IMG/VR virus record: IMGVR_UViG_3300025520_000001 | Location: 1-64,000 of that record | DNA from: a virus | Strand: one strand, 5' to 3' | DNA: 64,000 bases | Part shown: piece after piece, positions 1 through 64,000 of the stretch | How the letters are laid out: each line of letters begins with the position of its first letter | Position numbering within the stretch: position 1 is the first letter of the stretch | Translations under genes and position numbers: made by a program | Notes under the pieces: model-generated | What the model saw: only the letters and a program-made list of their open reading frames with translations | What the model was told of the DNA's origin: nothing | Database searches by the model: none

Positions 1-292
1 CCACTTCACTAAGCGGAATCAGCATGCCCTGCGACATCTGACCACGAATCTTGATCGAACGAATCCGACCCTTTTTGAGGGTGATCTTCGACCCAGGAGG
101 AAACAGGCGCTCCTCAAGTGAGTTAGGCAGAACGGAGTCGACCGGCACATAGAGAGCGAGTTCTCCAGGCTTGAAATTGCCCTTGCCTACGACGATTTGC
201 CAGCCTTGCACCGTCGCCAACTCGAGGCGATCTGCGTTGAGGTGACCGTTTATTGCCTGAATTTCAATGATTTCCACTCGATGTGTGCTCAT
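1..292 (-). CDS. RNA ligase-like protein, N-terminal OB-fold part (partial; gene runs off the left edge)
   Basis: ATG at 292-290, open to position 1. MSTHRVEIIEIQAINGHLNADRLELATVQGWQIVVGKGNFKPGELALYVPVDSVLP..IKIRGQMSQGMLIPL resembles N-termini of DRB0094-type phage RNA ligases (recollection only). Confidence 0.5.
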   Translation of the reverse strand, partial: MSTHRVEIIEIQAINGHLNADRLELATVQGWQIVVGKGNFKPGELALYVPVDSVLPNSLEERLFPPGSKITLKKGRIRSIKIRGQMSQGMLIPLSEV

Positions 293-449
293 GTCTTCTC
301 TTGTTCCTGTTGTGATGGAGTTTGGTTGCTAACCGCATTAATCTTAAATACAAATTAAATGGTAGTGGTTCACTAGCCAGCTTCAATTGGAGCATTATGC
401 TCAGGAATGACGCGACAGTTCGGTCGCTGATGAGGCGCTTGTGCTTCAT
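264..449 (-). CDS. small protein, LxLxS mini-protein family candidate
   Basis: ORF track 61 aa. FLSIMLQLKLASEPLPF fits the small-family motif. Overlaps the RNA-ligase start by 29 nt. Confidence 0.3.
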   Translation of the reverse strand: MKHKRLISDRTVASFLSIMLQLKLASEPLPFNLYLRLMRLATKLHHNRNKRRHEHTSSGNH

Positions 450-468
450 TGTGTCTTTGCGTCACGCC

Positions 469-960
469 CTACCGCGTTCGACCATCCAGTAGGGTATCGA
501 GGTGTCCCCACATGTCTTCCGCTTGCCCGGTCGTATACAGGGCCCGCTTGAAGTCCTCGTATTCCTTCTTGTACATGCCAACGAGATTGCCTCCCATCTC
601 AACGTTGGCAATACGGTCAGCCAGCTTAAGACGGATAGCATTCTCGCCACCCTCGCGAATCTTGGGGTACGTAAGCGCCGCTCGAGTCTTGCGATTCGGG
701 CCATCCTCATTAGTGACAGCATGTACCAGCCGCGCAACATCAGGACCAAACATCTCTTCAACTTCTTTCAACTTGGTCTCTGTGTCCTCGACGACATCAT
801 GAAGCCATGCTGCAGTAAGCATGGCTTCATCTGTGATGTTGAACCGTCGTAACACCTGCTCAACAGCAGCCAAATGGTGCGTATAAGCCAAACCAGAACC
901 GTAGTTCTGGCCTGTATGCTTCACTGCTGCAAAAAACTTAACGTGTCGAAGTGGGTCCAT
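469..960 (-). CDS. HD-domain (p)ppGpp pyrophosphohydrolase-like protein (RelA/SpoT HD_4 type)
   Basis: ORF 469..1026 starts at TTG; ATG at 960 preferred. Motifs THHLAAVEQVL and AAWLHDVVEDT. Confidence 0.7.
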   Translation of the reverse strand: MDPLRHVKFFAAVKHTGQNYGSGLAYTHHLAAVEQVLRRFNITDEAMLTAAWLHDVVEDTETKLKEVEEMFGPDVARLVHAVTNEDGPNRKTRAALTYPKIREGGENAIRLKLADRIANVEMGGNLVGMYKKEYEDFKRALYTTGQAEDMWGHLDTLLDGRTR

Positions 961-1073
961 TTTCTTTCTCGGAGTGCTGCTTGTCGTCATTAACTTCTTG
1001 CTGATTACGCTGATGTTCTTCGACAATTGTATCGAAGACCAGCTGGTTGCCCAGCATCTTCACTGGCTTTCCA

Positions 1074-1778
1074 TTAATTCTTAGTCTTCTTAGCAGGCGT
1101 TCCTTTGTCATCGACGTTTCCTCTCGGGCTGTGCGACAAAATGTACTGAACTGAAAGATTCTTCTGTAGCATGGGAATACCGATGTGGTCTACGAAGCCC
1201 AAGGACTTTGCCTGTTCAGCGTCTAGGTACAGATCCCTAGATTCGGTAAAGAGCTTCTTGAGTGCAGAAACTCCACCCTTAAGCTTGAGCTTCTTGGTGA
1301 GAAGCTTCATAATCTTCTCATTGAGCTTGGTTAGATTGGCGTGCTGAACATGAATGTCGTCAATGTGACCCGCAGCGCCAGAACTGATCTCATGAATCAT
1401 GACAGAGCTATATTCTGAAGCGAAACGCACATCTCCACACGCTAGGAGAATGGCTCCAGCACTCATCGCCTTACCGTGTGCACAGGTGATAATCTGGTTA
1501 GGAACCTGTTCCATTGCGCCAATCATGGTAAGGAGGGAATATGCGTCACCGCCGCCAGAGTCGATGTAGATGATAATCGGCTGATTGGGGTCTTGCTTGC
1601 TCTGATGCTGAATCTGCTTGACGAATGCTCTCGCCGTGTCCTCAGTGAACTTATTCACCCAAATCGGACCATCCTGGTCCATGATCTCAGGGATTTGCCC
1701 AACAACTGACACTGCTTCACCGTCCGCTTCATCTTCTTCGTGATCACAATCATTGCGCGTTTTCATGTTGAGCTTCAT
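1074..1778 (-). CDS. ClpP-family (S14) serine protease
   Basis: 234 aa. IIIYIDSGGGDAYS, HGKAMSAGAILLACGD (Ser), SSVMIHEISSG (His) match the ClpP/prohead-protease core. Confidence 0.8.
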   Translation of the reverse strand: MKLNMKTRNDCDHEEDEADGEAVSVVGQIPEIMDQDGPIWVNKFTEDTARAFVKQIQHQSKQDPNQPIIIYIDSGGGDAYSLLTMIGAMEQVPNQIITCAHGKAMSAGAILLACGDVRFASEYSSVMIHEISSGAAGHIDDIHVQHANLTKLNEKIMKLLTKKLKLKGGVSALKKLFTESRDLYLDAEQAKSLGFVDHIGIPMLQKNLSVQYILSHSPRGNVDDKGTPAKKTKN

Positions 1779-2081
1779 TTATTCTCCCAGTAAATCTTCT
1801 ATTGCTGCTTGTAATGTTTTACAATTTTTGCACGCCCCATGGTTAACGGGGTTTTCCACAAATTGAGTGCTGCATAACATGCACGGTCCACAAGCACAGT
1901 TGTCATGCAAACAGTATGTGCAGTCATAATGGTCGGCCCAAAGGTGACCACATGTTCCGCATGTATCAATCTGTGGGAGCGTCGTCACCGAGAGACCTTG
2001 GCCATTTCTTGTGCACCCTGTTTCCAACCTCGACCAGGAACATAGTTCCTGCATAGAATGCAAGCCCTGCCAAACCGGCAA
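1779..2081 (-). CDS. Cys-rich hypothetical protein
   Basis: 100 aa with many Cys/His (CGTCGHLWADHYDCTYCLHDNCACGPCMLC). Abuts the clpP-like start. Confidence 0.5.
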   Translation of the reverse strand: MPVWQGLHSMQELCSWSRLETGCTRNGQGLSVTTLPQIDTCGTCGHLWADHYDCTYCLHDNCACGPCMLCSTQFVENPVNHGACKNCKTLQAAIEDLLGE

Positions 2082-2098
2082 TCTTCGCTCGCAAAGAA

Positions 2099-2647
2099 TT
2101 AAACATCGCGGAAGATTCTCCCGCGGGCCTTCGCTTCTAAGAACCTGTCAACCTGACTCTTTTTGTCGTGTGAGATTTCGCGCTTCTTATCGTGTGCAAG
2201 CGCGAGGTCAAGGTCTTGATAGTCAGATTCTTCAACTCCGTCCTCAATCACCAAATGAACTGGACTGTGGCGAACACCATAGCCCGCTCGCTTTTTAGTG
2301 AGTCGCTTCATGAGCTGGCCAACACGGAATGTGAGGTGCTGATACACAAACGTACTTTCTTTAACCGACCGACCTTCCTTAGTACGATATTCGGGATTGA
2401 AGTTCTGAAGTGCGATACAGATTTCAGTGCGAAGATGTTGTCGAAGATCGGCCAGAGTATAGCCGGACGCGCCCAGCGGCATATCCGGGCCGCCTGTCTT
2501 GGCCTCGTTCCAGTTCTTCATACAGCTATCACGAATGAACTTCTCAACCATCGGCTCATATTTCACAACATCGTCATTAGTAAGCTTGCGACGCACAACA
2601 ACTTTCTCTTCAACTTCAGTCTCAACTTCATTGAACTCGTTTTCCAA
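2099..2647 (-). CDS. sigma-70 region-2-like / T4 gp55-like transcription factor (candidate)
   Basis: 182 aa. VVKYEPMVEKFIRD ... ICIALQNFNPEYR ... STFVYQHLTFRVGQLMKRLTKKR resembles sigma region 2.1-2.4 and gp55 (by eye). Confidence 0.45.
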   Translation of the reverse strand: MENEFNEVETEVEEKVVVRRKLTNDDVVKYEPMVEKFIRDSCMKNWNEAKTGGPDMPLGASGYTLADLRQHLRTEICIALQNFNPEYRTKEGRSVKESTFVYQHLTFRVGQLMKRLTKKRAGYGVRHSPVHLVIEDGVEESDYQDLDLALAHDKKREISHDKKSQVDRFLEAKARGRIFRDV

Positions 2648-3128
2648 AGGTTCTCCTCAGGGAATTAAATTGCTCAAGATACGTAGCTCGACCTTGGTCA
2701 TCGAGATCTAAGTAGTTTTTTGAAAACACGTGGATAAAGGCCTGCATAATAAACTCTGATAACAGCTTGTCATCAAGCTTAATTTTGCGGATAAAATCTA
2801 TAGTCTTGCGCTTTGTTGCCGCGCAACGACTACTATCCGTTTCATATTTGTGTACCAAACAATTCAACATATAATTCCACAGGCTTTCTGCGGAAGCGGT
2901 TACGGCAAACTTGTCTTGTGTGTCATCCCATCGCTCTTCGATTTGGGAACTCAACAAGTTATATAACTTCTTGTCTTCAAGAGTTTCAGTCAATTTAGAC
3001 GACTTGACAATCTCACATTGCAGTGTGATTTTGTCTGTGCGAGTTTCGCCGGGCAAACGCTTAAACTTCACGAGCGCTGGCTCTCTGGCATTTGCAATTT
3101 TAGTGAGACGTTCAAGCGGGGTCGACAT
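2628..3128 (-). CDS. hypothetical protein
   Basis: ORF track 166 aa; overlaps neighbours by 17-20 nt in a same-strand operon. Confidence 0.7.
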   Translation of the reverse strand: MSTPLERLTKIANAREPALVKFKRLPGETRTDKITLQCEIVKSSKLTETLEDKKLYNLLSSQIEERWDDTQDKFAVTASAESLWNYMLNCLVHKYETDSSRCAATKRKTIDFIRKIKLDDKLLSEFIMQAFIHVFSKNYLDLDDQGRATYLEQFNSLRRTFGKRVQ

Positions 3129-3852
3129 TAGTCACCTCATCAACAGAGTAGATAGGAAGGTCTTTGTCAACCATAATTTTCAACTTCAATAAGTTGATGA
3201 GGCCAATTTCAGCTCCACTCATGTAGCTATCAATCCACTTACCAACCTTCACGATTGTATCGGCGTTGCGAATCCGCCACTTATTATCGAGAATTAGTTC
3301 GGAAAGTAGTGCCTTTATTTCTGCCTCGGCTGAGTACTTGGTGGTACCGTTTACGTTTTGCAACCAGGCTGTACCTCGACCGGCCTGCATAGTGTTTAAT
3401 ACAGTAACAGCTCGTTCACGCATCCGCTTGCCCGACCAAACATAACTATTCATCTGGCGACTTGCACGGTCGACGGCAATTTCAAGCAGCTTCTTTTCCT
3501 CAATTTGAGGATTAATCTTTACGAGGTAAATACTGCCAACCATCGTTTTTTCAATGAAGTCAATCTCTAAATCATCAGAAACCTGCAACTGGAAGTGCGG
3601 CAATATATCAGCCATATACTGATATTCTTCCGAAGTGACAAGAGATCCCAACACAGCGCTCAGCGTTAACTCAAAAGACGTTTTTTGATACCACAACTTG
3701 TACTTTAGACGCTTAATGTCTTCTAGTTTAAGTTCTAACTTATCAGGCAGGCGTCCGAGCAATTCATTCTGCGGACTTACAACAATCTCCGTAAGTTGCG
3801 ACAAATAATCTAATTTTTCATAAGCTTCATCCCGAAGCGTACCCATTTGCAC
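3112..3852 (-). CDS. hypothetical protein
   Basis: ORF track 246 aa; GGAG 8 nt upstream of the ATG; CCGAA box at 3897. Confidence 0.75.
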   Translation of the reverse strand: MQMGTLRDEAYEKLDYLSQLTEIVVSPQNELLGRLPDKLELKLEDIKRLKYKLWYQKTSFELTLSAVLGSLVTSEEYQYMADILPHFQLQVSDDLEIDFIEKTMVGSIYLVKINPQIEEKKLLEIAVDRASRQMNSYVWSGKRMRERAVTVLNTMQAGRGTAWLQNVNGTTKYSAEAEIKALLSELILDNKWRIRNADTIVKVGKWIDSYMSGAEIGLINLLKLKIMVDKDLPIYSVDEVTNVDPA

Positions 3853-3922
3853 TCCAAAGGAACACGAATCAATATCCCTAGATGTCTAGGGATTGATTCG
3901 GATAAGAATACGGTTCTTACAA

Positions 3923-4330
3923 TTAATTGTCAGAGGGCGTCTTGATGGTGAACTCATCGGACGCCAACATCTGATTGACCAACTTGTCGAGATACCCCTC
4001 GTTCGGGTGCTGCTCCTGAACTTCCTTGAGGATCTCGGCGTATGTCGCGTGGGCCTTATCCTTGTCACGGATATTGATAGACAAGCAATATTCGCCCGTG
4101 TCATAGTTGTGAGCCTGGCCATTCGGCACAACCGGATTATAGGTGATGGTGATAGAGTATTCGTACTTCGGTTCCACCTTCTTGACAGGCGTCTTCTTAA
4201 CACCCTTCTTCTTGATGGCCTTCTTTAAAGCTTTCTGAGCTTCCGGATTGGCAAGAAATTCTTCAATTTTTACAGATAGCACTTTCTCGCAGGCCAGAAA
4301 AAACCTGCTAGTAACGATATGAATTGCCAT
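3923..4330 (-). CDS. hypothetical protein
   Basis: ORF track 135 aa; abuts 4332..4826. Confidence 0.7.
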   Translation of the reverse strand: MAIHIVTSRFFLACEKVLSVKIEEFLANPEAQKALKKAIKKKGVKKTPVKKVEPKYEYSITITYNPVVPNGQAHNYDTGEYCLSINIRDKDKAHATYAEILKEVQEQHPNEGYLDKLVNQMLASDEFTIKTPSDN

Positions 4331-4331
4331 A

Positions 4332-4826
4332 TTACGCGAGTCCTTTGGTGATTGATTGAATGTAGCTACTCAGCAACATTTCTTCTTCACCAGTGTTAAA
4401 GCGGATGGTGATCAGTGGATCGAATCCATCAGCGATGATGCTTTTTAGCACAGAGAGTTTCTCGAGCTCAAGCTCGTTGTGCTGCATAGCAAGCTCTGGC
4501 CCCAAGTTCTTATTGATTTTGGTCTGCAGTGCGGTAAGCTCAACTGCTCGACGAAGCCGTTCTTTGACGGAGGAGTCGTCGTCGATTGGATGTTGCTTTT
4601 GCGCACGCTTATGCAAGAGTTCTGCGAAAGTATTCTGAAGTGCTTCAGAGGCTTGTTTCTGCTGTTCGTATAACCCCTGCAAAGATGTTTCTACATCAGC
4701 TTTTGCCTTTTCGGCTACTTCTGCTCGCTCCTTCATAGAAAGATATCGAGCCCAAGCAATCAACGCTGCGATTATGGCAAATACACCAGACAAGAAGCAA
4801 AGCACATTGACAAGCAATTGCATCAC
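4332..4826 (-). CDS. membrane-anchored coiled-coil protein
   Basis: 164 aa; N-terminal hydrophobic helix LLVNVLCFLSGVFAIIAALIAWA followed by a charged helical region. Confidence 0.7.
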   Translation of the reverse strand: MMQLLVNVLCFLSGVFAIIAALIAWARYLSMKERAEVAEKAKADVETSLQGLYEQQKQASEALQNTFAELLHKRAQKQHPIDDDSSVKERLRRAVELTALQTKINKNLGPELAMQHNELELEKLSVLKSIIADGFDPLITIRFNTGEEEMLLSSYIQSITKGLA

Positions 4827-4859
4827 AACTCCTTTTATTTGTTGTTTATGATTTCTGAA

Positions 4860-5489
4860 TTATTCTACATCTAGATTATCGAGGAATGTTTCTGATTCAG
4901 TTGGAGACATTTCCTCGAGGGCCTTAATCAGTTCTTCAGAAGAACCAATCTCAGTCGCCTTTGACAAGACGTAGGTGTAAAATTCCTCGTCTGTGGTTTC
5001 AGTCTTCTTAAGCTTCTTTTTCCACGCCGCTAGCTTCTTCTTATCTACGTGATGGCGCCCGCGATTAAGTTCCGGTGGCACCATTCGAGTATTTGAAGCA
5101 GAGTATCCTTTCGAGTTGTCCTTCCGGTCCGGGGAAAGTACTTGTCCAGTTTTAGCTTCTGCAGCATGCGTCTGACGGATAATGGACTTGCGAGATCCAA
5201 GGCCAGAAGACTTCTTATGAGCGGTACCGTTTTTACCTTTTTGGCGTCTAAGGGCGTCGTCTGCCACTTTGTGCTCATGGAGATAGTGACCAACCTTTTT
5301 CTTATTAGAGGCTAGCTTCTTTAGACAAGAAGAGCAGCGCCCGCTAGGATTGCTCTTATTTTTCGAGGGCTTACCGCATCGAGGGCACGACTTAATCAAC
5401 TCTTCGATCTCTTCCTCGGCTGCAATGTCTCGCGCTGTCTTAAGTAACTGCTCTAACTTCTCTAGAACTGAAATGGTCTGGTCGGTCAT
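4860..5489 (-). CDS. Lys-rich zinc-ribbon protein, weak HNH_3-like C-terminal motif
   Basis: 209 aa. CPRCGKPSKNKSNPSGRCSSC; SPDRKDNSKGYSASNTRMVPPELN resembles D..DN...N..V...N of HNH_3 but lacks the first His. Confidence 0.55.
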   Translation of the reverse strand: MTDQTISVLEKLEQLLKTARDIAAEEEIEELIKSCPRCGKPSKNKSNPSGRCSSCLKKLASNKKKVGHYLHEHKVADDALRRQKGKNGTAHKKSSGLGSRKSIIRQTHAAEAKTGQVLSPDRKDNSKGYSASNTRMVPPELNRGRHHVDKKKLAAWKKKLKKTETTDEEFYTYVLSKATEIGSSEELIKALEEMSPTESETFLDNLDVE

Positions 5490-5505
5490 AGACCTTAATT
5501 ATACA

Positions 5506-5652
5506 CTATGGTGTATCCATATATCGGGCAATCACCATTTTAGCAACTCTATTTCGGTCTGTTGCAAACTTAAAAGCCAAAGAGCTGCATAAGCGCAGAG
5601 ACCGAAGGATGCCGAGTGCCCTGTATACTGAAAGTACTTCATCTGGAGGCAT
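5506..5652 (-). CDS. small protein, LxLxS mini-protein family candidate
   Basis: Internal ATG of ORF 5506..5706. MPPDEVLSVYRALGILRSLRLCSSLAFKFATDRNRV fits the family motif. Confidence 0.3.
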   Translation of the reverse strand: MPPDEVLSVYRALGILRSLRLCSSLAFKFATDRNRVAKMVIARYMDTP

Positions 5653-5702
5653 ACGATCCTTCGGTCTCTGCGCCCACTGCAAAACTTGACCCTTAGGCAC
5701 GT

Positions 5703-6125
5703 TCAATAGTTGATTGCGTCATCGATGTCGGCGAAGTAGTGAATGCCGGGAGCACACGCTTCGCTACTGAGCTCAAAAGTGCCCTTAGGCGTCACGATTT
5801 CGCCCGTTCGATAGACAAAAGAGTGATCATGACTACTATAACTGGGCTTGTAACACATGTCGCCTATGTATCGGCTAGCGTAGGAGTATGCGTAATTTAT
5901 ACCAAGGGAACGGTTCAGGTAGAACTGAGCCAGAACCAAAGCCTTTGAAGTCCTGCGCTTATTGGTTCGATCTATGCCGTCGAAAGCATTAACGTTGTAC
6001 TGTCCCATAATCTGGAGCATTACCAACACTTGACGAAGCTCACCTCGTTCGCTACGATACGTCTTCTTCCATCCAATGATGGGCTTCTTCAAGCCCATTC
6101 CAGCCGGCACTTGCTTAATCGTCAT
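5703..6125 (-). CDS. hypothetical protein
   Basis: ORF track 140 aa; C-terminal CAPGIHYFADIDDA motif seen in other phage proteins. Confidence 0.7.
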   Translation of the reverse strand: MTIKQVPAGMGLKKPIIGWKKTYRSERGELRQVLVMLQIMGQYNVNAFDGIDRTNKRRTSKALVLAQFYLNRSLGINYAYSYASRYIGDMCYKPSYSSHDHSFVYRTGEIVTPKGTFELSSEACAPGIHYFADIDDAINY

Positions 6126-6137
6126 AGCCTATCCTTA

Positions 6138-7541
6138 TTACTGCTTCTTGAAGGTGGCAGAATCGGGGATCTTGACGGTCTCGGAGCCGAACCGGCGAAG
6201 CGGGTGGTCAGACGTACCATCCTTGCTGATGACGAAGAGCGTCTGCGGGAACTTTTCGCCGGGCTTCATCCAGTCCTCGCAACGCACGTCACCGTAGCAG
6301 CCGTCGGTGACGATGATGGCCATGTCAGCCTTGTTAGTGAGGATTGACTTCATCACGGGTGTGAGGTCCGTACCACCGCTCTCGATGTCCTCACGCTTCA
6401 CCTTTGCACCCATCTTGTACTTGTCGAACTTGTAAAGCTGAGTGTGGAAGAAGCCGAGGTTGCACTTGCGTGAGCCGACTCGGAGGAACTGGTCAACGAC
6501 CTCGAGGAACCCGTTCAGCTCTTCGATGGAAATCGAGCCCGACGAGTCGAGGTAGATCTCGAGCTTCGGCAGCTCGCCGACCTTGGTGCCGCGGGCCTTG
6601 TTGCCGTAACGCTTGGACGGCCGCGTCCACGTAAAGTCACGGTCATGGCCACTCGCATGGCGCTTCATGGCCTGCATGATAAGTTGCTTGTAGTTGAGCT
6701 CAGCACGACGAGCCTTGATGTCTTCGAGCAGCTCCTTCACCGTGCCGGGCAGAGCATCGTAGTCAAGGCGAGCCTTAACCATCGCGCGCTTGGCCAACTC
6801 TTCAGTCGCATCGAGCATGTCCTTCTCTTCGACGGCGCCGTTGTCCCAGAGGTGCTCGTCGATGGTCTGCGGCAGGTCACCAGTGTCCGCGCCGCCGCCA
6901 GCATTGCCATCATCATGACCATTGCCGTCATCGGGGTCCTGGAAGCGCGTTAGGAGCTTTTCGTAGTAGTGCTCCATCGTCTGATTGGCCTTCCACGGGA
7001 TTCGCGCCTTGGTCTTGTCGTCGATATCGTAGAAGTCACGCAGGAAGATGCCGCGGCCTGGGCACATCTCGTTGGGGCACTTGACCGGGTGATCTGGGTC
7101 ATATGGCGTGCACTGCGGGCACCCATCGGGGATGTTCTTGATGAACTGGTTGATGGCCATGTCAGCGGCGATGTTCATCAGGATGCGCTTGCGGGGCGAA
7201 ATCTTGAGGAACGGCACGCGGAGGGGGTGCTTGTGCAGAATATGGCTCAGCTCGTGCAAGAGCACAGCCTTGCGCTGATCGCCGTTCAACTTCTTGCAGA
7301 AGAAGTACGGGTTGATGAGCATTTCCCAGTGCTTGGCATCCGTGTTGAACAGGATGCCGGCCGTGGGAATCTGATGGCTGTAGTTGATCGTGAGGCTCTG
7401 CAAGACAGCGCCCATGAACTGGTGCGTCTTGGTGCAGCACTCATAAATCACAGTAGCCAACGCCTGGCTCTTGAGCTCAACGCTCACGAACTCCTTATCG
7501 AGGAGGTCCTTTTCCAACTTGCCGCGAAGTCTTGATGACAT
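6138..7541 (-). CDS. VWA-domain protein with N-terminal zincin-like domain (DUF2201-type MoxR partner)
   Basis: 467 aa. HExxH LLHELSHILHKH; MIDAS-like IYLDSSGSIS. GC-rich gene with spurious antisense ORFs. Confidence 0.75.
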   Translation of the reverse strand: MSSRLRGKLEKDLLDKEFVSVELKSQALATVIYECCTKTHQFMGAVLQSLTINYSHQIPTAGILFNTDAKHWEMLINPYFFCKKLNGDQRKAVLLHELSHILHKHPLRVPFLKISPRKRILMNIAADMAINQFIKNIPDGCPQCTPYDPDHPVKCPNEMCPGRGIFLRDFYDIDDKTKARIPWKANQTMEHYYEKLLTRFQDPDDGNGHDDGNAGGGADTGDLPQTIDEHLWDNGAVEEKDMLDATEELAKRAMVKARLDYDALPGTVKELLEDIKARRAELNYKQLIMQAMKRHASGHDRDFTWTRPSKRYGNKARGTKVGELPKLEIYLDSSGSISIEELNGFLEVVDQFLRVGSRKCNLGFFHTQLYKFDKYKMGAKVKREDIESGGTDLTPVMKSILTNKADMAIIVTDGCYGDVRCEDWMKPGEKFPQTLFVISKDGTSDHPLRRFGSETVKIPDSATFKKQ

Positions 7542-7580
7542 TTAGTGTCCTTTGCTATGAAACATCTGGTGATACATCAC

Positions 7581-7592
7581 ATTATATTCGGA
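7581..7592 (-). promoter_or_regulatory. promoter-like box TCCGAATATAAT
   Basis: Minus-sense TTATCCGAATATAATGTG lies 40 nt upstream of the ATG at 7541 and contains a perfect TATAAT. Confidence 0.5.
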
Positions 7593-7599
7593 TAAGAAT

Positions 7600-8229
7600 T
7601 CAGCCTTCGTCATCATAGCTGCTGTCATTGTCGGGATCAGTTCCGAACAGCTTGACGCTTGCTTCCTTGATGAGTTGTTTCTGGTTCTTGGCGAGATGAT
7701 GCTTAATAGTCTCTTTCAAGAAGGTTTGGGCATGTTCATACACAGCAGTACGCATGCTTGACTGAAGCTCCCGCTTGAACATATCCCTTACTTCTTTAAG
7801 CAGGTTCTTCTTAGTATCCTTCAAGATGTCTGCTAATTCTTGCTGAGAAAGCAGCGTGTCCAGTTCTTGGGTGATCATAGCCTGGACTTTAGATGAAAGG
7901 TAGCTGGTCATCATCGACTGTCGACCGTTACAGTGGTCGATCTCCCAGCCATTACTCCATCGATTCTCGAAGCCAGCAATCTTCAGAACATTCGAGGCCA
8001 AAGTGCTCTTGAAGCCACGCGTGATTTCCTCGTAAGCCTCGTTTGCGAGACGATTCATGTCATTCTGAAGAAGTTTATCGACACCTTCTTCAAGAAGAGT
8101 GGCCTCTACGACAGCATCATCTTTGAGCTCGGTCGCGACCAATCCCTTCTTGGTCTTCTTGATTTCGATAAGTTTCTCATCGAGCTTAACAACAGTTCGA
8201 CTGTTAAGTGCTTTAGGCTTGTCGGTCAT
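7600..8229 (-). CDS. hypothetical protein
   Basis: ORF track 209 aa; lies between the MoxR and VWA genes. Confidence 0.75.
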   Translation of the reverse strand: MTDKPKALNSRTVVKLDEKLIEIKKTKKGLVATELKDDAVVEATLLEEGVDKLLQNDMNRLANEAYEEITRGFKSTLASNVLKIAGFENRWSNGWEIDHCNGRQSMMTSYLSSKVQAMITQELDTLLSQQELADILKDTKKNLLKEVRDMFKRELQSSMRTAVYEHAQTFLKETIKHHLAKNQKQLIKEASVKLFGTDPDNDSSYDDEG

Positions 8230-8256
8230 ACGTTTCCTTAGTTGGATTGCTAACTA

Positions 8257-8341
8257 CAAAACCCCACCAAGTGACCTGTGATTGCACAGTACGCTGTTTC
8301 TAATGACAGTCGTAGCAATCTTAAAAGGTCACTTGGTGGGG
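8257..8341 (-). terminator. long-arm hairpin with T-run (terminator-like)
   Basis: Perfect 15-bp arms 8262-8276 / 8327-8341 (ccccaccaagtgacc) with a 50-nt loop. Minus-sense GGGGTTTTG follows. Confidence 0.45.
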
Positions 8342-8430
8342 CTATTACAAGTGTAGAAGCGAAGCTGGTGATTGCCGTAACGGTGCGTCACTTAAGAGGC
8401 ATGTTAAAACAATCTTAAACAGCTTGCTTC

Positions 8431-9567
8431 TTACTTCTTGTCCACACCAGTCGCGCGGTTCACCTTGATGTTGCTCTTCATCACGGCGATGAGCTCGGGG
8501 TGATCCTTGACGAACTGGTTGAGGAAGTCCGACATGCGACCCTTCGCCACGGCGTAGCCGCAACCCTTGATGAGGTTGGCCGTCTGGTCGGCGGGGATAA
8601 TCTTCGCGACCTCGACCATCGTGTCCTCATCGATCTGGTCCGGCGTGCACTTCTCCTTCTTGCCGCCGTAAGCCTTGATGATGGAGTCGACGGTGACCGG
8701 AATCATGTCGCCACGGTACGTATCCTGAGCGCAGTGTTCCTTCAGGCGCTTGATCGCACCCTTGCGGTCCTTGAGGAGCTCCTGGGCGGTGACCGGCGCC
8801 TGATCGAAGCAGTACGAGTGGTACTCGTTGCCGATGTCCTTGCCGAGGATGCCGCACACCGTGATGCGGTGGAGCATGCGATTGTTCTGGCTGAGGCCGG
8901 CGCGTTCAGCAGCATTCACCTTGCTCCAGGTACGGGGCGAGATGTACTTGCCGTTCTGACCGAGCTCCTTGGGCGTCTTGTACACCCAGACACCGTTGCC
9001 GACGAAGCGCTGGATGTTGGCGTCCCAGTTCTTCTGCTCCATGAACTCCATGAACGTGAGCGCGTCGTACTCGACTTCGAATTCTTCGAAGCGGTCCTTA
9101 AGCGCCGCATCCATCGTGTTCACGTCGTACTCGGACGAGTCCGGGTTGACGCACGCAGCGATCATCCAGCCGGGCGGAAGGGTGTAGTTGTGAACCTTGC
9201 GGTCCGTGAGGAGCTGCATGAGGCAGTTCATGACGCCCGTCGTGCCGCGGTTCGGTTCCTCGAGGAGGATGAGACCGCTGCCGCTCGTCGGCCAGAACTC
9301 AGGGAGTCGGTGGCACGTGCGTTCGATGCCGTTGGCATCCTTGCTCGTCTCGGGGAACCCGATCAGGTCGGGAGCTTCGAGATACGCGATGCGGAGGTCG
9401 AGAAACCCGAACTTGGGGTCGATTTCACGCTGCTTGCCGACCCACTGCTGAACGATCTGCGACTTGCCGAGACCGGCGTCGCCCGTGAACATCGGGTTGA
9501 CGATTTCACCGATCTCGTTGGCCTTCTTTGCGAGATCGAGCACTGCATTGATATTAGATGGCTTCAT
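8431..9567 (-). CDS. MoxR-like AAA+ ATPase (AAA_5 type)
   Basis: 378 aa. Walker A FTGDAGLGKSQIV; Walker B LILLEEPNRG. Confidence 0.85.
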   Translation of the reverse strand: MKPSNINAVLDLAKKANEIGEIVNPMFTGDAGLGKSQIVQQWVGKQREIDPKFGFLDLRIAYLEAPDLIGFPETSKDANGIERTCHRLPEFWPTSGSGLILLEEPNRGTTGVMNCLMQLLTDRKVHNYTLPPGWMIAACVNPDSSEYDVNTMDAALKDRFEEFEVEYDALTFMEFMEQKNWDANIQRFVGNGVWVYKTPKELGQNGKYISPRTWSKVNAAERAGLSQNNRMLHRITVCGILGKDIGNEYHSYCFDQAPVTAQELLKDRKGAIKRLKEHCAQDTYRGDMIPVTVDSIIKAYGGKKEKCTPDQIDEDTMVEVAKIIPADQTANLIKGCGYAVAKGRMSDFLNQFVKDHPELIAVMKSNIKVNRATGVDKK

Positions 9568-9719
9568 TTATCTTGAGTTTCCTTACTGCGGGTTTGTACA
9601 ACGTGTTGTCATCGTTTCGGAAAAGAACTACGGTACAACTGCAACATACAAGGCCTTATAATATCTAGGCTTTGTGAACACGTCTTGCGTCTTATGCGTA
9701 ATCATCGTTTCGGAAAAGT

Positions 9720-10100
9720 ATGAGCATCACTCAATGTTTCATGGAGTACAATCAGACTATGAGCAAACTCACAATTACAGATGATCAAGAGATAATTGTT
9801 GCTGCGCTTGACACTGCTTTGCAGCAAGCACTTCTAGAGGGCGTGCAGGATGGTGGTGCTAACCCGGTACTCAGTGCTATGCAAGGCTACAACGATACAG
9901 CGATTCAACCTCAACAGGCTGCGATTAAGCTTCCCTTTAAGTCACTAGCGGCTGCTCTCATTGCTGTCATAAATCTGCGAAGAGCATTACCCACTGGAAT
10001 ATCTACCACTGTAGCTTTAGCAAAGCTCACTCCAATGGGGGTAGACGGTTCGCTTACATTTGTGGACGGTATACTCACCGCAAAGGTAGATCCTACTTAA
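9720..10100 (+). CDS. hypothetical protein (plus strand)
   Basis: ORF track 126 aa; alternative ATGs at 9741 and 9759 (GGAG upstream). Divergent from the MoxR gene. Confidence 0.5.
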   Translation: MSITQCFMEYNQTMSKLTITDDQEIIVAALDTALQQALLEGVQDGGANPVLSAMQGYNDTAIQPQQAAIKLPFKSLAAALIAVINLRRALPTGISTTVALAKLTPMGVDGSLTFVDGILTAKVDPT

Positions 10101-10357
10101 CTCTTAACCTTTGGTAGATATTTTAAGAGACTAGTCGGCAATACAGCAAAGTTAATAGTCTTTTCAGAGAGCTTCTTCTCTTTCTTCGCCTTAGATTCTG
10201 AATAATATAGAGCGCCTTCAGCCAAGGACATCATGGATGCTCCTGCTGTCTGAGTAGGATTGACCTTGTGCTCTTCCTCTACTGGTTCATTGGCAGGACA
10301 TTTAGTAATTTTGCCGCCTCTGGCTAAAAATTCTTCTACTGTTTCACGTTTTGACAT
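10097..10357 (-). CDS. hypothetical protein with GGKITKCP motif
   Basis: 86 aa. EEFLARGGKITKCPANEP is shared with 39260..39499. Confidence 0.6.
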   Translation of the reverse strand: MSKRETVEEFLARGGKITKCPANEPVEEEHKVNPTQTAGASMMSLAEGALYYSESKAKKEKKLSEKTINFAVLPTSLLKYLPKVKS

Positions 10358-10389
10358 TATCGCTCCTTATTTAATAATAACTTGAGATA

Positions 10390-10833
10390 TTAATACTGAC
10401 AATAAGGCGCGACGCCAAAGTCTTTCTCAAGTTTAAGCCACTTGGCATTTTCGCACATCTTACGATGCTGATTGCGACCACCGGTGCGCGTTTCAGTCAT
10501 GTATGCATGCAGAAGTTCATGAAAGATACTCTCAGGGACAGAGCTCTTGACACGAATTAAACGCTGTTGAGGCTCAATCTTCGCGCTGGCTCCAGTCACG
10601 TCAATTCCTCCCCAAGTGTACTCCACACGCCAGGAGTCATTTAGAGGACCAGCGGCTTGCTGCCACAGCAGTTCATATGCGCTGTTAGTTACGCGAAGCG
10701 CATCTTGACACGTAAGAACACTGTCGGCTTTTATGTTGACAGCCAATACATCTACATTGCCGCAGTAGACATAATCTGCATTCAAGGTAGCACAACCAGC
10801 GAATAGAAGAAGACTGCTCAACAATAGCTTCAC
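10390..10833 (-). CDS. lipoprotein zinc metallopeptidase (candidate)
   Basis: 147 aa. Lipobox LLLFAGCATL; HExxH IFHELLHAYM. Confidence 0.65.
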   Translation of the reverse strand: MKLLLSSLLLFAGCATLNADYVYCGNVDVLAVNIKADSVLTCQDALRVTNSAYELLWQQAAGPLNDSWRVEYTWGGIDVTGASAKIEPQQRLIRVKSSVPESIFHELLHAYMTETRTGGRNQHRKMCENAKWLKLEKDFGVAPYCQY

Positions 10834-11180
10834 TGGGGATCCTCAGCTTCGAGAATAAACTCATCAAGCTTATCAGGATCTTCTGCTAAGAAGAAATAGT
10901 CAATCTTGCGCTGTTCGTGCCACTCTTTGAACTCTTGCTGGATGCTACCCTGAATATAGTTCAGCTTGCCGTCTTTACTCTGCATGTACAAGTCGACGCG
11001 ACCCTTATAGTGGGGCGATTTAATCGCTTTGATGCGGCCATACTTTGTATTGCTGGAGTTGGTGCAACGAACCCACTCAGGTGAGAACCAGTAATTCACT
11101 CCACGCTTGGAGACGTGGTCGGGATCTCGCAGAGGCGGATTTGGAGGGGGAATACTTTTTCCTGTTTTCTTAGTTACCAT
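10830..11180 (-). CDS. hypothetical protein
   Basis: ORF track 116 aa; 4-nt overlap with 10390..10833. Confidence 0.7.
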   Translation of the reverse strand: MVTKKTGKSIPPPNPPLRDPDHVSKRGVNYWFSPEWVRCTNSSNTKYGRIKAIKSPHYKGRVDLYMQSKDGKLNYIQGSIQQEFKEWHEQRKIDYFFLAEDPDKLDEFILEAEDPQ

Positions 11181-11358
11181 GCTCGTCTCCTTTCTCTATA
11201 ATAGAATCTAATGCAACTGTGGTAGCTGCAACTCCATATTCAGCTACTAGAGCTTTAAGCTGTGACTCTAAACTGGATTTTGGAGGAGGCTTGTTTATTC
11301 TTTCTAGGCGTTCACTTAAGTTATCAAGACACGCTTGAATGAATTCGTCTCCAACCAT
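11170..11358 (-). CDS. hypothetical protein
   Basis: ORF track 62 aa; overlaps the next gene by 11 nt. Confidence 0.55.
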   Translation of the reverse strand: MVGDEFIQACLDNLSERLERINKPPPKSSLESQLKALVAEYGVAATTVALDSIIEKGDEHGN

Positions 11359-11500
11359 TGCGTCTCCTAAAGAATGAAGATAGCGGAAAAAGAACTATGG
11401 CCCCAGCGGAAGTGACCGAATACAACATTTGTACCGCGTGGTGCACAGGCTATGGTGGGAGCAAGTTTCTTTCTGCCCTTTGGGCAGCCGCTATCTTCAA

Positions 11501-11572
11501 AGCGGGCGGCGGGAATCGAACCCGCGACATTCTGCTTGGAAGGCAGAAGCTCTACCCCTGAGCTACGCCCGC
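11501..11572 (-). tRNA. tRNA-Gly: tRNA-Gly (anticodon UCC)
   Basis: Minus-sense GCGGGCGTAGCTCAGGGGTAGAGC..TCTGC-CTTCCAA-GCAGA..GCGGGTTCGATTCCCGC-CGCCCGC. Canonical cloverleaf folded by hand. Confidence 0.9.
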
Positions 11573-11893
11573 ATCTTCTTCGACCAGCTGATCAAATTCA
11601 GCGTCGACTTGATCCTCTTGAAGTTTAACCACTTTAGATTTCTTTTTAGACTTCTGCGTCTCTTCAACTGGAATAAAGATTTCCAACGGAAGGGCAACAA
11701 CACTACCATACTTACCAACGTTTAGAAGGATGTCCACGTAGATGCCATCATCGAGGTGATGAATTCGGGGCTGACCTGCATGGCAGAAGCCATCTTCTCC
11801 AAGGCCGTCTAGAATCGTCTCTATACCATTCTCGCGCATGCGAACCTTCACCTGTGGCAATCTATTCCAGCTGTCGTCTAATGAGTCTGACAA
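11552..11893 (-). CDS. hypothetical protein
   Basis: ORF track 113 aa; the last 21 nt overlap the 5' part of tRNA-Gly. Confidence 0.6.
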   Translation of the reverse strand: MSDSLDDSWNRLPQVKVRMRENGIETILDGLGEDGFCHAGQPRIHHLDDGIYVDILLNVGKYGSVVALPLEIFIPVEETQKSKKKSKVVKLQEDQVDAEFDQLVEEDAGVAQG

Positions 11894-12093
11894 GTTCTTG
11901 CTCCCTTCTTTTTCTATTTGAAAAATAATCTCTATTTAAAAATAATTCTTTTGCGTCCACGGACGTCTTGATTGTTATTAACCGAAGATTGGCCAGAAGC
12001 TGGAAAAGTAAATACGTGGCGTTATATGGCAAAACAGACTCGCCATGCGAGTGAAATAAGCGATCAAGTCGATCTTGCATTGGGCTACATTTA

Positions 12094-12447
12094 TTAGTCA
12101 CTATAGGATTCTTGGCCAAGAATATTCTCGCTTGTAGAGAAGTAGACAACCTTAATCTTCGTGGCTTTAATAGCAGCTTGACAGGACTTACATGGCTTGC
12201 TCATACCAAACTTCTGACTCTTGAGAATACGAACGACGATGAGTTCTTCAACGTCATCTCGAGCGTCGTGTGCCACTCGCTTAAGTGCGCGAACCTCAGC
12301 ATGCTGTCCACTGCCGTAGTGATTACAGGCCTTTGCAAGAATCCGGCCGCCATTGCCAATGACGATTGCGCCATGGCGATGCCTGCCTGTACTCTTGAGC
12401 GCCTCTTTATAGGCAGCTTCAACAAGCCTATCAATTCGCTTACTCAT
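12094..12447 (-). CDS. dCMP / cytidine deaminase-family zinc enzyme
   Basis: GQHAEVRAL (HAE) and SKPCKSCQAAI (PCxxC). ATG at 12447 overlaps the upstream stop (ATGA). Confidence 0.8.
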   Translation of the reverse strand: MSKRIDRLVEAAYKEALKSTGRHRHGAIVIGNGGRILAKACNHYGSGQHAEVRALKRVAHDARDDVEELIVVRILKSQKFGMSKPCKSCQAAIKATKIKVVYFSTSENILGQESYSD

Positions 12448-12722
12448 TCGCTGCTCGCATAGTCCATACAAGACACAGAACAGTAGCCGCATTCCTGCGC
12501 TGCCCGCTCATGTCTATCTCTAGTCGTATGGCCCTTATAGGGAAAGCTGCACTGCTTGCAAAGCGGCTCCTCTTCATCATCAGCTTCCACTTTGGTCCGT
12601 GAGGTGCGCTTGTTGGCCTCTTTCTTGAGGTCCTTCTCGACATAAGACTTGGTCGCGCCCTTGATAATGTTGACCATGTTGTAGTCACGGCCGGTGTAGG
12701 GCTTCTTGTTCTTTGGCTTCAT
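12444..12722 (-). CDS. hypothetical basic protein with C-terminal Cys cluster
   Basis: ORF track 92 aa. CKQCSF...CGYCSVSC. Confidence 0.6.
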   Translation of the reverse strand: MKPKNKKPYTGRDYNMVNIIKGATKSYVEKDLKKEANKRTSRTKVEADDEEEPLCKQCSFPYKGHTTRDRHERAAQECGYCSVSCMDYASSE

Positions 12723-13423
12723 AAATCCTTAGGGTTCCACTTGTGGACGCCAGCGCGGTAAGGCCAATACTTTCTTCTTAAAGCTTTAAGGTGCTGCTTC
12801 TTCTTGGCCGCGGAAAATTCACCTATGCGCTTGCAATGCTTGCACGGTTTGATAACTAGAATACGTTCGGTGGAGCGCATTTTAGCCATTAGCCGTTTAT
12901 TTTTGCTTCTAAAAACCTTGTGGCCGTTTCCTAAGCATTTAGGGCATTGATGGTCATCAGGTTTTGAGTTTATCCAGGCTTTTTCAAAGGCGTAGTTAAT
13001 TCGTTTAGCTTCCGCCCAGTCCTTATATACCTGATCCGTCTCTGGACAACTGTGCTTAACTCCTGCTGTGGAAACTAATCTGAAGCGCCCATTTTCGCGC
13101 ACCCACAGGAGGTTAGTCGCCTTACAGTACTTACACCTACCAGCACTTATGTCAGTTATATCTGTTTCGCCATTTTCAGTGCAGGTATGAGGCAAGCCGT
13201 ATTGCTCGACAAGCTGAAAATAATATCCGTGACGCACCAGATTCAGGTCGTTACGACCACATTTGAGGCACCAACCCGGGAAGATGTCCTCTTTTGTACT
13301 TTGACACTTGTGGTGTTGACCCGGCTTGTTTTTAAGGATTAAAACTGGCTTCTTCTCGAAGAAATCCCAGCTCCAATGCGCATCTGCGCCACAATGGCGA
13401 CAATTAGTAAGATTCATCTGCAT
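12719..13423 (-). CDS. multi zinc-ribbon repeat protein
   Basis: ORF 12719..13663 trimmed to the ATG at 13423 because the upstream part reads through tRNA-like sequences. Three CxxC-(27-30)-HxC repeats plus CPKC / CKHC. Confidence 0.65.
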   Translation of the reverse strand: MQMNLTNCRHCGADAHWSWDFFEKKPVLILKNKPGQHHKCQSTKEDIFPGWCLKCGRNDLNLVRHGYYFQLVEQYGLPHTCTENGETDITDISAGRCKYCKATNLLWVRENGRFRLVSTAGVKHSCPETDQVYKDWAEAKRINYAFEKAWINSKPDDHQCPKCLGNGHKVFRSKNKRLMAKMRSTERILVIKPCKHCKRIGEFSAAKKKQHLKALRRKYWPYRAGVHKWNPKDL

Positions 13424-13431
13424 CCTCTTTT

Positions 13432-13510
13432 GACTCTCGGCGGGAATCGAACCCGCAACCCTCGGCCAAGATATGGCCAGCGCTCTTCCAAACTTGAGAC
13501 GTACGAGAGG
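13432..13510 (-). tRNA. aberrant tRNA-like sequence (loop ATATCTT; identity unclear)
   Basis: Canonical T-arm GCGGGTTCGATTCCCGC. Acceptor CCTCTCG/CGAGAGT has a 1:72 mismatch. 79 nt, bulged D-stem, anticodon hairpin TGGCC-ATATCTT-GGCCG. Confidence 0.35.
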
Positions 13511-13517
13511 TACTCTA

Positions 13518-13595
13518 CGGATAGACAAGAGAATCGAACTCTTGCTAGAGGGTCCTAGTATGCTTCTAGGCGTTTCCGGAAATCCAGCTCTATCC
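13518..13595 (-). tRNA. aberrant tRNA-like sequence (loop AAGCATA; no canonical D-arm)
   Basis: Acceptor GGATAGA/TCTATCC; T-arm (C)AAGAG-TTCGATT-CTCTT(G), i.e. 6 bp or with an extra G; anticodon-like hairpin CCTAG-AAGCATA-CTAGG. Confidence 0.3.
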
Positions 13596-13598
13596 TGT

Positions 13599-14597
13599 TT
13601 AGCGGCCGAAGCCGACTTCACCTTTTTCTTCGAAGTTCTTCTTGAAGAGCTTCGAGTGGTCAATCATTTCCTGCACGACCTCAGCGTAGGACTTATCATG
13701 GAGCAGACTGCGAACGGCGATCTCTTCGAGGTGGGCAACAGAGAACTTCTCAGTTCCCTTCTTGCCAATGCAGGCCTTTTCTTCATCAGTAAGATCGCGC
13801 TTCGAGATGAAAGCCAAGAGGCGAATCTTCTCTTCATGCGAAGGCGGCTCAAGCTTGATGAGTCGGTCGAATCGACCAGGTCGGTCAGCCAGAGACTGCA
13901 AGAGGCTCTCAGGGTGGTTGGTCGTCGCCACAATGAACGTAGGGAGCTTGAACGTCAAGCCGATACCATCGAGGAGATTCAGCAAACCAGAATTGACGCC
14001 CTGGGCACCCCGGTATTCACCGGGCTCTCCTCCCCCAATATCCTCGAGGATGAGGATGACGCGGGTGCACTCGGCAGTATACTGCGCCTTATGGCTGAAG
14101 AAGTGAACAATGCTGTCCGCTTCAATTTCCGAAGTCGGCCAGAGCAGAACCACGGTGCCCGGATCTTCCGCCGCAAAATCAACGCAGAACTTCTCAATGG
14201 AGGAGGACTTGCCGAGTCCGGGCGCCGAGTACAGCAGCACGCCACGCTTCTTGGGACGATTGAGCTTCTCATAAACCGAGAGTTTATTGAAGAAGCCACG
14301 AGCTTCAGAAATGATCGCTTTCGTGCTGCTCACATCCTCGAGCAGATCACGCTTCTTAAACTCGACTCGAGAGGTCTGGAGACCAGTGGCCGTCTCCACG
14401 AGCGTGTGGAAGCCCGGCTTGATGTCAACCTTCTTCTCTTCCTGATTCGTCTGATGGGAGAGCTGGATGATGTCCGTTCCGTTCTGAAAACAGAGGTCGC
14501 TCTCCGCGAGTTCCTTAACCTTGCCCGAAATCAAGTCCTGAAACGATGTAATACTTTTAACTTCAAACTTTCCAGTGGCTTTAGTCACTTTACTCAT
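13599..14597 (-). CDS. classical-clade AAA ATPase (FtsH/Cdc48-like module)
   Basis: 332 aa. Walker A LLYSAPGLGKSS; Walker B VILILEDIGGG; second region of homology ATTNHPESLLQSLADRPGRFDRLIKLEPP. Confidence 0.85.
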   Translation of the reverse strand: MSKVTKATGKFEVKSITSFQDLISGKVKELAESDLCFQNGTDIIQLSHQTNQEEKKVDIKPGFHTLVETATGLQTSRVEFKKRDLLEDVSSTKAIISEARGFFNKLSVYEKLNRPKKRGVLLYSAPGLGKSSSIEKFCVDFAAEDPGTVVLLWPTSEIEADSIVHFFSHKAQYTAECTRVILILEDIGGGEPGEYRGAQGVNSGLLNLLDGIGLTFKLPTFIVATTNHPESLLQSLADRPGRFDRLIKLEPPSHEEKIRLLAFISKRDLTDEEKACIGKKGTEKFSVAHLEEIAVRSLLHDKSYAEVVQEMIDHSKLFKKNFEEKGEVGFGR

Positions 14598-14611
14598 GTC
14601 CTTTCTTGTTG

Positions 14612-14794
14612 TTAGATTTCAACAAACCGTTCCAAGCAATACCATCGTCTATTCACTTTAGCGAACTTTTCGGTCATATGGTCATGACGTTCACCGTCGA
14701 CCATATGACGATAATAATCGAGCGGCAGCTCATCCAGATATTTATCTGGATGCAAAGCACGTACTGTGATTTTCTTTGGGTCGTTAGTGTGCAT
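14612..14794 (-). CDS. hypothetical protein
   Basis: ORF track 60 aa; abuts 14795..15088. Confidence 0.5.
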   Translation of the reverse strand: MHTNDPKKITVRALHPDKYLDELPLDYYRHMVDGERHDHMTEKFAKVNRRWYCLERFVEI

Positions 14795-15088
14795 TCAGTT
14801 CTCAGCTAGAAACTCACGGTGTCCGTGATCAGTGACAATATTCAACTTGATGCGCTCAACGGGAAGAATTGCCCACTCGTATTCTAGCAATTGAATTCTT
14901 TGTTCGGATGAGAGAACTGCGAGCTTGGCTTGCAGCAAGCGTGCTTGTTCAGGAGACTGCCTCATCACCTTGATCTCTTCTGCTGTAATGAGCCTCTCTT
15001 GTACGAAAAAGCCGAGAAGCTCTTCGTACACAGGAGAGAGCTGTTCGAGCCGCTTAAGACACTCGATTTCACGCTTAGTGTTGCGCAT
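14795..15088 (-). CDS. hypothetical protein
   Basis: ORF track 97 aa. Confidence 0.6.
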   Translation of the reverse strand: MRNTKREIECLKRLEQLSPVYEELLGFFVQERLITAEEIKVMRQSPEQARLLQAKLAVLSSEQRIQLLEYEWAILPVERIKLNIVTDHGHREFLAEN

Positions 15089-15300
15089 TATAACCTCACT
15101 TTGAGTGGGATACTTTCGTCTTTGGTGAGATCATAGTCATACTTAACTGCTTCGGCCCCAAACTCCCAAGCATCGCGGCCGAGCTCTCTACCACTTGGTC
15201 CTTCTCCCACATATTGCTGCTTGTGATCCCACAACATGAAGACGTTCTTCTCAGGGTCGAACCTTACGGTGTACGTCTTCAGTGTATATTGTGGGATCAT
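15088..15300 (-). CDS. hypothetical protein
   Basis: ORF track 70 aa; 1-nt overlap with the next gene. Confidence 0.6.
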   Translation of the reverse strand: MIPQYTLKTYTVRFDPEKNVFMLWDHKQQYVGEGPSGRELGRDAWEFGAEAVKYDYDLTKDESIPLKVRL

Positions 15301-15320
15301 TTACCTATTATCCTTCGAAT

Positions 15321-15554
15321 TTAGATTCCGCATACTGCTTGTAGGCGAGCGCCGTGGTCTTTGTGCAACACAAGCGGATAAACGTATCGCTTGTGTCCTA
15401 CTTTAATACGACAAGTCAGATGTTCAGGCCCACTAACAAGCCAACTAACGAAGATAAGCAGGCCAAATAAGAGAATAGTAAGCCCTATTCCCGCCATGAT
15501 ATCTCGCCCTCTTATTTGACCTCTTAGGATAGCCTCGAAGAGAAAGGGATTCAT
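15321..15554 (-). CDS. small membrane protein
   Basis: ATG at 15554 inside ORF 15321..15587 (which starts at GTG). TM helix GIGLTILLFGLLIFVSWLV. Confidence 0.55.
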   Translation of the reverse strand: MNPFLFEAILRGQIRGRDIMAGIGLTILLFGLLIFVSWLVSGPEHLTCRIKVGHKRYVYPLVLHKDHGARLQAVCGI

Positions 15555-15558
15555 AGGA

Positions 15559-15840
15559 TCAATCGCACTTAATTGCGATGAACTCACTGATATAGTTAGT
15601 GAGCACCATGGCTTCCCAGTCTACGCCGTCTTCCTGCGCAATGAAGATTCGGCACTGGCCACTACTGGGCAGGGTACCAAACGTCTGTTCATAATTCCTG
15701 ATATCGTCAAAGTTAAGACCATCGAGTTCTAACGAGAACTGCTCTTCGTCCTCGAAGGAGAACTTCTCGCATTGCTTCCAGTGTGAATGACGAACACCAG
15801 AGAGACGCTCCAATTCCATCTTGATGCTATCGGAACCCAT
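15559..15840 (-). CDS. hypothetical protein
   Basis: ORF track 93 aa; 1-nt overlap with the ligase gene. Confidence 0.6.
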   Translation of the reverse strand: MGSDSIKMELERLSGVRHSHWKQCEKFSFEDEEQFSLELDGLNFDDIRNYEQTFGTLPSSGQCRIFIAQEDGVDWEAMVLTNYISEFIAIKCD

Positions 15841-16943
15841 TAGACATCCTCCCGAAAACGAAGGCCCACGGGGAACCGCGGGACGTTATTCTTGCCGGTA
15901 TAGCCCTGGAACTGGACTGTGAGCTGACGACCAACGGCCAGACTCGGCTTCTTCCAGAACTTCGACAGTTCTTCCTGATCGCCTTTCATCTTGGCTTTAA
16001 ACCGATCCCCATCAGCCGTGACACAAACAAAGATCGCTTTGCCAGCCAACTTGCCACGCCCTTCTTCCACATCCACGATCTTAAATTCTGCATCTTGAAA
16101 CTCCTTGATCTTGAGAAGGTCAGTGGAGCGCTTGTTGACGTACAAGCCGGCCGCATTGCGAACCATCGCGCCCTCGTACCCCTTCTTGAGACAAGCTTCG
16201 AAGAACTCAACTAGCTCGTCTTCATCAGCCATCTCCTTCGTCTCTACTCTCACAAGCGGATCGGAAAAATTCATGTTGGCGAGCTGTTTATTGCGCTGCT
16301 TGAAGCCACCCGAACCAGCTATATCGTAGATGTGGTATTCAACCACCTCATAGCCTTCCTTGGGCTCCGGATTCCGGATGAAGCTCGTAAGCTCTTCGAA
16401 CTTGCTTTTGTAGGCGTGATTGTAGAGCTCGCCGTCAAGGACGATGTCCTCCTTAAAATCGAGTTCCTCGATGGCCTTGTTGATGTGAGGAAGACCAGTG
16501 ATGGGTTTGCGAGTACGCGACCAGAGCGTGCACTTGCCATTCTTAACCACAGCAACACAGCGATGTCCATCGAACTTAGGCTGAGCGAACGCCGGGTACA
16601 CGATCTTATCGCCGTGCTCGTCAAACCGCTTAGCGAGCATAGGTTCGATACCACCAGTAATCAGGTCATCTACCTCTCGAGCTTCAGCCGCATCAAGCGA
16701 CTTGACATAGCCCTTCTTGAGCTTCTTCTCCCACTGGCTGGTGGCTTCAGCCTCAGCCTGCTGAGTGGGTGTAGTCGCATTGCTGCGACCTTGATTCTTG
16801 CCTTCCTTGATGACATCCTTCGTTTCTTGGATCTTGCCGCCAACCTGACCCCAACGGGTAATGATGACGTTGTCCTCTGTTGAGATCTCCCATTCCTGCT
16901 GGGCACTGGTAGAGGACAACTTGTATAGCTTAGGAAGCTTCAC
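15840..16943 (-). CDS. lig: ATP-dependent DNA ligase with N-terminal WGR-like domain
   Basis: 367 aa. Motif I AQPKFDGHRC, III LDGELY, IV EGAMVRN, V DLLKIKEF. N-terminus ITRWGQVGGKIQ...SQWEKKLKKGY looks like a WGR domain. Confidence 0.9.
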   Translation of the reverse strand: MKLPKLYKLSSTSAQQEWEISTEDNVIITRWGQVGGKIQETKDVIKEGKNQGRSNATTPTQQAEAEATSQWEKKLKKGYVKSLDAAEAREVDDLITGGIEPMLAKRFDEHGDKIVYPAFAQPKFDGHRCVAVVKNGKCTLWSRTRKPITGLPHINKAIEELDFKEDIVLDGELYNHAYKSKFEELTSFIRNPEPKEGYEVVEYHIYDIAGSGGFKQRNKQLANMNFSDPLVRVETKEMADEDELVEFFEACLKKGYEGAMVRNAAGLYVNKRSTDLLKIKEFQDAEFKIVDVEEGRGKLAGKAIFVCVTADGDRFKAKMKGDQEELSKFWKKPSLAVGRQLTVQFQGYTGKNNVPRFPVGLRFREDV

Positions 16944-17323
16944 TTAGATTTCTCCATGAGTTGATTCTCGATTGTCTTGATTGCATCGTCAATGACCTGA
17001 CGAGACCAATCGTCGAATGTCATGTTTTCAGGCTTTTGAAGCAGATAGGTGTTACCGTATTTGCCACCGTGTTTGCAGTAAAACTCGGTAACGCTAAAAT
17101 TCACACCTGCTGCTTCCATCAGCGATGTTACTCGCATCAACATGGTCTCGACAGAGACCGTATACATCTGAGGCGCCTTAGCTGTAGATGTAAGGAGCCT
17201 GATAACTAGAGGGGCTGAGTTGTTCATGTATAGATAAGAAAAGAGATCAGTTCTGATCTGATCTCGAGAGGGTAAAGGTATTGTACTTTGATGAGAAAAT
17301 ATTGGTGGCCTAACTAAGGCCAT
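16940..17323 (-). CDS. hypothetical protein
   Basis: ORF track 127 aa; 4-nt overlap with the ligase gene. Confidence 0.65.
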   Translation of the reverse strand: MALVRPPIFSHQSTIPLPSRDQIRTDLFSYLYMNNSAPLVIRLLTSTAKAPQMYTVSVETMLMRVTSLMEAAGVNFSVTEFYCKHGGKYGNTYLLQKPENMTFDDWSRQVIDDAIKTIENQLMEKSK

Positions 17324-17344
17324 TACTACCTAGAAGCGTCTTAG

Positions 17345-18124
17345 TTAAAGAGGAGGCGCTTCACCAATTCGCCGCAAGCAATCCTCAATGCCTACTACGA
17401 ATGTAAGGTTTGTATAGTCTCTATTGCCTCGTACCAGGAGACCAATTACCTTGCCGTTGTGGAACACGGGACCACCACTGTTTCCGCCGTAAGCAGGAGC
17501 GCTTGTGAGCAAGTATCCATCCATCAAGCCGCTCATGTAGCCTTCAGTGAGCATTGGCTTCTTAGCATAAAGCGCATAACCAACAACAGAGAGCTTTTCT
17601 CCCATCACAGGAACACTGTCGCCCAGTGCAGCAACTCTTCCTGCATCACAATCTGCTTCACCTACCGCTGTATCGTGTTCATCTGCAGAACCTAAAGCTA
17701 GAACCTTTAGATTACAGGTTCTGCCGTCTGCAGTTTGAATCTTGTAGCTTACGGCATCTGTACGCTTAGTTCCCTTGCTGAGGACAAGGCCTAGAAATTC
17801 AACGTTGTCTTCTTTTAGAGAACCAACTGCTGGTGTGTTTAGTACATGGAAAGCACTCAGAATTCTTGACCGTGCTGATTCCCCTTGACCAACCTTTGCA
17901 TAAACAACACCAGAACCACTCCAACTTTCCTGACCTTTTGTTGAAGTGGACTGATCTTCTTCTTCAGCGAAGCGCGTGTACTCAACTGTTACTTCGACAC
18001 GGACGGCGCTAGCCATCATTTCTAATGGAGAGACTTGAGTTCCCCGAGGAGCAGCAAAAGAAGTAGCTGCAACTAGAAGACTTACTATAGCTAATATTTT
18101 TTGAGTATTTTTTGACTTGAGCAT
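17345..18124 (-). CDS. secreted trypsin-like (S1) serine protease
   Basis: ATG at 18124 with GAGG upstream. Signal peptide LAIVSLLVAATSFAAP; active-site GGNSGGPVFHNGKVIGLL. Confidence 0.8.
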   Translation of the reverse strand: MLKSKNTQKILAIVSLLVAATSFAAPRGTQVSPLEMMASAVRVEVTVEYTRFAEEEDQSTSTKGQESWSGSGVVYAKVGQGESARSRILSAFHVLNTPAVGSLKEDNVEFLGLVLSKGTKRTDAVSYKIQTADGRTCNLKVLALGSADEHDTAVGEADCDAGRVAALGDSVPVMGEKLSVVGYALYAKKPMLTEGYMSGLMDGYLLTSAPAYGGNSGGPVFHNGKVIGLLVRGNRDYTNLTFVVGIEDCLRRIGEAPPL

Positions 18125-18189
18125 GTATACCTCGGGGTACAATGCTCTATTTTACTCATGACTACCACTTAGCCCAAGTGCTATTGGGA

Positions 18190-18648
18190 CTAATTATCGT
18201 CATCATTAGTGTTCGAAAGTATTTTTTCGCTGCGCTTATTTGGCCAAATCCCAAGTCTTTCACGTTCTTCGGGGGAAAGTCCGCCGTGTTCAACAACACG
18301 TGGAGCGTAAACCTGGCTAAGGATTTCGGCCAGTGATCTTGGTGGAGGTTTAGGCTTTGCGGCTGGTCTAGCGCCACCTCGTGACAAGGGTTTTGGCTGT
18401 TTAATTGCTTTGTCATTGTATTTAGCTAGCTTTCGCTCATAACCTTCTTCTTTCTTCTGGCGTTCCGAAGCGACGCTCTGCAAGAATTGCTCCAAGTCGC
18501 GAAAAGATAAGCCCTGAAGTTCATTGCACAAATCTTGCTTCCAACTATTACTGCTTAAGATTTGCTCTGCTCGCGCTTGCCGCTCTTCCCAATCGAGGTC
18601 AACTAAACCACACAGTTCTTCCATCTTCTTCTTGAGCTTTTTAGACAA
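18190..18648 (-). CDS. hypothetical protein
   Basis: ORF track 152 aa, charged. Confidence 0.65.
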   Translation of the reverse strand: MSKKLKKKMEELCGLVDLDWEERQARAEQILSSNSWKQDLCNELQGLSFRDLEQFLQSVASERQKKEEGYERKLAKYNDKAIKQPKPLSRGGARPAAKPKPPPRSLAEILSQVYAPRVVEHGGLSPEERERLGIWPNKRSEKILSNTNDDDN

Positions 18649-18779
18649 GAGTTAGATTGTACCGCGTTTTGAAAACGGAATATGCGGAAAAAGTTTTCTG
18701 TACACCATTATGAACGCATACGCTTGCCGAAGGTGGTGATACGCAATGGTGTGGTGCTTTGGGCTCATTTGACGCCTAT

Positions 18780-18855
18780 TGACATTTGGCGGGTTTACCT
18801 AGTACGTAACACTCTCCAGAGGACCGTGATAAACGTGTAAACCCGCCAAATGTCA
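18780..18855. repeat. perfect 19-bp inverted repeat with 38-nt spacer
   Basis: tgacatttggcgggtttac at 18780-18798; its exact reverse complement at 18837-18855. The plus strand continues gtcgttttta. Confidence 0.85.
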
Positions 18856-18891
18856 GTCGTTTTTACAACGAACCGCGGATGAAGCGACGGT

Positions 18892-19248
18892 TCACTGACC
18901 GGCGGGCTTTTCGTCGTCATCCGCGCGGCCCAGCTGAGCTTCGAGCTGACGCTCGAACACCAACTCATCGTTGGCCAGGGCATTTTCGGGCTTCACCTGC
19001 GCGAAGACCTCATCCTGGAACACCGGGTGAGTGCTGCGCATGATGATGTCAGAGAGCTGGAACTTCAGCTCCTGCTGGTTGGCCAGCGTGGGCTCCTTGA
19101 TGAAGCCATCGATGGCGCTCTGCAACTCCGTGGGAACCGGGATCTCGAAGAACTGAAAGAACTTCGCACACTCCTGGACGTCCTCAGGAGTGATGACGAC
19201 GAGGTTCTTGTTCTCCAGGTCATTGCCATTATTGCTATTCTTGCTCAT
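18892..19248 (-). CDS. acidic hypothetical protein
   Basis: ORF track 118 aa; GC-rich. Confidence 0.7.
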   Translation of the reverse strand: MSKNSNNGNDLENKNLVVITPEDVQECAKFFQFFEIPVPTELQSAIDGFIKEPTLANQQELKFQLSDIIMRSTHPVFQDEVFAQVKPENALANDELVFERQLEAQLGRADDDEKPAGQ

Positions 19249-19259
19249 TTTTGCCTTTC

Positions 19260-19287
19260 TTAGTGAGGGTATTACTTGTGTTACAAT
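19260..19287 (+). promoter_or_regulatory. sigma-70-like promoter (TTAGTG-16-TGtTACAAT)
   Basis: TTAGTG at 19260-19265, extended -10 TGTTACAAT at 19279-19287, 55 nt upstream of the plus-strand ATG at 19342. Confidence 0.4.
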
Positions 19288-19341
19288 GGACAGGTTGTAT
19301 TTGATTCGGAAAAATCGACTCTTACTGGGGTGTACTGCATT

Positions 19342-20187
19342 ATGGACAATTTAGATTTGCTTATTGAAAAGTTTAAGGAAGCCAAGACTGAGCTCCAGAA
19401 GGGGGAAGATCTTGAAAAGCAGCGTTCCCCGCTTCCGCGTGGTCGCCTAGATGTGCCAGCTCCACGGCCTTCAAGTACTGGACCTTCTCAGGCCGCTCAG
19501 ATGCAGAGCGCCGGAAATACACAACTTACACGACCTGGTGACCATGCACGTGCCAATATGTATCATGAGGCTATGGCAGGTGGCTTTCAGCCTCCTAAGC
19601 CTGGCAAGCTCACCGGCTTGGATCGAATCAGAGCGGCAAGCTCAGAACCACTTAAGCGCAGTGAGAAGCTTTCCGTGAATAAAGGTGGTCAGTGGAGCCT
19701 TGATAAGGGCGATGAGATGGACGTTAATACCGTTAGAAAGGATGACTACGACGACAAGACTAATCCCGGTGCCATCCCTATGACTGCCGACGGCGTTCCC
19801 GTGGCGACCGCGCGCACGCAGGCAGCTCAGCCTTGGCGTCCCGGCGATGCTTTTGCCGTTCAGGCACCCGAGACTAATCCGGCTGCCCCTCGTCACTTGC
19901 CTCCCCAGGAGGCCCGTGCTGTTGCTTCTCCGGCTGAAGTTGCTGGAACACACCAGGTAATGACTGAAGGAAAGGTAAAGGCGCCTGCTCTTGTTAAGCC
20001 GCCTACTCGCGCTGGTGTACCCAGCTGGCAGCCTTCAGGCGTGGCCACGCCCCTCAATGGAACTCCGACTCACATTCCTCCTGCCGATCCGAGCCCTAAA
20101 GTGAATGTTATGAAGGGCGAAGACAAGCCCAATAAGAGCTCAGAGAAGCTATCGTCGGGCAAGAATGGTCAGTGGAAACTCTGCTAA
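19342..20187 (+). CDS. Pro/Ala-rich hypothetical protein (plus strand)
   Basis: ATG at 19342 within ORF 19276..20187. Internal repeat SEKLSVNKGGQWSL / SEKLSSGKNGQWKL. Confidence 0.65.
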   Translation: MDNLDLLIEKFKEAKTELQKGEDLEKQRSPLPRGRLDVPAPRPSSTGPSQAAQMQSAGNTQLTRPGDHARANMYHEAMAGGFQPPKPGKLTGLDRIRAASSEPLKRSEKLSVNKGGQWSLDKGDEMDVNTVRKDDYDDKTNPGAIPMTADGVPVATARTQAAQPWRPGDAFAVQAPETNPAAPRHLPPQEARAVASPAEVAGTHQVMTEGKVKAPALVKPPTRAGVPSWQPSGVATPLNGTPTHIPPADPSPKVNVMKGEDKPNKSSEKLSSGKNGQWKLC

Positions 20188-20218
20188 CACTAATTAGCAG
20201 GTGAGTGACAACCATTTA

Positions 20219-20872
20219 TTACCAACCCGCAACAGCAGTAATCACAGGAAAGTGCGGTCTGAACACTTCCTCGATGATCGCTTTCGCGATGTCCGCGTGC
20301 TCCTTCTGCGTACCATTTGCGGAACGGAGCTTCAGATAAAAGAACCAGTCCCTGACGTTCCCCTTCATGTATAGGCGCGTTTTCGTGTTGAGGGGCAATA
20401 GGAATCGTGCCTGTTCTTTCGCGATGCCCATATTGAGAGCCTCTGTGTAGAGATCGTGTGAGGTGGACCACACCTTGATCTGTGCATCTCGGAACCAGCG
20501 CTTTTCGTCCTCTGTCATGTCATCTACTGAGTTCTGACGGTTCTTGAGGTCTTGCGAGCGAGCCTCATACTCCACGTATTCTGAAGCCTGAGCGTACCGT
20601 TGGCTGAATTCTTGGAAAGAGAAGCTCCAGTGACGCAGAATCTGCGCTGCGATTGCTCGTGATGTCTCGATTTCCACCGTAAAGTCAACCATTTCGAGCG
20701 GCGAAATGTGGTTGTTCTCGATGAGGTATTGCAGGAGCTTGAAGCTCGTGTTGTACTTTTCCTGACCTGCAGGGTTGCTAACCCGGGCTGTATACTCGAT
20801 GAGTTGTTCGGGTGACAGCGTCTTTCCCTCAACCTGAACTAGAGGCTGAGTCATGCTGATAAGCTTAATCAT
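20219..20872 (-). CDS. thyX: flavin-dependent thymidylate synthase ThyX
   Basis: 217 aa. ThyX signature RHWSFSFQEFSQRY (RHRxxSxxxxSxR type). Confidence 0.9.
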   Translation of the reverse strand: MIKLISMTQPLVQVEGKTLSPEQLIEYTARVSNPAGQEKYNTSFKLLQYLIENNHISPLEMVDFTVEIETSRAIAAQILRHWSFSFQEFSQRYAQASEYVEYEARSQDLKNRQNSVDDMTEDEKRWFRDAQIKVWSTSHDLYTEALNMGIAKEQARFLLPLNTKTRLYMKGNVRDWFFYLKLRSANGTQKEHADIAKAIIEEVFRPHFPVITAVAGW

Positions 20873-21183
20873 TTAGTCTCCGCGTTTATGATGTAACATT
20901 CCGTTGACAGGACGTAGTACATCACGGCTTTCTGCCGATAATGTTGTAAGGTGATGGCTACAATTTGCTTCATCACCTTCTCTTCACACATTATACGGAC
21001 TGGAATTACTCGCTCGATGTAGTCAACACCCTCGTGAACCCAAACACCTTTGCCGGGCGTAAGTATAGTAAGACCACCAGAGAGCTTTTTGACACGCTCG
21101 TCCCATTTCTTATGATGTTTTGTTCGGATAGGCTTCATGGTGTCCCCGTAGATTGTGGGAACCAAAATTTCATATAGTTTCAT
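20869..21183 (-). CDS. hypothetical protein
   Basis: ORF track 104 aa; 4-nt overlaps on both sides. Confidence 0.7.
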   Translation of the reverse strand: MKLYEILVPTIYGDTMKPIRTKHHKKWDERVKKLSGGLTILTPGKGVWVHEGVDYIERVIPVRIMCEEKVMKQIVAITLQHYRQKAVMYYVLSTECYIINAETK

Positions 21184-21398
21184 GGTAGATATTTGCTCTT
21201 GGTGTTTAAGACGAACTCATTAACTTCATAATAAGCAGCCGAACCGGGACACTGACACTGCTTCGCGGCGTTAAGTTCGACTTCTCTAGTCTCTGCTAGT
21301 TTCTTATCATCATAGATTTCGTATAGGACGCCCGAGAATTCATAGCCATCACTGTAGGTGATAGCCCACAACTTCTTCTTTTTCTTTTTGGTTACCAT
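21180..21398 (-). CDS. hypothetical protein
   Basis: ORF track 72 aa. Confidence 0.6.
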   Translation of the reverse strand: MVTKKKKKKLWAITYSDGYEFSGVLYEIYDDKKLAETREVELNAAKQCQCPGSAAYYEVNEFVLNTKSKYLP

Positions 21399-21586
21399 TC
21401 GCTTCTCTTTTGAGGGGGTTCCGGGAGTTCCACTTTAAGAGCTTTCGCTAGAAGCTGAAGGCTCTCTACAGTCCAGTCGCGCAGTTCATTTGCGTAGTTT
21501 AAAGCATTCTCCGCGTTGTAGGCTGCTCGACAACTATCACAGGTGTAGCTGTAATTACATTTACATTCACTCATATTGGTCCCCAC
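21392..21586 (-). CDS. hypothetical Cys-containing protein
   Basis: ORF track 64 aa. CKCNYSYTCDSC. Confidence 0.55.
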   Translation of the reverse strand: MGTNMSECKCNYSYTCDSCRAAYNAENALNYANELRDWTVESLQLLAKALKVELPEPPQKRSEW

Positions 21587-22023
21587 TTTCCTTCGCGGGC
21601 CGCTTTGGCCAGCTTGTCACAGTGCTCGTTGTGCTCATCGCCGTTGTGACCTCTGACCCAGCGTTGTCGTGCATCTACTCTGTTATATGCAGCCTGCAGA
21701 TCACGCTGCAACCCTCGTAGGTGTTCTGCCTTGCAGCGCCACTTTCCAGAGGCATAGCCAAGGACTAATTGTGAGTCTGCAACCAAAACAACTTGTGCAT
21801 TCTGCCAGCTATTTTGCTGAATAATTGCCTCAACACGCTTTAATCCTTCGACGGCGGCTGTCAACTCTGCCACATTGTTGGTTGCTTTAGGCAAGTATCC
21901 GCTACCGTCTTCTAGCGGAACTTTGTCGACTACAATGCGCCAGCCATACCCACCATCTGATTCCATGGTGTTACCGGAACCATCACTGAAAACTTCTATT
22001 AAAGTTGGTTTATTCATGTTCAT
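21571..22023 (-). CDS. rnhA: ribonuclease HI
   Basis: 150 aa. FSDGSGN (Asp), NNVAELTA (Glu), LVADSQLV (Asp), GHNGDEHNEHCDKLA. Confidence 0.85.
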   Translation of the reverse strand: MNMNKPTLIEVFSDGSGNTMESDGGYGWRIVVDKVPLEDGSGYLPKATNNVAELTAAVEGLKRVEAIIQQNSWQNAQVVLVADSQLVLGYASGKWRCKAEHLRGLQRDLQAAYNRVDARQRWVRGHNGDEHNEHCDKLAKAAREGKWGPI

Positions 22024-22029
22024 GAAATG

Positions 22030-22043
22030 ATTATACTTTTGGA
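22030..22043 (-). promoter_or_regulatory. promoter-like box TCCAAAAGTATAAT abutting the ATG (leaderless configuration)
   Basis: Minus-sense TTTTCCAAAAGTATAATCATTTCATG. TATAAT ends 6 nt before the rnhA ATG. Confidence 0.4.
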
Positions 22044-22152
22044 AAAAATCCCCTGGCTTCTAGCATTCATCGCAGGGTAGAATCTATGAACAATTTATGG
22101 GGAGATTCAAAGATTGTGGGTGTCCTCATATCCACATTAAAGGAATTTAAGA

Positions 22153-23934
22153 ATGTTCGAACCAACTGGTTTTTCTTTGCAAATTTTTAAGGAGCGCTAC
22201 GCGTTCACCGAGTCAGAAAGCTTCCATGATGCTTGCAAGCGAGTAGCTGAGCAGATGGCCCGTGCCGAACTCCCTGACAAGCAGAAGGCTCACAGCGATA
22301 AGTTCTTTGAGGTTCTGAGCGACAATCTCTTTGTGCCTGGGGGCAGAATCTGGTACAACTCAGGTCGCACTAACCCGCAGCTATTAAACTGCTTTGTCCT
22401 TAATCCTGATAAGGATTCAAGAGAGGGTTGGGGTCGTACAGCCTCTGATATGATCACTACGTCCATGACGGGCGGCGGCTGCGGCGACGATTTCTCAGAT
22501 GTGCGTCCTCGCGGATCTAACATTACAGGCCAGAAAGGTCAGGCGCCTGGCGCTGTTGAACTCATGCGTTTAGTCGATGCGTGTGCTCGACCCGTTAAGA
22601 ACGGTGGCCAGCGTCGCGTTGCGCTCATGTTCAGCCTCGACCTCGATCACCCGGATATTGAGGAATTCCTCAACGCCAAGCTACAGCAAGGGGAGTTGAG
22701 TCACGCAAACGTGAGCGTTCGTAGCAAGCGCACCAAGGAGTTTATTAAGGCCGTTAAGAACGATGCTGACTGGGAATTGTCTTGGAAAGGCAAGTATAAG
22801 CGTGAAGTTCGCGCTAAGGAACTTTGGAATACTATCGTGCAGAATGCCTACAACTCTGCCGAACCCGGGTTCCTGAACTGGGAACTTGTAGAGTCGGAAA
22901 GCAACATCTGGTACATTGAACCACTCGTTACGACTAACCCCTGTGGTGAAATCGCGCTAAGCGCTTATGATTGCTGCTGCCTAGGACACTTGGTATTGCC
23001 GCGCTTTATTAAGGACGGAGAGATTGACTATCACACGCTTGGCAATACTATTCGCACCGCAGTTCGCTTCTTAGACAATGTACTCACCGTCAACCACTAT
23101 CCAATTCCTGAGATGAAGGCAAAAAGTCACAACCTTCGTCGCATCGGACTCGGTACCACGGGACTTGCCGATGCGCTTGCGATGTTAGGCTATCGTTATG
23201 GTTCTGAGCAGGGAAATAAGTTTGTTGATAAACTGTATCGGTTCATCTCTAAGGCTGCGTACGAGAGCTCTGTTCTTCTTGCGGCTGAAAAGGGCGCATT
23301 CCCTCTTTGTCAACCGGAGAAGCACGTAGAGTCAGGCTTCATGAAGCGGATGCCGGAGAAGATTCGCGCGCTCGTTCGTGAAAACGGCATCCGCAACTGT
23401 GCTATCCTCACTCAGGCGCCGACCGGTACAGTCTCTATTCTCAGCGGCAATTGCAGCTCAGGTATTGAGCCTATGTTCGCACCTGCTTACGAGCGTCGCT
23501 ATTGGGCCGGAGACGAGCGCAAGATGGAACTCGTGTATCACCCGCTCTTCGCACAGTTCATGCGCGATGGCAAGAACGTAGATCACTTTGTCGGTAGCCA
23601 GTCATTAACCGTCCGTGATCATCTAGAGGTTCAGGCGATTGTGCAGAAGCACGTTGATAACGCCGTCTCAAAGACCGTTAATATCGCCGAGGATTGTCCC
23701 GTTGATGAGATGGAGGCCGCGTGGTTAGAATACCTACCCCGTCTCAAGGGAACCACTTTCTATCGCGAGAACACGCGCGGATTCGTCAATCCTAAGACAG
23801 GTTTGCTAGAGGAACCGCCGCTTAAGGCTCTCACCTTAGATGAAGCTACATTTAAGTTCTGGTCAGAAAACCACATTGAAGACACCGAGACGAACGATTG
23901 TGCCTCAGGTGCCTGCGAGATTAAGTTCAAGTAA
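22153..23934 (+). CDS. nrdJ: class II (adenosylcobalamin-dependent) ribonucleotide reductase
   Basis: 593 aa. TTNPCGEIALSAYDCCCLGHL active-site region, C-terminal Cys pair CASGACEIKFK. AAAGGA RBS. Confidence 0.9.
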   Translation: MFEPTGFSLQIFKERYAFTESESFHDACKRVAEQMARAELPDKQKAHSDKFFEVLSDNLFVPGGRIWYNSGRTNPQLLNCFVLNPDKDSREGWGRTASDMITTSMTGGGCGDDFSDVRPRGSNITGQKGQAPGAVELMRLVDACARPVKNGGQRRVALMFSLDLDHPDIEEFLNAKLQQGELSHANVSVRSKRTKEFIKAVKNDADWELSWKGKYKREVRAKELWNTIVQNAYNSAEPGFLNWELVESESNIWYIEPLVTTNPCGEIALSAYDCCCLGHLVLPRFIKDGEIDYHTLGNTIRTAVRFLDNVLTVNHYPIPEMKAKSHNLRRIGLGTTGLADALAMLGYRYGSEQGNKFVDKLYRFISKAAYESSVLLAAEKGAFPLCQPEKHVESGFMKRMPEKIRALVRENGIRNCAILTQAPTGTVSILSGNCSSGIEPMFAPAYERRYWAGDERKMELVYHPLFAQFMRDGKNVDHFVGSQSLTVRDHLEVQAIVQKHVDNAVSKTVNIAEDCPVDEMEAAWLEYLPRLKGTTFYRENTRGFVNPKTGLLEEPPLKALTLDEATFKFWSENHIEDTETNDCASGACEIKFK

Positions 23935-23982
23935 AGAATATTTGCCAGGGCTTGAAAAGCCCTAAGGCCTTAAATACTCTAA

Positions 23983-24050
23983 AAACCCCTAGATACGGAT
24001 TGCTATGGTTTGGTATTGCAATTACTACCATAGTCTGTATCCTGGGGTTT
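23983..24050. terminator. long imperfect hairpin between convergent genes (bidirectional terminator candidate)
   Basis: Arms aaacccc/ggggttt, gatac/gtatc, ctatggt/accatag. Minus-sense GGGGTTTTTAG follows. A second small hairpin lies at 23947-23963. Confidence 0.5.
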
Positions 24051-24206
24051 GTACTTATCCAAGTGCTTGCTCTCACATTAAATACCATGAGCCCATCAAT
24101 TGGAGTTTCTCTAACGTATTAAAGAAGCCGCGCGCAGGGTTATTGCTTGATCGGGTGAGCCAGATGCCCTTTATTGCTGGCCATGTGTGCGCATAAGGAA
24201 ATAATG

Positions 24207-24374
24207 TCATAGCTTCCAATCTCTTATCAAATCAAGCTTACACATGATTCGTATAAGTGGACGATAAGAATTATCGTAACTAGTCATTTTGATGATTGCT
24301 GCGGTCCGCTCAATATCCTTAATGGCTTTACTTAGCTCACTCAATGACTCTAGTATTTCGCTCGGAATTTTCAT
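24207..24374 (-). CDS. small hypothetical protein (55 aa)
   Basis: Hand-translated MKIPSEILESLSELSKAIKDIERTAAIIKMTSYDNSYRPLIRIMCKLDLIRDWKL. ATGA overlap with the upstream stop. Confidence 0.4.
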   Translation of the reverse strand: MKIPSEILESLSELSKAIKDIERTAAIIKMTSYDNSYRPLIRIMCKLDLIRDWKL

Positions 24375-24730
24375 AAAAAGCGGTTCCGCGCGCTTTCAAT
24401 TACTTGAAATGCTGTTCTGACGGCTTGTTCTTCCGCTGCTGCCGGATTGCCTACCCAGCGAGCGAACGAGAAGAATGGAGGTTTGATAGGCCGTCTAACT
24501 ACTTCATCGTGGTACGTATCTAGCGCCAGAAGCATTTGCTCTGGTTCCAGATCGTGATTCTTGACGATGGCCTGACATCGAGTGAAGGCATTGATGTATG
24601 CTTCTTGATCTGCCTTATTCTCGTGCCACGCTGCAGTCCATCGCTTGGTCCCTTCTAAGGACGCATAGATGGAGTCGCATACTGCCTCCATATACCATCG
24701 AGACTTAAGTGTTCTAGGAAGAAAGGGCAT
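24371..24730 (-). CDS. hypothetical protein
   Basis: ORF track 119 aa. Confidence 0.7.
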   Translation of the reverse strand: MPFLPRTLKSRWYMEAVCDSIYASLEGTKRWTAAWHENKADQEAYINAFTRCQAIVKNHDLEPEQMLLALDTYHDEVVRRPIKPPFFSFARWVGNPAAAEEQAVRTAFQVIESARNRFL

Positions 24731-24731
24731 A

Positions 24732-24962
24732 TTAGAGGAATTTCAGGTCTTCGGGCTTTCCGCCTAGCCTAGTAAAATCTTTAACGGCTGCCTGCAGCTT
24801 CATCTCAGCGGAGAGCTTCGCAAGGCCGGTGGTTTGCACCATTTCAATGGCATGCTTTACAATCTCTCGACTGTAATTTTGCAGGTACTTCCACCGATTT
24901 AAATGTTCATCTTCTTGTTGGGTGATGGGAGTACCGTGCAGCGTGGCGTGAATTTTACTCAT
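24732..24962 (-). CDS. hypothetical protein
   Basis: ORF track 76 aa. Confidence 0.6.
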   Translation of the reverse strand: MSKIHATLHGTPITQQEDEHLNRWKYLQNYSREIVKHAIEMVQTTGLAKLSAEMKLQAAVKDFTRLGGKPEDLKFL

Positions 24963-25222
24963 GGCTTAAGTGGACGATACATGCCGACAGCTGTCAGTAA
25001 ATTGACTGCGTACTTCGCTATCTCATTTGACGTTCTATTCGACCCTGCGAAGGCGGGCGCTAATGCAGCAACCATCCGGACAAGCTCATCACGCGTAAAG
25101 GATTCATTCGCAGCCGTCTCCAAATCCTTGAGACGTTTATTGGCGCGTTCAAGTTCGTCGCGCAGCCGCTGATTCTTTTGCTGCTCTCTCTCGACTAAAT
25201 CTCTCAACTCTCTATCAGACAT
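24959..25222 (-). CDS. coiled-coil hypothetical protein
   Basis: ORF track 87 aa. Confidence 0.6.
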   Translation of the reverse strand: MSDRELRDLVEREQQKNQRLRDELERANKRLKDLETAANESFTRDELVRMVAALAPAFAGSNRTSNEIAKYAVNLLTAVGMYRPLKP

Positions 25223-25307
25223 TTAGGCCTTTCGGGCTTAAAGCCAGAGTACGTATACTCTGTATCGGTAATAGAACCACGTCCAAAGAAGAAGGAATGC
25301 GACTAGA

Positions 25308-25487
25308 TTAGCTCTCGCTGCTCTTGTAGTGGTCATTGAAGCGCTTCATGTCTTCGTCAGAGAGACCTTCGCCCATCCAGTCTAGGATACCAAGCGACTT
25401 GTCAATATCCCACTGCACAGAGGCGGGGAGTTTAAAGTAGTTACTGGGACGCTGAAATGAGCGTTCAAACATTTGTCGTTCATTCAT
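25308..25487 (-). CDS. small hypothetical protein (59 aa)
   Basis: Hand-translated MNERQMFERSFQRPSNYFKLPASVQWDIDKSLGILDWMGEGLSDEDMKRFNDHYKSSES. Confidence 0.5.
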   Translation of the reverse strand: MNERQMFERSFQRPSNYFKLPASVQWDIDKSLGILDWMGEGLSDEDMKRFNDHYKSSES

Positions 25488-25674
25488 CAGCGGCCTTTGT
25501 AATATCGTCGAACGCCTTCTCGCCTTCCTTGACGCCCTTCTCCATCGCCTCAGTGACGCCGTCCGGGTCTAGCTGGACCGCCTTGGCCGTAGCACGCACT
25601 GCGGTCTTGGCAACAGCCGCTGTAAGCTTCACAGGAGCCAGTGCGGTCTCTACGAAGAAATCAAAGAGCCCCAT
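25480..25674 (-). CDS. small hypothetical protein
   Basis: ATG at 25674 (MGLFDFFVETAL...) within ORF 25480..25743; lies 2 nt after the upstream stop. Confidence 0.5.
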   Translation of the reverse strand: MGLFDFFVETALAPVKLTAAVAKTAVRATAKAVQLDPDGVTEAMEKGVKEGEKAFDDITKAADE

Positions 25675-25675
25675 G

Positions 25676-25870
25676 TTACTTGCCTCCCCTCTGGGCTTCC
25701 TTGCGGAGCTTGTCGGCGATCTTTGCGCGCTCGCGCTCAGCAACCAGGCCGACCTTGTTCAGCCAAGCGAGCTGTTCCTTGGTGGTGCGCTTGTTGGCCA
25801 ACTGAACGGCCTCAGCGCGGGCACGACGCTCACTGCGAATCTGCTGGGTACGAGGATACGAACCAATCAT
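25676..25870 (-). CDS. basic hypothetical protein
   Basis: ORF track 64 aa. Confidence 0.55.
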   Translation of the reverse strand: MIGSYPRTQQIRSERRARAEAVQLANKRTTKEQLAWLNKVGLVAERERAKIADKLRKEAQRGGK

Positions 25871-25873
25871 TGT

Positions 25874-26185
25874 TTACTTCTCCTTGAGAATTTTATCGAT
25901 TAACTGCGTGTTTAAATCGGGGTGAGTGCCAGAATCTACAACCTGCTTCATGACTTCCTGATAAGTCTCATACGCCTCATCGCGTGAAGCGCACTGAACA
26001 TTGCACGTGAACAAATCGAAGGCGTTAACCGAGTTGTTGTTTTCCAGGTGGCCAGTAATAACCACTTGCCAATTATCTCGGGAAACCGGTTTGTTTTCAA
26101 CGTAGTCAACGTTCTGAACTGATTGAACGTATATTGCGGTGCAATGCTTCAAATTGAGAAAGACATCTTTTGTAAAGATAATCAT
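25874..26185 (-). CDS. hypothetical protein
   Basis: ORF track 103 aa. Confidence 0.65.
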   Translation of the reverse strand: MIIFTKDVFLNLKHCTAIYVQSVQNVDYVENKPVSRDNWQVVITGHLENNNSVNAFDLFTCNVQCASRDEAYETYQEVMKQVVDSGTHPDLNTQLIDKILKEK

Positions 26186-26502
26186 GGACGGTTATGGAGC
26201 CTCATGTAAGGATATACGGCCTGCGTGTATGTGTGCTGGTTTACCAACTCCAGGCGCCGCACGACATAAATAAAATGTGTCATGTGCTGACGCCGCTCCA
26301 TACGACGACGATTCCGGATGAGCCCGATGTCGTCGTATATCTTAGAGATGGCGGCCACTGGCAACAGGATTGGCCAGAGAAACGTTATCGCTAGCGTCTC
26401 ATACCAATGCAGTCGTTCGTGCTCGGGCTGTTGGTCAGTTAAACACGCTGTCATTGCAATTGCCGACATTACAATGTAAACGACTGCTAGGTAAATATAC
26501 AT
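26182..26502 (-). CDS. membrane protein
   Basis: ORF track 106 aa, two hydrophobic helices. Confidence 0.6.
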   Translation of the reverse strand: MYIYLAVVYIVMSAIAMTACLTDQQPEHERLHWYETLAITFLWPILLPVAAISKIYDDIGLIRNRRRMERRQHMTHFIYVVRRLELVNQHTYTQAVYPYMRLHNRP

Positions 26503-26532
26503 GTCCGTTGTTCTAGAATCGTTTCGGATTGG

Positions 26533-26964
26533 TTACATTGTTACTAACGCAACCGCGTGTAACAATTTATTGAGGAAGCTAGCAATGGGATCAAACGCCA
26601 TTGCTAAGAGTAGCCAGTAAGGTGCGTACTTCAGGTTAATGAAGCCCATAGGAGTCCAATGGCTTACACCGTAATCCCAAGGAACTCTACCAATAATCAT
26701 CTTCAAAACCCAGGCACTCAGTGCTTCAGCGCCATAGATAATAGGGACATAGATGAAGGCCTTGAGATAGAAAGGCCACGTGATTGCGTCAGAGATTGTC
26801 TCTAGGATAAGAGCCGTGAACCCGTATACCAAACACATCCATAAATAGGTCTTAGCGGTCGCGTCCCAATGCTTTCTGATTAAGGAACCAATGCCAGTAA
26901 AGAAGACCTCAATGAGTAAACCTAAACACCCATAGATGATAGCCTTCTGCAATAAGATCAGCAT
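26533..26964 (-). CDS. polytopic membrane protein
   Basis: 143 aa, about 4 TM helices. ATG begins 2 nt after the tRNA-Met discriminator. Confidence 0.7.
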   Translation of the reverse strand: MLILLQKAIIYGCLGLLIEVFFTGIGSLIRKHWDATAKTYLWMCLVYGFTALILETISDAITWPFYLKAFIYVPIIYGAEALSAWVLKMIIGRVPWDYGVSHWTPMGFINLKYAPYWLLLAMAFDPIASFLNKLLHAVALVTM

Positions 26965-26965
26965 G

Positions 26966-27038
26966 TAGCGGACGTCGGAGTCGAACCGACTGTTCTCAGG
27001 TTATGAGCCTGCTGTGTAAACCGTTTCACTCGCCCGCT
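26966..27038 (-). tRNA. tRNA-Met: tRNA-Met/Ile2-type (anticodon CAU)
   Basis: Minus-sense AGCGGGC..GTG-AAACGGTTTA-CAC..GCAGG-CTCATAA-CCTGA..GTCGGTTCGACTCCGAC-GTCCGCT. 3-bp D-stem; one mismatch in the anticodon stem. Confidence 0.8.
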
Positions 27039-27055
27039 GCAACTATTCTACTAAG

Positions 27056-27334
27056 TTATCCGTCAATGCCCGGAATTCCGTCTAGGAGGGGAATGGCTCT
27101 GATGCCATAGTCAGTACAGTCCCCATCCATATACATGTCGGGGTCATAGAGATTCTTACGCTTAGGAGCAGCATAGCGACCGCCCTTCTCTTTAGCAATA
27201 GCCACAGAATCTTCCTTAGCAAGCCGTGCGTGGTCTAGAGCTCTATCTTTATCTTGATAGGCGCAAACCGCCCACTCTGCATAATCTTCATATTCGCCTG
27301 AAGACCCAAACACAACCCAAACATTGACGCTCAT
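27056..27334 (-). CDS. hypothetical protein
   Basis: ORF track 92 aa. Confidence 0.65.
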   Translation of the reverse strand: MSVNVWVVFGSSGEYEDYAEWAVCAYQDKDRALDHARLAKEDSVAIAKEKGGRYAAPKRKNLYDPDMYMDGDCTDYGIRAIPLLDGIPGIDG

Positions 27335-27483
27335 TACCCGTCCTCGTCTAGATCGTCGCTGCCCTCGTCCTCTTCATCCTCGGGCAGCCAGTCTTCTAAG
27401 TCAGACCTATCCTGAAGGCAATCAAAGCAGATACCCCCATCGTTGCAATGTCTGTAATCTCCACACTCTTCACACTTCTGCAT
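27334..27483 (-). CDS. small acidic Cys-rich protein (49 aa)
   Basis: Hand-translated MQKCEECGDYRHCNDGGICFDCLQDRSDLEDWLPEDEEDEGSDDLDEDG. ATGA and TAATG overlaps. Confidence 0.45.
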   Translation of the reverse strand: MQKCEECGDYRHCNDGGICFDCLQDRSDLEDWLPEDEEDEGSDDLDEDG

Positions 27484-27935
27484 CATGACTCGTTATTGTC
27501 CTCTAATACCGTAGACAGGGCCTTGTTTGCTTCGTATTGATCAGCAATCACCTGTATTCCTTCCATATCTACTTTTATACCATCATGCGGTCGGCTTGGA
27601 GCATGCGGCAACCACATACCATCAATCTGATTTTTTTCGTTATAGAAAAAAGAAATAGCTAGAGACACTCTCAGAGATGAGAGTTGCTCTACTGTTTCAG
27701 CCATCAGATTTTTGAGTTGCTCTTGCGTTCGCATCAAACCTAGCCGCGCACTTTCTATCTTGCGTTCGAGCTCGAACTCGGTCCATTTCTTATGTCTACC
27801 GCTGGCTAAGAGCTTTCGGTAATAGGATGCCTTCCATGCTGCACGATCGTTTACTTGATGTGCAGCTCTCCCTCGTAAAATCAGGACACAAAGCTTACCT
27901 AGCCTTTCCTGCCTATCGCTTTCATCATTGGTCAT
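27483..27935 (-). CDS. hypothetical protein
   Basis: ORF track 150 aa. Confidence 0.65.
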   Translation of the reverse strand: MTNDESDRQERLGKLCVLILRGRAAHQVNDRAAWKASYYRKLLASGRHKKWTEFELERKIESARLGLMRTQEQLKNLMAETVEQLSSLRVSLAISFFYNEKNQIDGMWLPHAPSRPHDGIKVDMEGIQVIADQYEANKALSTVLEDNNES

Positions 27936-28415
27936 TTAGACGTACCAGGCTGGCTGGCCCCTTCCCTTGGCCCAACGGGCAATCTTTCGCTTCTCTCCGC
28001 AGTAATAGGCGCGATAGGCGACCACCGGGTCAGCATTCTTGTACTGATCAGGCATGCACTGGGCAAACGGCGTCATTGGTCCGCTGGTAATCGGAGGAGG
28101 ATTAGCACTGAGCCAGTCAATAACTTCCTGGCATTTATGCACTTTTTTATATCGTTCGGTGTATTCAGTGCTCAAAGCTTGAGCGTGCTTTAAGAGCCAC
28201 TGCCAGTTTGCTGTAGATTCTCGAGTCCACTTAGCGCTTGGGTGATTATAGTGGGTACGCTTATATGGTGCTAGTCCGGGGTCGTACGGCGAGCACAACA
28301 GCTGTACACTTTCTAGTGTCATCTTAACTACATGCTTGTCGGATTGATACTGCGCCGCTAGCACAGGGTCAAGGTCTAGTACGAATATGTTCACAGACCT
28401 TTTGCCCCGCGCCAC
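27936..28415 (-). CDS. conserved hypothetical protein (possibly pyrimidine-dimer-glycosylase-like family, unverified)
   Basis: 159 aa. LDLDPVLAAQYQSDKHVVKMTLESVQLL...THYNHPSAKW...EYTERYKKVH recalls a widespread phage/giant-virus family. Confidence 0.55.
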   Translation of the reverse strand: MARGKRSVNIFVLDLDPVLAAQYQSDKHVVKMTLESVQLLCSPYDPGLAPYKRTHYNHPSAKWTRESTANWQWLLKHAQALSTEYTERYKKVHKCQEVIDWLSANPPPITSGPMTPFAQCMPDQYKNADPVVAYRAYYCGEKRKIARWAKGRGQPAWYV

Positions 28416-28534
28416 AAATTCTTGCTAGCGCGCTTGTATGCATCATAACTGATAAGCTTTAATGTCGTTATCACGACCAAGAACGGGTACACGCACAGCG
28501 GGTTAGTTGTAGACCTGGTTTTATCATGCGCCAT
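28391..28534 (-). CDS. LxLIS mini-protein family member
   Basis: ATG at 28534 in ORF 28391..28597. MAHDKTRSTTNPLCVYPFLVVITTLKLISYDAYKRASKNLW... Confidence 0.4.
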   Translation of the reverse strand: MAHDKTRSTTNPLCVYPFLVVITTLKLISYDAYKRASKNLWRGAKGL

Positions 28535-28838
28535 TGTTACTTTTTTGCTGACGATTCTTAAACAGCTCCCATGGCCCAATTTCATTAGGTTCGTCACTTA
28601 GACCGATGGCGTTTTTATCTGTATACGGAAGCGCGGAATTGTGCCAATAGGCTTCATCCTCTTCGCGATACACCTTGATTTCATACCATTCGCCATCTGC
28701 GGCAAACGCGGTGCAGTTGAGTTCCGTATCGTCAATGGCTGCTTGGATGGCGTTTCGTAGGTTCTCAAGTGCTTCCTTGTTGCCCACAATAAAGGCATGA
28801 TCGTGATTATAGACTTGTGCGTAGATATGAAGTTTCAT
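28524..28838 (-). CDS. hypothetical protein
   Basis: ORF track 104 aa. Confidence 0.65.
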   Translation of the reverse strand: MKLHIYAQVYNHDHAFIVGNKEALENLRNAIQAAIDDTELNCTAFAADGEWYEIKVYREEDEAYWHNSALPYTDKNAIGLSDEPNEIGPWELFKNRQQKSNNGA

Positions 28839-28850
28839 AGTTATTTTTCT

Positions 28851-28988
28851 TCATGAAGCGAGCCAGATAATCCTATGTGTGCCGGCGTAGGCAGAATGCG
28901 TGATGAGATTTAGGTTGTACAAGTGAAAGGCAAACATCATTGTTAATATTTTACCATCGCTTGTTGCTTTACCTTCAAAGTAAGTCAT
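28851..28988 (-). CDS. LxLIS mini-protein family member (45 aa)
   Basis: Hand-translated MTYFEGKATSDGKILTMMFAFHLYNLNLITHSAYAGTHRIIWLAS. ATGA overlap with the HNH stop. Confidence 0.4.
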   Translation of the reverse strand: MTYFEGKATSDGKILTMMFAFHLYNLNLITHSAYAGTHRIIWLAS

Positions 28989-29365
28989 AAGTACTTGAGT
29001 TGATTGCCCTTCTCAAAGTTATGCTTGTAACACATGGGCTGACGGTTCTCGATGCGATCACTACCGCCACGTGACTTAGGAAGCTTGTGATCGGATGTAA
29101 GCATAACCTCTTCGCCGTTCAGTTTGCAGTAAAGATTCAAGTGGTACTTGTCAAACGGACCACAAGTTCTTTCGATGGCAAAGTACTGCCCATGGACGGC
29201 ACAGTCAGGCACGCAACACTTCAGGCCATACACATGATAAGTGCGAAGACGATTGCCAACAGTGGAGCACTCAATGCCTTCGTACTCGAAAGGCTTGCCC
29301 TCTGCGATGGCCTTCATTACCTTGTCAACAGGAACAGTGCCAAGTCGCTCGTACATTTTTACCAC
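28985..29365 (-). CDS. HNH endonuclease
   Basis: 126 aa. TSDHKLPKSRGGSDRIENRQPMCYKHNFEKGN. Confidence 0.85.
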   Translation of the reverse strand: MVKMYERLGTVPVDKVMKAIAEGKPFEYEGIECSTVGNRLRTYHVYGLKCCVPDCAVHGQYFAIERTCGPFDKYHLNLYCKLNGEEVMLTSDHKLPKSRGGSDRIENRQPMCYKHNFEKGNQLKYL

Positions 29366-29760
29366 GACACCCTCAACTTCTCGTGATAATCCTTACCCAG
29401 AAAGTCATAGAAGTACTGGAGGATTTCCTTCTTCCAGAGTTCAGTGGAGTCACTGTTCATGTAATAGTCCCACTCAGGAAGGTGCAAGAAGCCACCGTTA
29501 CTGATCTGGTCATTGCAGTCGCAAATCCAGTGCCAAAAGTCCTGGTATGGAATACTGGGATCGAAGGGTTGCTTATGCCTGCCCGCGTAGTCCCGGAAGT
29601 CCTTGCCATGCAGCTTTTCGAGGTAGTCTGCGACTTCATTGTAGTCCCAGTACTCGATGACGTGCTTCATCGGCGGAGTCGGCGTGCTTGCAACGGTGGT
29701 ATTCACCTTCTTGCTCACTTTCTTGTTTGTCTTCTTAGAAATTACTCTCTTCTTCGCCAC
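29359..29760 (-). CDS. hypothetical protein
   Basis: ORF track 133 aa, basic N-terminus. Confidence 0.7.
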   Translation of the reverse strand: MAKKRVISKKTNKKVSKKVNTTVASTPTPPMKHVIEYWDYNEVADYLEKLHGKDFRDYAGRHKQPFDPSIPYQDFWHWICDCNDQISNGGFLHLPEWDYYMNSDSTELWKKEILQYFYDFLGKDYHEKLRVSW

Positions 29761-30011
29761 GGTCCCCTCGTATTGCTATCTGAATTCCTGCGTAACGCAT
29801 CTAAGTTGAAATTGTTCTGCATCTTAATGTAGTCGGCATCACCTTGGATTGGCCGCGACATCAGTGAACCTACAATCCAGAAATAGAACAACCAGCCTGT
29901 TGCCGAGAAGAAGATGATTAAGATCTTCGACACGTCGCAAGCATACATTATCGCCGCAACAACCGCATCGAGGATTGTACTGTAGACAAGTATTCGAACC
30001 ATAGAGTGCAC
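29742..30011 (-). CDS. small membrane protein
   Basis: ORF track 89 aa (GTG start; ATG at 30002). Two TM helices. Confidence 0.5.
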   Translation of the reverse strand: MHSMVRILVYSTILDAVVAAIMYACDVSKILIIFFSATGWLFYFWIVGSLMSRPIQGDADYIKMQNNFNLDALRRNSDSNTRGPWRRRE

Positions 30012-30026
30012 ACCCTTTCATACACT

Positions 30027-30038
30027 CTTATATTCGGA
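30027..30038 (-). promoter_or_regulatory. promoter-like box TCCGAATATAAG
   Basis: Minus-sense CCTTATCCGAATATAAGAGTG lies about 15-25 nt upstream of the 30011/30002 start. Confidence 0.45.
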
Positions 30039-30045
30039 TAAGGAA

Positions 30046-30288
30046 TTATCTGAAATCTTTGGGTTGCCAGGTTTGGAGTTCTTTAGTCTCAACCATCACA
30101 ACCACATACGGATCCACGGGCTCGTAGGTACCCAAGAGAAACGCATTATTCTCGAGCAAATTCTTCACGTTGCGCCGCTCAGTCCAAACGTCGCCCGTCA
30201 TCGACCATCCTCCGCCACTGTAGCTCTTCTTACGGAAGTATTCCCCAGTTAAAGTATTCTTAATCATGTAGCCGATCATAGCAACCAT
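30046..30288 (-). CDS. hypothetical protein
   Basis: ORF track 80 aa. Confidence 0.6.
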   Translation of the reverse strand: MVAMIGYMIKNTLTGEYFRKKSYSGGGWSMTGDVWTERRNVKNLLENNAFLLGTYEPVDPYVVVMVETKELQTWQPKDFR

Positions 30289-30448
30289 CCTTTAGAATTG
30301 GTTCGTTAATGACTTTACCGGGCAGAGTTTCTAACTCGCGTAAAAGAATAAGCGCTTCGCGGGGCGTGAGGCCTTCGCCTCGACGAACGCGCTTTTTAAT
30401 TTCTTCAAGACGTCTGGCCTTTGCTTGTGTTTTAGCTTGTTTGCTCAT
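30260..30448 (-). CDS. basic hypothetical protein
   Basis: ORF track 62 aa. ATG begins 2 nt after the tRNA-Leu(CAA) discriminator. Confidence 0.55.
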   Translation of the reverse strand: MSKQAKTQAKARRLEEIKKRVRRGEGLTPREALILLRELETLPGKVINEPILKDGCYDRLHD

Positions 30449-30449
30449 G

Positions 30450-30532
30450 TACCCATGGCCAGAGTCGAACTGGCACGTCCGTGAGAACAGCGGTTTTTGA
30501 GACCGCCGCGTTTACCATTCCGCCACATGGGC
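30450..30532 (-). tRNA. tRNA-Leu: tRNA-Leu (anticodon CAA), type II
   Basis: GCCCATG..GCGGAATGGTAAACGC..GCGGT-CTCAAAA-ACCGC, long variable arm, GCCAGTTCGACTCTGGC-CATGGGT. Confidence 0.9.
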
Positions 30533-30684
30533 AACTCCCCACTACATTTATCCGGGTTAGTGGGCAACCCGTGGAACACCGGAGCAGCTTGCCGTTATAG
30601 GACGTCACCCTGATTACTCAGGAACCTCCTAAGTACCGCTTGCACGAGGTTGCGCTCTCCATGGCGCAGGCCGGTGTGATTCTG

Positions 30685-30837
30685 TCAATCTGTATTTACG
30701 GTGGCTGTTTTACATCTACTGCATCTAGGCCACGCACCTTCAAACTTGTAATAATAAGGTGCTTGTTCTTTGTGGCCAATCTTCTGGCACAAATGAAACA
30801 TCAAGTCTCTGTAAAGCCATTTGATTTGGTTAATCAT
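30685..30837 (-). CDS. small hypothetical protein (50 aa)
   Basis: Hand-translated MINQIKWLYRDLMFHLCQKIGHKEQAPYYYKFEGAWPRCSRCKTATVNTD. ATGA overlap with the upstream stop. Confidence 0.4.
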   Translation of the reverse strand: MINQIKWLYRDLMFHLCQKIGHKEQAPYYYKFEGAWPRCSRCKTATVNTD

Positions 30838-31067
30838 AGTTTAGAGATTACATCTTTAATGCTCCAAGCCTTGCCGCGGATACATCTTCGTTCAGCATAG
30901 AGTACATTCGTATTGGGGTCACGAGTGACATTGCCAAACGCACTGATGTACTCTGTCCCGTCTCTTCGCCTGTAAATACAGCGGTTCTTCTCCAATCGAG
31001 TCTCGGAGTATACGCCGTTGATATACCAGCGGACCTCAACATCTTCGCGACGATTTGCTTTTGCCAT
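30834..31067 (-). CDS. hypothetical protein
   Basis: ORF track 77 aa. Confidence 0.6.
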   Translation of the reverse strand: MAKANRREDVEVRWYINGVYSETRLEKNRCIYRRRDGTEYISAFGNVTRDPNTNVLYAERRCIRGKAWSIKDVISKL

Positions 31068-31075
31068 GAGTTGCC

Positions 31076-31324
31076 TTACGGCCAGTACTTTGGAGGCCGT
31101 CTGTTCCTTCGCTCTCGACTTTCTCTTTTTCTCTTGACATTGATGCCATTGAAGGCGCTTTTGTACCGATCATCCTGCATCTCATATGCACTCGGGCATT
31201 GATCGCAAGTAGAACCATCTGGCAGAGTTCCGTACCCCGCGTTGCAGCAGTTGTTGCCACATTTGCCACAAACGACCATTATTACTTCGCAGTGGCTGCA
31301 TATTTCCCAATGATGATTGCTCAT
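31076..31324 (-). CDS. Cys-rich zinc-binding protein
   Basis: 82 aa. CSHCEVIMVVCGKCGNNCCN...CDQC. ATG begins 2 nt after the upstream tRNA. Confidence 0.6.
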   Translation of the reverse strand: MSNHHWEICSHCEVIMVVCGKCGNNCCNAGYGTLPDGSTCDQCPSAYEMQDDRYKSAFNGINVKRKRESRERRNRRPPKYWP

Positions 31325-31325
31325 G

Positions 31326-31411
31326 AGCCCGGAGTGAGATTCGAACTCACGATGTCCAGTAAAGGAGGCAGATTACAAATCTGCTGCTCTCGGCCACTAA
31401 GCGACCCGGGC
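31326..31411 (-). tRNA. type II tRNA with atypical anticodon loop UUUGUAA (UGU in the canonical register)
   Basis: GCCCGGG..GCTTAGTGGCCGAGAGC-A-GCAGA-TTTGTAA-TCTGC, 17-nt variable arm, GTGAGTTCGAATCTCAC-TCCGGGC-T. Anticodon stem identical to tRNA-Tyr at 43373. Confidence 0.65.
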
Positions 31412-31413
31412 AT

Positions 31414-31527
31414 TTACTTAATCAATAAGTTATAAAGTACACCGAGTTCGGCGTAGCTTCTTTTTCGAAGAAGCCCAATCTTCCAAAGTAGGCATAAGAA
31501 ATTCCACTTTTCAATTATGCTGCTCAT
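31414..31527 (-). CDS. LxL mini-protein family candidate (37 aa)
   Basis: Hand-translated MSSIIEKWNFLCLLWKIGLLRKRSYAELGVLYNLLIK. Stop lies 2 nt from the tRNA 5' end. Contains CTACGCCGAAC. Confidence 0.3.
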   Translation of the reverse strand: MSSIIEKWNFLCLLWKIGLLRKRSYAELGVLYNLLIK

Positions 31528-31547
31528 GGCTCTTTGTGCCATGCCTT

Positions 31548-31745
31548 TTAACTGACGTCCCAATCAACCACATATTCCAACATGATCATCTTGTTGGTGG
31601 TAGAGATCGGTTGATTAGAAATACGGCTAAATGACCCAACTTCCAGTACTTCTTCATTGCCGTTGGCCCATCGCATCTTCATCTTCTGTCCAATGCTCAC
31701 AGTCTTATTCCACTGTACATATATTAGTTTCTTTGCTGTGCTCAT
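31548..31745 (-). CDS. hypothetical protein
   Basis: ORF track 65 aa. Confidence 0.55.
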   Translation of the reverse strand: MSTAKKLIYVQWNKTVSIGQKMKMRWANGNEEVLEVGSFSRISNQPISTTNKMIMLEYVVDWDVS

Positions 31746-31897
31746 TAGCCCACTATATGCTTGTCATTCTTGTGTTCAGAAATCATTTGCCACATGAGCC
31801 GCAAGAAAGTACTTTCTATGTAGAGATACCCACTCCAATAAGCACACCAACAAGCCTCAGGACTAATCTCGGCTGGCCTGGATTTCCAAATTTTCAT
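31745..31897 (-). CDS. small hypothetical protein (50 aa)
   Basis: ATG at 31897 (MKIWKSRPAEI...) in ORF 31745..31975. Begins 2 nt after the tRNA-Ala discriminator. Confidence 0.3.
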   Translation of the reverse strand: MKIWKSRPAEISPEACWCAYWSGYLYIESTFLRLMWQMISEHKNDKHIVG

Positions 31898-31898
31898 A

Positions 31899-31971
31899 TG
31901 GAGCTTAAGGGGTTCGAACCCTTGACCTTCGGCTTGCAAAGCCGCTGCTCTCCCAACTGAGCTAAAGCCCC
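31899..31971 (-). tRNA. tRNA-Ala: tRNA-Ala (anticodon UGC)
   Basis: GGGGCTT-TA-GCTCAGTTGGGAGAGC-A-GCGGC-TTTGCAA-GCCGA-AGGTC-AAGGGTTCGAACCCCTT-AAGCTCC-A, with G3:U70. Confidence 0.92.
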
Positions 31972-32008
31972 TCACTGGTAATTATCTTACCAGTTTACTA
32001 CTTACAAC

Positions 32009-32353
32009 TTAGTCACCCTGCTCGCGTGAGCGACGGATGGCAGCCTGAAGAACCGCCTTGACAGCCTTGAACTTGATGTTCTTGCTCTTCGCGAAGGACT
32101 CGAAGCTCGTGTGACCGAGGCTGTTGCAGATCGCGAGCTTGGCCTTCGTCGTCGTGACACCGGCCTCCTTCGCAACCTTCTCGAGCATGCCAGCAAGGTT
32201 CGTACGGCCCTTGGCAGCAGCCGTGGTTCGCACGTTGAACTGCGGGCTCAACGGATCACTGTTCTTCCACGTCTTGCGATTAGGCGACGTGGTGTAGCTC
32301 TTGCCGTCATGGAACTTGTTCAACACCTTGCTGAGGAATGTACTTGTCTTCAT
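32009..32353 (-). CDS. basic hypothetical protein
   Basis: ATG at 32353 with GGAGAAAG upstream (ORF 32009..32362). Confidence 0.65.
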   Translation of the reverse strand: MKTSTFLSKVLNKFHDGKSYTTSPNRKTWKNSDPLSPQFNVRTTAAAKGRTNLAGMLEKVAKEAGVTTTKAKLAICNSLGHTSFESFAKSKNIKFKAVKAVLQAAIRRSREQGD

Positions 32354-32399
32354 GTTTATCACTTTCTCCGTTTCTTTTACTTCTGGGTTAGTGCTGCTG

Positions 32400-32819
32400 T
32401 TACGCCTTTACCGGCTCCACAACTATCTCTATGTGGACTTTTTCGCCGTTCTTAATTGCTTCCTTAATCTTCGCAAAGAGAGCTTCATAAGCAAGCTTGC
32501 TCTCTAGCACCTTATCTGTCTGGCGAACTCGGCCCGGAAGCAAGCAGCCTTCCGTGTCTGCTGCTGTGTTGCCGGGGTGGATGCGAATGCCCGTGTACTG
32601 CGGCACATTGCACACTAGCGGCATTTCTACCTTGAAGCGGTTTGACATGTTCACGATGACCTGATAACGACCAGTCGGGATCGCAGTCTTAGCCGGCGTC
32701 TTTACCCAAGGCGTCGGATAGTGATCCTCAATCATGAAGCATTCAAACTTACCGTCTACTGTCAACTCGCCGATTGTTGAGTTCGGCGTTAACCACTTTC
32801 TCGTCAGCTTCAATTCCAT
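32400..32819 (-). CDS. DUF5675-like / YkuD-fold cell-wall enzyme (candidate)
   Basis: 139 aa. STIGELTVDGKFECFMIED, TAIPTGRYQV, GIRIHPGNTAADTEGCLLPG (His...Cys as in L,D-transpeptidase-fold proteins). Confidence 0.55.
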   Translation of the reverse strand: MELKLTRKWLTPNSTIGELTVDGKFECFMIEDHYPTPWVKTPAKTAIPTGRYQVIVNMSNRFKVEMPLVCNVPQYTGIRIHPGNTAADTEGCLLPGRVRQTDKVLESKLAYEALFAKIKEAIKNGEKVHIEIVVEPVKA

Positions 32820-32866
32820 AACTAGCTCCTGTTAAAGAGCTAATTATACCTTAAACTTAAAACAGG

Positions 32867-32983
32867 TCAGCAGGCTCCGACTCCTGCACTTCCACGTTTT
32901 TCGGGTGCATGCAAGTCCCGCGTCCTTTAGCCCCGGAAGCTTATGGACAATGGCGTTCTTACCAGGTTGAACTATGACCCCAC
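32867..32983 (-). ncRNA. intergenic element with a tRNA 5'-half-like start (uncertain)
   Basis: Minus-sense GGGGTCA-TA-GTTC-AACCTGGTAA-GAAC (canonical acceptor and D-arm), then about 70 nt without an anticodon arm, ending GCAGG-AGTCGGAG-CCTGC-TGACC. Confidence 0.2.
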
Positions 32984-32986
32984 AAC

Positions 32987-33337
32987 TTATGACTCCTTAA
33001 TATCCATGATTTCAAAGTCTTCGTAGTCGATGTCGAAGTCCAGATCCCCGTCGGCGAGCTGCTGCTCGATCAGCTGGCATACCTCTTCTTGGGAGGGAAT
33101 TCCGCTGCTAGGAATGTCCATAGTGATGGTGGTCTCGAAGCGCAGCTTGACGTCAAACGTCTTCATCTCCTCACCGAGGAGCTTCACACGGACCTTATTC
33201 ACCCAGTCGCCATTACAAGCGTTTTCCTCTTCGAGGAACGTCTTGAGCTTCTTGACGAGTTCACTCTTCTTGATGACCAACATGTCATCTGCCTGCTGCT
33301 TTACTGTAACTTCTGACTTCTTCTTGCGTGATACCAA
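32987..33337 (-). CDS. acidic hypothetical protein
   Basis: ORF track 116 aa. TTG start preceded by AAGGAG at 7 nt. Confidence 0.65.
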   Translation of the reverse strand: MVSRKKKSEVTVKQQADDMLVIKKSELVKKLKTFLEEENACNGDWVNKVRVKLLGEEMKTFDVKLRFETTITMDIPSSGIPSQEEVCQLIEQQLADGDLDFDIDYEDFEIMDIKES

Positions 33338-33348
33338 AGGGATTCTCC

Positions 33349-33459
33349 TTACCAGAATTTCTGCACAAAATGTGCAACAGCGTAGACAATGCCAGCAAAC
33401 ATCATCAACCAGATGGCAAACGACAGCGCCATCATTGCAACAAGACTCTTTTCTTTCAT
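33349..33459 (-). CDS. small single-TM peptide (36 aa)
   Basis: Hand-translated MKEKSLVAMMALSFAIWLMMFAGIVYAVAHFVQKFW. Confidence 0.35.
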   Translation of the reverse strand: MKEKSLVAMMALSFAIWLMMFAGIVYAVAHFVQKFW

Positions 33460-33548
33460 TAGTCCTTGGGGAGCAGACGGTTAGTCCACAACAGCAATAA
33501 CGCTATCACGACTATTCCAAACAGAATCAGCAAAGCATCGGTAATCAT
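33459..33548 (-). CDS. small single-TM peptide (29 aa)
   Basis: Hand-translated MITDALLILFGIVVIALLLLWTNRLLPKD. TAATG overlap with the next ORF. Confidence 0.3.
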   Translation of the reverse strand: MITDALLILFGIVVIALLLLWTNRLLPKD

Positions 33549-33568
33549 TACAAATTCTTTATACCGAT

Positions 33569-33769
33569 TTATTTTTCGTTTTGGTTTTCTATCTTTTCCG
33601 CCAGCCAACGGATATCTCTAAGGTATTTAGAAGTTCGAAAGTAAGACCTTAAATTGGCGAGCTTTAAATCATTAACCACGTACATAAACCTGCTTAAGGA
33701 ACGAGTGAGGTCCCAAAGGTCAGGCTTAGATTTAAAAGGTGATAGCATGTTAAAAGTGCGTAAGCCCAA
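33569..33769 (-). CDS. small protein, LxL mini-protein family candidate
   Basis: ORF track 66 aa. LSRFMYVVNDLKLANLRSYF. Confidence 0.45.
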   Translation of the reverse strand: MGLRTFNMLSPFKSKPDLWDLTRSLSRFMYVVNDLKLANLRSYFRTSKYLRDIRWLAEKIENQNEK

Positions 33770-33978
33770 ACCGCGATGTTGAGCCCAATCCTACCAACAC
33801 GGTAGTGTTGGCCAATTACCCCAACAAACAAAATCAACACGTTAACCACGAGAAGCTTGATGAACAAGAAGTAGAGGATGCCTTTGGCCAAAGCGTGGGC
33901 CATGATGGCATTCATCTCTTCAGCACCGTTATCTAGTGCAACCAGGGTGCAATAGGCATCTACGCTATTGAATAGCAT
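33694..33978 (-). CDS. membrane protein (DUF5658-like, tentative)
   Basis: ATG at 33978 (MLFNSVDAYCTLVALDNGAEEMNAIM...) in ORF 33694..34056. Overlaps 33569..33769, so only one of the two may be real. Confidence 0.5.
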   Translation of the reverse strand: MLFNSVDAYCTLVALDNGAEEMNAIMAHALAKGILYFLFIKLLVVNVLILFVGVIGQHYRVGRIGLNIAVWAYALLTCYHLLNLSLTFGTSLVP

Positions 33979-34006
33979 TAGCAGCAAAGAATGAGCATGT
34001 CGCTTT

Positions 34007-34402
34007 TTACTTCTTGGCAAACTTAGCGCTGAGACGCTCAAATTCCTTGCGGTCATGGTCCTCTCGGGCTTTGGTTTGTTCTATCAACTCCCACAGACGA
34101 GCTTCATACTGCGCATCAGTCTCCAAGCCTTCGACTGTGCAATACAGTTTCGCGTACTGCGAACCATAATCATCCTCGAGTTCTGTGTCCATCTTCACAT
34201 CCTCGAGTGTTTTGCCCCACTGTTCGGCAAAAGCTTTTGCCTCTCCCACCAGATCAGTCACGCGACTGATGTAGGTGGCATCGTGCCGCTGCGTAATCTC
34301 TCTGCGGGGATTTTGCTCTTTAAGAGCTTCCTGTTCTGACTTTGACAGCCATCGAAACTTTTCCGCTTGAGTATTGTAGTAGTTTTCTGTTCTGTAATAC
34401 AT
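34007..34402 (-). CDS. hypothetical protein
   Basis: ORF track 131 aa; GAGGGA RBS. Confidence 0.7.
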   Translation of the reverse strand: MYYRTENYYNTQAEKFRWLSKSEQEALKEQNPRREITQRHDATYISRVTDLVGEAKAFAEQWGKTLEDVKMDTELEDDYGSQYAKLYCTVEGLETDAQYEARLWELIEQTKAREDHDRKEFERLSAKFAKK

Positions 34403-34423
34403 GTGTCCCTCGCTTCAGTATTG

Positions 34424-34497
34424 CGCGCCCAGCAGGATTCGAACCTGCGACCCCCGACTTAGAAGGTCGGTGCTCTGTCCGGCTGAGCTATGGGCGC
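34424..34497 (-). tRNA. tRNA-Arg: tRNA-Arg (anticodon UCU)
   Basis: GCGCCCA-TA-GCTCAGCCGGACAGAGC-A-CCGAC-CTTCTAA-GTCGG-GGGTC-GCAGGTTCGAATCCTGC-TGGGCGC-G. Confidence 0.92.
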
Positions 34498-34503
34498 AGA
34501 CCT

Positions 34504-34971
34504 TCAGTACGTCCCAGCGACCCGACGCACCTTGTAGCGGCTCGGCACCTTCACTGCCGCGAGCCGAGCATCCATGCCGCGGACGGTGTGGGGCGGAACG
34601 TTGTGTACGTTGCGAGTAGCACCCACAGCCGCCGGAGTATCGACCTGCACGATCTCAACATCGTAGTCGAACGCCTCACCCAGAGCGACGTACGGTGCCA
34701 TGTCTTCCAGGTTGATGTTGGTGTTGTCCACAATGATGAGGTCAGTGTTGTTTCGCACTTCACTAAGGAACCGCTTGAGGCAAAACTTGTGCGCCTCGCC
34801 CAGCTTCGTGACGTCGAACTTGTATTCGCCCTTGTCGTCCACGAAGAAGTCGTCGGCGGAAACAATAATCGAGCGAACGCCATTCTCCATAGCTTCAAGC
34901 TGCAGCTTCTTGGCCAGAGTCGACTTGCCAGCACCAGAGATACCGCGCATCACCTTCACTTGCTTGAGCAT
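34504..34971 (-). CDS. P-loop kinase, polynucleotide-kinase-like (AAA_33 type)
   Basis: 155 aa. MRGISGAGKSTLAKKL, IIVDNTNINLEDM, ATRNVHNVPPHTVRGM parallel the T4 Pnk kinase-domain motifs. Confidence 0.75.
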   Translation of the reverse strand: MLKQVKVMRGISGAGKSTLAKKLQLEAMENGVRSIIVSADDFFVDDKGEYKFDVTKLGEAHKFCLKRFLSEVRNNTDLIIVDNTNINLEDMAPYVALGEAFDYDVEIVQVDTPAAVGATRNVHNVPPHTVRGMDARLAAVKVPSRYKVRRVAGTY

Positions 34972-35126
34972 TGTTTACCTTTCTAAAAGAGACCCTACCC
35001 AATGGACCTGTTCAGGCTAGCACCTTATTAGGGACTTACTCCATGGATCCGCGTCCGTGACTTGTGTGTTGTCTCACGCTTAAAACACGGTGTTTGGGTC
35101 AGAACCATCGCATGTACGAATATCGT

Positions 35127-35164
35127 TTCGGATAAGGGCGTGGGCGCGCCCGAAGCAGTGTCAG
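35127..35164 (-). promoter_or_regulatory. regulatory cassette, variant copy (CTGACACTGCTTCGG + CCGAAA box)
   Basis: Minus-sense GGCTGACACTGCTTCGGGCGCGCCCACGCCCTTATCCGAAACGATATTCG, about 150 nt upstream of the kinase ATG. Confidence 0.45.
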
Positions 35165-35236
35165 CCGTTTCTTATGATCGCTTGTCGGTATGCTTTACCT
35201 GTGCACAATCCTAGCGACACCATAAAATACAATATT

Positions 35237-35256
35237 AAGCGAACCCTGCTTCGCTT
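35237..35256 (-). terminator. hairpin with T-rich tail
   Basis: Minus-sense AAGCGAA-GCAGGG-TTCGCTT then AATATTGTATTTTAT, just after the stop at 35272. Confidence 0.4.
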
Positions 35257-35271
35257 AGCGTTGGGGCTCAA

Positions 35272-35505
35272 CTAGCTGTCCCGCTTCACTGCAATAAAAG
35301 TACCAACAAGAGTTCCTAGCGCAGCGGGAACCATAATCCATCGGTCTTCTACAATCAGAAGAGTGAGAGAGGCGCCGATGAGATAGATGGCGACTGACCA
35401 CAAGGATGCAGGAACTGCCTTCTTGTTTGAGACACCTGAAATGTACTTAGCCCAACCATAGTCGAGCAGAATCATTAGAAAAAATGTTGCGATGTATTTG
35501 GTCAT
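35272..35505 (-). CDS. small membrane protein
   Basis: ORF track 77 aa, two or three TM helices. Confidence 0.6.
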   Translation of the reverse strand: MTKYIATFFLMILLDYGWAKYISGVSNKKAVPASLWSVAIYLIGASLTLLIVEDRWIMVPAALGTLVGTFIAVKRDS

Positions 35506-35629
35506 GAACTTTTTACCAGAAAAAGTCTATAGTGGGCTTCACGGTACGTTTGATATGAACAAAGACCTAGATAATACACTGCGATTAATAAGTCGCGCAC
35601 CGCCACCTGATAATGTATCGTGGGCATTA

Positions 35630-35872
35630 TCATATCTTGACATTAACAGCAATAATCGGAGTAGGAATTTCAAGTACTTCTTTAGTGGCTTCTACTGTAA
35701 CTGTGAACGAAAGTCTCTTGCCAATTTCCTTAACGAAGGAATCAGCTGTGCCGTTAAAAGAAGCTACGTAACGGCTTATGGCGTGATCAGCGTCAAGAGC
35801 ATAGAAAGATTTCGGGTGACGCCAGGAACCAACTACAGTATACATTCGTCTCAGCTCACATACGCGTTTCAT
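35630..35872 (-). CDS. hypothetical protein
   Basis: ORF track 80 aa. Confidence 0.6.
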   Translation of the reverse strand: MKRVCELRRMYTVVGSWRHPKSFYALDADHAISRYVASFNGTADSFVKEIGKRLSFTVTVEATKEVLEIPTPIIAVNVKI

Positions 35873-35970
35873 GGTTTTTTAAGAAGAGCTTGAAGGTAGG
35901 CTGCTCCCATAACTATTCTAGAGAAGAGTTTCAAGCGACAGCAAACATCCAAAAAGGGAGCAAATTGCAT
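35869..35970 (-). CDS. LxL mini-protein family candidate (33 aa)
   Basis: Hand-translated MQFAPFLDVCCRLKLFSRIVMGAAYLQALLKKP. ATGA overlap with the next gene. Confidence 0.3.
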   Translation of the reverse strand: MQFAPFLDVCCRLKLFSRIVMGAAYLQALLKKP

Positions 35971-35974
35971 GTAG

Positions 35975-36103
35975 CTAGTGCGCACCAGTAACCACCAAAA
36001 AATGAGCGTTAGCGTAACTTGTTTTACAACACAGCTTCAATCGGTAGATACAGTCTAAAATCGCAAACACAGACGTGCGTGCATCAAGGTCTTTTTGGTC
36101 CAT
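35975..36103 (-). CDS. LxL mini-protein family member (42 aa)
   Basis: Hand-translated MDQKDLDARTSVFAILDCIYRLKLCCKTSYANAHFLVVTGAH. GGGAGA 12 nt upstream. Confidence 0.4.
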   Translation of the reverse strand: MDQKDLDARTSVFAILDCIYRLKLCCKTSYANAHFLVVTGAH

Positions 36104-36122
36104 GTTTACTGTATCTCCCTAT

Positions 36123-36167
36123 ACAAAAATAGGTCAGGATAGGCCGCTAAGCACTATCCTGACCTAT
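36123..36167 (-). terminator. rho-independent terminator
   Basis: 14-bp stem ATAGGTCAGGATAG / CTATCCTGACCTAT with an 11-nt loop, followed by TTTTTG in minus sense; lies 33 nt after the 36200 stop. Confidence 0.65.
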
Positions 36168-36199
36168 ATGTTCCACCATATCGTGGCACCCTAAGCAGA

Positions 36200-36661
36200 T
36201 TACCCCTGCTGCGGAAGGAGGTGACGAAGGCTCTCGGGAATGGCGGCCACGTTCACCGTCTTCTTGGGCTTCAACTCGTTGATCCGCTTGTCGATCTCGA
36301 GCTGGATCTCCGACTTCGCCGTCTCATCGGTGGTGACCGAGAGGAGCGTGCGCATGGCCTTGAGCGTCTCGTCGCCCGAACCCGTGCGGGTACCCGGGTT
36401 CTTGGCCATGTAAGCCACATTGCCATTGAGCCGCTTGTCCTTGCGGAGCCAATTGCTCACGAGTCCGCTGACATACGCGGAGAGCTTGGCGCTGTCGGAC
36501 GCATCGCCCTGATAGACGATCTCTCCGGCCTGGAAACCCGCGATGAGCGCGGCCTGAACCTTGCCGCGCTCATCCTTGGTGAGCTCAACAGCTTCGCTGA
36601 ACTCAGTGGAACCACGAACATCACAAATCGCCTGAAAAACTGCATCCTTCTGCTTGGACAT
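36200..36661 (-). CDS. NWLRKDKR-family protein, paralog 1
   Basis: 153 aa. SNWLRKDKRLNGNVAYMAKNPGTRTGSGDETLKAM...LPESLRHLL aligns along its whole length with 58837..59292 and 62460..62924. Confidence 0.8.
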   Translation of the reverse strand: MSKQKDAVFQAICDVRGSTEFSEAVELTKDERGKVQAALIAGFQAGEIVYQGDASDSAKLSAYVSGLVSNWLRKDKRLNGNVAYMAKNPGTRTGSGDETLKAMRTLLSVTTDETAKSEIQLEIDKRINELKPKKTVNVAAIPESLRHLLPQQG

Positions 36662-36772
36662 ACATTCCTTTTACTTGTTTAAACTACGAGAAAACTGCCA
36701 CAGTAACAACTTCCCAACCCATTTGGGACACAAGATGTTTGTTTCGGATTCGTATCGTAAGACAACGAGTGG

Positions 36773-37294
36773 TTACCACTCCCACTCATTTACGTATTTG
36801 TCTCGCATGTTCGGCCAGATCCTGTAGCGAATAAGGGCCAACTGATTTTTGCGAGTGAAATAACTAAAACTACCAGTCCCCACGCAACAGCCGCACACAC
36901 CCATGCTATTCTTTGAGGGGTCAGAAGAGTATCCACTGCCCTTGCACACAGGACACGTGCCGTCAGGATGTTCGTTGATTCGCTTCTTCTCTGCCTCGTA
37001 CTTGTCTTTCTTATTTTGCTTTTCCTTGGCCATGAAGGCGATACGCTCGTCGCACGCGTGTGGTAACCCGTAACTCTCAGTGAGAACCATTTTCTTTCCT
37101 TTAGAAATGGGGTCAACCTCTTCAGCCCAATGGAGGTCACTGGATGTACAGTACTTGCACTTCACTGCCTTAAGTTCATTGTCAGCACAAAAGTGCTTCC
37201 TCGCAGTGTTCTCGTCGAATAGAGTCCACTTACCATTGATAGACTTTTCCCAGTAAACTTTCTCCGCGCCGCAGCGCTTGCACCTAGTACTCAT
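36773..37294 (-). CDS. zinc-ribbon repeat protein (paralog of 12719..13423)
   Basis: 173 aa. RCKRCGAEKVYW...KHFC and KCKYCTSSDLHW...PHAC repeats, plus CPVCKGSG...CGCCVGTG. Confidence 0.7.
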   Translation of the reverse strand: MSTRCKRCGAEKVYWEKSINGKWTLFDENTARKHFCADNELKAVKCKYCTSSDLHWAEEVDPISKGKKMVLTESYGLPHACDERIAFMAKEKQNKKDKYEAEKKRINEHPDGTCPVCKGSGYSSDPSKNSMGVCGCCVGTGSFSYFTRKNQLALIRYRIWPNMRDKYVNEWEW

Positions 37295-37460
37295 CTTCTT
37301 CCTCTATCTCAAGCAAGTTGGTGTCACAAGTAATAGCTCGGTCATATGTGCGCTGACTAATCATGTCCATCTTGACCATCATCCATATCACGGTTGTTAT
37401 GGAGCGATCTACTCGGAACATTTCACCCCTAGTCCAACACCACTTTGGCTGATTATTCAT
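37284..37460 (-). CDS. LxLIS mini-protein family member (58 aa)
   Basis: ATG at 37460 with GGAG 7 nt upstream. ...TTVIWMMVKMDMISQRTYDRAITC... Confidence 0.4.
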   Translation of the reverse strand: MNNQPKWCWTRGEMFRVDRSITTVIWMMVKMDMISQRTYDRAITCDTNLLEIEEEDEY

Positions 37461-37504
37461 AAGGTAGCTCCGTTCGCAAGAGTTACGCTCGGCATGAATA
37501 AGCC

Positions 37505-37810
37505 TTACCGAACTTTCCACTTTTCATTCTTGAGGTTCGCGATGCTCATGATCGCATCCTCTGCTTTTTGCCAGCGAGGACTGCATTCGCAAGGCTTGCT
37601 GCTTTCGATCCAATCTCCATTGTGGCCATTCTCGAAACTATCATCTATTTCACCGTAGCCGTGACAAATAGGACAGTTGGGCTTGGGATTCACCTTAATG
37701 GGTCGTCCACCGTCTTCACACACCCTGCGGATTTTAGCAAGCCGCGCCTTGACATCCTTTAACTCCGCACGAAGAGCTGAAAGCTCAGCTGAATTATGCG
37801 CGTTGCTCAT
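37505..37810 (-). CDS. hypothetical protein with CPICHGYG zinc motif
   Basis: ATG at 37810 (MSNAHNSAELSALRAEL...) in ORF 37505..37912. ATGA overlap with the upstream stop. Confidence 0.6.
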   Translation of the reverse strand: MSNAHNSAELSALRAELKDVKARLAKIRRVCEDGGRPIKVNPKPNCPICHGYGEIDDSFENGHNGDWIESSKPCECSPRWQKAEDAIMSIANLKNEKWKVR

Positions 37811-37995
37811 TCTAGCGCCTCCGAGATATCGTCGACCTTGCAGTAATAGAGGTACGGCTCTTCCCATTCCTTCTTTGCCTTTGCCATGGCCTTTTGAGCG
37901 TCTTCTGCCCACACCAGGCCATACCCGTATTTGTCAGGTCCACCTTCACCATAGGTTTGGGGGTAACGAAGGGTCGCAATGAATAGTTTCTTCAC
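37807..37995 (-). CDS. hypothetical protein
   Basis: ORF track 62 aa. Confidence 0.6.
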   Translation of the reverse strand: MKKLFIATLRYPQTYGEGGPDKYGYGLVWAEDAQKAMAKAKKEWEEPYLYYCKVDDISEALE

Positions 37996-38003
37996 GACTT
38001 TTC

Positions 38004-39197
38004 CTATAATGCAGCGATCGCGGCGTCCAATTCGTCCACAGAATCGCCAAGAAACACTATACCTTTCATCTTCTTTCCACTCACAGTCTTTCCGTCTTCA
38101 TATCTTCGCCCACGCTTCAAAGCAGTTAAGATAGCTCGGACTCGAGGATCTCTCGTGACGTGATCTGGACAATCACAGGGATCGTATGGACTACTGCAAA
38201 GAGAGCATTCCCATCCATCGCTATACAATTTTCGCTTTGCCATCATTCCACCACGTAGGTCCATGAGGTCTTCATTCGTGCTCGACCTCGACCGGGGTGC
38301 AAGTACAGCCCCAGCGTCATCGAGGTGCTCGTAGTCGTCCTCGCCACCGAACGTCGCGCTGCAGATGTTGCACGGGTCGCCGTCGCAGACGTGGCGCTGT
38401 GGCTCGACTAGAGAGCGTGCAGCTTTGGCGGCTTTCTCCCACACCTCGCGGTCCGGGACGGGTTCGACGTGCAGCAGCGTTACGGGCTCGCGCACCGAGG
38501 GCGCGGGAATCAGAGCGCGCTGCTTCGCGTCGAAGGCTCGGCAGTCGTCGCACTCACCGCAACCGACGTGACAAAATATTTCCGGCGTCGGCGCGGGGAC
38601 GGTGCCGGAGAGGGCGGCGTCGATTTCCGCCCATCGCGCCTGCGTGATGCCGCACCGCGAGCACCGGGGCGACGACTCGGCGGGCTGCCAGTCACAGCCG
38701 TTCCAGCCGCCACACTTCATGCGCTCGGCATCCAGCGCCTCCCGAAGCCGCTCGGCGTCGGATTTCACCTCATTCAACTCCTCGGCCAATGCGTCGCGCT
38801 CGGCCTCTCGCTGGCGAGCAACGAGCATCTGGTGCGCGGCGTCGGCCTCGGCCTTCAGCAGGTCGCCGGTCAACCCGTCGAGCGACTTGTCCGCCTCACG
38901 GAGTGCGGCTTCGGCCTTCTCGGCGCGCTCGCGCGTCACCTGCACCAGCTCTCGCGCCGTGTCGTTGAGGGACGCCATGCCCCGCGCCGTGGCGAGGTCG
39001 CGCCGGTACTCGATGTTACGGCCCGCCGATTCCGCGAGGTTCGCGTTCGCCGTGGCGAGGTCGCGCTCCAGTTCCGCGATGCGATTCACGGTCGCGCGGA
39101 TGCGCCGGTCTTCGCACTGGTCCGATGTGCACGGCTGCGCGCTCATGCAGCGGCGAGCCGGCAGGTCCGTCAACGTGTACGGCTTCGCGTCACCCAC
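38004..39197 (-). CDS. GC-rich coiled-coil / multi-Cys hypothetical protein
   Basis: 397 aa; Ala/Arg/Glu-rich coiled coil followed by several CxxC clusters. Strikingly GC-rich, with 6 spurious overlapping ORFs in the track. Confidence 0.75.
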   Translation of the reverse strand: MGDAKPYTLTDLPARRCMSAQPCTSDQCEDRRIRATVNRIAELERDLATANANLAESAGRNIEYRRDLATARGMASLNDTARELVQVTRERAEKAEAALREADKSLDGLTGDLLKAEADAAHQMLVARQREAERDALAEELNEVKSDAERLREALDAERMKCGGWNGCDWQPAESSPRCSRCGITQARWAEIDAALSGTVPAPTPEIFCHVGCGECDDCRAFDAKQRALIPAPSVREPVTLLHVEPVPDREVWEKAAKAARSLVEPQRHVCDGDPCNICSATFGGEDDYEHLDDAGAVLAPRSRSSTNEDLMDLRGGMMAKRKLYSDGWECSLCSSPYDPCDCPDHVTRDPRVRAILTALKRGRRYEDGKTVSGKKMKGIVFLGDSVDELDAAIAAL

Positions 39198-39259
39198 GGT
39201 CCACCCCCAGCAGCTTTTGCTCCGCAGTCACCTTAATGAGCTCTTGGCAACTGTACATA

Positions 39260-39499
39260 TTACCCACCGTTGACGAGTCTCAACGCTTCCTCGGCGGTGA
39301 AACCGGCTTTGAGAGCTGCAGCGAACTGATTGGCTTTCATCTTCAGTTCATCAGCCTTCGCCAACTTCTTCTCTTCTGCGCGAAGGAGGGTCCACACGCT
39401 CTTGGCCTCCCCGTTGCTCGGCGGGCACTTTGTAATCTTCGTACCTGCAGGAATAACAGTCTGCGTCTTGATGTGCACGTGTATCTCCTTGTGGATCAA
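39260..39499 (-). CDS. hypothetical protein with KITKCP motif
   Basis: 79 aa. IPAGTKITKCPPSNGEA, compare 10097..10357. Confidence 0.6.
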   Translation of the reverse strand: MIHKEIHVHIKTQTVIPAGTKITKCPPSNGEAKSVWTLLRAEEKKLAKADELKMKANQFAAALKAGFTAEEALRLVNGG

Positions 39500-39543
39500 T
39501 ATAGGTTCGGTTTGGCTTTTAGGTTGCGCAGTTGCCTGTTAAT

Positions 39544-40005
39544 TCAGTCAGGTTCATGCAGGTTTTTGAAAAGATCGTCAATCATTTTCTTGGCCTGCTT
39601 TTCCAACGTTTTCTCCGAAGGTTTTTTCTTCACCTTCTTGGGTTTGGTCGGCGCAGCCTTACTCTTTGCACGACCAAACCTCATCGGCTCTTCCTCCACT
39701 GGATCGAGCTCTCCGCGTGTCATAGAGCTCAAACCAAGCATACGGATCGGGTCGTGTTCCTTTACCAGACCATCTTCAATGCCGAGCTTAATGCTGTCAC
39801 CAAGCTCACCTTCCCACTCGTCAGTATCGAGGTCGCGCTGCAGCCAAACATAAGGCATGACAGCTTCGTCGGTTTTACCAACAGATACCACAATCATGTT
39901 GGTGGCATTGTCTTCCATTGCCGCAGCGACCTTCTCACCCAGTTCATCTAGGTCTGATGCTTCTTCGCGGCGCTCTCGTCTACCTAGAATCTGGATGAAG
40001 AACAC
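39544..40005 (-). CDS. hypothetical charged protein
   Basis: ORF track 153 aa. Confidence 0.7.
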   Translation of the reverse strand: MFFIQILGRRERREEASDLDELGEKVAAAMEDNATNMIVVSVGKTDEAVMPYVWLQRDLDTDEWEGELGDSIKLGIEDGLVKEHDPIRMLGLSSMTRGELDPVEEEPMRFGRAKSKAAPTKPKKVKKKPSEKTLEKQAKKMIDDLFKNLHEPD

Positions 40006-40006
40006 A

Positions 40007-40300
40007 TTACTCCTTGTTGAGAAGGAGAGCCTTCAGCGCCCGCGACAAGGCAAGCCGTTCGCCGCGCTTGGCATTCGGGGTGTCCCGCGGGTTGCGCTTG
40101 GCCTCGCCCACGAAGACCTTCTTCTCGTAGTTAATCATGGCAATTGTGAAGTTGCCGTGGGTGATGGTTGTGGTCTGCGCGTTGTTATTGAGGTCCTCCG
40201 TGTCCACACACATGGCCTCGTGGTTGGCGTTATCTTCCTTCAGGGCCGCGCGCATCACACCGGGAAGCATCTCGATCAGCACACTATTATCGACTCGCAT
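40007..40300 (-). CDS. hypothetical protein (DUF1876-like, tentative)
   Basis: 97 aa. GEAKRNPRDTPNAKRGERLALSRALKAL. Confidence 0.6.
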   Translation of the reverse strand: MRVDNSVLIEMLPGVMRAALKEDNANHEAMCVDTEDLNNNAQTTTITHGNFTIAMINYEKKVFVGEAKRNPRDTPNAKRGERLALSRALKALLLNKE

Positions 40301-40329
40301 CTGTTTTTCCTTATTAAGTACTGCGTTGA

Positions 40330-40506
40330 TTACTTCTTGGTTTCGACTTCATCATCGACCATGATGTCACGACCGACGTACTCACCATGCTTCTCGAGCT
40401 GAACACGTCCCATTTGCTGGACCTTCTGCAGCGCTTCAAGACTCGAAGTTGCATTCACTTCAACTACAAACGAATCGACAACTTCAACACTAATGCAGTA
40501 TTTCAT
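40330..40506 (-). CDS. small hypothetical protein (58 aa)
   Basis: Hand-translated MKYCISVEVVDSFVVEVNATSSLEALQKVQQMGRVQLEKHGEYVGRDIMVDDEVETKK. Confidence 0.45.
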   Translation of the reverse strand: MKYCISVEVVDSFVVEVNATSSLEALQKVQQMGRVQLEKHGEYVGRDIMVDDEVETKK

Positions 40507-40601
40507 ACCGTTCCTAAGGTGGCAATCTCGTCGAAGCCATCCCAGTCAGAGACTTCAAACATAGTTCCACACACAATTACCCAACGACCCCATGGCAACA
40601 T
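40503..40601 (-). CDS. very small ORF (32 aa)
   Basis: MLPWGRWVIVCGTMFEVSDWDGFDEIATLGTV; ATGA overlap with the next ORF. Confidence 0.25.
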   Translation of the reverse strand: MLPWGRWVIVCGTMFEVSDWDGFDEIATLGTV

Positions 40602-40617
40602 GCGAGAACTCCTAGTC

Positions 40618-40959
40618 TTAAGACGCCTTACCCTTATGGTTAGTAGGAGAGAACTCACTCACTGTTTCGAACTGAACAGCGGGCGTGGTAGACAAGTGTC
40701 CGCCGAGCTGGCATGACTTGCCCTTGTGGAGACCAGAGTTGTTCTTCCAGAACTCCATGTACTTTTCGCGGTCGCTATTGGATTTGAACTTGAGGATTGT
40801 GGCCTGCGACTGCTTGCCATCTGCACTTTGCAGACCTACATACTTGATGGCTGTTTCCTCTGCGCACTCATGGCACTCATTAATCTTGCCGCCAGCACGC
40901 AGCTTTTCGGGTGAACGGGCGTCGAACTCAATCTCACAATGTACACAGACTCTTTTCAC
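40618..40959 (-). CDS. zinc-ribbon hypothetical protein
   Basis: 113 aa, GTG start with AGGAG upstream. CVHCEIEF...CHEC. Confidence 0.6.
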   Translation of the reverse strand: MKRVCVHCEIEFDARSPEKLRAGGKINECHECAEETAIKYVGLQSADGKQSQATILKFKSNSDREKYMEFWKNNSGLHKGKSCQLGGHLSTTPAVQFETVSEFSPTNHKGKAS

Positions 40960-40976
40960 GTTTGTTATGCTCCTAA

Positions 40977-41049
40977 TAGGCCCACCAGGAGTCGAACCCG
41001 GAACCCGTCGCTTATATGGCGACCGCTCTGCCAGTTGAGCTATAGGCCC
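40977..41049 (-). tRNA. tRNA-Ile-like (anticodon UAU) with A at position 33
   Basis: GGGCCTA-TA-GCTCAACTGGCAGAGC-G-GTCGC-CATATAA-GCGAC-GGGTT-CCGGGTTCGACTCCTGG-TGGGCCT-A. Otherwise canonical. Confidence 0.7.
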
Positions 41050-41054
41050 GCTTG

Positions 41055-41297
41055 TTATTGTTTACTTCTCAACTCAAGTAGTTCTGCTCTCAGCAGCATC
41101 ACGCTACGCTCTAGGTGCTTCACTTCATCTTGATTGTTGTATGGCACCAACTCGCTTGGGTCCATAGCACTCTGGATATTAGTATTCAGTTTGAGATTCT
41201 TAAAGCACCTACATCCACCGTTGGTTCGCATGCAGCCGCGTGGTCTAATGCAAGCAAATGTGCAACTTTGATCCCCGCAACCCGGTTCTCGTTCCAT
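41055..41297 (-). CDS. Cys-rich hypothetical protein
   Basis: ATG at 41297 (MEREPGCGDQSCTFACIRPRGCMRTNGGCRCF...) in ORF 41055..41372. The promoter-like box abuts the ATG. Confidence 0.55.
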   Translation of the reverse strand: MEREPGCGDQSCTFACIRPRGCMRTNGGCRCFKNLKLNTNIQSAMDPSELVPYNNQDEVKHLERSVMLLRAELLELRSKQ

Positions 41298-41323
41298 GTG
41301 TTCTAATACGTTCGGAAATGTAT

Positions 41324-41977
41324 TTAGATGTCCAGAACCACCGGAAGACCGGGGTTTGCGGAGCTGTTCCAATGGTGGATAGGACCGACAGAGCAGTTGT
41401 GTAGGTTGGTCTGCCCGTTATTAACAGTCCATGTTCCGGTATCTTCGTGGATGTGGCCGTAGAAGACGTGCTTTGGCTTCTTCTGCTCGAGAGCGCGAAG
41501 CAGTTCACTACATCCAACTCGTTCGCCATGTACTGTCAAGTCACCATAGCCCAAAGGCGGCCCATGGACCAACAATACATCTAAGTCGTTTGGAATCTTA
41601 TTCCAGTGAACATGTAAGTTTCCACGGTGGACGTTGAAAGCCCAGTCGTGGAACCACGGCTGCCAAGGCGACCCGTAGAACTTCTTGCCTTCAATTTCGC
41701 AGCCAGAGTCCATGAGATAAGTACAGCCGGCATCCTGCAGAGCCTTTACTGCCTCTGGTACCAGAGCTCCATACTTGCTGTCTTTGTCCAGACAGAAATC
41801 GTGGTTGCCGGCGATGATGACCTTGTGCTTGTGCGACTGTGTTTTCAACCAGGCTGCAACCTGTTTGATTTGTGTCAAAGTGCCACTGCCCGTAAGATCT
41901 CCTGCAACAACCAGCACGTCACCGTCAGGAACATGAACCTGCTGATTATGCACGTCTGCAATCGCTATGATACGCAT
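41324..41977 (-). CDS. calcineurin-like metallophosphoesterase
   Basis: 217 aa. IIAIADVHN, VVAGDLTGSG, IIAGNHD, LLVHGPP, FYGHIHE. Confidence 0.85.
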   Translation of the reverse strand: MRIIAIADVHNQQVHVPDGDVLVVAGDLTGSGTLTQIKQVAAWLKTQSHKHKVIIAGNHDFCLDKDSKYGALVPEAVKALQDAGCTYLMDSGCEIEGKKFYGSPWQPWFHDWAFNVHRGNLHVHWNKIPNDLDVLLVHGPPLGYGDLTVHGERVGCSELLRALEQKKPKHVFYGHIHEDTGTWTVNNGQTNLHNCSVGPIHHWNSSANPGLPVVLDI

Positions 41978-41980
41978 GTA

Positions 41981-42286
41981 TTAGTCCTCGTCGTAGAAAG
42001 GATCGTCGTCATTATCGTACGACTGTTCCTCTTCAGAGCTAGCGAGCCACAGCTCGTCGCTCAATTCCTTCACTTCCTCGCTCGTAAGCGGAATGTCTCT
42101 TTGCTTGAACCCATCGTAGTAGAGCGCGCGAACGGCATCTACGCCACCGCTGCTCGGCGGTTCATTCCAGCTCATCTTGGTAGGCGGGTCAACAAGGCCA
42201 AACACCTCGACGTTGATTTCAGTTTCAGAGATACCTTCGCCACGAGTAAGCGTGGTCACTCGACAAACAGTACGATTTCGGTCCAT
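41981..42286 (-). CDS. acidic hypothetical protein
   Basis: ORF track 101 aa; GAGGAGA RBS. Confidence 0.65.
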   Translation of the reverse strand: MDRNRTVCRVTTLTRGEGISETEINVEVFGLVDPPTKMSWNEPPSSGGVDAVRALYYDGFKQRDIPLTSEEVKELSDELWLASSEEEQSYDNDDDPFYDED

Positions 42287-42308
42287 GGTTGTCTCCTCTT
42301 GATATTTG

Positions 42309-42360
42309 TGGGCCCACCAGGATTCGAACCTGGAACGAACCAGTTATGAGCTATAGGCCC
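42309..42360 (-). pseudogene. truncated tRNA (52 nt; D-arm 3' half and anticodon-stem 5' strand missing)
   Basis: GGGCCTA-TA-GCTCATAA-CTGGT-TCGTT-CCAGGTTCGAATCCTGG-TGGGCCC-A. The D-stem GCTC runs straight into a CTCATAA anticodon loop. Confidence 0.5.
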
Positions 42361-42362
42361 AG

Positions 42363-42527
42363 TCAACCTTCGGTGCAGCTACAGCAATCCATGCCAACGT
42401 GTGAGCAATACTTGGGGCGTACGGTGTAGTCAACTGCGTACATCTTGGACGACAGAGGATATGCAGTGTAGAAGTACACTACAGGAACAGGCCGCTTCGT
42501 CTGGAACTTGTATTCGTGGCTGGCCAT
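42363..42527 (-). CDS. small Cys-containing ORF (54 aa)
   Basis: Hand-translated MASHEYKFQTKRPVPVVYFYTAYPLSSKMYAVDYTVRPKYCSHVGMDCCSCTEG. Lies between two tRNA-like elements. Confidence 0.3.
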   Translation of the reverse strand: MASHEYKFQTKRPVPVVYFYTAYPLSSKMYAVDYTVRPKYCSHVGMDCCSCTEG

Positions 42528-42544
42528 GACCAATGCTTTCTTTG

Positions 42545-42644
42545 TGGAGAAGCCGGGACTCGAACCCGGTTCAATCGCCGCTAACTATGCCGTAACCCAG
42601 CATTGCCCTTTCTGCGAGGCGATTACAGCGCTGGGAGCTTCCCC
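42545..42644 (-). ncRNA. 100-nt tRNA-like RNA with G3:U70 acceptor and non-tRNA core
   Basis: GGGGAAG...CCGGGTTCGAGTCCCGG-CTTCTCC-A. Acceptor and T-arm are canonical. The 59-nt core has a 7-bp stem AATCGCC/GGCGATT and a possible pseudoknot CCCAGC/GCTGGG. Confidence 0.45.
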
Positions 42645-42652
42645 ATTACTAC

Positions 42653-42985
42653 TTACTTCTCGAACGGCAGACCACAACCGTATTCCTTCTCCTTCAGCCT
42701 GGTCAGTGTGTTCTGCACGACTGTCTTGTCGACTGGTGACAACTTCTTTTCATCGAGCATTGCGATGTTGTAGCAGAGCCCACGCAGCCTCGCGATGACC
42801 TTGAGATATTTCCTCTCAGTCTTTGACTTCGCCTTCTTCTTGGACTTTTTATGAGTCTTCGCTTCACATTTGCTACACACTTTACCGCTATTGCCAATGA
42901 AATACTTGGTCCCGACTTGTTTGCTACACACCGAGCAGTAGGGTGCTTCCCAGCCCTTGGTGTCAAAAACAGTTACTTTAATCAA
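42653..42985 (-). CDS. zinc-ribbon, Lys-rich hypothetical protein
   Basis: 110 aa. CSVCSKQ...CSKCEAK. Confidence 0.65.
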   Translation of the reverse strand: MIKVTVFDTKGWEAPYCSVCSKQVGTKYFIGNSGKVCSKCEAKTHKKSKKKAKSKTERKYLKVIARLRGLCYNIAMLDEKKLSPVDKTVVQNTLTRLKEKEYGCGLPFEK

Positions 42986-42999
42986 GTGTTACTCCTTGT

Positions 43000-43347
43000 T
43001 TACCAAATCACCTTCTGCTTGTGGAACTTCTTGTAAGCCACCATGCAAAGCAGCATTACCACGCAGAAGCTGAGGAAGTCGAAGAGATTACGTGCTGGGG
43101 TCGCAGTCGTTAAAACCATGACCTTCATTGACAGCAGCCGCATTAGCAAGCCAACGGCGATTACAAGCACACAGAACATGCTCCAAGGAGGGAAGCTCTC
43201 CAGCGTCGCGAGCAGGGCAATTGCCGTCGCCACCACACTCTTTGACGAGCCAACAGGGACCTTCACCAAAGTAGGTACCGCAGACTGGACACTTCGACAT
43301 TTGCGTTCCTCCACGTAGTCTTGCCACCGAATTTGCCGGTTGCGCAT
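43000..43347 (-). CDS. membrane protein ORF (alternative frame, overlaps 43088..43300)
   Basis: ORF 43000..43353. ATG at 43347 lies 5 nt after TAGAAT of a CCGAAC box (leaderless-type). Three hydrophobic segments. Confidence 0.35.
   Translation of the reverse strand: MRNRQIRWQDYVEERKCRSVQSAVPTLVKVPVGSSKSVVATAIALLATLESFPPWSMFCVLVIAVGLLMRLLSMKVMVLTTATPARNLFDFLSFCVVMLLCMVAYKKFHKQKVIW
43088..43300 (-). CDS. Cys-rich small protein (70 aa)
   Basis: ATG at 43300 preceded by GGAGGA at 6 nt. MSKCPVCGTYFGEGPCWLVKECGGDGNCP... Confidence 0.5.
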   Translation of the reverse strand: MSKCPVCGTYFGEGPCWLVKECGGDGNCPARDAGELPSLEHVLCACNRRWLANAAAVNEGHGFNDCDPST

Positions 43348-43372
43348 GTGCAATTCTATGTTCGGAAACGTG

Positions 43373-43458
43373 TGGGAGTGATAGGGATCGAACCTATTTG
43401 TGGCCTAAGCCACGGCAGATTTACAGTCTGCTGCACCGACCTTTAGTGCGTCACTCCC
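43373..43458 (-). tRNA. tRNA-Tyr: tRNA-Tyr (anticodon GUA), type II
   Basis: GGGAGTG..GCAGA-CTGTAAA-TCTGC, long variable arm CGTGGCTTAGGCCACAA, ATAGGTTCGATCCCTAT-CACTCCC-A. Confidence 0.92.
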
Positions 43459-43462
43459 GGAA

Positions 43463-43600
43463 TTACTTGCCGCAGTGCTTGACTAGCTTTCCTGAGAGCC
43501 TACACGTCATCACCGCACTGGACCCGTAGCGCTCAGTAAGCACTACAGGTTGGTTGCAACACATCTTGGGAAAGACTATCACTTCAACTTTATCGCCCAT
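43463..43600 (-). CDS. small Cys-containing ORF (45 aa)
   Basis: Hand-translated MGDKVEVIVFPKMCCNQPVVLTERYGSSAVMTCRLSGKLVKHCGK. Stop lies 4 nt from the tRNA-Tyr 5' end. Confidence 0.35.
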   Translation of the reverse strand: MGDKVEVIVFPKMCCNQPVVLTERYGSSAVMTCRLSGKLVKHCGK

Positions 43601-43602
43601 AG

Positions 43603-43893
43603 CTAATAGTTGTTGTAGCTATTTTCGCTGAAGTTTACCAACTTGCCTTCAGCATCGAACTCTACGTACTTCGTGTGGAGATCCATACCGTGGCCGAACT
43701 CGATACGCTCATTCTCTACACGCTTGCTGTTAACGACCTGTCGGCCATTGACAGTCTTGGTCTCGACTGTTTCAGTGTATGGTCGAACCACGTTTACGAA
43801 GCACTCGCCAGTGTAGCGACGCTGGAGAACGGCCATAATCAGCTCACGATCTGTATACTGCGAAAACTTGTTCTTGCTCATGTTATTCACCAT
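43603..43893 (-). CDS. hypothetical protein
   Basis: ORF track 96 aa. Confidence 0.65.
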   Translation of the reverse strand: MVNNMSKNKFSQYTDRELIMAVLQRRYTGECFVNVVRPYTETVETKTVNGRQVVNSKRVENERIEFGHGMDLHTKYVEFDAEGKLVNFSENSYNNY

Positions 43894-44114
43894 GTATTAT
43901 CGGGTAACTCATCCACTAACTGCTTAATTTTACCTACACGACTGGGCTCTTCGCCTTCAGAATAGCTATTAAAGGGGTTGTAAGGATTATCCTTAGGGTC
44001 TTGGTGGCGGTGCGTATGATACAGCAAGGCATCTGTGACTAATTCGAGCTTGCGCTCCAACTCTGCTACACGTGCTTCCAACTCTGCCGTATTACTCATC
44101 TGACCACCCAACAA
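43887..44114 (-). CDS. hypothetical protein
   Basis: ORF track 75 aa. Confidence 0.6.
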   Translation of the reverse strand: MLGGQMSNTAELEARVAELERKLELVTDALLYHTHRHQDPKDNPYNPFNSYSEGEEPSRVGKIKQLVDELPDNTW

Positions 44115-44358
44115 AGATATTCAGCTTTCCTACTCCCCATGCTAAGGTTTGCACCTTGCCGCCCAAACCTTCTGCACCAGAAGTGATACGGCGTTCCATG
44201 GGAACGCCAGCAGCCTTCAGCACATCGCTGGCTGCTTGCTTGCCGTGGACCTTATGCACTTCCCAGGCTTTCTCTGCTACCTCTTGGCTCACTGGAAAAC
44301 CCGCTTTAGCACAGTCCGCTACTATCTCTGCAACTTGAATCTCGTCTGGCGAACTCAT
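44092..44358 (-). CDS. hypothetical protein
   Basis: ATG at 44358 with AGGAG upstream. The longer ORF 44092..44484 reads through tRNA-Leu. Confidence 0.6.
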   Translation of the reverse strand: MSSPDEIQVAEIVADCAKAGFPVSQEVAEKAWEVHKVHGKQAASDVLKAAGVPMERRITSGAEGLGGKVQTLAWGVGKLNIFVGWSDE

Positions 44359-44369
44359 AATTACTCCTG

Positions 44370-44453
44370 TACACCGAGAGGGACTCGAACCCTCACAGAC
44401 CGAAGTCCCGCGGATTTTAAGTCCGCTGCGTCTACCGATTCCGCCATCAGTGC
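44370..44453 (-). tRNA. tRNA-Leu: tRNA-Leu (anticodon UAA), type II
   Basis: GCACTGA..GCGGAATCGGTAGACGC-A-GCGGA-CTTAAAA-TCCGC, long variable arm, GAGGGTTCGAGTCCCTC-TCGGTGT-A. Confidence 0.9.
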
Positions 44454-44459
44454 GTTGGC

Positions 44460-44651
44460 TTAAATATCCCGAGCGATCCCGCAAAGATCACGGATATCGT
44501 GGGTGGACATACCGATCTTCTCGATGGCGACGCCTTGGACCTTCTTCTTGCGCTTGTTACTCTTGGCAACACCAGGATTGCCAGTGAACTGGTTGGCGGG
44601 CTTGTTGGTGAGCGACATGACGGCCAGAAGCTTCAGAATTTCTTCGTGCAC
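44460..44651 (-). CDS. hypothetical protein
   Basis: ORF track 63 aa. Confidence 0.55.
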   Translation of the reverse strand: MHEEILKLLAVMSLTNKPANQFTGNPGVAKSNKRKKKVQGVAIEKIGMSTHDIRDLCGIARDI

Positions 44652-44661
44652 GGTATTTCCT

Positions 44662-45033
44662 TTAGCAGCCGGCTCGACGCTCAGCAGCGCACTCCATATG
44701 GTACTGTCGTTCGTCTTCCTGCAAATCTTGATATCGCTTCAACAGTTCCTCGTACTTCCCAGTGCAGGCTTCCACATCGAGGACCTGCGTGACCCGCAGC
44801 CCCTTGCACTCTTCGCAGCGAACGTCGTAGCAGCCACCACGCTTGAAGTACTCATCCTTCTCTTCATCGGTGGAGAAGCTCTCCTCGAACTCTTCCATGG
44901 AGTAAGCGTGCCCGCCGATGCTGGGAGCAAGGTGCGTGCCATGGCCTTCGCAACGGTCACACACAGCCATCTTGGACGGAAGTTCGTGCTCCGTCTCGTT
45001 GCCGTCATCGTCCATCGTAGTGAACTTGATCAT
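44662..45033 (-). CDS. Cys-rich (DnaJ CR-like) hypothetical protein
   Basis: ATG at 45033 (MIKFTTMDDDGNETEHELPSKMAVCDRCEGHGTH...CEECKG...) in ORF 44662..45207. Confidence 0.65.
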   Translation of the reverse strand: MIKFTTMDDDGNETEHELPSKMAVCDRCEGHGTHLAPSIGGHAYSMEEFEESFSTDEEKDEYFKRGGCYDVRCEECKGLRVTQVLDVEACTGKYEELLKRYQDLQEDERQYHMECAAERRAGC

Positions 45034-45041
45034 GACTTTTC

Positions 45042-45182
45042 TCAGAGCGAAACGGCGTACTTGTAGAGAAGGAAGAGAATGAAGGCGGGAATGGCGAACC
45101 GGATTACCATGTACATCAGCGATGCAAGCCCCAGTGCAAGCTTGAGGAAGCAGATTGAGAGATTTTCCAAGAACTTGATCAT
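45042..45182 (-). CDS. small membrane peptide (46 aa)
   Basis: Hand-translated MIKFLENLSICFLKLALGLASLMYMVIRFAIPAFILFLLYKYAVSL. Confidence 0.4.
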   Translation of the reverse strand: MIKFLENLSICFLKLALGLASLMYMVIRFAIPAFILFLLYKYAVSL

Positions 45183-45188
45183 TGTAGA

Positions 45189-45389
45189 TTACCGGGTGAA
45201 CCGCCAATAAGACGGGTTGGGGTTGAGCTCTAACGCAGTAAAGACTGCGTTCGCGCAGGTCTTCGGGCTCATGGTGCGAAGAACCTCATCGAGCACCACC
45301 TGCTGAACAAGCGGATGCTGATGCTGACGCAGAAAACCAACAACGCCGCGAAGAAGAGTGATGCGCTTCATGTGTATCTCCTTGTGCAA
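45189..45389 (-). CDS. hypothetical protein
   Basis: ORF track 66 aa. Confidence 0.5.
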   Translation of the reverse strand: MHKEIHMKRITLLRGVVGFLRQHQHPLVQQVVLDEVLRTMSPKTCANAVFTALELNPNPSYWRFTR

Positions 45390-45408
45390 GGATATGCGTT
45401 CGGAAATG

Positions 45409-45603
45409 TTACCAGTTGTTGGTAAGCCAATCTCGAAGCAGATACAGGCGCCAGTCTTCGTAGAAGGTATCTGCGTCAGTGCCAGTTACTTTGGTATACA
45501 GGTCGGCTCGCTGAGCGTATAACTCATTCATAAACAACTGCCCCATTCTCTGGTGCTTCTGCTGCTTAAATTTCTGCAGGGTTTGCTGCCAAAACTCTTC
45601 CAT
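45409..45603 (-). CDS. hypothetical protein
   Basis: ORF track 64 aa. Confidence 0.55.
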   Translation of the reverse strand: MEEFWQQTLQKFKQQKHQRMGQLFMNELYAQRADLYTKVTGTDADTFYEDWRLYLLRDWLTNNW

Positions 45604-45614
45604 AGTGACCTTAG

Positions 45615-45821
45615 TTACTGCTTGACGCAGGAGATGCCGTATCCACTGTAGATGTAGCAGATCACCCCAGCATCAGCGTCGACGTACTTAGCTACAGAAC
45701 TGCTGCGGAAACGGTCCACTTCAACGATGTTGCTAACCTGCTCCGAAGGCTGTACTGTCGCGGCCGATCCACAGGCGATCGGCAGGATAAACGCAGCAAT
45801 CAAGATGAAGTAAATTCGCAT
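45615..45821 (-). CDS. small lipoprotein
   Basis: ATG at 45821. MRIYFILIAAFILPIACGSAA contains a lipobox. Confidence 0.55.
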   Translation of the reverse strand: MRIYFILIAAFILPIACGSAATVQPSEQVSNIVEVDRFRSSSVAKYVDADAGVICYIYSGYGISCVKQ

Positions 45822-45832
45822 GTTTTCTCCAG

Positions 45833-46039
45833 TTATCGAGTTACACAGCGCTGGCACTCGTGCAAGGGGACATACCGCCACTTCTTGCAAACCCTATAGT
45901 TCGTGTACATCTCGATACACTCAGTGTAGTCGCCGCACTGATTGGTTTCCCACTTCTTGCAGGGCTGCCGCGAGTACCAGATACCAGCAGCCGACAAACA
46001 GATAAGCACTATAATACCAAAAGTAATCCAGGCGCGCAT
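45833..46039 (-). CDS. small TM plus Cys-rich protein
   Basis: ATG at 46039. MRAWITFGIIVLICLSAAGIWYSRQPCKKWETNQCGDYTEC... Confidence 0.5.
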   Translation of the reverse strand: MRAWITFGIIVLICLSAAGIWYSRQPCKKWETNQCGDYTECIEMYTNYRVCKKWRYVPLHECQRCVTR

Positions 46040-46040
46040 A

Positions 46041-46334
46041 TTAGTACAAGTTCTCCGAGTACAGAGTTCCGCCATTGGCCGAGTCTCCGCCGCAGCGACG
46101 GTGAATCTGATTGTTCTTCTCAGCGACCTGCCAAGCTTCAGTCCGCGTGTAGAACTTACCGAACTGGTCGATGAAACCTTGCTCTGCACAGCGCCAGCGA
46201 TTGGAATCACTGTCTTTAAGGTTCATGATGGTCTCACGCATGGTCTTGTCCATGTGACGAGGTCCTACTACAACCTGGCCGTCTTCGTCTCTGATAGCTG
46301 CGCAGACGATTCGTGGTTCAGCAAGGTTGCTCAC
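46041..46334 (-). CDS. hypothetical protein
   Basis: GTG at 46334 overlaps the upstream TGA. VSNLAEPRIVCAAIRDEDGQVVVGPRHMD...GFIDQFGKFYTRTEAW... Confidence 0.5.
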   Translation of the reverse strand: MSNLAEPRIVCAAIRDEDGQVVVGPRHMDKTMRETIMNLKDSDSNRWRCAEQGFIDQFGKFYTRTEAWQVAEKNNQIHRRCGGDSANGGTLYSENLY

Positions 46335-46549
46335 GACTTCTTTTCCTTGGCTAGTCGGATCTGGTTCTTCTTCTGCCACTCGAAAGCGCACATCAAAATT
46401 GAGTGCATCGAGGTGTGCAGACCTTTGCTGCCGCCCATGATGAAGGCCTCTGCACCCAACGTGGTACACCACTGCCGGAACTTGTTAAAGTCCCAGTCAG
46501 TTGCATCATCGCTATTATTGTTTGGCCACTCGGGTTTCTTTTCTGTCAT
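46331..46549 (-). CDS. hypothetical protein
   Basis: ORF track 72 aa. Confidence 0.55.
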   Translation of the reverse strand: MTEKKPEWPNNNSDDATDWDFNKFRQWCTTLGAEAFIMGGSKGLHTSMHSILMCAFEWQKKNQIRLAKEKKS

Positions 46550-46551
46550 TG

Positions 46552-46761
46552 TCAGACCTCGTCAAAGAGCAGGACCTGCTTCTGGTCCAGCGTAAGGGTT
46601 TTACCCTTAGTAAGATTACTGCCGCACATCATCCGCTGTGTGCGATGGTGGACCCAATATGCATCCCAGGCCGTCAAGCGCTTTCTGTGCCACCACAGGA
46701 AAAGTTTTAGAAGAACGACTGATCGCAGTCGCTTCACGCATTTAAGCGGCTCTAACCTCAT
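46552..46761 (-). CDS. hypothetical protein
   Basis: ORF track 69 aa. Confidence 0.5.
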   Translation of the reverse strand: MRLEPLKCVKRLRSVVLLKLFLWWHRKRLTAWDAYWVHHRTQRMMCGSNLTKGKTLTLDQKQVLLFDEV

Positions 46762-46994
46762 GAGAGCTTTTTAAAGTTATTGTAGTCGCACTCGAGAAGA
46801 GTGTTGCCATCACTGTCGATGACATCTAGACCACGCTCTCCAACGGCGATCACTGTAAACTGGTGACCAGCAGTGAAAGTACCCTTGATCACCTTGACAT
46901 CGTTCCAGAGTTGGACTTTGTCGCCCTTGCCAATAGTTGCAGGAATGAACACAATTGCTCCTTTGCTAGAATTAATCGGTGGGGCAGCGGCCAT
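46758..46994 (-). CDS. hypothetical protein
   Basis: ORF track 78 aa. Confidence 0.6.
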   Translation of the reverse strand: MAAAPPINSSKGAIVFIPATIGKGDKVQLWNDVKVIKGTFTAGHQFTVIAVGERGLDVIDSDGNTLLECDYNNFKKLS

Positions 46995-47123
46995 TCCCGC
47001 CTCAGTGTGCGTTCACAATATTCACACACGTTCTTTTCTGGACTTTCGTCCAGTTTTTTGGGGAGATACCCTCAGCACGTACTTGACCGGTACTTTCGGT
47101 GCCTACTCTTTCTCCAACCCCAG

Positions 47124-47196
47124 TGAGACCGGTGGGGATCGAACCCACACTCCTCGGCTTAAAAGGCCGGTGCTTTACCAATTAAGCTACGGTCTC
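47124..47196 (-). tRNA. tRNA-Lys: tRNA-Lys (anticodon UUU)
   Basis: GAGACCG-TA-GCTTAATTGGTAAAGC-A-CCGGC-CTTTTAA-GCCGA-GGAGT-GTGGGTTCGATCCCCAC-CGGTCTC-A. Confidence 0.92.
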
Positions 47197-47610
47197 AAAA
47201 ATCTTTTAAGATTGTTTCTGCCAAAAAGTCTTCCGCAAGGTTCACACCTTCAGTCTGATTATTCTTAGGCTTCTCAATTCTCAGAGTCAACCCTCCGTCA
47301 TACTTATCGATGAAAGATGACTTCACTAGATAAAGTTTATCGCTACTCAGATCAAGAACTGAAAAGTAATCTAGATCGCTGCTACTGTATTTGTGCCTGT
47401 ATCCTGGACCGGACTTCCAAAAGGGTAAGCGGATCGTCCCGTTGTTAGGCGAAAAGCCTTACACTGCACCTTATATAGTTTGCCGTCTTTCTCGACGATT
47501 AAGTCTATAGGAGACAAATCACCTACTTCCTTAAAGATAGCAAAACCGTTCTTTGCGAAGAACAAGGAAGCTGATAGCAGTCCTATATCCCCTTTAGTTT
47601 TAGAATGCAT
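47195..47610 (-). pseudogene. PD-(D/E)XK (PDDEXK_5-like) endonuclease gene interrupted by a 1-nt frameshift
   Basis: Frame A: MHSKTKGDIGLLSASLFFAKNGFAIFKEVGDLSPIDLIVEKDGKLYKVQCKAF... Frame B from about 47455: SPNNGTIRLPFWKSGPGYRHKYSSSDLDYFSVLDLSSDKLYLVK...ILKDF. The junction is the run aaaa at 47452-47455. Confidence 0.65.
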
Positions 47611-47659
47611 TAAACTATTGCACCTTCAGAAAATCTACCAGCTGAGCCACTATCTCGAC

Positions 47660-47866
47660 TTACTTAAGTACGTACCACAGGTTAAAGTGAGAAATGTTAT
47701 GAAGCTTAAATAAGCCCATCACTTGCAGTATGTAGTGCTTTAGACGCTTCCCCTCTTCTACTGCCTGCTGGTGAAGCTTATTATTTTGCTTTTCTACTTC
47801 TTGCTCTTGTTTCCGCTTTTTATGCTTCTGCTGATGTTTCCGAATACGCGGCTCTCGCTGGCCCAT
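47660..47866 (-). CDS. Lys-rich small protein with LxL-type C-terminal helix
   Basis: ORF track 68 aa. HYILQVMGLFKLHNISHFNLW. Confidence 0.5.
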   Translation of the reverse strand: MGQREPRIRKHQQKHKKRKQEQEVEKQNNKLHQQAVEEGKRLKHYILQVMGLFKLHNISHFNLWYVLK

Positions 47867-48202
47867 CTATCGCCTTGTAGCTTTCGTCTTAAGCTTTCGC
47901 TTCTCTACGTTGGAGGCAATGTAGAACAACGTTACTTGCCACAACTTGATTGGTTTCTTCCACGACTTGTATTGCAGATTCCACTTAAAATCAATCGTCT
48001 CGATGAGGTGAGCTCCTCGAAAGGAAACTGCCTGACGCTCATCCAGCCACTTCATCAGAAGTCCCCTGAAGACGGACTCTGGCATTCTTTGCCCTTCATT
48101 GTCCGAGTTCGCGTAAATCTCAATTTGCTTCCTACGGTTTCCAAAAATGTACAACCTTTCTGGATTCGACAGTGCTCGAATGTAGCTCATATATCGCCCC
48201 AC
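47867..48202 (-). CDS. hypothetical protein
   Basis: ORF track 111 aa. Confidence 0.65.
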   Translation of the reverse strand: MGRYMSYIRALSNPERLYIFGNRRKQIEIYANSDNEGQRMPESVFRGLLMKWLDERQAVSFRGAHLIETIDFKWNLQYKSWKKPIKLWQVTLFYIASNVEKRKLKTKATRR

Positions 48203-48372
48203 GGCTTAAAAGGGTAGCCGACCCGGTCACGATTCCAGCTAACTATTAGTCCTTCTTGCAGGAAGGTTTCTCGTCGTTGGTGGGCAGGACCTGCAAGTCC
48301 ATCCCAATCGGCCATAAAAGTCCTGTGCTTGGCGTTCACAGGTAAACACTCGAGCCGTTTTACATGCGTCAC
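48187..48372 (-). CDS. hypothetical protein
   Basis: ORF track 61 aa, GTG start. Confidence 0.45.
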   Translation of the reverse strand: MTHVKRLECLPVNAKHRTFMADWDGLAGPAHQRRETFLQEGLIVSWNRDRVGYPFKPWGDI

Positions 48373-48636
48373 GGCTTACGCGAGCTTATCGACGCACAGC
48401 TTAGCTCCTCGACGTGCAAGCAAATCCACGCCACGGGCGTTGCCACCGTTAGGACCGCCTTTCGCAAACCTCGTACTTCCACTTCTCCATGGCCGCAATA
48501 GAAGGCAACCACTTCCACGAAGTGCTGCAGGTTCACTTATGCCTCAGCCTAACCTACTGTAGTTGCTGTACTAGAGTCGTGTTCATACAGTAGGACTCTC
48601 GCAATCTGAGGTCTTCGTTCGACATGTGGGTATACG

Positions 48637-48684
48637 TTCGGATTAGTACTGTACTCGTGGGGTGCGCCGGCGTAGCAGTGTCAG
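48637..48684 (-). promoter_or_regulatory. regulatory cassette (CTGACACTGCTACGC + CCGAACGTATAC)
   Basis: gcgtagcagtgtcag at 48670-48684; ttcgga at 48637-48642. Immediately downstream (minus sense) of the 48701-48742 terminator. Confidence 0.55.
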
Positions 48685-48700
48685 TTGACATAGTCCCCTC

Positions 48701-48742
48701 AAAATAAAAAAGGCGGATAGGCCCAGTTGGCCTATCCGCCTT
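48701..48742 (-). terminator. rho-independent terminator
   Basis: Minus-sense AAGGCGGATAGGCC-AACTG-GGCCTATCCGCCTT followed by TTTTTATTTT, 18 nt after the stop of 48761..50578. Confidence 0.85.
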
Positions 48743-48760
48743 AATTAACTTAATTCTATT

Positions 48761-50578
48761 TTAGTACTGACAACCGGGCCAGGTAATAGGATACCAAGCG
48801 CCATTAAAATAGCAACCCTGGTCTACAACCTGTCCACGGTACATCAGATCAAAAACGACACCATTCTGACGATCCACCATACTGAGACCAAAGATAGCCT
48901 TAGGTGCATTGAGTGGATTACCGGGAGCTGGAGGAAGCTGAGACCAGCCAGAGTATGTCGTATTACCATAGCGACCATTGCTATATAGATCGTTTTGGTC
49001 GTTGAGGACATACATTCCGTTCACGTCACCATTAGATCGACCGTTGTTATTGGCAACTCCATTCGGCCAACCGTGAATACCTTCAATTGCGTTAGCTGAG
49101 ATTGCCCACGCTTTTCCAAAAGAACTATCATGTGGTGCAAACACGAGTTCGCGTGTCGTGCGGGAACGAGAACCATCGCTGTATATTAAGCTGCAGTAAT
49201 AGGTGTTGCCCCAACCACTGATATTGCGCATAGATCCACACGAGACCGCGCCAACGCGTCCAGTAAGGATTGACGCTGTTCCAGTGAAATCTCCCAATCT
49301 GCTAGGTGCGAGCAGTTGCTTGGTTATAGTCCAAGCTGACGCACTGTCAGGACCCCAAGACGAGCTTCCGCAGTTGAATGCAGCATACAGGGTGTTTCCA
49401 CAGCTAACATACACCGGCGTAACTCCCGCTGGAATAGTCGCGACAACAAGACTGGGAGTAACCGTAAATGCATCAATACCTACAGCAACAATCCGGTCGG
49501 AGATGGGATCATAAGTGGCTGTATGAATTGAAACTATGCCAGAATTGCTTGATAAAACTCTGCCACGAAAAGTCCAGTTCCTGCCATTATCATCAGAGGT
49601 GAACACCGCGTTGTACATGAACACCCACGTCTTATTCCTGACATGATCTCTAACGATCGCGGGAGTAGGAGTGTAGAGTTCACTCCCAGGGAGTGTAGCG
49701 TAGTTGCCAGTCTGCGGTGTATTGGGAGGCACGCGAGCGTCGAACCAGACGTTCGTAGGACTAGTGAACGTGTACTGAAAAGGAACCCAGATTTGGTTCT
49801 GCGTCTGAAGGTGCAGAATCGCGTAGCAGTTTGCGATATCGTAACCCTGACAGTCATACTGCATGGCAGCAGGTGACGATCTACTTGTACGCATGAAACG
49901 TAAGTTACCCACAGTATCTACGTCTACGCAGTCGATTGAATCCTTTACTGTGTTATCAGCGCAAGCAAAAGGAGTGTGACCTAAACTACGGTCAGGAAAT
50001 GCTGCGTGCCGTTGGGGCTCATACCAACCATACAAGTACTGCTTTCTGACAATAGGCCAAGAAGCAAGGCCACCTTGAGTAGCGTTCAGACGAGACGCGG
50101 GTGTGTTTAAGCTACCAGTGCCGGAACCAGTTCCGGTTAGCGCATTCATTGCAGAAGCGAAGATAGCGTGCACTGCATCATGCCCCGGAAGATCACCAGA
50201 GAACTGAGTCGATGTGCCGATGGATGCCTGGAAATTTCCATTAGCGCATGACGCATATCCTGTGCCAACGGTGATAACTGAAAAGGATGACTGGCAGGAC
50301 GTGGCGCTGGTCGTACCAGCGTAATAATAGCGATACTTAGAGCCAGAAGCTCTCAGCATTGAGAGTGCTTGGTTGACAATGCCAATGGGAACTGGAATGC
50401 CACCGGGTGGAGGAGGAATACCTGGAGGCCAAATAGTAGAAGGTACTGATGAATGGACATATACAGGAACGTCGATTACAGTTCCGTTAGGCCATGACGC
50501 ACTTGAAAGCTCCGAGAAAGCCTGAGCTTGAGCAACAACAGAGAACATGAGAATACATAAAAATAGAAACTTTTTCAT
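48761..50578 (-). CDS. secreted BNR/Asp-box-containing protein (beta-propeller-like; possible glycosidase or receptor-binding protein)
   Basis: 605 aa. Signal peptide MKKFLFLCILMFSVVAQAQA, Asp-box TSDDNGRNW, rich in G/S/T/N/Y/W. Confidence 0.75.
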   Translation of the reverse strand: MKKFLFLCILMFSVVAQAQAFSELSSASWPNGTVIDVPVYVHSSVPSTIWPPGIPPPPGGIPVPIGIVNQALSMLRASGSKYRYYYAGTTSATSCQSSFSVITVGTGYASCANGNFQASIGTSTQFSGDLPGHDAVHAIFASAMNALTGTGSGTGSLNTPASRLNATQGGLASWPIVRKQYLYGWYEPQRHAAFPDRSLGHTPFACADNTVKDSIDCVDVDTVGNLRFMRTSRSSPAAMQYDCQGYDIANCYAILHLQTQNQIWVPFQYTFTSPTNVWFDARVPPNTPQTGNYATLPGSELYTPTPAIVRDHVRNKTWVFMYNAVFTSDDNGRNWTFRGRVLSSNSGIVSIHTATYDPISDRIVAVGIDAFTVTPSLVVATIPAGVTPVYVSCGNTLYAAFNCGSSSWGPDSASAWTITKQLLAPSRLGDFTGTASILTGRVGAVSCGSMRNISGWGNTYYCSLIYSDGSRSRTTRELVFAPHDSSFGKAWAISANAIEGIHGWPNGVANNNGRSNGDVNGMYVLNDQNDLYSNGRYGNTTYSGWSQLPPAPGNPLNAPKAIFGLSMVDRQNGVVFDLMYRGQVVDQGCYFNGAWYPITWPGCQY

Positions 50579-50634
50579 TTCTTTCCTTTTGTTAGAAACG
50601 CACTACGACGACATCTTATTGATACTTCGAGTGT

Positions 50635-50862
50635 TTAAGGAGAAGCTTCCTGCTTAAGCAGCTGATCGACGATGAGCTTGCGGATAGGCTGGAATAGCAC
50701 AAAGTCTATTACGGCGATAAGAGTAATGAAGAGGCCCCAGAAGAGAATTTCATTCTGAGTAATAACTTCCACAAGTGCGACGCAGAGATACGCCACATAC
50801 ATTGTGAGTGTCATGTAAGGAATTGCATAAGCAATAAACTTCAGCAGTCGATTCTTGGTCAT
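50635..50862 (-). CDS. small membrane protein
   Basis: ORF track 75 aa, two TM helices. Confidence 0.6.
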   Translation of the reverse strand: MTKNRLLKFIAYAIPYMTLTMYVAYLCVALVEVITQNEILFWGLFITLIAVIDFVLFQPIRKLIVDQLLKQEASP

Positions 50863-50869
50863 TTTAGTT

Positions 50870-51322
50870 TCACTTAGTGTGTTTAGAGATTACGGCCGAG
50901 AGGTCTTTAAGAAGCTCAGTTCGCTTGGCATCTGAATCTACAGCTCTATTGTAGAGATCCTTATTATTAGCGATGATACTGTTCCAGTTTTTCTCGTAAT
51001 ATTCGCGCTGAGCCATTTCTTCTCCGCAGGCTTTTGCGTGTGCAGAGACTTCTGCTTGCAATTCCTTGTTTCGCTTACGAAGCTCGGCTAGCCTAGTACG
51101 CATGGTATCCATGGCGTCTCTGACAGCAGCAGGAACCGCGGTTACATCTGCGGTTCGCGGCTCGTCGCACGCACCGACGCTGAACTCGTCTAGATATGAG
51201 TCTACGCTACGAAGAGCAGCCTCATACTCATCTCGCTTATCAAAAACAGAATTGAGGCCAGGCTGACAACGCCTGCACCAACAGTGGTCGTCATACTGGT
51301 CATGCTCAAAATGTTCTTTCAC
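50870..51322 (-). CDS. hypothetical protein
   Basis: ORF track 150 aa. Confidence 0.7.
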   Translation of the reverse strand: MKEHFEHDQYDDHCWCRRCQPGLNSVFDKRDEYEAALRSVDSYLDEFSVGACDEPRTADVTAVPAAVRDAMDTMRTRLAELRKRNKELQAEVSAHAKACGEEMAQREYYEKNWNSIIANNKDLYNRAVDSDAKRTELLKDLSAVISKHTK

Positions 51323-51326
51323 TTGT

Positions 51327-51881
51327 TTACCTTATTCTTCCCGGATGCCACGGACGGACAACTATCATCCTGCGGCGAACTATTTGTTCCGGTACCGGAA
51401 CATCATCTTCATCTTCATAGCAGAACCAAGCCTTGAGGAAGGCTTTGTGCGTTACTGCTGTGTACTTTCCAAGTACAGGCTCCATCATGTAAATATAGTT
51501 GTGGTCCATACCACATACAACTGAGTAATGTCCGCCGCCATCGTAGTCCCACAGGACGATTACTGGACCATTGCGTAGTTCGGCTTTCAACTTTGAGAGA
51601 GAAGCGCCATCTTCCATGGTAGCGAAGAAGCCTGCTCTGCGGCTCGCAAGCACTAATCCTTCACTCCAGGTCCCGTACTTGCGAGATGCACCAGACCACT
51701 CGGCTACACGCTTTTCAGTAACTCTGAGTCCATAGAATCGCATGATACTGGTGAGCGAAGCAGGACCACAGTAATTCGTGGTCTGCAGTACTAACGGAAC
51801 CTTATGTTTCCTAAGTCGCTTGGTGGCCACGTGACCCTCTCGGGGTCTATTATACCTGTGGCATGGCCTCCCAACGACCAT
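51327..51881 (-). CDS. C39-like (papain-fold) cysteine peptidase
   Basis: 184 aa. TTNYCGPASLTSIMRFYG (Cys) and GGGHYSVVCGMD (His). Confidence 0.75.
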   Translation of the reverse strand: MVVGRPCHRYNRPREGHVATKRLRKHKVPLVLQTTNYCGPASLTSIMRFYGLRVTEKRVAEWSGASRKYGTWSEGLVLASRRAGFFATMEDGASLSKLKAELRNGPVIVLWDYDGGGHYSVVCGMDHNYIYMMEPVLGKYTAVTHKAFLKAWFCYEDEDDVPVPEQIVRRRMIVVRPWHPGRIR

Positions 51882-51900
51882 AGTGGGTCAACTTAGACCC

Positions 51901-52080
51901 TCACTTATTTTCTGAGAGACCTTTGAGCCATTCTTTGAATGCAGGCCGTGGGTCCACTTCGGCTTCAGCAGCGACCTTAACTGCTTCTCTAAGTCCAATG
52001 CGGCGACCTCGCTCCCGTCCCCACATGTAGCCAGTATAGTGGGCAAGTGCCCACCCAATTAACAAAAACACAGTTCCCAT
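51901..52080 (-). CDS. small TM protein (59 aa)
   Basis: Hand-translated MGTVFLLIGWALAHYTGYMWGRERGRRIGLREAVKVAAEAEVDPRPAFKEWLKGLSENK. Confidence 0.45.
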   Translation of the reverse strand: MGTVFLLIGWALAHYTGYMWGRERGRRIGLREAVKVAAEAEVDPRPAFKEWLKGLSENK

Positions 52081-52251
52081 TTACTTATCTCTCTTTGACT
52101 GCTTTGACAGCACTTCTGCGATTGCCCACTCAATGAGTCCGGAGCATTCGCTGGGAAGTACTTGTCCCCAGTGCTTGCAGGTCTTCTTGTGGTGGTCGCC
52201 ACATTTCTCACCACAGGTAGCACACAACGTCATCGGGTCTGGGATGTCCAT
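52081..52251 (-). CDS. small Cys-containing protein
   Basis: ATG at 52251 (MDIPDPMTLCATCGEKCGDHHKKTCKHW...) in ORF 52081..52326. Confidence 0.5.
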   Translation of the reverse strand: MDIPDPMTLCATCGEKCGDHHKKTCKHWGQVLPSECSGLIEWAIAEVLSKQSKRDK

Positions 52252-52252
52252 T

Positions 52253-52696
52253 TCATTCCTCTTCACTGCGGTCTGGGTCGAAGTAGTCTTCGGCTTCGGT
52301 CTTGTACTCTTCCTTCGCTTCTCCATCGACGAGAATTTGAGCGAGTCGCTTCACCTGATGCCATGAGAGACGAATTCCGGCGGCTTCAGTTCTGTGAGCA
52401 AAGAAGTAGCTGAAGCAGATCTGCTTGATCTGAAATCTGAGGTCTTCAGGGTTCTTCTTGTAGCCATCCGGGTCGTCGAGCCACTTGCGAAAGCGGACAA
52501 GACCTTCCTCGAAGACTCGCTGGTCTTGCTTCAGACGAGTGTTCACCTCATCTTCAATCCAGACCCAAAGACCTCGCTTACGGCCATCCTTGGTGACAAA
52601 CAGCTTGGTGAAAAACAAGCTGTCAGGGTAGCGAAAGCCACCGAGAGTTCTGTTTCCCTCGCGGGGAGAGTGATACACCATCTTGTCATCGCTCAT
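52253..52696 (-). CDS. hypothetical protein
   Basis: ORF track 147 aa. Confidence 0.7.
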   Translation of the reverse strand: MSDDKMVYHSPREGNRTLGGFRYPDSLFFTKLFVTKDGRKRGLWVWIEDEVNTRLKQDQRVFEEGLVRFRKWLDDPDGYKKNPEDLRFQIKQICFSYFFAHRTEAAGIRLSWHQVKRLAQILVDGEAKEEYKTEAEDYFDPDRSEEE

Positions 52697-52920
52697 GGCA
52701 TCTTTCTTTGGTGGAGCTTATCCCACTCCACTAAGCAGTGGGTACAGGTAGCAAGAACAACATGAGGCGTGAACTCTTCGTAGATGTCGCCTGGTATGAG
52801 CACGAACTGTGTATCGCAGAATCCAAAAGCCACTGGATATGCAGCGCGTTTCTCGATACGCTGATTACACCAGTAACCCTCATCCAGCGAGAGAGTCTCT
52901 ATGCTTTTGAGCAGATGCAT
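52693..52920 (-). CDS. hypothetical protein
   Basis: ORF track 75 aa. Confidence 0.55.
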   Translation of the reverse strand: MHLLKSIETLSLDEGYWCNQRIEKRAAYPVAFGFCDTQFVLIPGDIYEEFTPHVVLATCTHCLVEWDKLHQRKMP

Positions 52921-53543
52921 TACGGGTTTCTCTTCAACAGCTGCTCCAGTTGCTCGATAGCCCGCGGAGTATTCACGGCCAACTTGAGTTCTTCAGACTT
53001 GCCATCACGCTCAGCTTCGAGCCACTCCTTGAAATCTACCACGGCTTTGCGGAGCTCTTGACTTCGAGCCATGAGAGCATTTCGCTCGGCGACAATCAAG
53101 GTGACTCCTTCTACGAGAGTCATGTGGTAAACCTCGGGAGGAAGAGCATCGGCAATAGCCTGTCTCACGGAGCCCAGCTTCTTCAGCGTCTCGTCGCGCT
53201 CCTTAAGCGCATGCTTGAGCGTGCTGATGGTCTGCTCGAGCGTCTTGCGTGGTGGCGTGTTCGCCCAACCGAGCATGGCAGCGATGGAGTCAATGGTCTG
53301 CTGCGCCTCTTTGAGAGCACGCTGCGTTTCTTGGAGCGGACTCGTATTGTCAGCCATCCGGCCTTCCAGCAGACGCTTGGTATCGTCCGAAAGGAAGTTG
53401 AGCTGCTGAGCCCTTGTCACCATGGAGGGATTGCTGCCGTGCAGCAACTTCTCGTTCACCACGTCGTTGACGAACTCGACCGCCGCATCACGCTGGCGAA
53501 CCACGCGAGCCAGCTCATCTCGAACCATCTTCAGTTCATCCAT
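52920..53543 (-). CDS. coiled-coil hypothetical protein
   Basis: ORF track 207 aa. Confidence 0.7.
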   Translation of the reverse strand: MDELKMVRDELARVVRQRDAAVEFVNDVVNEKLLHGSNPSMVTRAQQLNFLSDDTKRLLEGRMADNTSPLQETQRALKEAQQTIDSIAAMLGWANTPPRKTLEQTISTLKHALKERDETLKKLGSVRQAIADALPPEVYHMTLVEGVTLIVAERNALMARSQELRKAVVDFKEWLEAERDGKSEELKLAVNTPRAIEQLEQLLKRNP

Positions 53544-53567
53544 GGTGTTATTTCTTTCCGTTCTTGA

Positions 53568-53966
53568 TTACTTTGTTCGCCGCGACTTCGTGGCTTCGTT
53601 GTACACAGTCAAGTCTCCGATGAGAGACTCGAACATCTGGCGCATGTTCGGGTTGTTCTCGAACATGCGATGTCCGCTGTTAAGCTTCGACCGAGCCTCT
53701 CCAACGAAGGTTTCAGCGGCCCAGTGTTCCACGCCGGTCAAGCGCTTGACAATCCGAAGGGCATCGCTAATACGCTCGTCGTTGAGAGCAGACAAGAGAT
53801 CAGCGATGTCTTCGGCATCGAGTTCTCGAGGCGGAGGAGGAAACATCTGGTCGAGCTTCTTCTTGAGCTCACGAAGCTCTTGCTCCTCAACGTCTGCGTG
53901 AATCTTGTCCTTGTTGACATCAACGATGGTGATGCTGTAAGTCTTCTTCTCGGCGATGGTGACCAT
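53568..53966 (-). CDS. paralog of 55525..55959 (diverged bL12-CTD-like segment)
   Basis: 132 aa. MVTIAEKKTYSITIV... and ISDALRIVKRLTGVEHWAAETFVGEA align with [12 protein letters not shown]... and [30 protein letters not shown]. Confidence 0.65.
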   Translation of the reverse strand: MVTIAEKKTYSITIVDVNKDKIHADVEEQELRELKKKLDQMFPPPPRELDAEDIADLLSALNDERISDALRIVKRLTGVEHWAAETFVGEARSKLNSGHRMFENNPNMRQMFESLIGDLTVYNEATKSRRTK

Positions 53967-54014
53967 GCCAAAACTCCTTTCTTTATCCAGCGTACATGTG
54001 AATGTACGTTCGGA

Positions 54015-54200
54015 TTAGTCTGCGCTTTCCCGGAAGTACTCGTCAATGCGTTTATTGTTTTGCTCAATAAACTTGTCAAGTACTTTATCCCTACTGTCTT
54101 TAGACCACAAAGATAGTAGGTGGCCGTTGCAGATTAGACAAGCAACAAGTCGCTCTTTTGTTAGGAGATCCGTGTAGGAGACTGGCTTTGCAATGCTCAC
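54015..54200 (-). CDS. LxLxS mini-protein family member
   Basis: ORF track 61 aa. RLVACLICNGHLLSLWSKDSRDKVLDKF. Confidence 0.5.
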   Translation of the reverse strand: MSIAKPVSYTDLLTKERLVACLICNGHLLSLWSKDSRDKVLDKFIEQNNKRIDEYFRESAD

Positions 54201-54201
54201 A

Positions 54202-54399
54202 CTATCTCCCGTTTAAGTGATTAATCCGAGCTTGCTCGAGGATCTCGTCAATGCCCTGCCTTTGACGAGAGTATAGGTCTTCGAGCTCTTTTCTTATTGT
54301 CCACAGACTCAAGCGATACCCGAGCAACACAAACTTAGCGAGGCATAGGTATTGCTCTGATAAGTGTGCTACAGTTGGACTTTTTTTAAGCAAGCTCAA
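54202..54399 (-). CDS. LxLxS mini-protein family member
   Basis: ORF track 65 aa. QYLCLAKFVLLGYRLSLWTIRKELEDLY. Confidence 0.5.
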   Translation of the reverse strand: MSLLKKSPTVAHLSEQYLCLAKFVLLGYRLSLWTIRKELEDLYSRQRQGIDEILEQARINHLNGR

Positions 54400-54739
54400 T
54401 TTCTACAGCCACCTTCATGCGAGGAGAGATGGACGAAAGAACATGAGAGACGCGGATGTTCTCAATTGGAGTTGGAGTGTACTTCTGGCCGACTAAGTAT
54501 TCCACGTATTCTACCGCTGCCGCTTGTGTGGGAAATGAGAAATACTGTATGGTCTCGATGTGCTCGGTATGCTCAGGATAGCCATGACCAGGCGCAACTC
54601 GAGAGCGCTCATCGCCTGGAACCCAGATGCTATCGGTTTTGTGGACAATTACTGCCCAATGTTCAGCAGTCGGAATGTCTTTGAGCGACCTTGCCGGCGT
54701 CACTGCGTACAGTTCGCGATCTCGTTGGTTGCTTACCAT
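54386..54739 (-). CDS. hypothetical protein
   Basis: ORF track 117 aa. Confidence 0.65.
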   Translation of the reverse strand: MVSNQRDRELYAVTPARSLKDIPTAEHWAVIVHKTDSIWVPGDERSRVAPGHGYPEHTEHIETIQYFSFPTQAAAVEYVEYLVGQKYTPTPIENIRVSHVLSSISPRMKVAVEIELA

Positions 54740-54921
54740 ATGCTGTGTTTCCTTGCTGCCTCTTTGAGGCGTGCTGCTGTTATATCCACCATTGCCTTTG
54801 TCAAGGCACTTTCGCTGAACAGTTTTAGTTTACAGCATTTCTTTAAGAAAAAGCGCACAAGGAAATAGCCTCGCACGAGACTATCTGGTGAATATTTGCG
54901 GCCTACGCTCGCACTGTGCAT
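54733..54921 (-). CDS. LxLxS mini-protein family member
   Basis: ORF track 62 aa. GYFLVRFFLKKCCKLKLFSESALTKAMVDI. Confidence 0.5.
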   Translation of the reverse strand: MHSASVGRKYSPDSLVRGYFLVRFFLKKCCKLKLFSESALTKAMVDITAARLKEAARKHSIW

Positions 54922-54922
54922 A

Positions 54923-55150
54923 TTAAAACTGCAGCTGAGGCACGAGCTCGAGAAAATCGTAGCTGTTCTGCACGATGTTCTCGTTGTCCACTACGAAGAC
55001 TGACAGCACATCGACCCATGCCAAACTAAGGTCTTGCGCCTGTTCAGGTTCAGTGGCTCCGCCATCGCGCCACGCGGTCACTTCAAACACCGTACCAGCC
55101 TTATATTCTTGACCGCGAGTTCCGGCTGCGACAGCATACACTTTCGGCAC
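54923..55150 (-). CDS. hypothetical protein
   Basis: ORF track 75 aa. Confidence 0.6.
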   Translation of the reverse strand: MPKVYAVAAGTRGQEYKAGTVFEVTAWRDGGATEPEQAQDLSLAWVDVLSVFVVDNENIVQNSYDFLELVPQLQF

Positions 55151-55243
55151 TTGAGACTCCCTCTTCCAAAGTTGTTTGTTGCACTAAAAGAACCATGCGT
55201 GGCTCTCGTTGAGAGTCTAGAACACCTGTGCCGCGCATGGTTG

Positions 55244-55357
55244 TTATACGTTCGGATACGCGCCAGTGTACCACCTAAACTTTTCATACCACGCTTCCTG
55301 TGCTATCTCTCTTTCAGTTTTACGAGAAATAAGTTCAAGCTTGCGAAGCACCGCCAT
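55244..55357 (-). CDS. LxLIS mini-protein family member, N-terminally short (37 aa)
   Basis: MAVLRKLELISRKTEREIAQEAWYEKFRWYTGAYPNV. The family-like sequence YDAVIDL continues upstream without a start codon. A CCGAAC box lies in its last codons. Confidence 0.25.
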   Translation of the reverse strand: MAVLRKLELISRKTEREIAQEAWYEKFRWYTGAYPNV

Positions 55358-55373
55358 CAAGTCTATGACGGCG

Positions 55374-55514
55374 TCATAATTTAGCGCGCGAAATCAGCAG
55401 GTCCCAGTATGCAACGCATACTTGCTTGTAGGTCTCAGGCTGCACAATATGTAGCTTCTTAAGCACTATCAAGAAGTATATAACTGTGCTCGGATGGTCG
55501 CGTAGTTGCAACAT
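55374..55514 (-). CDS. LxL mini-protein family member (46 aa)
   Basis: Hand-translated MLQLRDHPSTVIYFLIVLKKLHIVQPETYKQVCVAYWDLLISRAKL. Confidence 0.4.
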   Translation of the reverse strand: MLQLRDHPSTVIYFLIVLKKLHIVQPETYKQVCVAYWDLLISRAKL

Positions 55515-55524
55515 GAATCTTTAA

Positions 55525-55959
55525 TTAGTCGTTCAAGAAGTTCTTGACGGTGTTGAGGTACAGCCGGCGGTTGAAGAAGAGCTCCCTCACCGCCTCAACC
55601 CGAGGGTTGTCGAACAGAGACGTGTAGTTGCGACCGGAATTGGTATTCTTGAGGTGACCCACGAAGTACTCCACGAGGTCCTTGGCCTCCTTGAGGCCGA
55701 TGCGGTTGTCTCCGTTGATGGTGGCACCGCCAATCTCGCGGATCACCTTGATGCAGTCGATGTGGCTGGGGTTGTCGCTACCCAACATCGAGATGAGCTG
55801 ATCCAGCTTGACCTCGAGGTTGCGCTGCTCAACCGTGATCACGTTGGTCTGAGCAAACTCGTTCTGCAGCTGACGGAGGAGATCCAGCGCCTCAGCTTCG
55901 GCGAGTCGAAGTTCATGAGCGTTGAGGATGAGGGTGTACGAGCGCTTGAGCGTGACCAT
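55525..55959 (-). CDS. protein with ribosomal bL12 (L7/L12) C-terminal-domain-like segment
   Basis: 144 aa. [30 protein letters not shown] versus E. coli bL12 [21 protein letters not shown], with 10 identical consecutive residues ([10 protein letters not shown]). Confidence 0.7.
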   Translation of the reverse strand: [144 protein letters not shown]

Positions 55960-55988
55960 GATGGTTGCCTTTCAAGTGTAAGTCGTTT

Positions 55989-56010
55989 AAGAAAACAGAG
56001 GTCGCCTCTG
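55989..56010 (-). terminator. terminator-like hairpin inside a 5' leader (attenuator candidate)
   Basis: Minus-sense CAGAGG-CGA-CCTCTG followed by TTTTCTT. Lies between the CCGAAC box (56040) and the ATG at 55959. Confidence 0.45.
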
Positions 56011-56064
56011 TACTCTTCTGGTTGACATGCGATTGTATGTTCGGTTTAGTAACCTAAATTAGCC

Positions 56065-56205
56065 CTAGAACAGTCTGTGTCTAAGTCGAGTCATCACTAT
56101 TATTCCTGTGTCGACTTTTATGATTCCGAGATTTACCATCATGCGCAGCACATCGTGATAGTGGTTGTACTCGTCTCTAGAAATCATTGTTATGACTGAG
56201 TCCAT
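56065..56205 (-). CDS. LxLIS mini-protein family member (array III-5, 46 aa)
   Basis: MDSVITMISRDEYNHYHDVLRMMVNLGIIKVDTGIIVMTRLRHRLF. Confidence 0.45.
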   Translation of the reverse strand: MDSVITMISRDEYNHYHDVLRMMVNLGIIKVDTGIIVMTRLRHRLF

Positions 56206-56339
56206 GGTTTCTTTGCCATAGTTTTCGTGGCTTCCACTCTGCTATCTTCGGCGATTAGACCCAAATCCTTTAACAGCCAAAAGAAAAAGTATAGTCGCCT
56301 GCGCTGCGGCTGGCTTAGTTTTAGATCACTTTCTTCCAT
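56190..56339 (-). CDS. LxLIS mini-protein family member (array III-4, 49 aa)
   Basis: MEESDLKLSQPQRRRLYFFFWLLKDLGLIAEDSRVEATKTMAKKPWTQS. Confidence 0.45.
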   Translation of the reverse strand: MEESDLKLSQPQRRRLYFFFWLLKDLGLIAEDSRVEATKTMAKKPWTQS

Positions 56340-56452
56340 ATCAATCTTGAAACTTCAAATCTTGTCTGCTCTGAGACAAGTTTTAGGTCCAACATCAGCC
56401 ACACTAATCCGTATAGCTGTTCTGCACGCTCAACAGTTATTTGTTTAAGCAT
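56321..56452 (-). CDS. LxLIS mini-protein family member (array III-3, 43 aa)
   Basis: MLKQITVERAEQLYGLVWLMLDLKLVSEQTRFEVSRLIWKKVI. Confidence 0.45.
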   Translation of the reverse strand: MLKQITVERAEQLYGLVWLMLDLKLVSEQTRFEVSRLIWKKVI

Positions 56453-56478
56453 TAATGCTCATTGCTCACGCAGTTGCT

Positions 56479-56610
56479 TTACTTAAGCATCTTTGGGAGA
56501 CGCGCTGCAGCGAGCCTTGTCGCTATTTGTCTAGTATTCATTCCGATAAGCTTTAGGTCCACCATCATCCAGAGGAAATGATAGAGCGCATAGTATTTAC
56601 TTGGTTGCAT
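56479..56610 (-). CDS. LxLIS mini-protein family member (array III-2, 43 aa)
   Basis: MQPSKYYALYHFLWMMVDLKLIGMNTRQIATRLAAARLPKMLK. Confidence 0.45.
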   Translation of the reverse strand: MQPSKYYALYHFLWMMVDLKLIGMNTRQIATRLAAARLPKMLK

Positions 56611-56734
56611 TATACTTCTTCCTCAAGAATTTGCAGATCTTGCTCCTAGATTCCTTGCCGATAAGGCCAGCAAAGGACAGAACCCATATAAAATTGTTGT
56701 ACCTGTAGAATTCTGGCGGATTAAACAGAATCAT
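56597..56734 (-). CDS. LxLIS mini-protein family member (array III-1, 45 aa)
   Basis: MILFNPPEFYRYNNFIWVLSFAGLIGKESRSKICKFLRKKYNATK. Confidence 0.45.
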   Translation of the reverse strand: MILFNPPEFYRYNNFIWVLSFAGLIGKESRSKICKFLRKKYNATK

Positions 56735-56745
56735 CTAGTGTCTGC

Positions 56746-57081
56746 TCACGATGCAGAAAAAACAGAGAGACCGCAGTATGTACTGCCATTAGTCCCATCG
56801 TAGTTGAAGAGTGGATGCCCCATCTCGCCCAAAGCCTGAGTAAATGCGTGTAGGTCTTCAATGAAGAATCGGAGCATAAAGGGGCTTAGTCCGTCAGTGC
56901 AGAAGTCGAAGCTCACCAAGATGCAGTCAGGAGTCGGGGAAAACTGGAAAGCTTGAGTCTCAAGAAACTTCGAATGCGTAGCGCGCTTCACATACTCACC
57001 CCATGTGATTACTTCGGCCTTGCCCAGCTTTGGCCACATGTGATTGAGGAGCGCAACTGCATTCTTGAGTTCTGCAAGCAT
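56746..57081 (-). CDS. hypothetical protein
   Basis: ORF track 111 aa; AAGGGGA RBS. First gene after cassette c. Confidence 0.7.
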   Translation of the reverse strand: MLAELKNAVALLNHMWPKLGKAEVITWGEYVKRATHSKFLETQAFQFSPTPDCILVSFDFCTDGLSPFMLRFFIEDLHAFTQALGEMGHPLFNYDGTNGSTYCGLSVFSAS

Positions 57082-57117
57082 GCTGTCCCCTTAGTTGGTT
57101 GTGTAAGCAAATATCTA

Positions 57118-57177
57118 TTCGGAATAGCAAATAGCAGTATAGCGCCGGCGTAGCAGTGTCAGCGGCTATAGCCGCTG
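57118..57177 (-). promoter_or_regulatory. regulatory cassette (hairpin + CTGACACTGCTACGC + CCGAAT box)
   Basis: Hairpin cagcggc-tata-gccgctg at 57160-57177; 15-mer at 57148-57162; ttcgga at 57118-57123. Confidence 0.55.
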
Positions 57178-57281
57178 CGCACCGCCAACCAGGTGTATGA
57201 AGATGACGTAGTCGGAGGGAGCGCAGTATGCATTATCAAGAAGAACGGCCGAACTACGGGGGGTTAGTCCGCCACGTCATC

Positions 57282-57662
57282 TCACTTCTTTTCGTTAAGG
57301 AGCTCGAAGAACTGCTTTGCTCCGTCTTCCTTCGAGATGATGCCTGCGTCGACCGCCAGCTTGATGAGCTGGAACTTGTCGTTGGGCGTCCCGCTCGAGG
57401 CCGGCGCCTTCTGCTTGGGGTTCACCCACGACTCGATGAGGCACGTCGGCTGCCGGCCGACGATGTAGTTGAGCGGATTGCTGAACGCGCGGGTTCCCGG
57501 GCGGATGCTCCAACGACCCTGCTGGAGCCAACCCATCATGATCTCGCCCACCTTCTTGCGCTGCTCATCGGTGATGACGAGGTTGCCGCGCACAGGCGCG
57601 TGGCCGAGGACCTGCTGAAGGGCGGTGCGGAGAGCGTCCTGCTGCGAATTGAACTTGTCCAT
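57282..57662 (-). CDS. diverged NW[LV]RKDKR-family paralog
   Basis: ATG at 57662 with AAAGGA upstream. VITDEQRKKVGEIMMGWLQQG and LNYIVGRQPTCLIESWVNPKQK parallel the family blocks. Confidence 0.65.
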   Translation of the reverse strand: MDKFNSQQDALRTALQQVLGHAPVRGNLVITDEQRKKVGEIMMGWLQQGRWSIRPGTRAFSNPLNYIVGRQPTCLIESWVNPKQKAPASSGTPNDKFQLIKLAVDAGIISKEDGAKQFFELLNEKK

Positions 57663-57876
57663 GGTAGTTTCCTTTTTTGTCAACTTTAAGTGGGAACCAA
57701 TTTCCCATCTCGTATCGACAGGTGAATATATGTTCGGATTAGTTCTTCACCTGTAGTTCGACAGCATTATCACTTCTTGTACTTATTCAACAGTACGGCA
57801 CGTGTTTAGTTCCTGATAATGGCGGGACTGGCGAGAGCAAAGAGAGCGGTGAAGGAGCCGATGAGATAGAAGGCGA

Positions 57877-58005
57877 TCACAGCTTCACCTTCTTGCTGGT
57901 CTGCTGGAGATTCACCTTCAGGAGCTGAACCACGAGCTTTCTGAGCTCGCGAACCTTGGCCTGCAGCTTACGGATCTTCTTGTGGTTGTGTGGCTTACGC
58001 TTCAT
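57877..58005 (-). CDS. highly basic small protein (42 aa)
   Basis: Hand-translated MKRKPHNHKKIRKLQAKVRELRKLVVQLLKVNLQQTSKKVKL. GAAAGGA RBS. Confidence 0.45.
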   Translation of the reverse strand: MKRKPHNHKKIRKLQAKVRELRKLVVQLLKVNLQQTSKKVKL

Positions 58006-58018
58006 GGCTTGTGTCCTT

Positions 58019-58222
58019 TCACGTCTGCTTGTAGAAGTTCGTGGTCAATACCGACATGCGGTAGTTCTCAGTCTCGTCCAGCGTTTCGACTTCCATGGTG
58101 AGACCGTGGTCTTCTATGACCCGAACGCGGACTTCAGAGCCATCTTGGTAGCGGATCACACCAACTTGACCCACAGTCTCGTTTCGTCTCTTCAACTCTT
58201 CCTGTCGCTGTTCTTCGGTCAT
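58019..58222 (-). CDS. hypothetical protein
   Basis: ORF track 67 aa. Confidence 0.6.
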   Translation of the reverse strand: MTEEQRQEELKRRNETVGQVGVIRYQDGSEVRVRVIEDHGLTMEVETLDETENYRMSVLTTNFYKQT

Positions 58223-58225
58223 GGC

Positions 58226-58459
58226 TCACACCTTCGGAAGGAGTTCTTCCATTGTTTCGAGGATGAACTGCTTGAGTTTAAGCTCAAACTGTTCCCAGAG
58301 TACAGCAGCTCCAAGCGGGTCTACCTGCTCGTGTGGAGCATCGTGAAGGACGTAGCCAATCATAGTCGCAGCATCAGCTGGACTAATGGTGCCATTGAGC
58401 AGCTGATTCCTGATGGAGAGCAGCTCAATGTACGTCCGCCTCACCTTGATATGGGCCAC
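58226..58459 (-). CDS. hypothetical protein
   Basis: ORF track 77 aa. Confidence 0.6.
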   Translation of the reverse strand: MAHIKVRRTYIELLSIRNQLLNGTISPADAATMIGYVLHDAPHEQVDPLGAAVLWEQFELKLKQFILETMEELLPKV

Positions 58460-58467
58460 AAGTACTC

Positions 58468-58701
58468 CTAACAGCCTGCGTGACGTGCTTTGTCGCGGGC
58501 CATGATGATAGCCTCATCGCGGCCGGTCCACCCCTCTTGGTTGAGGTATTGCTCCCATTCCATCTGGAAGTCTTCGGTCTTTCCCCCGAGTTCTTCTGCG
58601 AACGAAGCGAGAAACTCCTTCTTCTCCTCGACACGCTCTTCTTTGGTGAGCTCGTTCCACAGGAGCTTGTTGCGGTCACGCAAAGTCGTGTTCCTTTCCA
58701 T
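58468..58701 (-). CDS. hypothetical protein
   Basis: ORF track 77 aa. Confidence 0.6.
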   Translation of the reverse strand: MERNTTLRDRNKLLWNELTKEERVEEKKEFLASFAEELGGKTEDFQMEWEQYLNQEGWTGRDEAIIMARDKARHAGC

Positions 58702-58728
58702 GCTTTGTTGGGGACAAGCGTATTTATG

Positions 58729-58807
58729 TTCGGTTTAGTACCGAGCCTCAGCGTAGCAGTGTCAGCGCAAACAGTTCCACCCCATCCCCTGTACGAGCGG
58801 GATGGGG
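58729..58807 (-). promoter_or_regulatory. regulatory cassette (hairpin + CTGACACTGCTACGC + CCGAAC box)
   Basis: Hairpin ccccatccc / gggatgggg at 58780-58807; 15-mer at 58751-58765; ttcggt at 58729-58734. Confidence 0.55.
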
Positions 58808-58836
58808 CGGGAACCTGATGGCCTGTGACCTCGAGG

Positions 58837-59292
58837 TTACTTCGTCTGTACGAGGTGGCGGAGGCTCGGCGGGAGCGCTTCCACGTTGACCTCGACGCGC
58901 GGCCTGAGCTCCGCCTGGCGAGCCTCGATGGCCTTCTGGATCTCCTGCTTGGCCGCCGGGTCGGTGGTGATGGCCAGGAGGCTCTTCATCGCCTTGATGC
59001 TCTCGTCGCCGCTGCCGCTCCGCGAGCCCGGGTTCTTGGCGACGTACTGCGTGCCGCCGTTGAGCCGCTTGTCCTTGCGGAGCCAGTTGTTGACCAGGCC
59101 CGGCACGTACTTGCGGATGGCCACCTCGTCCGCGTTCTTGCTGTGCTGCGTGACGCCGAGCAGGAACATCTGCACCACCATATCGTGGATCTGCGTGAGC
59201 TGCTGCTTGGTCGGCTGGTACGCCTCGCCGTTGCTCTCGCCCATGACCTGCGTCACCGCCTGGAAGACCGCTTCACCCTGAGTGATCGACAT
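58837..59292 (-). CDS. NWLRKDKR-family protein, paralog 2
   Basis: 151 aa. VNNWLRKDKRLNGGTQYVAKNPGSRSGSGDESIKAM...LPPSLRHLV. Confidence 0.8.
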   Translation of the reverse strand: MSITQGEAVFQAVTQVMGESNGEAYQPTKQQLTQIHDMVVQMFLLGVTQHSKNADEVAIRKYVPGLVNNWLRKDKRLNGGTQYVAKNPGSRSGSGDESIKAMKSLLAITTDPAAKQEIQKAIEARQAELRPRVEVNVEALPPSLRHLVQTK

Positions 59293-59508
59293 ACTGTTTA
59301 CCTTTCAACTGCATGCTACGTGGTTAGTGTTACGACTACGTTTACGGTTTTAGCTAAGCTTTATTGCTCGCGTTATAACCGTGTTGGGTTGTACTTCATG
59401 GTTGAACTACGACTACGCTTCTTACGACTATGATAGACTTTATTGTCCATCATCATCGTGAATGTTTTTAGGTTCGGAAACGTGAGGTAAGGTGCGGAAC
59501 TAATTACA

Positions 59509-59631
59509 CTAATTAGCTCGACGAGCGAAAAGGTTATTTGCTATAGCCTTATGGGTGGCTTTCGACATGAGTCTAAAGCACTTTATCATGTAGCAAAAAT
59601 TCAGCACCACAATAATCTGTCGGTAGGACAT
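59509..59631 (-). CDS. LxL mini-protein family candidate (40 aa)
   Basis: MSYRQIIVVLNFCYMIKCFRLMSKATHKAIANNLFARRAN. Confidence 0.35.
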   Translation of the reverse strand: MSYRQIIVVLNFCYMIKCFRLMSKATHKAIANNLFARRAN

Positions 59632-59639
59632 ATTTTCTA

Positions 59640-59939
59640 TCACATGGTGTCCAATCGCTCGTCCCAGATATATTCAGTGAGCACCGAGTCAGTAGAGGCA
59701 CTGATGAGTTTTAAGTCTCGCAGAGTCGCGAGAAAGTCAAATACTACCCACACTACCTCTCTGTTTAACTTCCCCATGGTCCTTATTTCAGGTGTCCTGG
59801 TCACGTACACGCACCAACTCCTCTTGCGCGTCGCTACGCGCCCACATAAAGTCCATGACTTTTCTATCCGTCTCTGCCGAGATGATTCCAAGTAGTCGAA
59901 GTCCCCAAAGCAGATGTCTGACCCTGTAAACACCGCCAT
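59640..59939 (-). CDS. two-unit LxLIS family protein (99 aa)
   Basis: ORF track. Unit 1 ICFGDFDYLESSRQRRIEKSW; unit 2 VVWVVFDFLATLRDLKLISASTDSVLTEYIW. Confidence 0.5.
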   Translation of the reverse strand: MAVFTGSDICFGDFDYLESSRQRRIEKSWTLCGRVATRKRSWCVYVTRTPEIRTMGKLNREVVWVVFDFLATLRDLKLISASTDSVLTEYIWDERLDTM

Positions 59940-60133
59940 CAGATACCTTTATCATACCTCAACCTATATATGAGGATGCTCATTGCGTGGCTATCTGTCT
60001 TCCCGCTGATTAGCCCCATCAATCGGAGCAATAGTAGAAACAAGCCAATTCTGTTCGTGGCGGTGTGTTGCCACTCCCCACTCCCACCGCCACCGCCACC
60101 GTTAATTATGCTTGATCCCATTGGAGTATTCAT
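59939..60133 (-). CDS. LxLIS mini-protein family member (64 aa)
   Basis: ORF track. RIGLFLLLLRLMGLISGKTDSHAMSILIYRL, with a Gly6 run near the N-terminus. Confidence 0.5.
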   Translation of the reverse strand: MNTPMGSSIINGGGGGGSGEWQHTATNRIGLFLLLLRLMGLISGKTDSHAMSILIYRLRYDKGI

Positions 60134-60245
60134 GTGTGAACTTCAACATCACTTCGTGATCTGTCTTCCAGCTGACAAGGCCCAACTCTCGCATCAGGAA
60201 TAGCAGACGAGAGGTGCGGGTGAGTGTGATCCAGTCGCCCTGCAT
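60102..60245 (-). CDS. LxLIS mini-protein family member (47 aa)
   Basis: MQGDWITLTRTSRLLFLMRELGLVSWKTDHEVMLKFTHEYSNGIKHN. GAGGA 8 nt upstream. Confidence 0.45.
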   Translation of the reverse strand: MQGDWITLTRTSRLLFLMRELGLVSWKTDHEVMLKFTHEYSNGIKHN

Positions 60246-60299
60246 ACGAATAGTCCTCACGAGCTTTTACACCCTCCCGTAATTCCCATTAAGTTCGGA

Positions 60300-60650
60300 A
60301 TAGCTACTACACCTCTCTACACACCTACACTAAAATCGACTTACCAACGACTATCCTATATACTCTCCCTTACAGCTATACTAATACTCTGTAATACACA
60401 CTCTATCCCTATCCTCAATACTGTCTATAGGGGAAGGGAGGAATACTCCATATCAGTACTACTCTGTATCCCTAGAGGAGGGAGAAACTAGCCACTTCAA
60501 GCCTGTAACCTGCAGTATTTATTAGGAGAGGTGTGAAGAAAAGTCCAGTGTGGCCGCAGTCACTGCAAGGCCACCTGACTTATCAAGGGCTTACGCTTGG
60601 CCCCATGTGCGCCATCATGCTACATCCCTGTCCCCCTGCATGCCCATATA
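60300..60650 (-). pseudogene. decayed copies of the LxLIS mini-protein family (ORF-free stretch)
   Basis: Minus-sense MQGDRDVA*WRTWGQA*ALDKSGGLAVTAATLDFSSHLS* (compare 60102..60245) and ..VLRIGIECVLQSISIAVRESI*DSRW*. The family motif is interrupted by stops. Confidence 0.35.
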
Positions 60651-60654
60651 TCTG

Positions 60655-60680
60655 TTCGGAGCCCGGCGTAGCAGTGTCAA
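60655..60680 (-). promoter_or_regulatory. regulatory cassette, compact copy (TTGACACTGCTACGC-6 nt-CCGAAC)
   Basis: gcgtagcagtgtcaa at 60666-60680; ttcgga at 60655-60660. Preceded by a polypurine/polypyrimidine imperfect palindrome at 60684-60716. Confidence 0.5.
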
Positions 60681-60723
60681 CACCCTCTTCCTCCCTCCTC
60701 TATAGGGAGAAGGGAGAGAAACA

Positions 60724-60873
60724 CTAGGGAGAAAAGGGGAAGGATTGCCAGTCGTAATAGATCTTTCTCTTAGTATCTAGAGAGATTAGATGTAAGCGAT
60801 AGAGGACGTCGGCCAATCTATATAGCTTTATTCGAGATCCATGCAGCCCGATTCGAGATTGATTACTCTTCAT
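60724..60873 (-). CDS. LxLIS mini-protein family member (array I-h, 49 aa)
   Basis: MKSNQSRIGLHGSRIKLYRLADVLYRLHLISLDTKRKIYYDWQSFPFSP. Confidence 0.45.
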   Translation of the reverse strand: MKSNQSRIGLHGSRIKLYRLADVLYRLHLISLDTKRKIYYDWQSFPFSP

Positions 60874-61012
60874 AGTTAGGCGGAGCCTTGGCCCACTCCC
60901 TCCAGGTCATTACTATCACTTGCTCTCTGGTACTAAAGGAGATGAGATTTAGGCGATAGAGGACCTCATAGAGACTATAGAGGAAGTTGCGTTTAGTTAT
61001 GTTGAGCTTCAA
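60863..61012 (-). CDS. LxLIS mini-protein family member (array I-g, 49 aa, TTG start)
   Basis: (M)KLNITKRNFLYSLYEVLYRLNLISFSTREQVIVMTWREWAKAPPNYEE. Confidence 0.4.
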   Translation of the reverse strand: MKLNITKRNFLYSLYEVLYRLNLISFSTREQVIVMTWREWAKAPPNYEE

Positions 61013-61013
61013 T

Positions 61014-61151
61014 TCATTCTCTATCCCAGAATTGGGTCAGAAGATTGAGGCGAGTCTCATTAGAGATTAGGCCCAGGAGATAGAGGATCCAAGTGAAGTA
61101 GCGGATCTCTTCATATTTGCTTGCACTTATTTTTTGGTTCGGAGGAGGCAT
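61014..61151 (-). CDS. LxLIS mini-protein family member (array I-f, 45 aa)
   Basis: MPPPNQKISASKYEEIRYFTWILYLLGLISNETRLNLLTQFWDRE. TAATG overlap with I-e. Confidence 0.45.
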   Translation of the reverse strand: MPPPNQKISASKYEEIRYFTWILYLLGLISNETRLNLLTQFWDRE

Positions 61152-61285
61152 TAGTGTCTCCTAGTCCAGAGACTATTTATGTTCCTCATGCGGGTCTGGT
61201 AAGAGATGATCTGTATCCTATAGAGGAATATAGAGATCTTGTGGATGTGTAGGTAGGCTTCGTGGTTGAGAGTGTTGAGGTTCAT
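61151..61285 (-). CDS. LxLIS mini-protein family member (array I-e, 44 aa)
   Basis: MNLNTLNHEAYLHIHKISIFLYRIQIISYQTRMRNINSLWTRRH. TGATG overlap with I-d. Confidence 0.45.
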   Translation of the reverse strand: MNLNTLNHEAYLHIHKISIFLYRIQIISYQTRMRNINSLWTRRH

Positions 61286-61422
61286 CAGTATCTCCTGTCC
61301 CACAGTATGTCTAGGGTACGCATGCGGGTCTTACGGGAGATAAGCTGCAGTGTGTACAGCATGTAGCTTACATTGATGAGGTGTATGTACTGTTTGTGGT
61401 CTATGCGTTGAGCTATTACCAC
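61285..61422 (-). CDS. LxLIS mini-protein family member (array I-d, 45 aa, GTG start)
   Basis: (M)VIAQRIDHKQYIHLINVSYMLYTLQLISRKTRMRTLDILWDRRY. Confidence 0.4.
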   Translation of the reverse strand: MVIAQRIDHKQYIHLINVSYMLYTLQLISRKTRMRTLDILWDRRY

Positions 61423-61583
61423 AGCGGCATCTCGTCCAGGATGGAGTCATTAGCACTGCGCCTGGTCACCTCAGAAATGAGTCCCAGCTGCATCAGCACG
61501 TATATGAAGTCAGCTATCTTATAACCCTGCTGACGAGAGTACTTGAAATGGGGTTTCCGCTCCCCTTTGTAATTAAAGGTCAT
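61416..61583 (-). CDS. LxLIS mini-protein family member (array I-c, 55 aa)
   Basis: MTFNYKGERKPHFKYSRQQGYKIADFIYVLMQLGLISEVTRRSANDSILDEMPLW. ATG immediately follows the I-b stop. Confidence 0.45.
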   Translation of the reverse strand: MTFNYKGERKPHFKYSRQQGYKIADFIYVLMQLGLISEVTRRSANDSILDEMPLW

Positions 61584-61733
61584 TCAGTAATGGAGGTAGA
61601 TGGCATTGATAGCACGAACTCTAGTCGCCTCAGAGATGAGGCCTAGGATAGAGAGTACGGCCAGGAAGTCGGCCTGGCAGTAATACTCGTCCCAAGTAGA
61701 GTTGTAATTAGCGGTTGAAGTCGACACGGGCAT
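61584..61733 (-). CDS. LxLIS mini-protein family member (array I-b, 49 aa)
   Basis: MPVSTSTANYNSTWDEYYCQADFLAVLSILGLISEATRVRAINAIYLHY. Confidence 0.45.
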   Translation of the reverse strand: MPVSTSTANYNSTWDEYYCQADFLAVLSILGLISEATRVRAINAIYLHY

Positions 61734-61866
61734 AAGAGTTTAAAAGGGCTTTCGTGCGGCTTTCAGCGCCGCAGAGCCTCAGGAAGTACATGGTCCACAG
61801 GATGTAACTGATGGAGGTGCGCTCTAAGAAGGTGAAAGAGCGCCCGCGAGGTTCCTGCGCCTCCAT
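61708..61866 (-). CDS. LxL mini-protein family member (array I-a, 52 aa)
   Basis: MEAQEPRGRSFTFLERTSISYILWTMYFLRLCGAESRTKALLNSYARVDFNR. ATGA overlap with the stop of 61866..62255. Confidence 0.45.
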   Translation of the reverse strand: MEAQEPRGRSFTFLERTSISYILWTMYFLRLCGAESRTKALLNSYARVDFNR

Positions 61867-62255
61867 CAGTGAGAGTCGATGAAGGCCTGGAGCTCTTTCA
61901 CCTTCTCGCTGTAGAGGTGGATGCTGCTGCCGTACTTGTGGAGGTACTCGACGAGTCCCTTGGCGTACTCCTTGGCCTCATTGCCCTGGAGCGTCTCTGC
62001 CTGGCTGATGAGCTTGTCTCCCTCCACATCGCAGACGTGGTAGAGCTTGCCTTCGTGCTCGGAGAGCCAGCTGTTGGTGAAGTCTTCCCACTCTTCCAGC
62101 TCGCTGGACTCCTCGAGGAGCTCGGTCTCAGCAGTGACCATGAGCTCATGGTCGATGTAGCTGTAGCACCAGCCGCCATCCCAGGCATACTTGACGTGGC
62201 TCTCATTCACCTGCTCAGTGAACTGCTGCTTCAGCTGCTCGAGCTTGTCGCTCAT
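61866..62255 (-). CDS. acidic hypothetical protein
   Basis: ATG at 62255 (MSDKLEQLKQQF...) with GCAAGGAGCAAAGCC upstream. ORF 61866..62306. Confidence 0.75.
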   Translation of the reverse strand: MSDKLEQLKQQFTEQVNESHVKYAWDGGWCYSYIDHELMVTAETELLEESSELEEWEDFTNSWLSEHEGKLYHVCDVEGDKLISQAETLQGNEAKEYAKGLVEYLHKYGSSIHLYSEKVKELQAFIDSH

Positions 62256-62293
62256 GGCTTTGCTCCTTGCTAGGGCGTGTGAGCACTTATACG

Positions 62294-62356
62294 TTCGGCG
62301 AAGCAACTGCCCCTAGGCGTAGCAGTGTCAGCCGGCTCTGTACTAGCAGCCGGCTG
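62294..62356 (-). promoter_or_regulatory. regulatory cassette (hairpin + CTGACACTGCTACGC + CCGAACGTATAAG)
   Basis: Hairpin cagccggc...gccggctg at 62329-62356; 15-mer at 62317-62331; ttcggc at 62294-62299. Confidence 0.55.
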
Positions 62357-62459
62357 CACCACTCTGAGCCAAGTCATCTCCGGAGCAGGGAGCACGCTCA
62401 GACTGGAGGGAGTGCCGTCCCTCGTTTCCTAGACTCGCCTCTACGCTCGCTCCTACTAC

Positions 62460-62924
62460 TTACTTCACGAAGGCCCGCAGGTGCTCGGGCAGCTTGCTGA
62501 TGTCGAGCTGGACCTTCGGCTTGAGCTCTTCGAGGCGCTTGTCGATCTCCGCCTGCACGGCCAGCTTGGCCTCGGGGTCGGTCACCACGGAAAGCAGGAC
62601 CTTGAGGTTCTTGAGCTGTTCGTCACCGCTGCCGGTGCGGGAACCGGGATTCTTCGGGGCGTAGGTGACGCCACCGTTCATCCGCTTGTCCTTCCGCACC
62701 CAGTTGTTGGTGAGGCCGGGGATGTACTTCTTCAGCGAGATCTCGTCGTTGCCGCCCGAGTTCTTCTGCACCTCGCCGTTGAGGAAGCCGAGGAGGATGC
62801 GCTCGTGGACCTTTTCCGTCTGGTCCTTGGTCCACTGCGTGGTCGACGGCACCGGGCCATCGAGCTTGCCATCGTTGCCGAAGACGGAGAGAACCGCGAG
62901 GTACACCAATTCGCCCTGAGTCAT
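62460..62924 (-). CDS. NWVRKDKR-family protein, paralog 3
   Basis: ATG at 62924 (MTQGELVYLAV...) with CAAGGAGCAATACC upstream. TNNWVRKDKRMNGGVTYAPKNPGSRTGSGDEQLKNL...LPEHLRAFV. Confidence 0.8.
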   Translation of the reverse strand: MTQGELVYLAVLSVFGNDGKLDGPVPSTTQWTKDQTEKVHERILLGFLNGEVQKNSGGNDEISLKKYIPGLTNNWVRKDKRMNGGVTYAPKNPGSRTGSGDEQLKNLKVLLSVVTDPEAKLAVQAEIDKRLEELKPKVQLDISKLPEHLRAFVK

Positions 62925-63008
62925 GGTATTGCTCCTTGCTTGGACTACGTTCGAGTTGGACTGCACTATGATGAACTCTATGCTTCGTTCATCGTGACCT
63001 AATATAGG

Positions 63009-63063
63009 TTCGGATGAGTCGGAGCGGGTGCGTAGCAGTGTCAGCGGGCATGGTGACCCGCTG
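63009..63063 (-). promoter_or_regulatory. regulatory cassette (hairpin + CTGACACTGCTACGC + CCGAACCTATATT)
   Basis: Hairpin cagcggg-catggtga-cccgctg at 63042-63063; 15-mer at 63030-63044; ttcgga at 63009-63014. Confidence 0.55.
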
Positions 63064-63090
63064 CATAGCTTACTTCGTGGGAGTAGTGAG

Positions 63091-63309
63091 TTAGGCTGCG
63101 CGGCGGGTGTTCTGGTCGAGGTCCAGCGCCTTGATGCCCTTGCCGTTGAGGAAGCCGAGCATCACCGGGTCAGAGACCTGGACAGCGTCGTCGAACCACG
63201 AGGCGAGCGGCTTGTCGCTCTCCACCTCGTCGAACTCAGCACGCTGGAAGAAGGGGTCGAAGGAGCCGAGCAGGACGCTGAGAGAGTTGGGGTACGAGAT
63301 GAAGTGCAT
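63091..63309 (-). CDS. short protein related to the N-terminal domain of the NW[LV]RKDKR family
   Basis: 72 aa. DPVMLGFLNGKGI compares with HERILLGFLNGEV of 62460..62924. CCAAGGAGAGCAACC upstream. Confidence 0.6.
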   Translation of the reverse strand: MHFISYPNSLSVLLGSFDPFFQRAEFDEVESDKPLASWFDDAVQVSDPVMLGFLNGKGIKALDLDQNTRRAA

Positions 63310-63387
63310 GGTTGCTCTCCTTGGGTTGATATGTTGATGTGTGTTCGGTTCAGCGAGCAGGGATATAGAGTCCCCGCTCTTAGCTAC

Positions 63388-63687
63388 TTAGTTAAGGCAC
63401 CACTTGCCGCCGTGCCTGTGGTACTTGTCAGTGCCACTCGCAGTTACTCCGCCTTCTTTGAACAGCTCGATGAGTTCTTTGTCAGCGCCTTTCTTCTTCA
63501 GCCACTCAGCGCCTTTCTCGACCGCCGCCTCATCATCAGCGGCTTCAGCAACCTCGAGATCGCACTCCCAGTAGACCTCAAAGTCTTCCTGAGAATCGTC
63601 CTCAAAGGTGAGAGTGAGCATGGTGAGCTGCTTGGGGTCATCCAAGTTCGGCTCGAAACCAACCATGAGGTGTTTGATAGTCTTCAA
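63388..63687 (-). CDS. acidic hypothetical protein
   Basis: ORF track 99 aa. TTG start with AAAGG upstream (alternative ATG at 63666). Confidence 0.6.
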   Translation of the reverse strand: MKTIKHLMVGFEPNLDDPKQLTMLTLTFEDDSQEDFEVYWECDLEVAEAADDEAAVEKGAEWLKKKGADKELIELFKEGGVTASGTDKYHRHGGKWCLN

Positions 63688-63740
63688 TCAGTTGCCTTTC
63701 AGTCAGTGGGCTTTATTACCTTATGACTTAATAATATAAG

Positions 63741-63784
63741 TTCGGTGTAGTGCGTAGCAGTGTCAGTGGGCACCTGGCCCACTG
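63741..63784 (-). promoter_or_regulatory. regulatory cassette (hairpin + CTGACACTGCTACGC-6 nt-CCGAACTTATATT)
   Basis: Hairpin cagtgggc-acct-ggcccactg at 63764-63784; 15-mer at 63752-63766; ttcggt at 63741-63746. Confidence 0.55.
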
Positions 63785-63873
63785 AACTGTCTGACTGGTA
63801 TTACTTCATGGCCTTGTGCCAGGCCGTCATGAAGACACCGAGGAACAACCCGTATCCGATGAGCCAGTACATC

Positions 63874-64000
63874 TTAGTACCAGCTCGCCATCGGCATCGA
63901 GTCGCTCGCCATGATCGGGTGCGGAGCGTGGATCATCTCGTAGCGGGTGAAGGGGTCATGGTTGATGAGCTCGGTCTGGAGCGTGGTCTTCGTCTTCACG
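63874..64000 (-). CDS. hypothetical protein, C-terminal end (partial; gene starts beyond the right edge)
   Basis: Open frame from 63999 to TAA at 63876-63874. ...VKTKTTLQTELINHDPFTRYEMIHAPHPIMASDSMPMASWY. Confidence 0.45.
   Translation of the reverse strand, partial: VKTKTTLQTELINHDPFTRYEMIHAPHPIMASDSMPMASWY

Follow-up and report, generated by a model that had tools for sequence, protein, structure and literature searches.

Tandem arrays of a predicted two-helix mini-protein family in a large uncultured phage

Between positions 56065 and 56734 of the 64-kb stretch of phage DNA analysed here (the window) lie five short minus-strand ORFs that overlap or closely follow one another. The locus raises the question of whether such small and tightly packed ORFs are genes, whether they belong to the same family as a similar array elsewhere in the window, and what a phage might gain from many versions of one very small protein. 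The window comes from a large uncultured phage whose genes include those for a ribonucleotide reductase, an ATP-dependent DNA ligase, ThyX and an HNH endonuclease, together with 10 tRNAs. Nearly all of its ORFs of at least 150 aa are either encoded on the minus strand or antisense shadows of ORFs encoded there. A stand-alone gene with a Peptidase_C39 domain (E 8.6e-12) is found at 51327–51881. Proteins identical to those of the window are carried by a JGI contig of ∼172.6 kb, while the INPHARED collection of cultured phages gave no match to the 54–64 kb region by megablast, or to a 168-aa neighbour protein by tblastn. The DNA ligase of the window is at best only ∼35% identical to that of any known phage.

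Five genes of one mini-protein family

A sequence-only reading of the window had described the five ORFs as a second tandem array (array II) of the mini-protein family that forms array I, nine tandem members on the minus strand at 60724–61866. The coordinates, the size range (43–49 aa) and the quoted motif strings are exact, and all five ORFs start with ATG. The spacing, given as overlaps of 14–19 nt or close proximity, resolves into three overlaps of 14, 19 and 16 nt and one gap of 26 nt. In the direction of transcription, gene 1 (56597–56734, 45 aa, FIWVLSFAGLIGKESR) is overlapped over 14 nt by gene 2 (56479–56610, 43 aa, FLWMMVDLKLIGMNTR), which has a GAGGAAG run 5′ of its ATG. Gene 3 (56321–56452, 43 aa, LVWLMLDLKLVSEQTR) is overlapped over 19 nt by gene 4 (56190–56339, 49 aa, FFFWLLKDLGLIAEDSR), which in turn shares 16 nt with gene 5 (56065–56205, 46 aa, VLRMMVNLGIIKVDTG). 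Proteins identical to the products of genes 1, 3 and 5 are present in public data (P0001, P0005 and P0002, respectively). The same phage is represented in another sample by a 580-nt contig, which differs from the window by a single nonsynonymous SNP, located in gene 4 (position 56270, K to E).

Cross-array HMM tests upheld the assignment of arrays I and II to one family. When array II was left out and the HMM was derived from the other 13 members, it recovered four of the five array II copies, with E values ranging from 2.5e-7 (gene 2) through 2.5e-6 (gene 4) and 8.8e-6 (gene 3) to 4.1e-5 (gene 1). Gene 5, the most divergent copy, gave only a marginal value in this test (E 0.014), and is matched by the full family profile with an E value of 1.3e-9. 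Conversely, an HMM derived from the five array II proteins alone found five array I members (E 3.7e-6 to 8.8e-3). The proposed comparison with shuffled controls pointed the same way, as each of 20 codon-shuffled windows contained 0–1 HMM matches. All five array II ORFs carry the core motif of the family, a hydrophobic helix followed by L-x-L-[IVC]-[SG]-x-x-[TS], in which, across 47 aligned members, the consensus residue is present in 41 (L), 43 (L), 32 (I), 38 (S) and 30 (T) of the sequences.

Profile iteration placed 18 clear members in the interval from 55.2 to 61.9 kb, and once sequences from related phages were included the iterated profile matched 24 sites in the window, all 24 on the minus (coding) strand. 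With ∼8 divergent copies added to the 18 clear ones, the window contains ∼26 copies in 64 kb. Besides arrays I and II, these comprise a four-gene minus-strand array at 59640–60260 (59640–59807, 59788–59955, 59939–60133 and 60102–60260) and two minus-strand copies 3′ of array II. One of the latter (55374–55514, 46 aa) is a weak match (E 0.034, over 55377–55520), and the other (55244–55360, 38 aa) is a clear member. A loose array of divergent members occupies the minus strand at 35161–36103 (35975–36103, 35869–35985, 35502–35633 and 35161–35271), and other divergent copies are located at 28391–28597, at 26182–26502, where the copy is fused to a longer ORF, and at 5506–5706. The closest pairs of paralogs are adjacent genes, which argues that the family grew by tandem duplication.

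The array ORFs very probably constitute a real protein-coding gene family, a view that rests on the codon-level pattern of conservation, the adjacency of close paralogs, weak repetition at the DNA level and the lack of an Rfam match, with translation itself inferred from these features. Codon position 2 has an entropy of ∼0 in the conserved columns, compared with 1.5–1.9 bits at position 3; the Leu column, for example, displays H2 = 0 and H3 = 1.53, and the Thr column H1 = 0.31 and H3 = 1.77. As the second position is fixed and the third is free, the constraint acts on the amino acids and not on the DNA. Repeats at the DNA level are limited to two short pairs inside arrays, the Rfam search returned no family matches, and the 405-nt spacer at 60261–60665 folds no better than its shuffles (z = 0.10). 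A non-coding repeat or RNA element was rejected on the basis of the codon-position analysis and the Rfam result. The annotated frame scores best on codon usage in 20 of 22 copies, a partly circular result as the other frames contain stops, and 12 of the 18 window copies start with ATG, the remainder having GTG, TTG or no clear start. Synonymous sites are saturated across the paralog pairs (mean pS 0.76, with pN 0.60), and no orthologs that could be aligned for dN/dS were found in related phages. That the most similar pairs are neighbours is as expected of old tandem duplicates kept by selection. The shortness of the ORFs, the lack of a clear Shine-Dalgarno sequence in several of them and the omission of many copies in related phages by gene callers would also suit chance ORFs lying over a repeated non-coding element, or the frameshifted wreck of a repeat-protein gene. 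Such an origin is scarcely credible, however, given the codon-level pattern and Rfam result above, the presence of an individual ATG and stop codon in each of the five array II units, and the recurrence of stable units of ∼40–55 codons, in differing frames, in several phages whose flanking proteins are 40–75% identical.

Relatives and turnover of the arrays

Searches of Pfam (E up to 10), PHROGs, NCBIfam, PADLOC and PDB sequence profiles yielded no family match. An exhaustive HMMER profile search of 1.84 billion protein representatives retrieved only proteins of the phage itself and one spurious repeat protein, and word-indexed searches with two family alignments, A1 and A4, produced self matches only; alignment A1 has no conserved 7–10-mer. 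Related contigs of ∼110–175 kb were fetched through homologs of a ∼150-aa neighbour protein, and their six-frame translations were scanned with the family profile. This neighbour is a multi-copy, GC-rich product with >300 metagenomic homologs; its AF2 model (pLDDT 85) found no match in a PDB fold search, and BFVD contains a single match, an uncharacterised homolog that also belongs to an uncultured phage. The profile matched 13, 11 and 14 sites in contigs L004, L006 and L007, respectively, and every match was on the strand that is coding at that place. ORF listings revealed ∼23 consecutive ATG-initiated mini-genes of 36–68 aa in L007, and ∼12 copies lie between cassette-type genes in L004. Across L002, L004, L006, L007, L013 and L014 the arrays contain from 2 to ∼23 copies, and L002 shows another array of the same phage, on the opposite strand, just past the end of the window. 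The mini-protein family is thus a hallmark of a clade of related uncultured phages of ∼160–175 kb. Gene callers annotated only part of the mini-genes in these relatives, which explains the empty database searches.

The array genes turn over much faster than the genes that surround them. BLAST found no counterpart of any array II copy in the relatives, and among 19 small genes tested only two, both from array I, gave matches, which extend over stretches of 31–33 residues. The neighbouring genes, in contrast, are conserved at 50–75% identity, with values of 70% for 57282–57683, 63% for 58019–58222 and 75% for 58837–59292. In addition, both the positions and the sizes of the arrays differ among relatives. 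Unmatched copies, conserved flanks and shifting arrays together indicate rapid birth, death and divergence of genes on a fixed scaffold, although the fast divergence could reflect relaxed constraint and not an arms race.

Cassettes, lead genes and a putative transcription unit

The intergenic regions of the window contain a conserved element, termed a cassette, which is located on the coding strand and consists, in order, of a stem-loop, an invariant tail and a box. The base of the stem is GUCAG/CUGAC, the upper stem varies with compensating changes, and the tail reads ACUGCUACGC. In 20 of 36 cassette instances the stem runs without interruption for 5 bp or more, compared with 4.0 in shuffles, and 18 distinct arm sequences are represented. 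The 14-mer of the cassette, TGACACTGCTACGC, lies on the coding strand without exception and is preserved exactly in 13 of the 15 loci that were fetched, and it is retained even where the relatives' homolog of the ∼150-aa protein is only ∼40% identical. At a distance of 6–35 nt after the 14-mer there is a CCGAAC-N-TAnAnn box. The sequence TCCGAACNTA occurs nine times, each time on the minus strand, against an expectation of 0.38.

Array II lies directly downstream, across an 11-nt gap, of a minus-strand gene for a 111-aa protein (56746–57081), as the sequence-only reading had stated, and this gene in turn follows cassette c (minus strand, ∼57111–57177). The stem-loop of cassette c is CAGCGGC-TATA-GCCGCTG, its tail is contained within CTGACACTGCTACGC (57148–57162) and its box, CCGAAT-AGATAT, is at ∼57111–57122. 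The 111-aa lead gene, which is presumed to belong to the array II unit, has no Pfam or PHROGs match and no ortholog in the relatives. Similarly, array I comes after the minus-strand gene 61866–62255, encoding a 129-aa protein with a 34%-identical homolog in L007, and after cassette f, the motif of which is at 62317–62331 on the minus strand. From this arrangement a recurring operon design had been proposed, in which a cassette is followed by one gene of ∼110–130 aa and then by a mini-protein array. The positional pattern is real, but comparison with other loci does not support a fixed design. The two lead gene products (111 and 129 aa) share no detectable similarity; the array at 59640–60260 follows a cassette (60666–60680) and a TCCGAACTTA box (60290–60299) without any lead gene; the four divergent members at 35161–36103 come directly after the multi-copy 153-aa gene 36200–36661; and for the large opposite-strand arrays of the relatives the cassette 14-mer was not found on that strand. 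A similar layout is present at the syntenic place in L004, where, downstream of the ortholog of 57282–57683, a cassette precedes an unrelated 100-aa gene and three family members; the 100-aa gene displays no similarity to the 111-aa lead gene.

The tight spacing of the genes, together with the lack of promoter-like boxes and of minus-strand terminator-like sites within 56065–57100, suggests that array II and the 111-aa gene form a single polycistronic unit. Its end may lie in the minus-strand segment 55995–56050, which contains the box ACTAAACCGAACATACAAT (56037–56050) and a 7-bp GC-rich hairpin with TTTTC (55995–56011). As the hairpin is downstream of the promoter-like box and ahead of a 144-aa gene (55525–55959), it is a candidate for either a terminator or a 5′ UTR stem. 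Transcription of array II would start at the stem-loop/CCGAAC-TATA cassette at ∼57111–57177, and the overlapping stop and start codons may provide translational coupling between successive genes.

Predicted fold, possible roles and known systems

An AF2 model of the product of array II gene 1, based on the 18-member alignment, displays a confident antiparallel two-helix hairpin (helices 6–21 and 27–44, pLDDT 87.3). Each protein of the family, at ∼40–55 residues, is predicted to be a single antiparallel hairpin. The predicted layout comprises a variable N-terminal tail, hydrophobic helix 1, the L-x-L-I-S turn, in which the Ser would cap helix 2, and then T-[R/Y] and an often basic helix 2 that ends near a Trp; in the model the L-x-L-I-S block forms the hairpin turn and caps the N-terminal end of helix 2. 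Conservation is seen in the columns F/L, L, V, L, L, L, I, S, T and A, and hydrophobic ones (F/L, L, V, L; A, L/I, W) are spaced i, i+3/4, i+7 and are taken to be the helix–helix core. Only core and capping positions are conserved, the surface columns varying freely. The proteins are basic in 14 of 18 copies (pI 9.2–10.4, net charge up to +6.5), with Arg and Lys frequently abundant in helix 2, and the other four are acidic or neutral. Foldseek comparison of the hairpin with the PDB returned generic hairpins only, all with E values above 1, and a two-helix hairpin is too simple a fold to yield functional hints from such a search. A membrane location, as in holins, type I toxins or high-light-inducible proteins, was rejected, as the Kyte-Doolittle mean over 19 residues is ≤1.54, below 1.6, in all 18 copies and the hydrophobic helix is interrupted by charged residues. 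A SAP/HeH motif, suspected from G, L, R and the hydrophobic spacing, was also discarded: hhalign of alignment A4 (47 members) against A5 (five manually entered SAP or Rho_N motifs) gave a probability of 0.07%. The family resembles SAP/HeH in its ∼35 residues, two helices and short Gly-containing turn, and by eye in the spacing of hydrophobic and basic positions, but it has no Pfam match to SAP, HeH or Rho_N, and neither the Gly nor the basic residue is a constant feature of its members.

The reading that we prefer, at a probability of roughly 45%, is that the family represents a rapidly diversifying mini-protein scaffold whose members are probably binders of host targets. Its functional component is put forward tentatively: the arrays would be batteries of small binders or effectors deployed in host takeover or counter-defence. 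Each copy would recognise a different partner, with the conserved hairpin presenting variable surfaces and tails, and the proteins may act as dimers or dock their hydrophobic face onto the target, which would belong to the host or to competing elements. This proposal is favoured because conservation confined to the core, combined with fast turnover, fits a scaffold with differing partners. It also fits the setting of the arrays among small non-structural genes split by repeated regulatory elements, and phage proteins of <100 aa commonly mediate phage–host interactions (review PMC11323111). A more ambitious version, which we consider doubtful, is that the clade (∼160–175 kb) maintains a self-renewing library of 25–40 two-helix mini-binders per genome, each copy of which would neutralise its own host-defence or takeover target. 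The hydrophobic core and LxLIS turn of such a library would be fixed while its surfaces were reshuffled by tandem birth and death. What multigene families are to large eukaryotic viruses, this library would be to the phages, largely overlooked because most copies are skipped by gene callers.

The basic character of most copies invites a different interpretation, namely that they are small nucleic-acid-binding proteins (specific transcription factors, RNA chaperones or proteins that structure DNA) whose amplification would raise their dosage or supply many binding specificities. The arrays are, moreover, interleaved with highly conserved regulatory DNA or RNA elements, and roles of this kind have been proposed for a small-protein expansion in phage G (Iyer et al. 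2021, PMC7824862). Basicity fits nucleic-acid binding no less than protein binding. However, no basic residue is conserved throughout the family, the Arg after the Thr often being replaced by Y, H, D or W. With four window copies acidic or neutral, and with no DNA- or RNA-binding family matched (Pfam was empty), we regard nucleic-acid binding as an unlikely common function. Basic charge is also compatible with co-packaging with DNA, as would be required if the proteins were internal or ejected virion components in which the conserved segment provided a signal or fold for incorporation, while host nucleases were countered on entry by the variable parts. T4-like phages have plastic regions and variable internal-protein loci of this type, although in the internal proteins of T4 the common part is confined to a capsid-targeting peptide at the N-terminus, to which larger cargo domains are attached. 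The arrays resemble these loci in their tandem small genes with one short, common conserved segment and in rapid replacement between relatives. They differ in that the conserved part is the entire fold, which amounts to nearly the whole protein and leaves no separate cargo, and there is no conserved N-terminal targeting or cleavage motif. The location of the arrays among non-structural small genes, far from any recognisable structural gene in the window, likewise makes a virion role improbable.

Multi-copy families of short paralogous ORFs are also known among precursor peptides, such as double-glycine leader bacteriocins and prochlorosins, and the C39-type peptidase at 51327–51881 might in principle cut precursors of a bacteriocin- or RiPP-like product encoded by the arrays. 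The peptidase gene is ∼4.5 kb from array II in the same window, and tandem short ORFs with a common segment and variable ends recall the prochlorosins. This proposal is very hard to reconcile with the proteins themselves, as alignments A1 and A4 contain no conserved GG, GA or GS site behind a leader of the L-x-x-E-L-x-x-I type. The only frequent Gly follows a Leu; its column is Gly in just 19 of 47 members, and in half of the copies K, N, D, Q or E takes its place. Conservation is concentrated in the middle of the protein, and there is no N-terminal leader followed by a hypervariable core, and the AF2 fold is compact, confident and apparently stable, not disordered. Furthermore, the surroundings of the arrays showed neither a transporter nor a modification enzyme, and the peptidase, separated from array II by several genes and promoter-like boxes, would belong to a different transcription unit.

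A literature search for counterparts of the arrays provided only general analogies. In Bacillus phage G a small zinc ribbon has undergone a lineage-specific expansion to ∼35 copies, for which binder or regulator roles were proposed (Iyer et al. 2021, PMC7824862). The present family is similar in that one very small domain occurs in dozens of copies in a single large phage lineage. The fold here, in contrast, is a helical hairpin without Cys or His ligands, its genes form tight, overlapping arrays by conserved intergenic cassettes, and the family is common to a clade of uncultured phages of ∼160–175 kb. The host-takeover module of the Bacillus phage SPO1 offers a second comparison, as it contains a cluster of ∼24 small early genes in which promoters and terminators recur. 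Both systems place small genes in short operons, putative ones here, split by repeated regulatory elements, with a presumed host-directed role, but most of the SPO1 genes are not known to be related to one another, while the mini-proteins described here are paralogs with a common fold. Large phages are already known to carry tandem, lineage-specific expansions of small genes; for the fold family, its scale (∼26 copies in 64 kb and ∼23 consecutive copies in a relative) and its association with a very strongly conserved stem-loop/14-mer cassette, no described counterpart was found.

These arrays expose a blind spot of annotation, since most copies in the related contigs were never called as genes, and the recurring stem-loop/14-mer/CCGAAC-TATA cassettes offer a handle on transcription units in a clade that has no cultured member. 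If the arrays do encode diversified mini-binders, they would represent a compact natural scaffold for protein recognition, of only ∼35 structured residues, and a new example of gene amplification in phages driven by an arms race.

A multi-copy protein family and other genes of the window

A GC-rich protein of ~150 aa is encoded three times on the minus strand of the window (36200-36661, 58837-59292 and 62460-62966), and 57282-57683 is possibly a further member. The family carries the invariant pattern YxPGLxxNWxRKD...KNPGSRxGxGDE and has more than 300 metagenomic homologs, every one annotated as hypothetical. The AF2 model of a family protein reached a pLDDT of 85; a fold search of the PDB gave no match, and neither Pfam nor PHROGs contained a corresponding family. 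Long antisense ORFs overlie these genes because of their high GC content.

A stand-alone gene for a papain-fold Peptidase_C39-like protein of 184 aa lies on the minus strand at 51327-51881 (E = 8.6e-12). A role for this peptidase in processing the mini-proteins was considered and is unsupported by the mini-protein motifs. ARAGORN called a tmRNA with the tag ASQKGQCWVTA at 42544-42692 (minus strand), amid scattered tRNA genes; this tmRNA call was unconfirmed by Rfam at the gathering threshold. At that threshold Rfam returned nine tRNAs versus ten, tRNA-Met at 26965-27038 being absent from its list.

Mini-protein arrays and copies elsewhere

Related phages carry very long arrays of mini-protein genes; the longest, ~23 in a row, occupies 2817-6033 on the minus strand of L007, a locus from one such phage. 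The phage of the window itself has another array just past the window end (locus L002, ~5900-8100, opposite strand). Transcription of both arrays diverges from that of the units with a cassette, and the cassette 14-mer did not turn up on the strand of either one. Within the window, a 106-aa ORF at 26182-26502 (minus strand) matches the mini-protein profile (E = 1e-7) through its C-terminal 30 residues, which follow a hydrophobic N-terminal part; it may be a hairpin fused to a membrane anchor.

On the minus strand an ORF-free spacer of ~400 nt (60261-60665) separates the cassette at 60666-60680 from the array at 59640-60260. It is repetitive and purine-rich, with GGGAG/AGAG runs, and RNA structure prediction gave no gain over shuffles (z = 0.10).

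The intergenic cassette and the CCGAAC box

The cassette is a composite intergenic element in which a stem-loop is followed by the invariant tail ACTGCTACGC. The base of the stem, GUCAG/CUGAC, is conserved, while the upper stem varies with compensating changes. The 14-mer TGACACTGCTACGC lies on the coding strand in every instance and is exact even where phage protein identity is only ~40%. On the minus strand of the window the element occurs at 63752-63766, 63030-63044, 62317-62331, 60666-60680, 58751-58765, 57148-57162, 48670-48684 and 35150-35164, and it is also present in all related phage loci.

A promoter-like box, (ACTAAW)CCGAAC-N-TAnAnn, was also observed 30-70 nt 5' of start codons. 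It occurs nine times in the window versus 0.38 expected, always on the coding strand (9/9): 41307-41316, 43357-43366, 48633-48642, 54005-54014, 55247-55256, 57729-57738, 59469-59478, 60290-60299 and 63005-63014, all on the minus strand, as are variants at 56037-56050 and 58726-58739. The spacing between the upstream 14-mer and the box does not fit that of sigma-70 -35/-10 elements. The cassette element itself may mark a site of termination or processing, or may instead be an unusual promoter element.

Follow-up and report, generated by a model that had tools for sequence, protein, structure and literature searches.

A multi-copy family of small basic helical proteins in an uncultured phage, with sequence signatures of high and possibly early expression

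Several members of one family of small, basic, helical proteins are encoded by an uncultured phage of ~172 kb. In the 64,000-nucleotide stretch of its genome analysed here (the window), three genuine full-length paralogs lie on the minus strand (Table 1; genes are named by their lowest coordinate). The three proteins align end to end with 45-48% identity, and a search with the family HMM against the 739 window ORFs of at least 30 aa returned exactly these three; the next-best ORF reached E = 0.014. The original prediction had described three full-length aligning proteins at these positions, and the shared blocks that it quoted, GL(V/T)(S/N)NW(L/V)RKDKR(L/M)NG, KNPG(S/T)R(S/T)GSGDE, LL..TTD..AK and LP.SLRHL, are all present. 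Its count of five members was too high: the window holds three full members, one relative by its N-terminus only and one fragment-like ORF. The parent contig has a fourth full-length paralog just beyond the window, at window-equivalent positions ~64135-64599; its 154-aa product shares 78% identity with the 62460 protein. The 62460 gene likely starts at the ATG at 62924 rather than at the upstream GTG at 62966, and the resulting N-terminus, MTQGE, agrees with homologs. The 36200 copy is displaced ~22 kb downstream, within a tRNA-rich region.

Table 1. Family genes, partial relatives and flanking elements in the window.
Feature	Position	Strand	Details
Full-length paralog	36200..36661	-	153 aa, pI 8.6, GC3 0.78, HMM E = 3e-62
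Full-length paralog	58837..59292	-	151 aa, pI 9.4, GC3 0.95, HMM E = 2e-73
Full-length paralog	62460..62924	-	154 aa, pI 9.05, GC3 ~0.9, HMM E = 1e-63
N-terminal-region relative	57282..57662	-	126 aa, GC3 0.87, HMM E = 0.014 over 47 N-terminal residues
72-aa acidic ORF	63091..63309	-	pI 4.4; local similarity to helix 2 of the adjoining 62460 gene only
Intrinsic-terminator-like hairpin AGGTCAGGATAG...CTATCCTGACCT, then T-run	36125..36165	-	Directly 3' of the 36200 gene; sequence read
Weaker CCGAA box (AATCCGAAACAAAC)	36743..36748	-	Upstream of 36200-36661
Promoter-like box TCCGAACATATATT	57725..57738	-	Upstream of 57282-57662
Hairpin CCCCATCCC...GGGATGGGG and 14-mer CTGACACTGCTACGC	58751..58807	-	Directly 3' of 58837, ahead of the CCGAAC box at 58733
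Promoter-like box TCCGAACCTAAAAA	59465..59478	-	172 nt upstream of the 58837 start
14-mer TGACACTGCTACGC, then box CCGAACGTATAAG	62293..62330	-	Downstream of 62460; putative promoter of non-family gene 61866-62255
Leader stem-loop of 62460	62963..62998	-	Begins a few nt past the promoter box; RNAfold
Promoter-like box TCCGAACCTATATT	63001..63014	-	76 nt upstream of the 62460 start
Hairpin GCAGCGGG...CCCGCTG overlapping conserved 14-mer TGACACTGCTACGC	63030..63064	-	PeSL-like cassette upstream of the 62460 promoter box

The kinship of the 57282 protein, previously called a diverged relative, is limited to the N-terminal helical region because the RKDKRLNG/KNPGSRSGSGDE core is absent. When the profile of its 43-member family was compared with that of the main family (hhalign), 69 N-terminal columns aligned at 82.7% probability and E = 9.6e-6, whereas the middle part (RWSIRPGTRA.SNPLNYIVGKQPTCLIEAWV) and the C-terminus differ. 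The 63091 ORF had also been counted in the family for its match to the N-terminal block. Its local similarity to 62460 is real (12/30 residues by BLASTP, E = 4e-4; an 18/18-nt identical run; a Smith-Waterman score of 47, reached by none of 2000 shuffles), but the family HMM did not match it, and its scores against the other two window paralogs were at chance level. The sole homolog of this protein, on contig L005, is 100% identical. Judged from these alignments, the 63091 ORF is probably a duplication remnant or a chimera, outside the family.

Clustering at 90% identity divides the family into 961 clusters, and at 50% into 740, all of them from uncultured phage contigs of ~146-178 kb, and its proteins almost always stand alone at ~150 aa. 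Most of 57 IMG/VR loci hold 2-4 same-strand copies per 20 kb, and the family tree combines old paralog clades with repeated lineage-specific duplications. The multi-copy state and this tree pattern fit selection for dosage or diversification. In some homologs the N-terminus is extended by a Gly/Arg-rich (NRGG) or KGG-repeat tail, and in some the C-terminus by an acidic one; nucleic-acid-binding proteins, among them SSB, gp32 and HMGB, typically carry such tails.

The full-length paralogs have pI values of 8.6-9.4 and a net charge of +2 to +4, the core alone contributing +3. The core is 69-78% identical among the paralogs, versus 27-39% for the N-terminal part. It is basic, Gly/Pro-rich and near-invariant (residues 62-97: Y62...N69-W70-x-R-K-D-x-R-L-N-G-G-x-x-Y-x-x-K-N-P-G-S-R-x-G-x-G-D96). 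Across 120 representatives, drawn from contigs with loci spanning 35-54% GC, Q5 and Y62 are invariant and N69, K73, N78, Y83, P88, G89, R91 and D96 are at least 90% conserved; conserved positions in the family are polar, aromatic or Gly/Pro. Conservation across loci of such different composition implies a universal ligand. The AlphaFold model of the 58837 protein is all-alpha with a pLDDT of 93.3, and it shows the conserved loop as an ordered, packed segment (pLDDT 82-86). A compact pocket of polar and aromatic residues would be just as suitable for binding a small molecule or another protein.

The family had been thought to belong to no characterised family, and the searches bore this out. 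Pfam, PHROGs and NCBIfam gave no above-threshold match for any of the three paralogs, and in a per-member Pfam scan of 120 diverse members no family recurred in more than eight (best E of that family, 0.017). PDB sequence-profile searches found nothing, no match to the family was found in cultured phages, and no close cultured relative of this phage was found. A structure prediction and fold search had been proposed as a check; with a fold match taken as Foldseek E ≤ 1e-3 or TM ≥ 0.5 to a characterised protein, two models searched against the PDB (up to April 2026) gave best E values of 0.66 (model 1) and 1.2 (model 2, pLDDT 93.3) with TM ~0.2. In BFVD, Foldseek returned a single match, the uncharacterised homolog A0A6J5KXM4. 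Sequence, profile and Foldseek searches likewise detected no known DNA- or RNA-binding fold or motif in the family.

Two candidate identities were considered and rejected. A P2 gpH-type tail-fibre N-terminal domain was weakly matched by one paralog only (phrog_10153, E = 0.0037; PF12571, E = 0.08); the match occurs in 1 of 120 members, the model is not among the recurrent families, and tail genes are absent nearby. T4-type internal head proteins were the other: the conserved N-terminus, MxQ[KG]EAV, lies inside helix 1 at pLDDT >90 and has no cleavable targeting peptide, the protease here is ClpP-like and not gp21-like, and the genes stand in a small-ORF block.

Every member had been said to sit downstream of a CCGAA box, and such boxes do stand upstream of the family genes. 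The extended form, TCCGAAMNTAWAWW, occurs three times in the window versus 0.02 expected, each time directly upstream of 57282, 58837 or 62460; bare TCCGAA shows no overall enrichment in the window. A cassette consists of a CCGAAC-N-TATATT box (a weaker CCGAA box at 36200), a leader hairpin, the ORF and a downstream hairpin, and the leader of 58837 opens with a strong hairpin. The hairpin cassette reported ahead of 62460 was also recovered, and its 14-mer is kept in distant relatives. Hairpin, 14-mer and CCGAAC box recur on the minus strand at 63745, 63013, 62298, 60659 and 58733, cassette elements are conserved in distant loci, and gene order differs between the window and contig L001. With stem-loops, a conserved putative promoter and shuffled order, the flanking DNA qualifies as a PeSL-type regulatory cassette. 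In T4-type hyperplastic regions, PeSLs (promoter-early stem-loops) combine a stem-loop with a conserved promoter downstream of it and flank small ORFs of unknown function (PMC4122927, PMC2839356), and there too the order differs between close relatives, as between L001 and the window. The term covers the DNA cassette and not the protein, and there are differences: this phage has a ClpP-type protease instead of the T4 gp21 type, and its CCGAAC-N-TATATT box comes without a -35 element and with an extra conserved 14-mer. The boxes are not sigma-70-like. The box varies by phage lineage (CCGAAC, CCCGATC, CCTGAAAC, CCGACTC), and a CCGAA-type box also precedes later genes (7591, 9620, 9713). Given this variation between related phages and the boxes at later genes, the box may need a phage factor, and it would then not be an immediate-early signal.

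The family genes had been described as GC-rich and as looking highly expressed. Their GC content is 0.60-0.65 and their GC3 0.78-0.95, versus a GC3 of ~0.35-0.65 (about 0.5) for most window genes, and family GC3 exceeds that of neighbouring ORFs in 51 of 53 evaluable loci, with a mean excess of 0.15. Codons for the phage's own tRNAs for A/U-ending codons make up 0-5% of the relevant codons in family genes, versus 9-31% in most annotated window genes, and the 58837 gene has none. The ribosome-binding contexts listed in the original prediction were confirmed by sequence reading: GCAAGGAGCAATACC-ATG at 62460 (site GCAAGGAG, 7 nt before the ATG), CCAAGGAGAGCAACC-ATG at 63091 and GCAAGGAGCAAAGCC-ATG at 61866, with AAAGG-type sites at 36200, 57282 and 58837. 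These codon and cassette signatures are those of high expression and suggest that the proteins are abundant.

Both partial relatives and all but one of the four full copies are found at the promoter-proximal beginning of a long arm of genes that read in one direction, and on the parent contig a family copy is among the first genes past a divergent switch. Downstream on the same strand follow, in this order, small ORFs, tRNAs, RNR/ThyX/ligase/AAA genes, endonuclease VII and a ClpP-like protease (1074-1778), the only structural-type gene seen. The arm-start position and the avoidance of phage-tRNA codons suggest that the genes are expressed before replication.

Considering these features, we tentatively suggest that the proteins are abundant pre-replicative 'host-takeover' proteins that would act in bulk, their basic core binding a universal target, most likely nucleic acid; this reading is possible rather than probable. 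Small size, position, an own box, codon bias and, on some copies, a strong ribosome-binding site fit a host-takeover or early gene class, a candidate assignment that presumes expression before replication. Against the reading stand the negative searches for a DNA- or RNA-binding fold or motif, the equal suitability of the conserved pocket for other ligands, the CCGAA-type boxes at later genes and the variation of the box, the 36200 copy, which lies outside the promoter-proximal block, the net charge, which is modest for a nucleic-acid coating protein, and the codon bias, as abundant late structural proteins of phages typically show high bias too. T4 Ndd and MotB and SPO1 TF1 are basic proteins of ~150-160 aa that are early or abundant and act stoichiometrically on DNA. 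The family resembles them in size and basic charge, and would do so in expression and DNA action; there is no sequence or fold similarity, and TF1 is an HU-fold protein, whereas the family is all-alpha without a Foldseek match. In phage SPO1, the small early genes of the host-takeover module have the kind of promoter and ribosome-binding site that marks high expression (PMC6873191). The products of this module (gp37-gp60) work on DNA, RNA or protein machinery of the host: Gp46 inhibits HU, Gp44 targets RNA polymerase and Gp49 binds RNA (PMC6873191, PMC8892312, PMC8208478, PMC10531801). In both cases mostly small genes open an early region, here early by prediction, each gene or mini-operon with its own promoter, putative here, and with a ribosome-binding site of the highly expressed type. 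The SPO1 module, however, is made of unrelated proteins and not of a multi-copy paralog family, shares no sequence or fold similarity with the family, and differs in that the promoters here are not sigma-70-like.

The same arguments of abundance, early position and universal target would apply to early proteins that attach to the ribosome, or else to RNA polymerase, and redirect translation or transcription, a reading that we consider unlikely. Ribosomes number tens of thousands per cell, and a stoichiometric binder would need such expression and dosage. The basic Gly/Pro/Arg/Lys-rich core resembles ribosomal-protein extensions, as a resemblance only, and a neighbouring high-GC3 gene (55525-55959) with a motif like the L7/L12 C-terminal domain, IKVIRE..GA...GLKEAKDLVE, hints at a translation theme in this block; the match, in a gene outside the family, is weak, at E = 0.0025 well short of the curated cut-off. 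A precedent from phage PhiKZ is PhiKZ014, which is abundant and made very early and binds the 50S subunit at its 5S rRNA (PMC10914614). Like the family, it is conserved in its clade, encoded among the first genes, very abundant (for the family, by prediction), of unknown fold class and directed at a universal host target (for the family, a putative one); unlike the family, it is not described as multi-copy in the abstract (PMC10914614). No homology between the two was detected, and the family has no sequence or fold similarity to PhiKZ014, ribosomal proteins or RNA polymerase binders.

Stoichiometric action would also characterise anti-defence 'sponges', which would soak up a small molecule such as a nucleotide-derived immune signal, with paralogs raising capacity or broadening specificity. 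This is a rather improbable alternative, and its likeness to Acb2 and Tad1/Tad2 is functional only, as the family is not homologous to them. Sequestration needs high early expression and gains from dosage, the conserved positions of the ordered compact domain are of the kinds that a nucleotide pocket would use (aromatic Y62, W70 and Y83; basic K73, K86, R91 and R125; polar Q5, N69, N78 and D96), and repeated lineage-specific duplication resembles arms-race families. Foldseek, however, found no similarity to any PDB structure up to April 2026, known sponges are usually single-copy, and the paralogs hardly differ in the ligand-contacting core, so that all would take the same ligand.

The idea of late expression or virion association that came with the original prediction, under which the proteins would be abundant late virion components such as internal head or decoration proteins, is not favoured and seems quite doubtful. 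Extreme codon bias and small basic form are typical of T4-type internal and major structural proteins and would suit the family too, and the tail-fibre match of one paralog noted above could be read in the same way. That match was not reproduced, though, and the genes lie among small ORFs at the arm start, far from the ClpP-like protease, avoid the codons served by phage tRNAs, and encode a conserved N-terminus that belongs to the folded domain. Least probable are phage transcription factors or sigma-like specificity subunits recognising the clade-specific CCGA-type boxes: box drift with phage lineage suggests a co-evolving phage-encoded recogniser, and the family is helical, basic, rich in conserved aromatics and present across the sampled clade contigs, but its best-conserved part stays constant while the box changes, regulators need neither the highest codon bias nor 3-4 copies, and no sigma or HTH fold was matched.

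If the family does consist of abundant pre-replicative host-takeover proteins, the phage would make ~150-aa, mildly basic, all-alpha proteins in very large amounts from autonomous monocistronic units, whose ORFs, in host-preferred codons, would form part of a host-takeover block opening the leftward gene arm. The proteins would act in bulk and not catalytically. The basic Gly/Pro-rich core would pack against the helices to form a single conserved surface, which would bind a target common to very different hosts, most likely host or phage DNA, or RNA. The paralogs may be set apart, for example in partner choice, oligomerisation or timing, by their N-terminal helices, where conservation is poor, and by the LPxxLR tail at the C-terminus.

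The family profile, made from 53 family sequences, was searched against every window ORF of 30 aa or longer (739 in total). Exactly three family matches were obtained, with E values of 2e-73, 1e-63 and 3e-62, and their products were 45-48% identical to one another end to end (protein alignment A1). Every shared block quoted in the original prediction was found, so its full-length alignment of three proteins held up and was highly significant (E of 3e-62 or lower throughout); the core paralog observation is far beyond chance. The original prediction had counted five members, but the profile finds three full members in the window, and the fourth full-length copy lies just beyond it, at a window-equivalent position of about 64135-64599. 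This copy (154 aa, 78% identical to 62460) is carried by the parent contig Logan SRR6212578_6315 (172,526 bp), whose locus, L060, is identical to the window at 15,164 of 15,164 positions across the overlap. The feature is real, and its description was good except for the member count and a suggested late or virion role.

Coordinates of the family paralogs and of associated features
Feature	Coordinates	Strand	Details
Family paralog	36200-36661	-	153 aa; profile match
Family paralog	58837-59292	-	151 aa; profile match
Family paralog	62460-62924	-	154 aa; profile match
Composite cassette: hairpin, 14-mer (C)TGACACTGCTACGC, 6-18 nt, CCGAAC-N-TAtAtT	boxes 63745, 63013, 62298, 60659, 58733	-	recurrent
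Other high-GC3 genes	6138-7541, 8431-9567, 18892-19248, 32009-32362, 40007-40300, 55525-55959, 61866-62306	-	GC3 0.78-0.86 vs ~0.5 elsewhere
L7/L12-CTD-like gene	55525-55959	-	144 aa; GC3 0.83; contains CIKVIREIGGATINGDNRIGLKEAKDLVE
Ten tRNA genes	11501-47196	-	tRNA calls
Tiny-ORF family	56065-56734, 59509-60260, 60724-61866; also 35502-35633, 35975-36103, 37284-37520	minus (first three)	from ORF tables

The two remaining candidates were weaker. The protein at 57282-57662 was the next-best profile match among the 739 ORFs (E = 0.014), confined to 47 N-terminal residues. With 43 homologs it forms a subfamily of its own, which matched the main family in a profile-profile comparison with 82.7% probability (E = 9.6e-6) over 69 N-terminal columns, and it does not have the RKDKRLNG...KNPGSRSGSGDE core. 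Its proposed status as a diverged relative therefore stands for the N-terminal helical region only, to which it appears related by sequence, and not for the core. The public gene call on the parent contig places a 153-aa plus-strand ORF across it (L060 11604-12065, equivalent to window 57228-57689); since the minus-strand gene is conserved in 43 homologs and has an RBS and a promoter box, it is the real one. The ORF at 63091-63309, assigned to the family by its N-terminal block, gave no match to the family profile in the 739-ORF search. It resembles its neighbour 62460 (12 of 30 residues, E = 4e-4, with an identical run of 18/18 nt; Smith-Waterman score of 47, reached by 0 of 2000 shuffles), but its scores against 36200 and 58837 were at chance level. 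We read it as a putative remnant of a local duplication.

A homolog search yielded 961 clusters at 90% identity. When 1.84 billion representatives were searched exhaustively with a profile, 740 clusters at 50% identity were obtained, 495 of them with E < 1e-10. The members are almost always about 150 aa, several lie on contigs of 146-178 kb, and none of the 961 clusters has a Pfam domain or a name beyond 'hypothetical protein'. At 57 IMG/VR loci, the usual copy number was 2-4, on the same strand and within 20 kb. A neighbour-joining tree resolved old paralog clades together with repeated lineage-specific duplications, and the 58837 clade has orthologs in related contigs at 60-75% identity. The few longer homologs, examined for fusions that could give a clue to function, contained no enzymatic domain; their additions were low-complexity only, as Gly/Arg-rich or KGG-repeat N-terminal tails or acidic C-terminal tails. 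Two metagenome homologs, P0130 and P0152, carry N-terminal fusions to YciG/GsiB-like KGG stress-protein repeats and Gly/Arg-rich low-complexity sequence (PF10685 in P0130, E = 2e-7).

Neither megablast of the region nor tblastn of two members (one at E <= 1) found a cultured relative among 50,697 phage records, and the ligase, ClpP-like protease and MoxR ATPase, used as markers, were at most about 36% identical to any cultured phage. In GTDB species genomes, the family occurred solely on contigs that had been binned into MAGs of unrelated taxa; these contigs are probably phage DNA binned in error and therefore provide no prophage or host signal. Short contigs carrying the gene alone had been considered as transcripts, an idea that was dropped when L066 at least proved to be a low-coverage (~1.7x) metagenome fragment.

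The window paralogs are basic (pI 8.6-9.4). Two AlphaFold models were generated (pLDDT 86.6 and 93.3), the better being an AlphaFold2 model on a 120-sequence alignment with a pTM of 0.69. It comprises six helices (residues 5-17, 29-44, 56-73, 97-108, 112-129 and 142-147) and an ordered non-regular segment at residues 74-96 (pLDDT 82-86). Conservation is concentrated in the core: the three window paralogs are 69-78% identical over residues 62-97, 27-39% over the N-terminal 61 residues and 40-52% over the C-terminal part. Q5 and Y62 are invariant, and conservation is at least 90% at G65, N69, K73, N78, Y83, P88, G89, R91, D96, L105, P141 and L144. The two Foldseek searches against PDB gave no match (best E = 0.66 and 1.2, TM ~0.2), and the sole match in one search against BFVD was an uncharacterised homolog from an uncultured phage. 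Single-sequence searches of Pfam, PHROGs and NCBIfam, Pfam scans of 120 diverse members taken one by one and PDB profile searches from two different alignments were all negative, in line with the original prediction, in which the motifs were not recognised from any characterised family. Weak PHROG and Pfam matches of one paralog had suggested a tail-fibre identity, which was rejected because they were not reproducible across the family. Collectively, the searches and the confident model point to a new protein family, outside every family testable here, with an apparently new fold.

Each family copy appears from its flanking sequence to be an autonomous gene unit. A promoter-like box precedes the start codon of the family copies by 62-172 nt. 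The extended box TCCGAAMNTAWAWW occurs three times in 64 kb, against 0.02 expected, and all three lie directly 5' of 57282, 58837 and 62460. A CCGAA box was found ahead of every member, as originally claimed; bare TCCGAA showed no overall enrichment in the window, and a looser CCGAA(C)-N-TA box also lies 5' of many other minus-strand genes. The RBS context (G/C)CAAGGAG...CC-ATG is shared by 62460, 63091 and 61866, and the other three members have AAAGG-type sites, both as predicted. The family-gene leaders contain a hairpin, which begins a few nt from the box in those of 62460 and 58837, and Rfam detected no RNA family within the leaders. A classical stem and T-run follow 36200, and 58837 and 62460 are each followed by a GC-rich stem, the 14-mer and the next CCGAAC box. 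Between 56 and 64 kb, sigma-70-type promoters were not above chance (4 found vs 5.7 expected), and neither intrinsic nor canonical terminators were detected on the coding strand.

The hairpin/14-mer/box cassette was also noted at the related loci L003, L012, L026 and L028. Distant relatives keep the 14-mer, and the promoter box drifts by lineage (CCGAAC, CCCGATC, CCTGAAAC, CCGACTC). The 14-mer might act as a promoter in its own right, for instance for a phage RNA polymerase. A second conserved element, GAGGCCAGCGGGTnGCCAAAACCGA, was seen in L001, L003, L005, L011, L018 and L028.

The family genes have a GC content of 0.60-0.65 and a GC3 of 0.78-0.95, compared with a GC3 of about 0.35-0.65 for most other window genes, and are thus richer in GC than their neighbours, as originally noted. 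At 51 of the 53 loci that could be evaluated, family genes had a higher GC3 than the ORFs next to them, the mean difference being 0.15. The other high-GC3 genes in the window, which include the MoxR-like ATPase and DUF2201 VWA/metallopeptidase pair, carry the same codon signature. Eight of the ten tRNAs read A-ending or rare codons (Gly-TCC, Leu-CAA, Thr-TGT, Ala-TGC, Arg-TCT, Ile-TAT, Leu-TAA and Lys-TTT) and complement the low-GC3 phage genes. The A/U-ending codons of the phage's own tRNAs make up 0-5% of relevant codons in the window's family genes, and codons of these tRNAs make up 9-31% in most annotated window genes. Rfam confirmed nine of the tRNAs, the exception being tRNA-Met at 26965-27038; an ARAGORN tmRNA call at 42544-42692 is probably a false positive because it was likewise unconfirmed by Rfam.

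The window consists of phage DNA, and almost every gene in it is on the minus strand. Following transcription, a divergent switch just beyond the window, with NUDIX and other genes on the opposite strand, is followed by the family copies amid many tiny ORFs (65-56 kb), unknown genes, the tRNAs (47-11 kb), then RNR, ThyX, a trypsin-like peptidase, an ATP-dependent ligase, AAA and MoxR-like ATPases and the DUF2201 VWA/metallopeptidase protein, and lastly, around position 1 kb, endonuclease VII and a protease of ClpP-like type. The tiny ORFs, compiled by reading ORF tables, form a second, larger paralog family of about 20 back-to-back genes (41-64 aa, with frequent overlaps of a few nt) with the common motif hhhW/Y-x-L-x-x-LGLIS-x-x-TR-x-x-h. 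Small, very acidic proteins (pI 4.1-4.5) are often encoded 3' of family copies, for example at 61866-62255 (-) and at loci L029, L046 and L054, and at these three loci an acidic subfamily, ..SAPxAH[IV].V.S......[ED]E[IC]..IY..SEG.ND.., recurs. No conserved downstream partner gene was found: of the 73 distinct neighbours, 34 were acidic, 25 were basic and 14 had an intermediate pI, so that acidic proteins are not a consistent partner across loci.

Similar organisation is known from other phages. The SPO1 host-takeover module consists of small early genes with the promoters and RBSs of highly expressed genes (PMC6873191), and the order of hairpin, conserved oligomer and promoter is like that of the PeSL cassettes in T4-type hyperplastic regions (PMC4122927, PMC2839356); there is homology to neither. 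A T4-type affiliation, suspected from these cassettes, was not supported because the protease is ClpP-like. The family seems to be set in a phage early-gene architecture of a known type.

Given a clade-restricted family with several copies per genome, codon bias, a promoter-like box for each gene and a position at the start of the arm, we infer that the phage produces the proteins very abundantly, ahead of replication; their genes are probably among the most highly expressed of these phages. Catalysts and regulators gain little from gene dosage and codon optimisation, so the proteins would act in bulk. The core is nearly unchanged across 120 representatives, and the carrier contigs range from 35 to 54% GC at sampled loci, and so probably infect very different hosts; together these argue for a universal ligand. 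The simplest ligand to propose, tentatively, is nucleic acid, because the core is basic, homologs have RGG-like or acidic tails, which are typical of nucleic-acid binders, and phages are known to use small basic DNA binders early in infection.

A role in binding the ribosome or RNA polymerase is unlikely, even with a precedent in PhiKZ014, an abundant immediate-early 5S rRNA binder (PMC10914614). A weak hint in its favour comes from the neighbouring high-GC3 gene 55525-55959, whose CIKVIREIGGATINGDNRIGLKEAKDLVE strongly resembles the C-terminal domain motif of ribosomal protein L7/L12 (TIGR00855; E = 0.0025, which does not reach the curated cut-off) and whose product may be a translation-factor-binding mimic. 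A sponge for a small molecule or immune signal would fit the ordered pocket of invariant aromatic, basic and polar residues in the model, but the pocket does not vary among paralogs and Foldseek matched the model to no solved structure, and we regard this as rather improbable. The virion or late role originally suggested is more doubtful still, given the position at the start of the arm, the folded and conserved N-terminus and the avoidance of phage-tRNA codons. A promoter-recognition factor is very improbable, because the box changes without any change in the conserved core.

A bolder reading, that a very abundant protein of a new fold class is made immediately on infection and seizes a universal host component (ribosome, nucleoid or immune signalling molecule), is speculative and would have the invariant Y-x6-NW-RKD-RLNGG-Y-KNPGSR-G-GD surface bind that component, with repeated gene duplication tuning dose and partner specificity. 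A central role in the first minutes of infection is likely, considering the three to four copies, each with a strong promoter-box match and host-optimised codons.

Phage 'dark-matter' families are many; this one is distinguished by the combination of multiple copies, extreme signatures of expression, a core of 35 residues that is close to invariant, and a confident model without a structural neighbour. It is present in hundreds of environmental-phage sequence clusters, without annotation, cultured carrier or structural relative. The core offers a compact handle for binding assays and mutagenesis, and a possible tool if the target is a universal bacterial machine. Were the protein merely a generic DNA-coating protein, it would still be a useful marker of the uncultured clade and its early regions. 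Identifying the target would bring a new principle of takeover or anti-defence to light, and, if a universal host component is indeed seized, the family would represent a previously unrecognised host-takeover or anti-defence mechanism common to a whole uncultured clade of ~150-180-kb phages.
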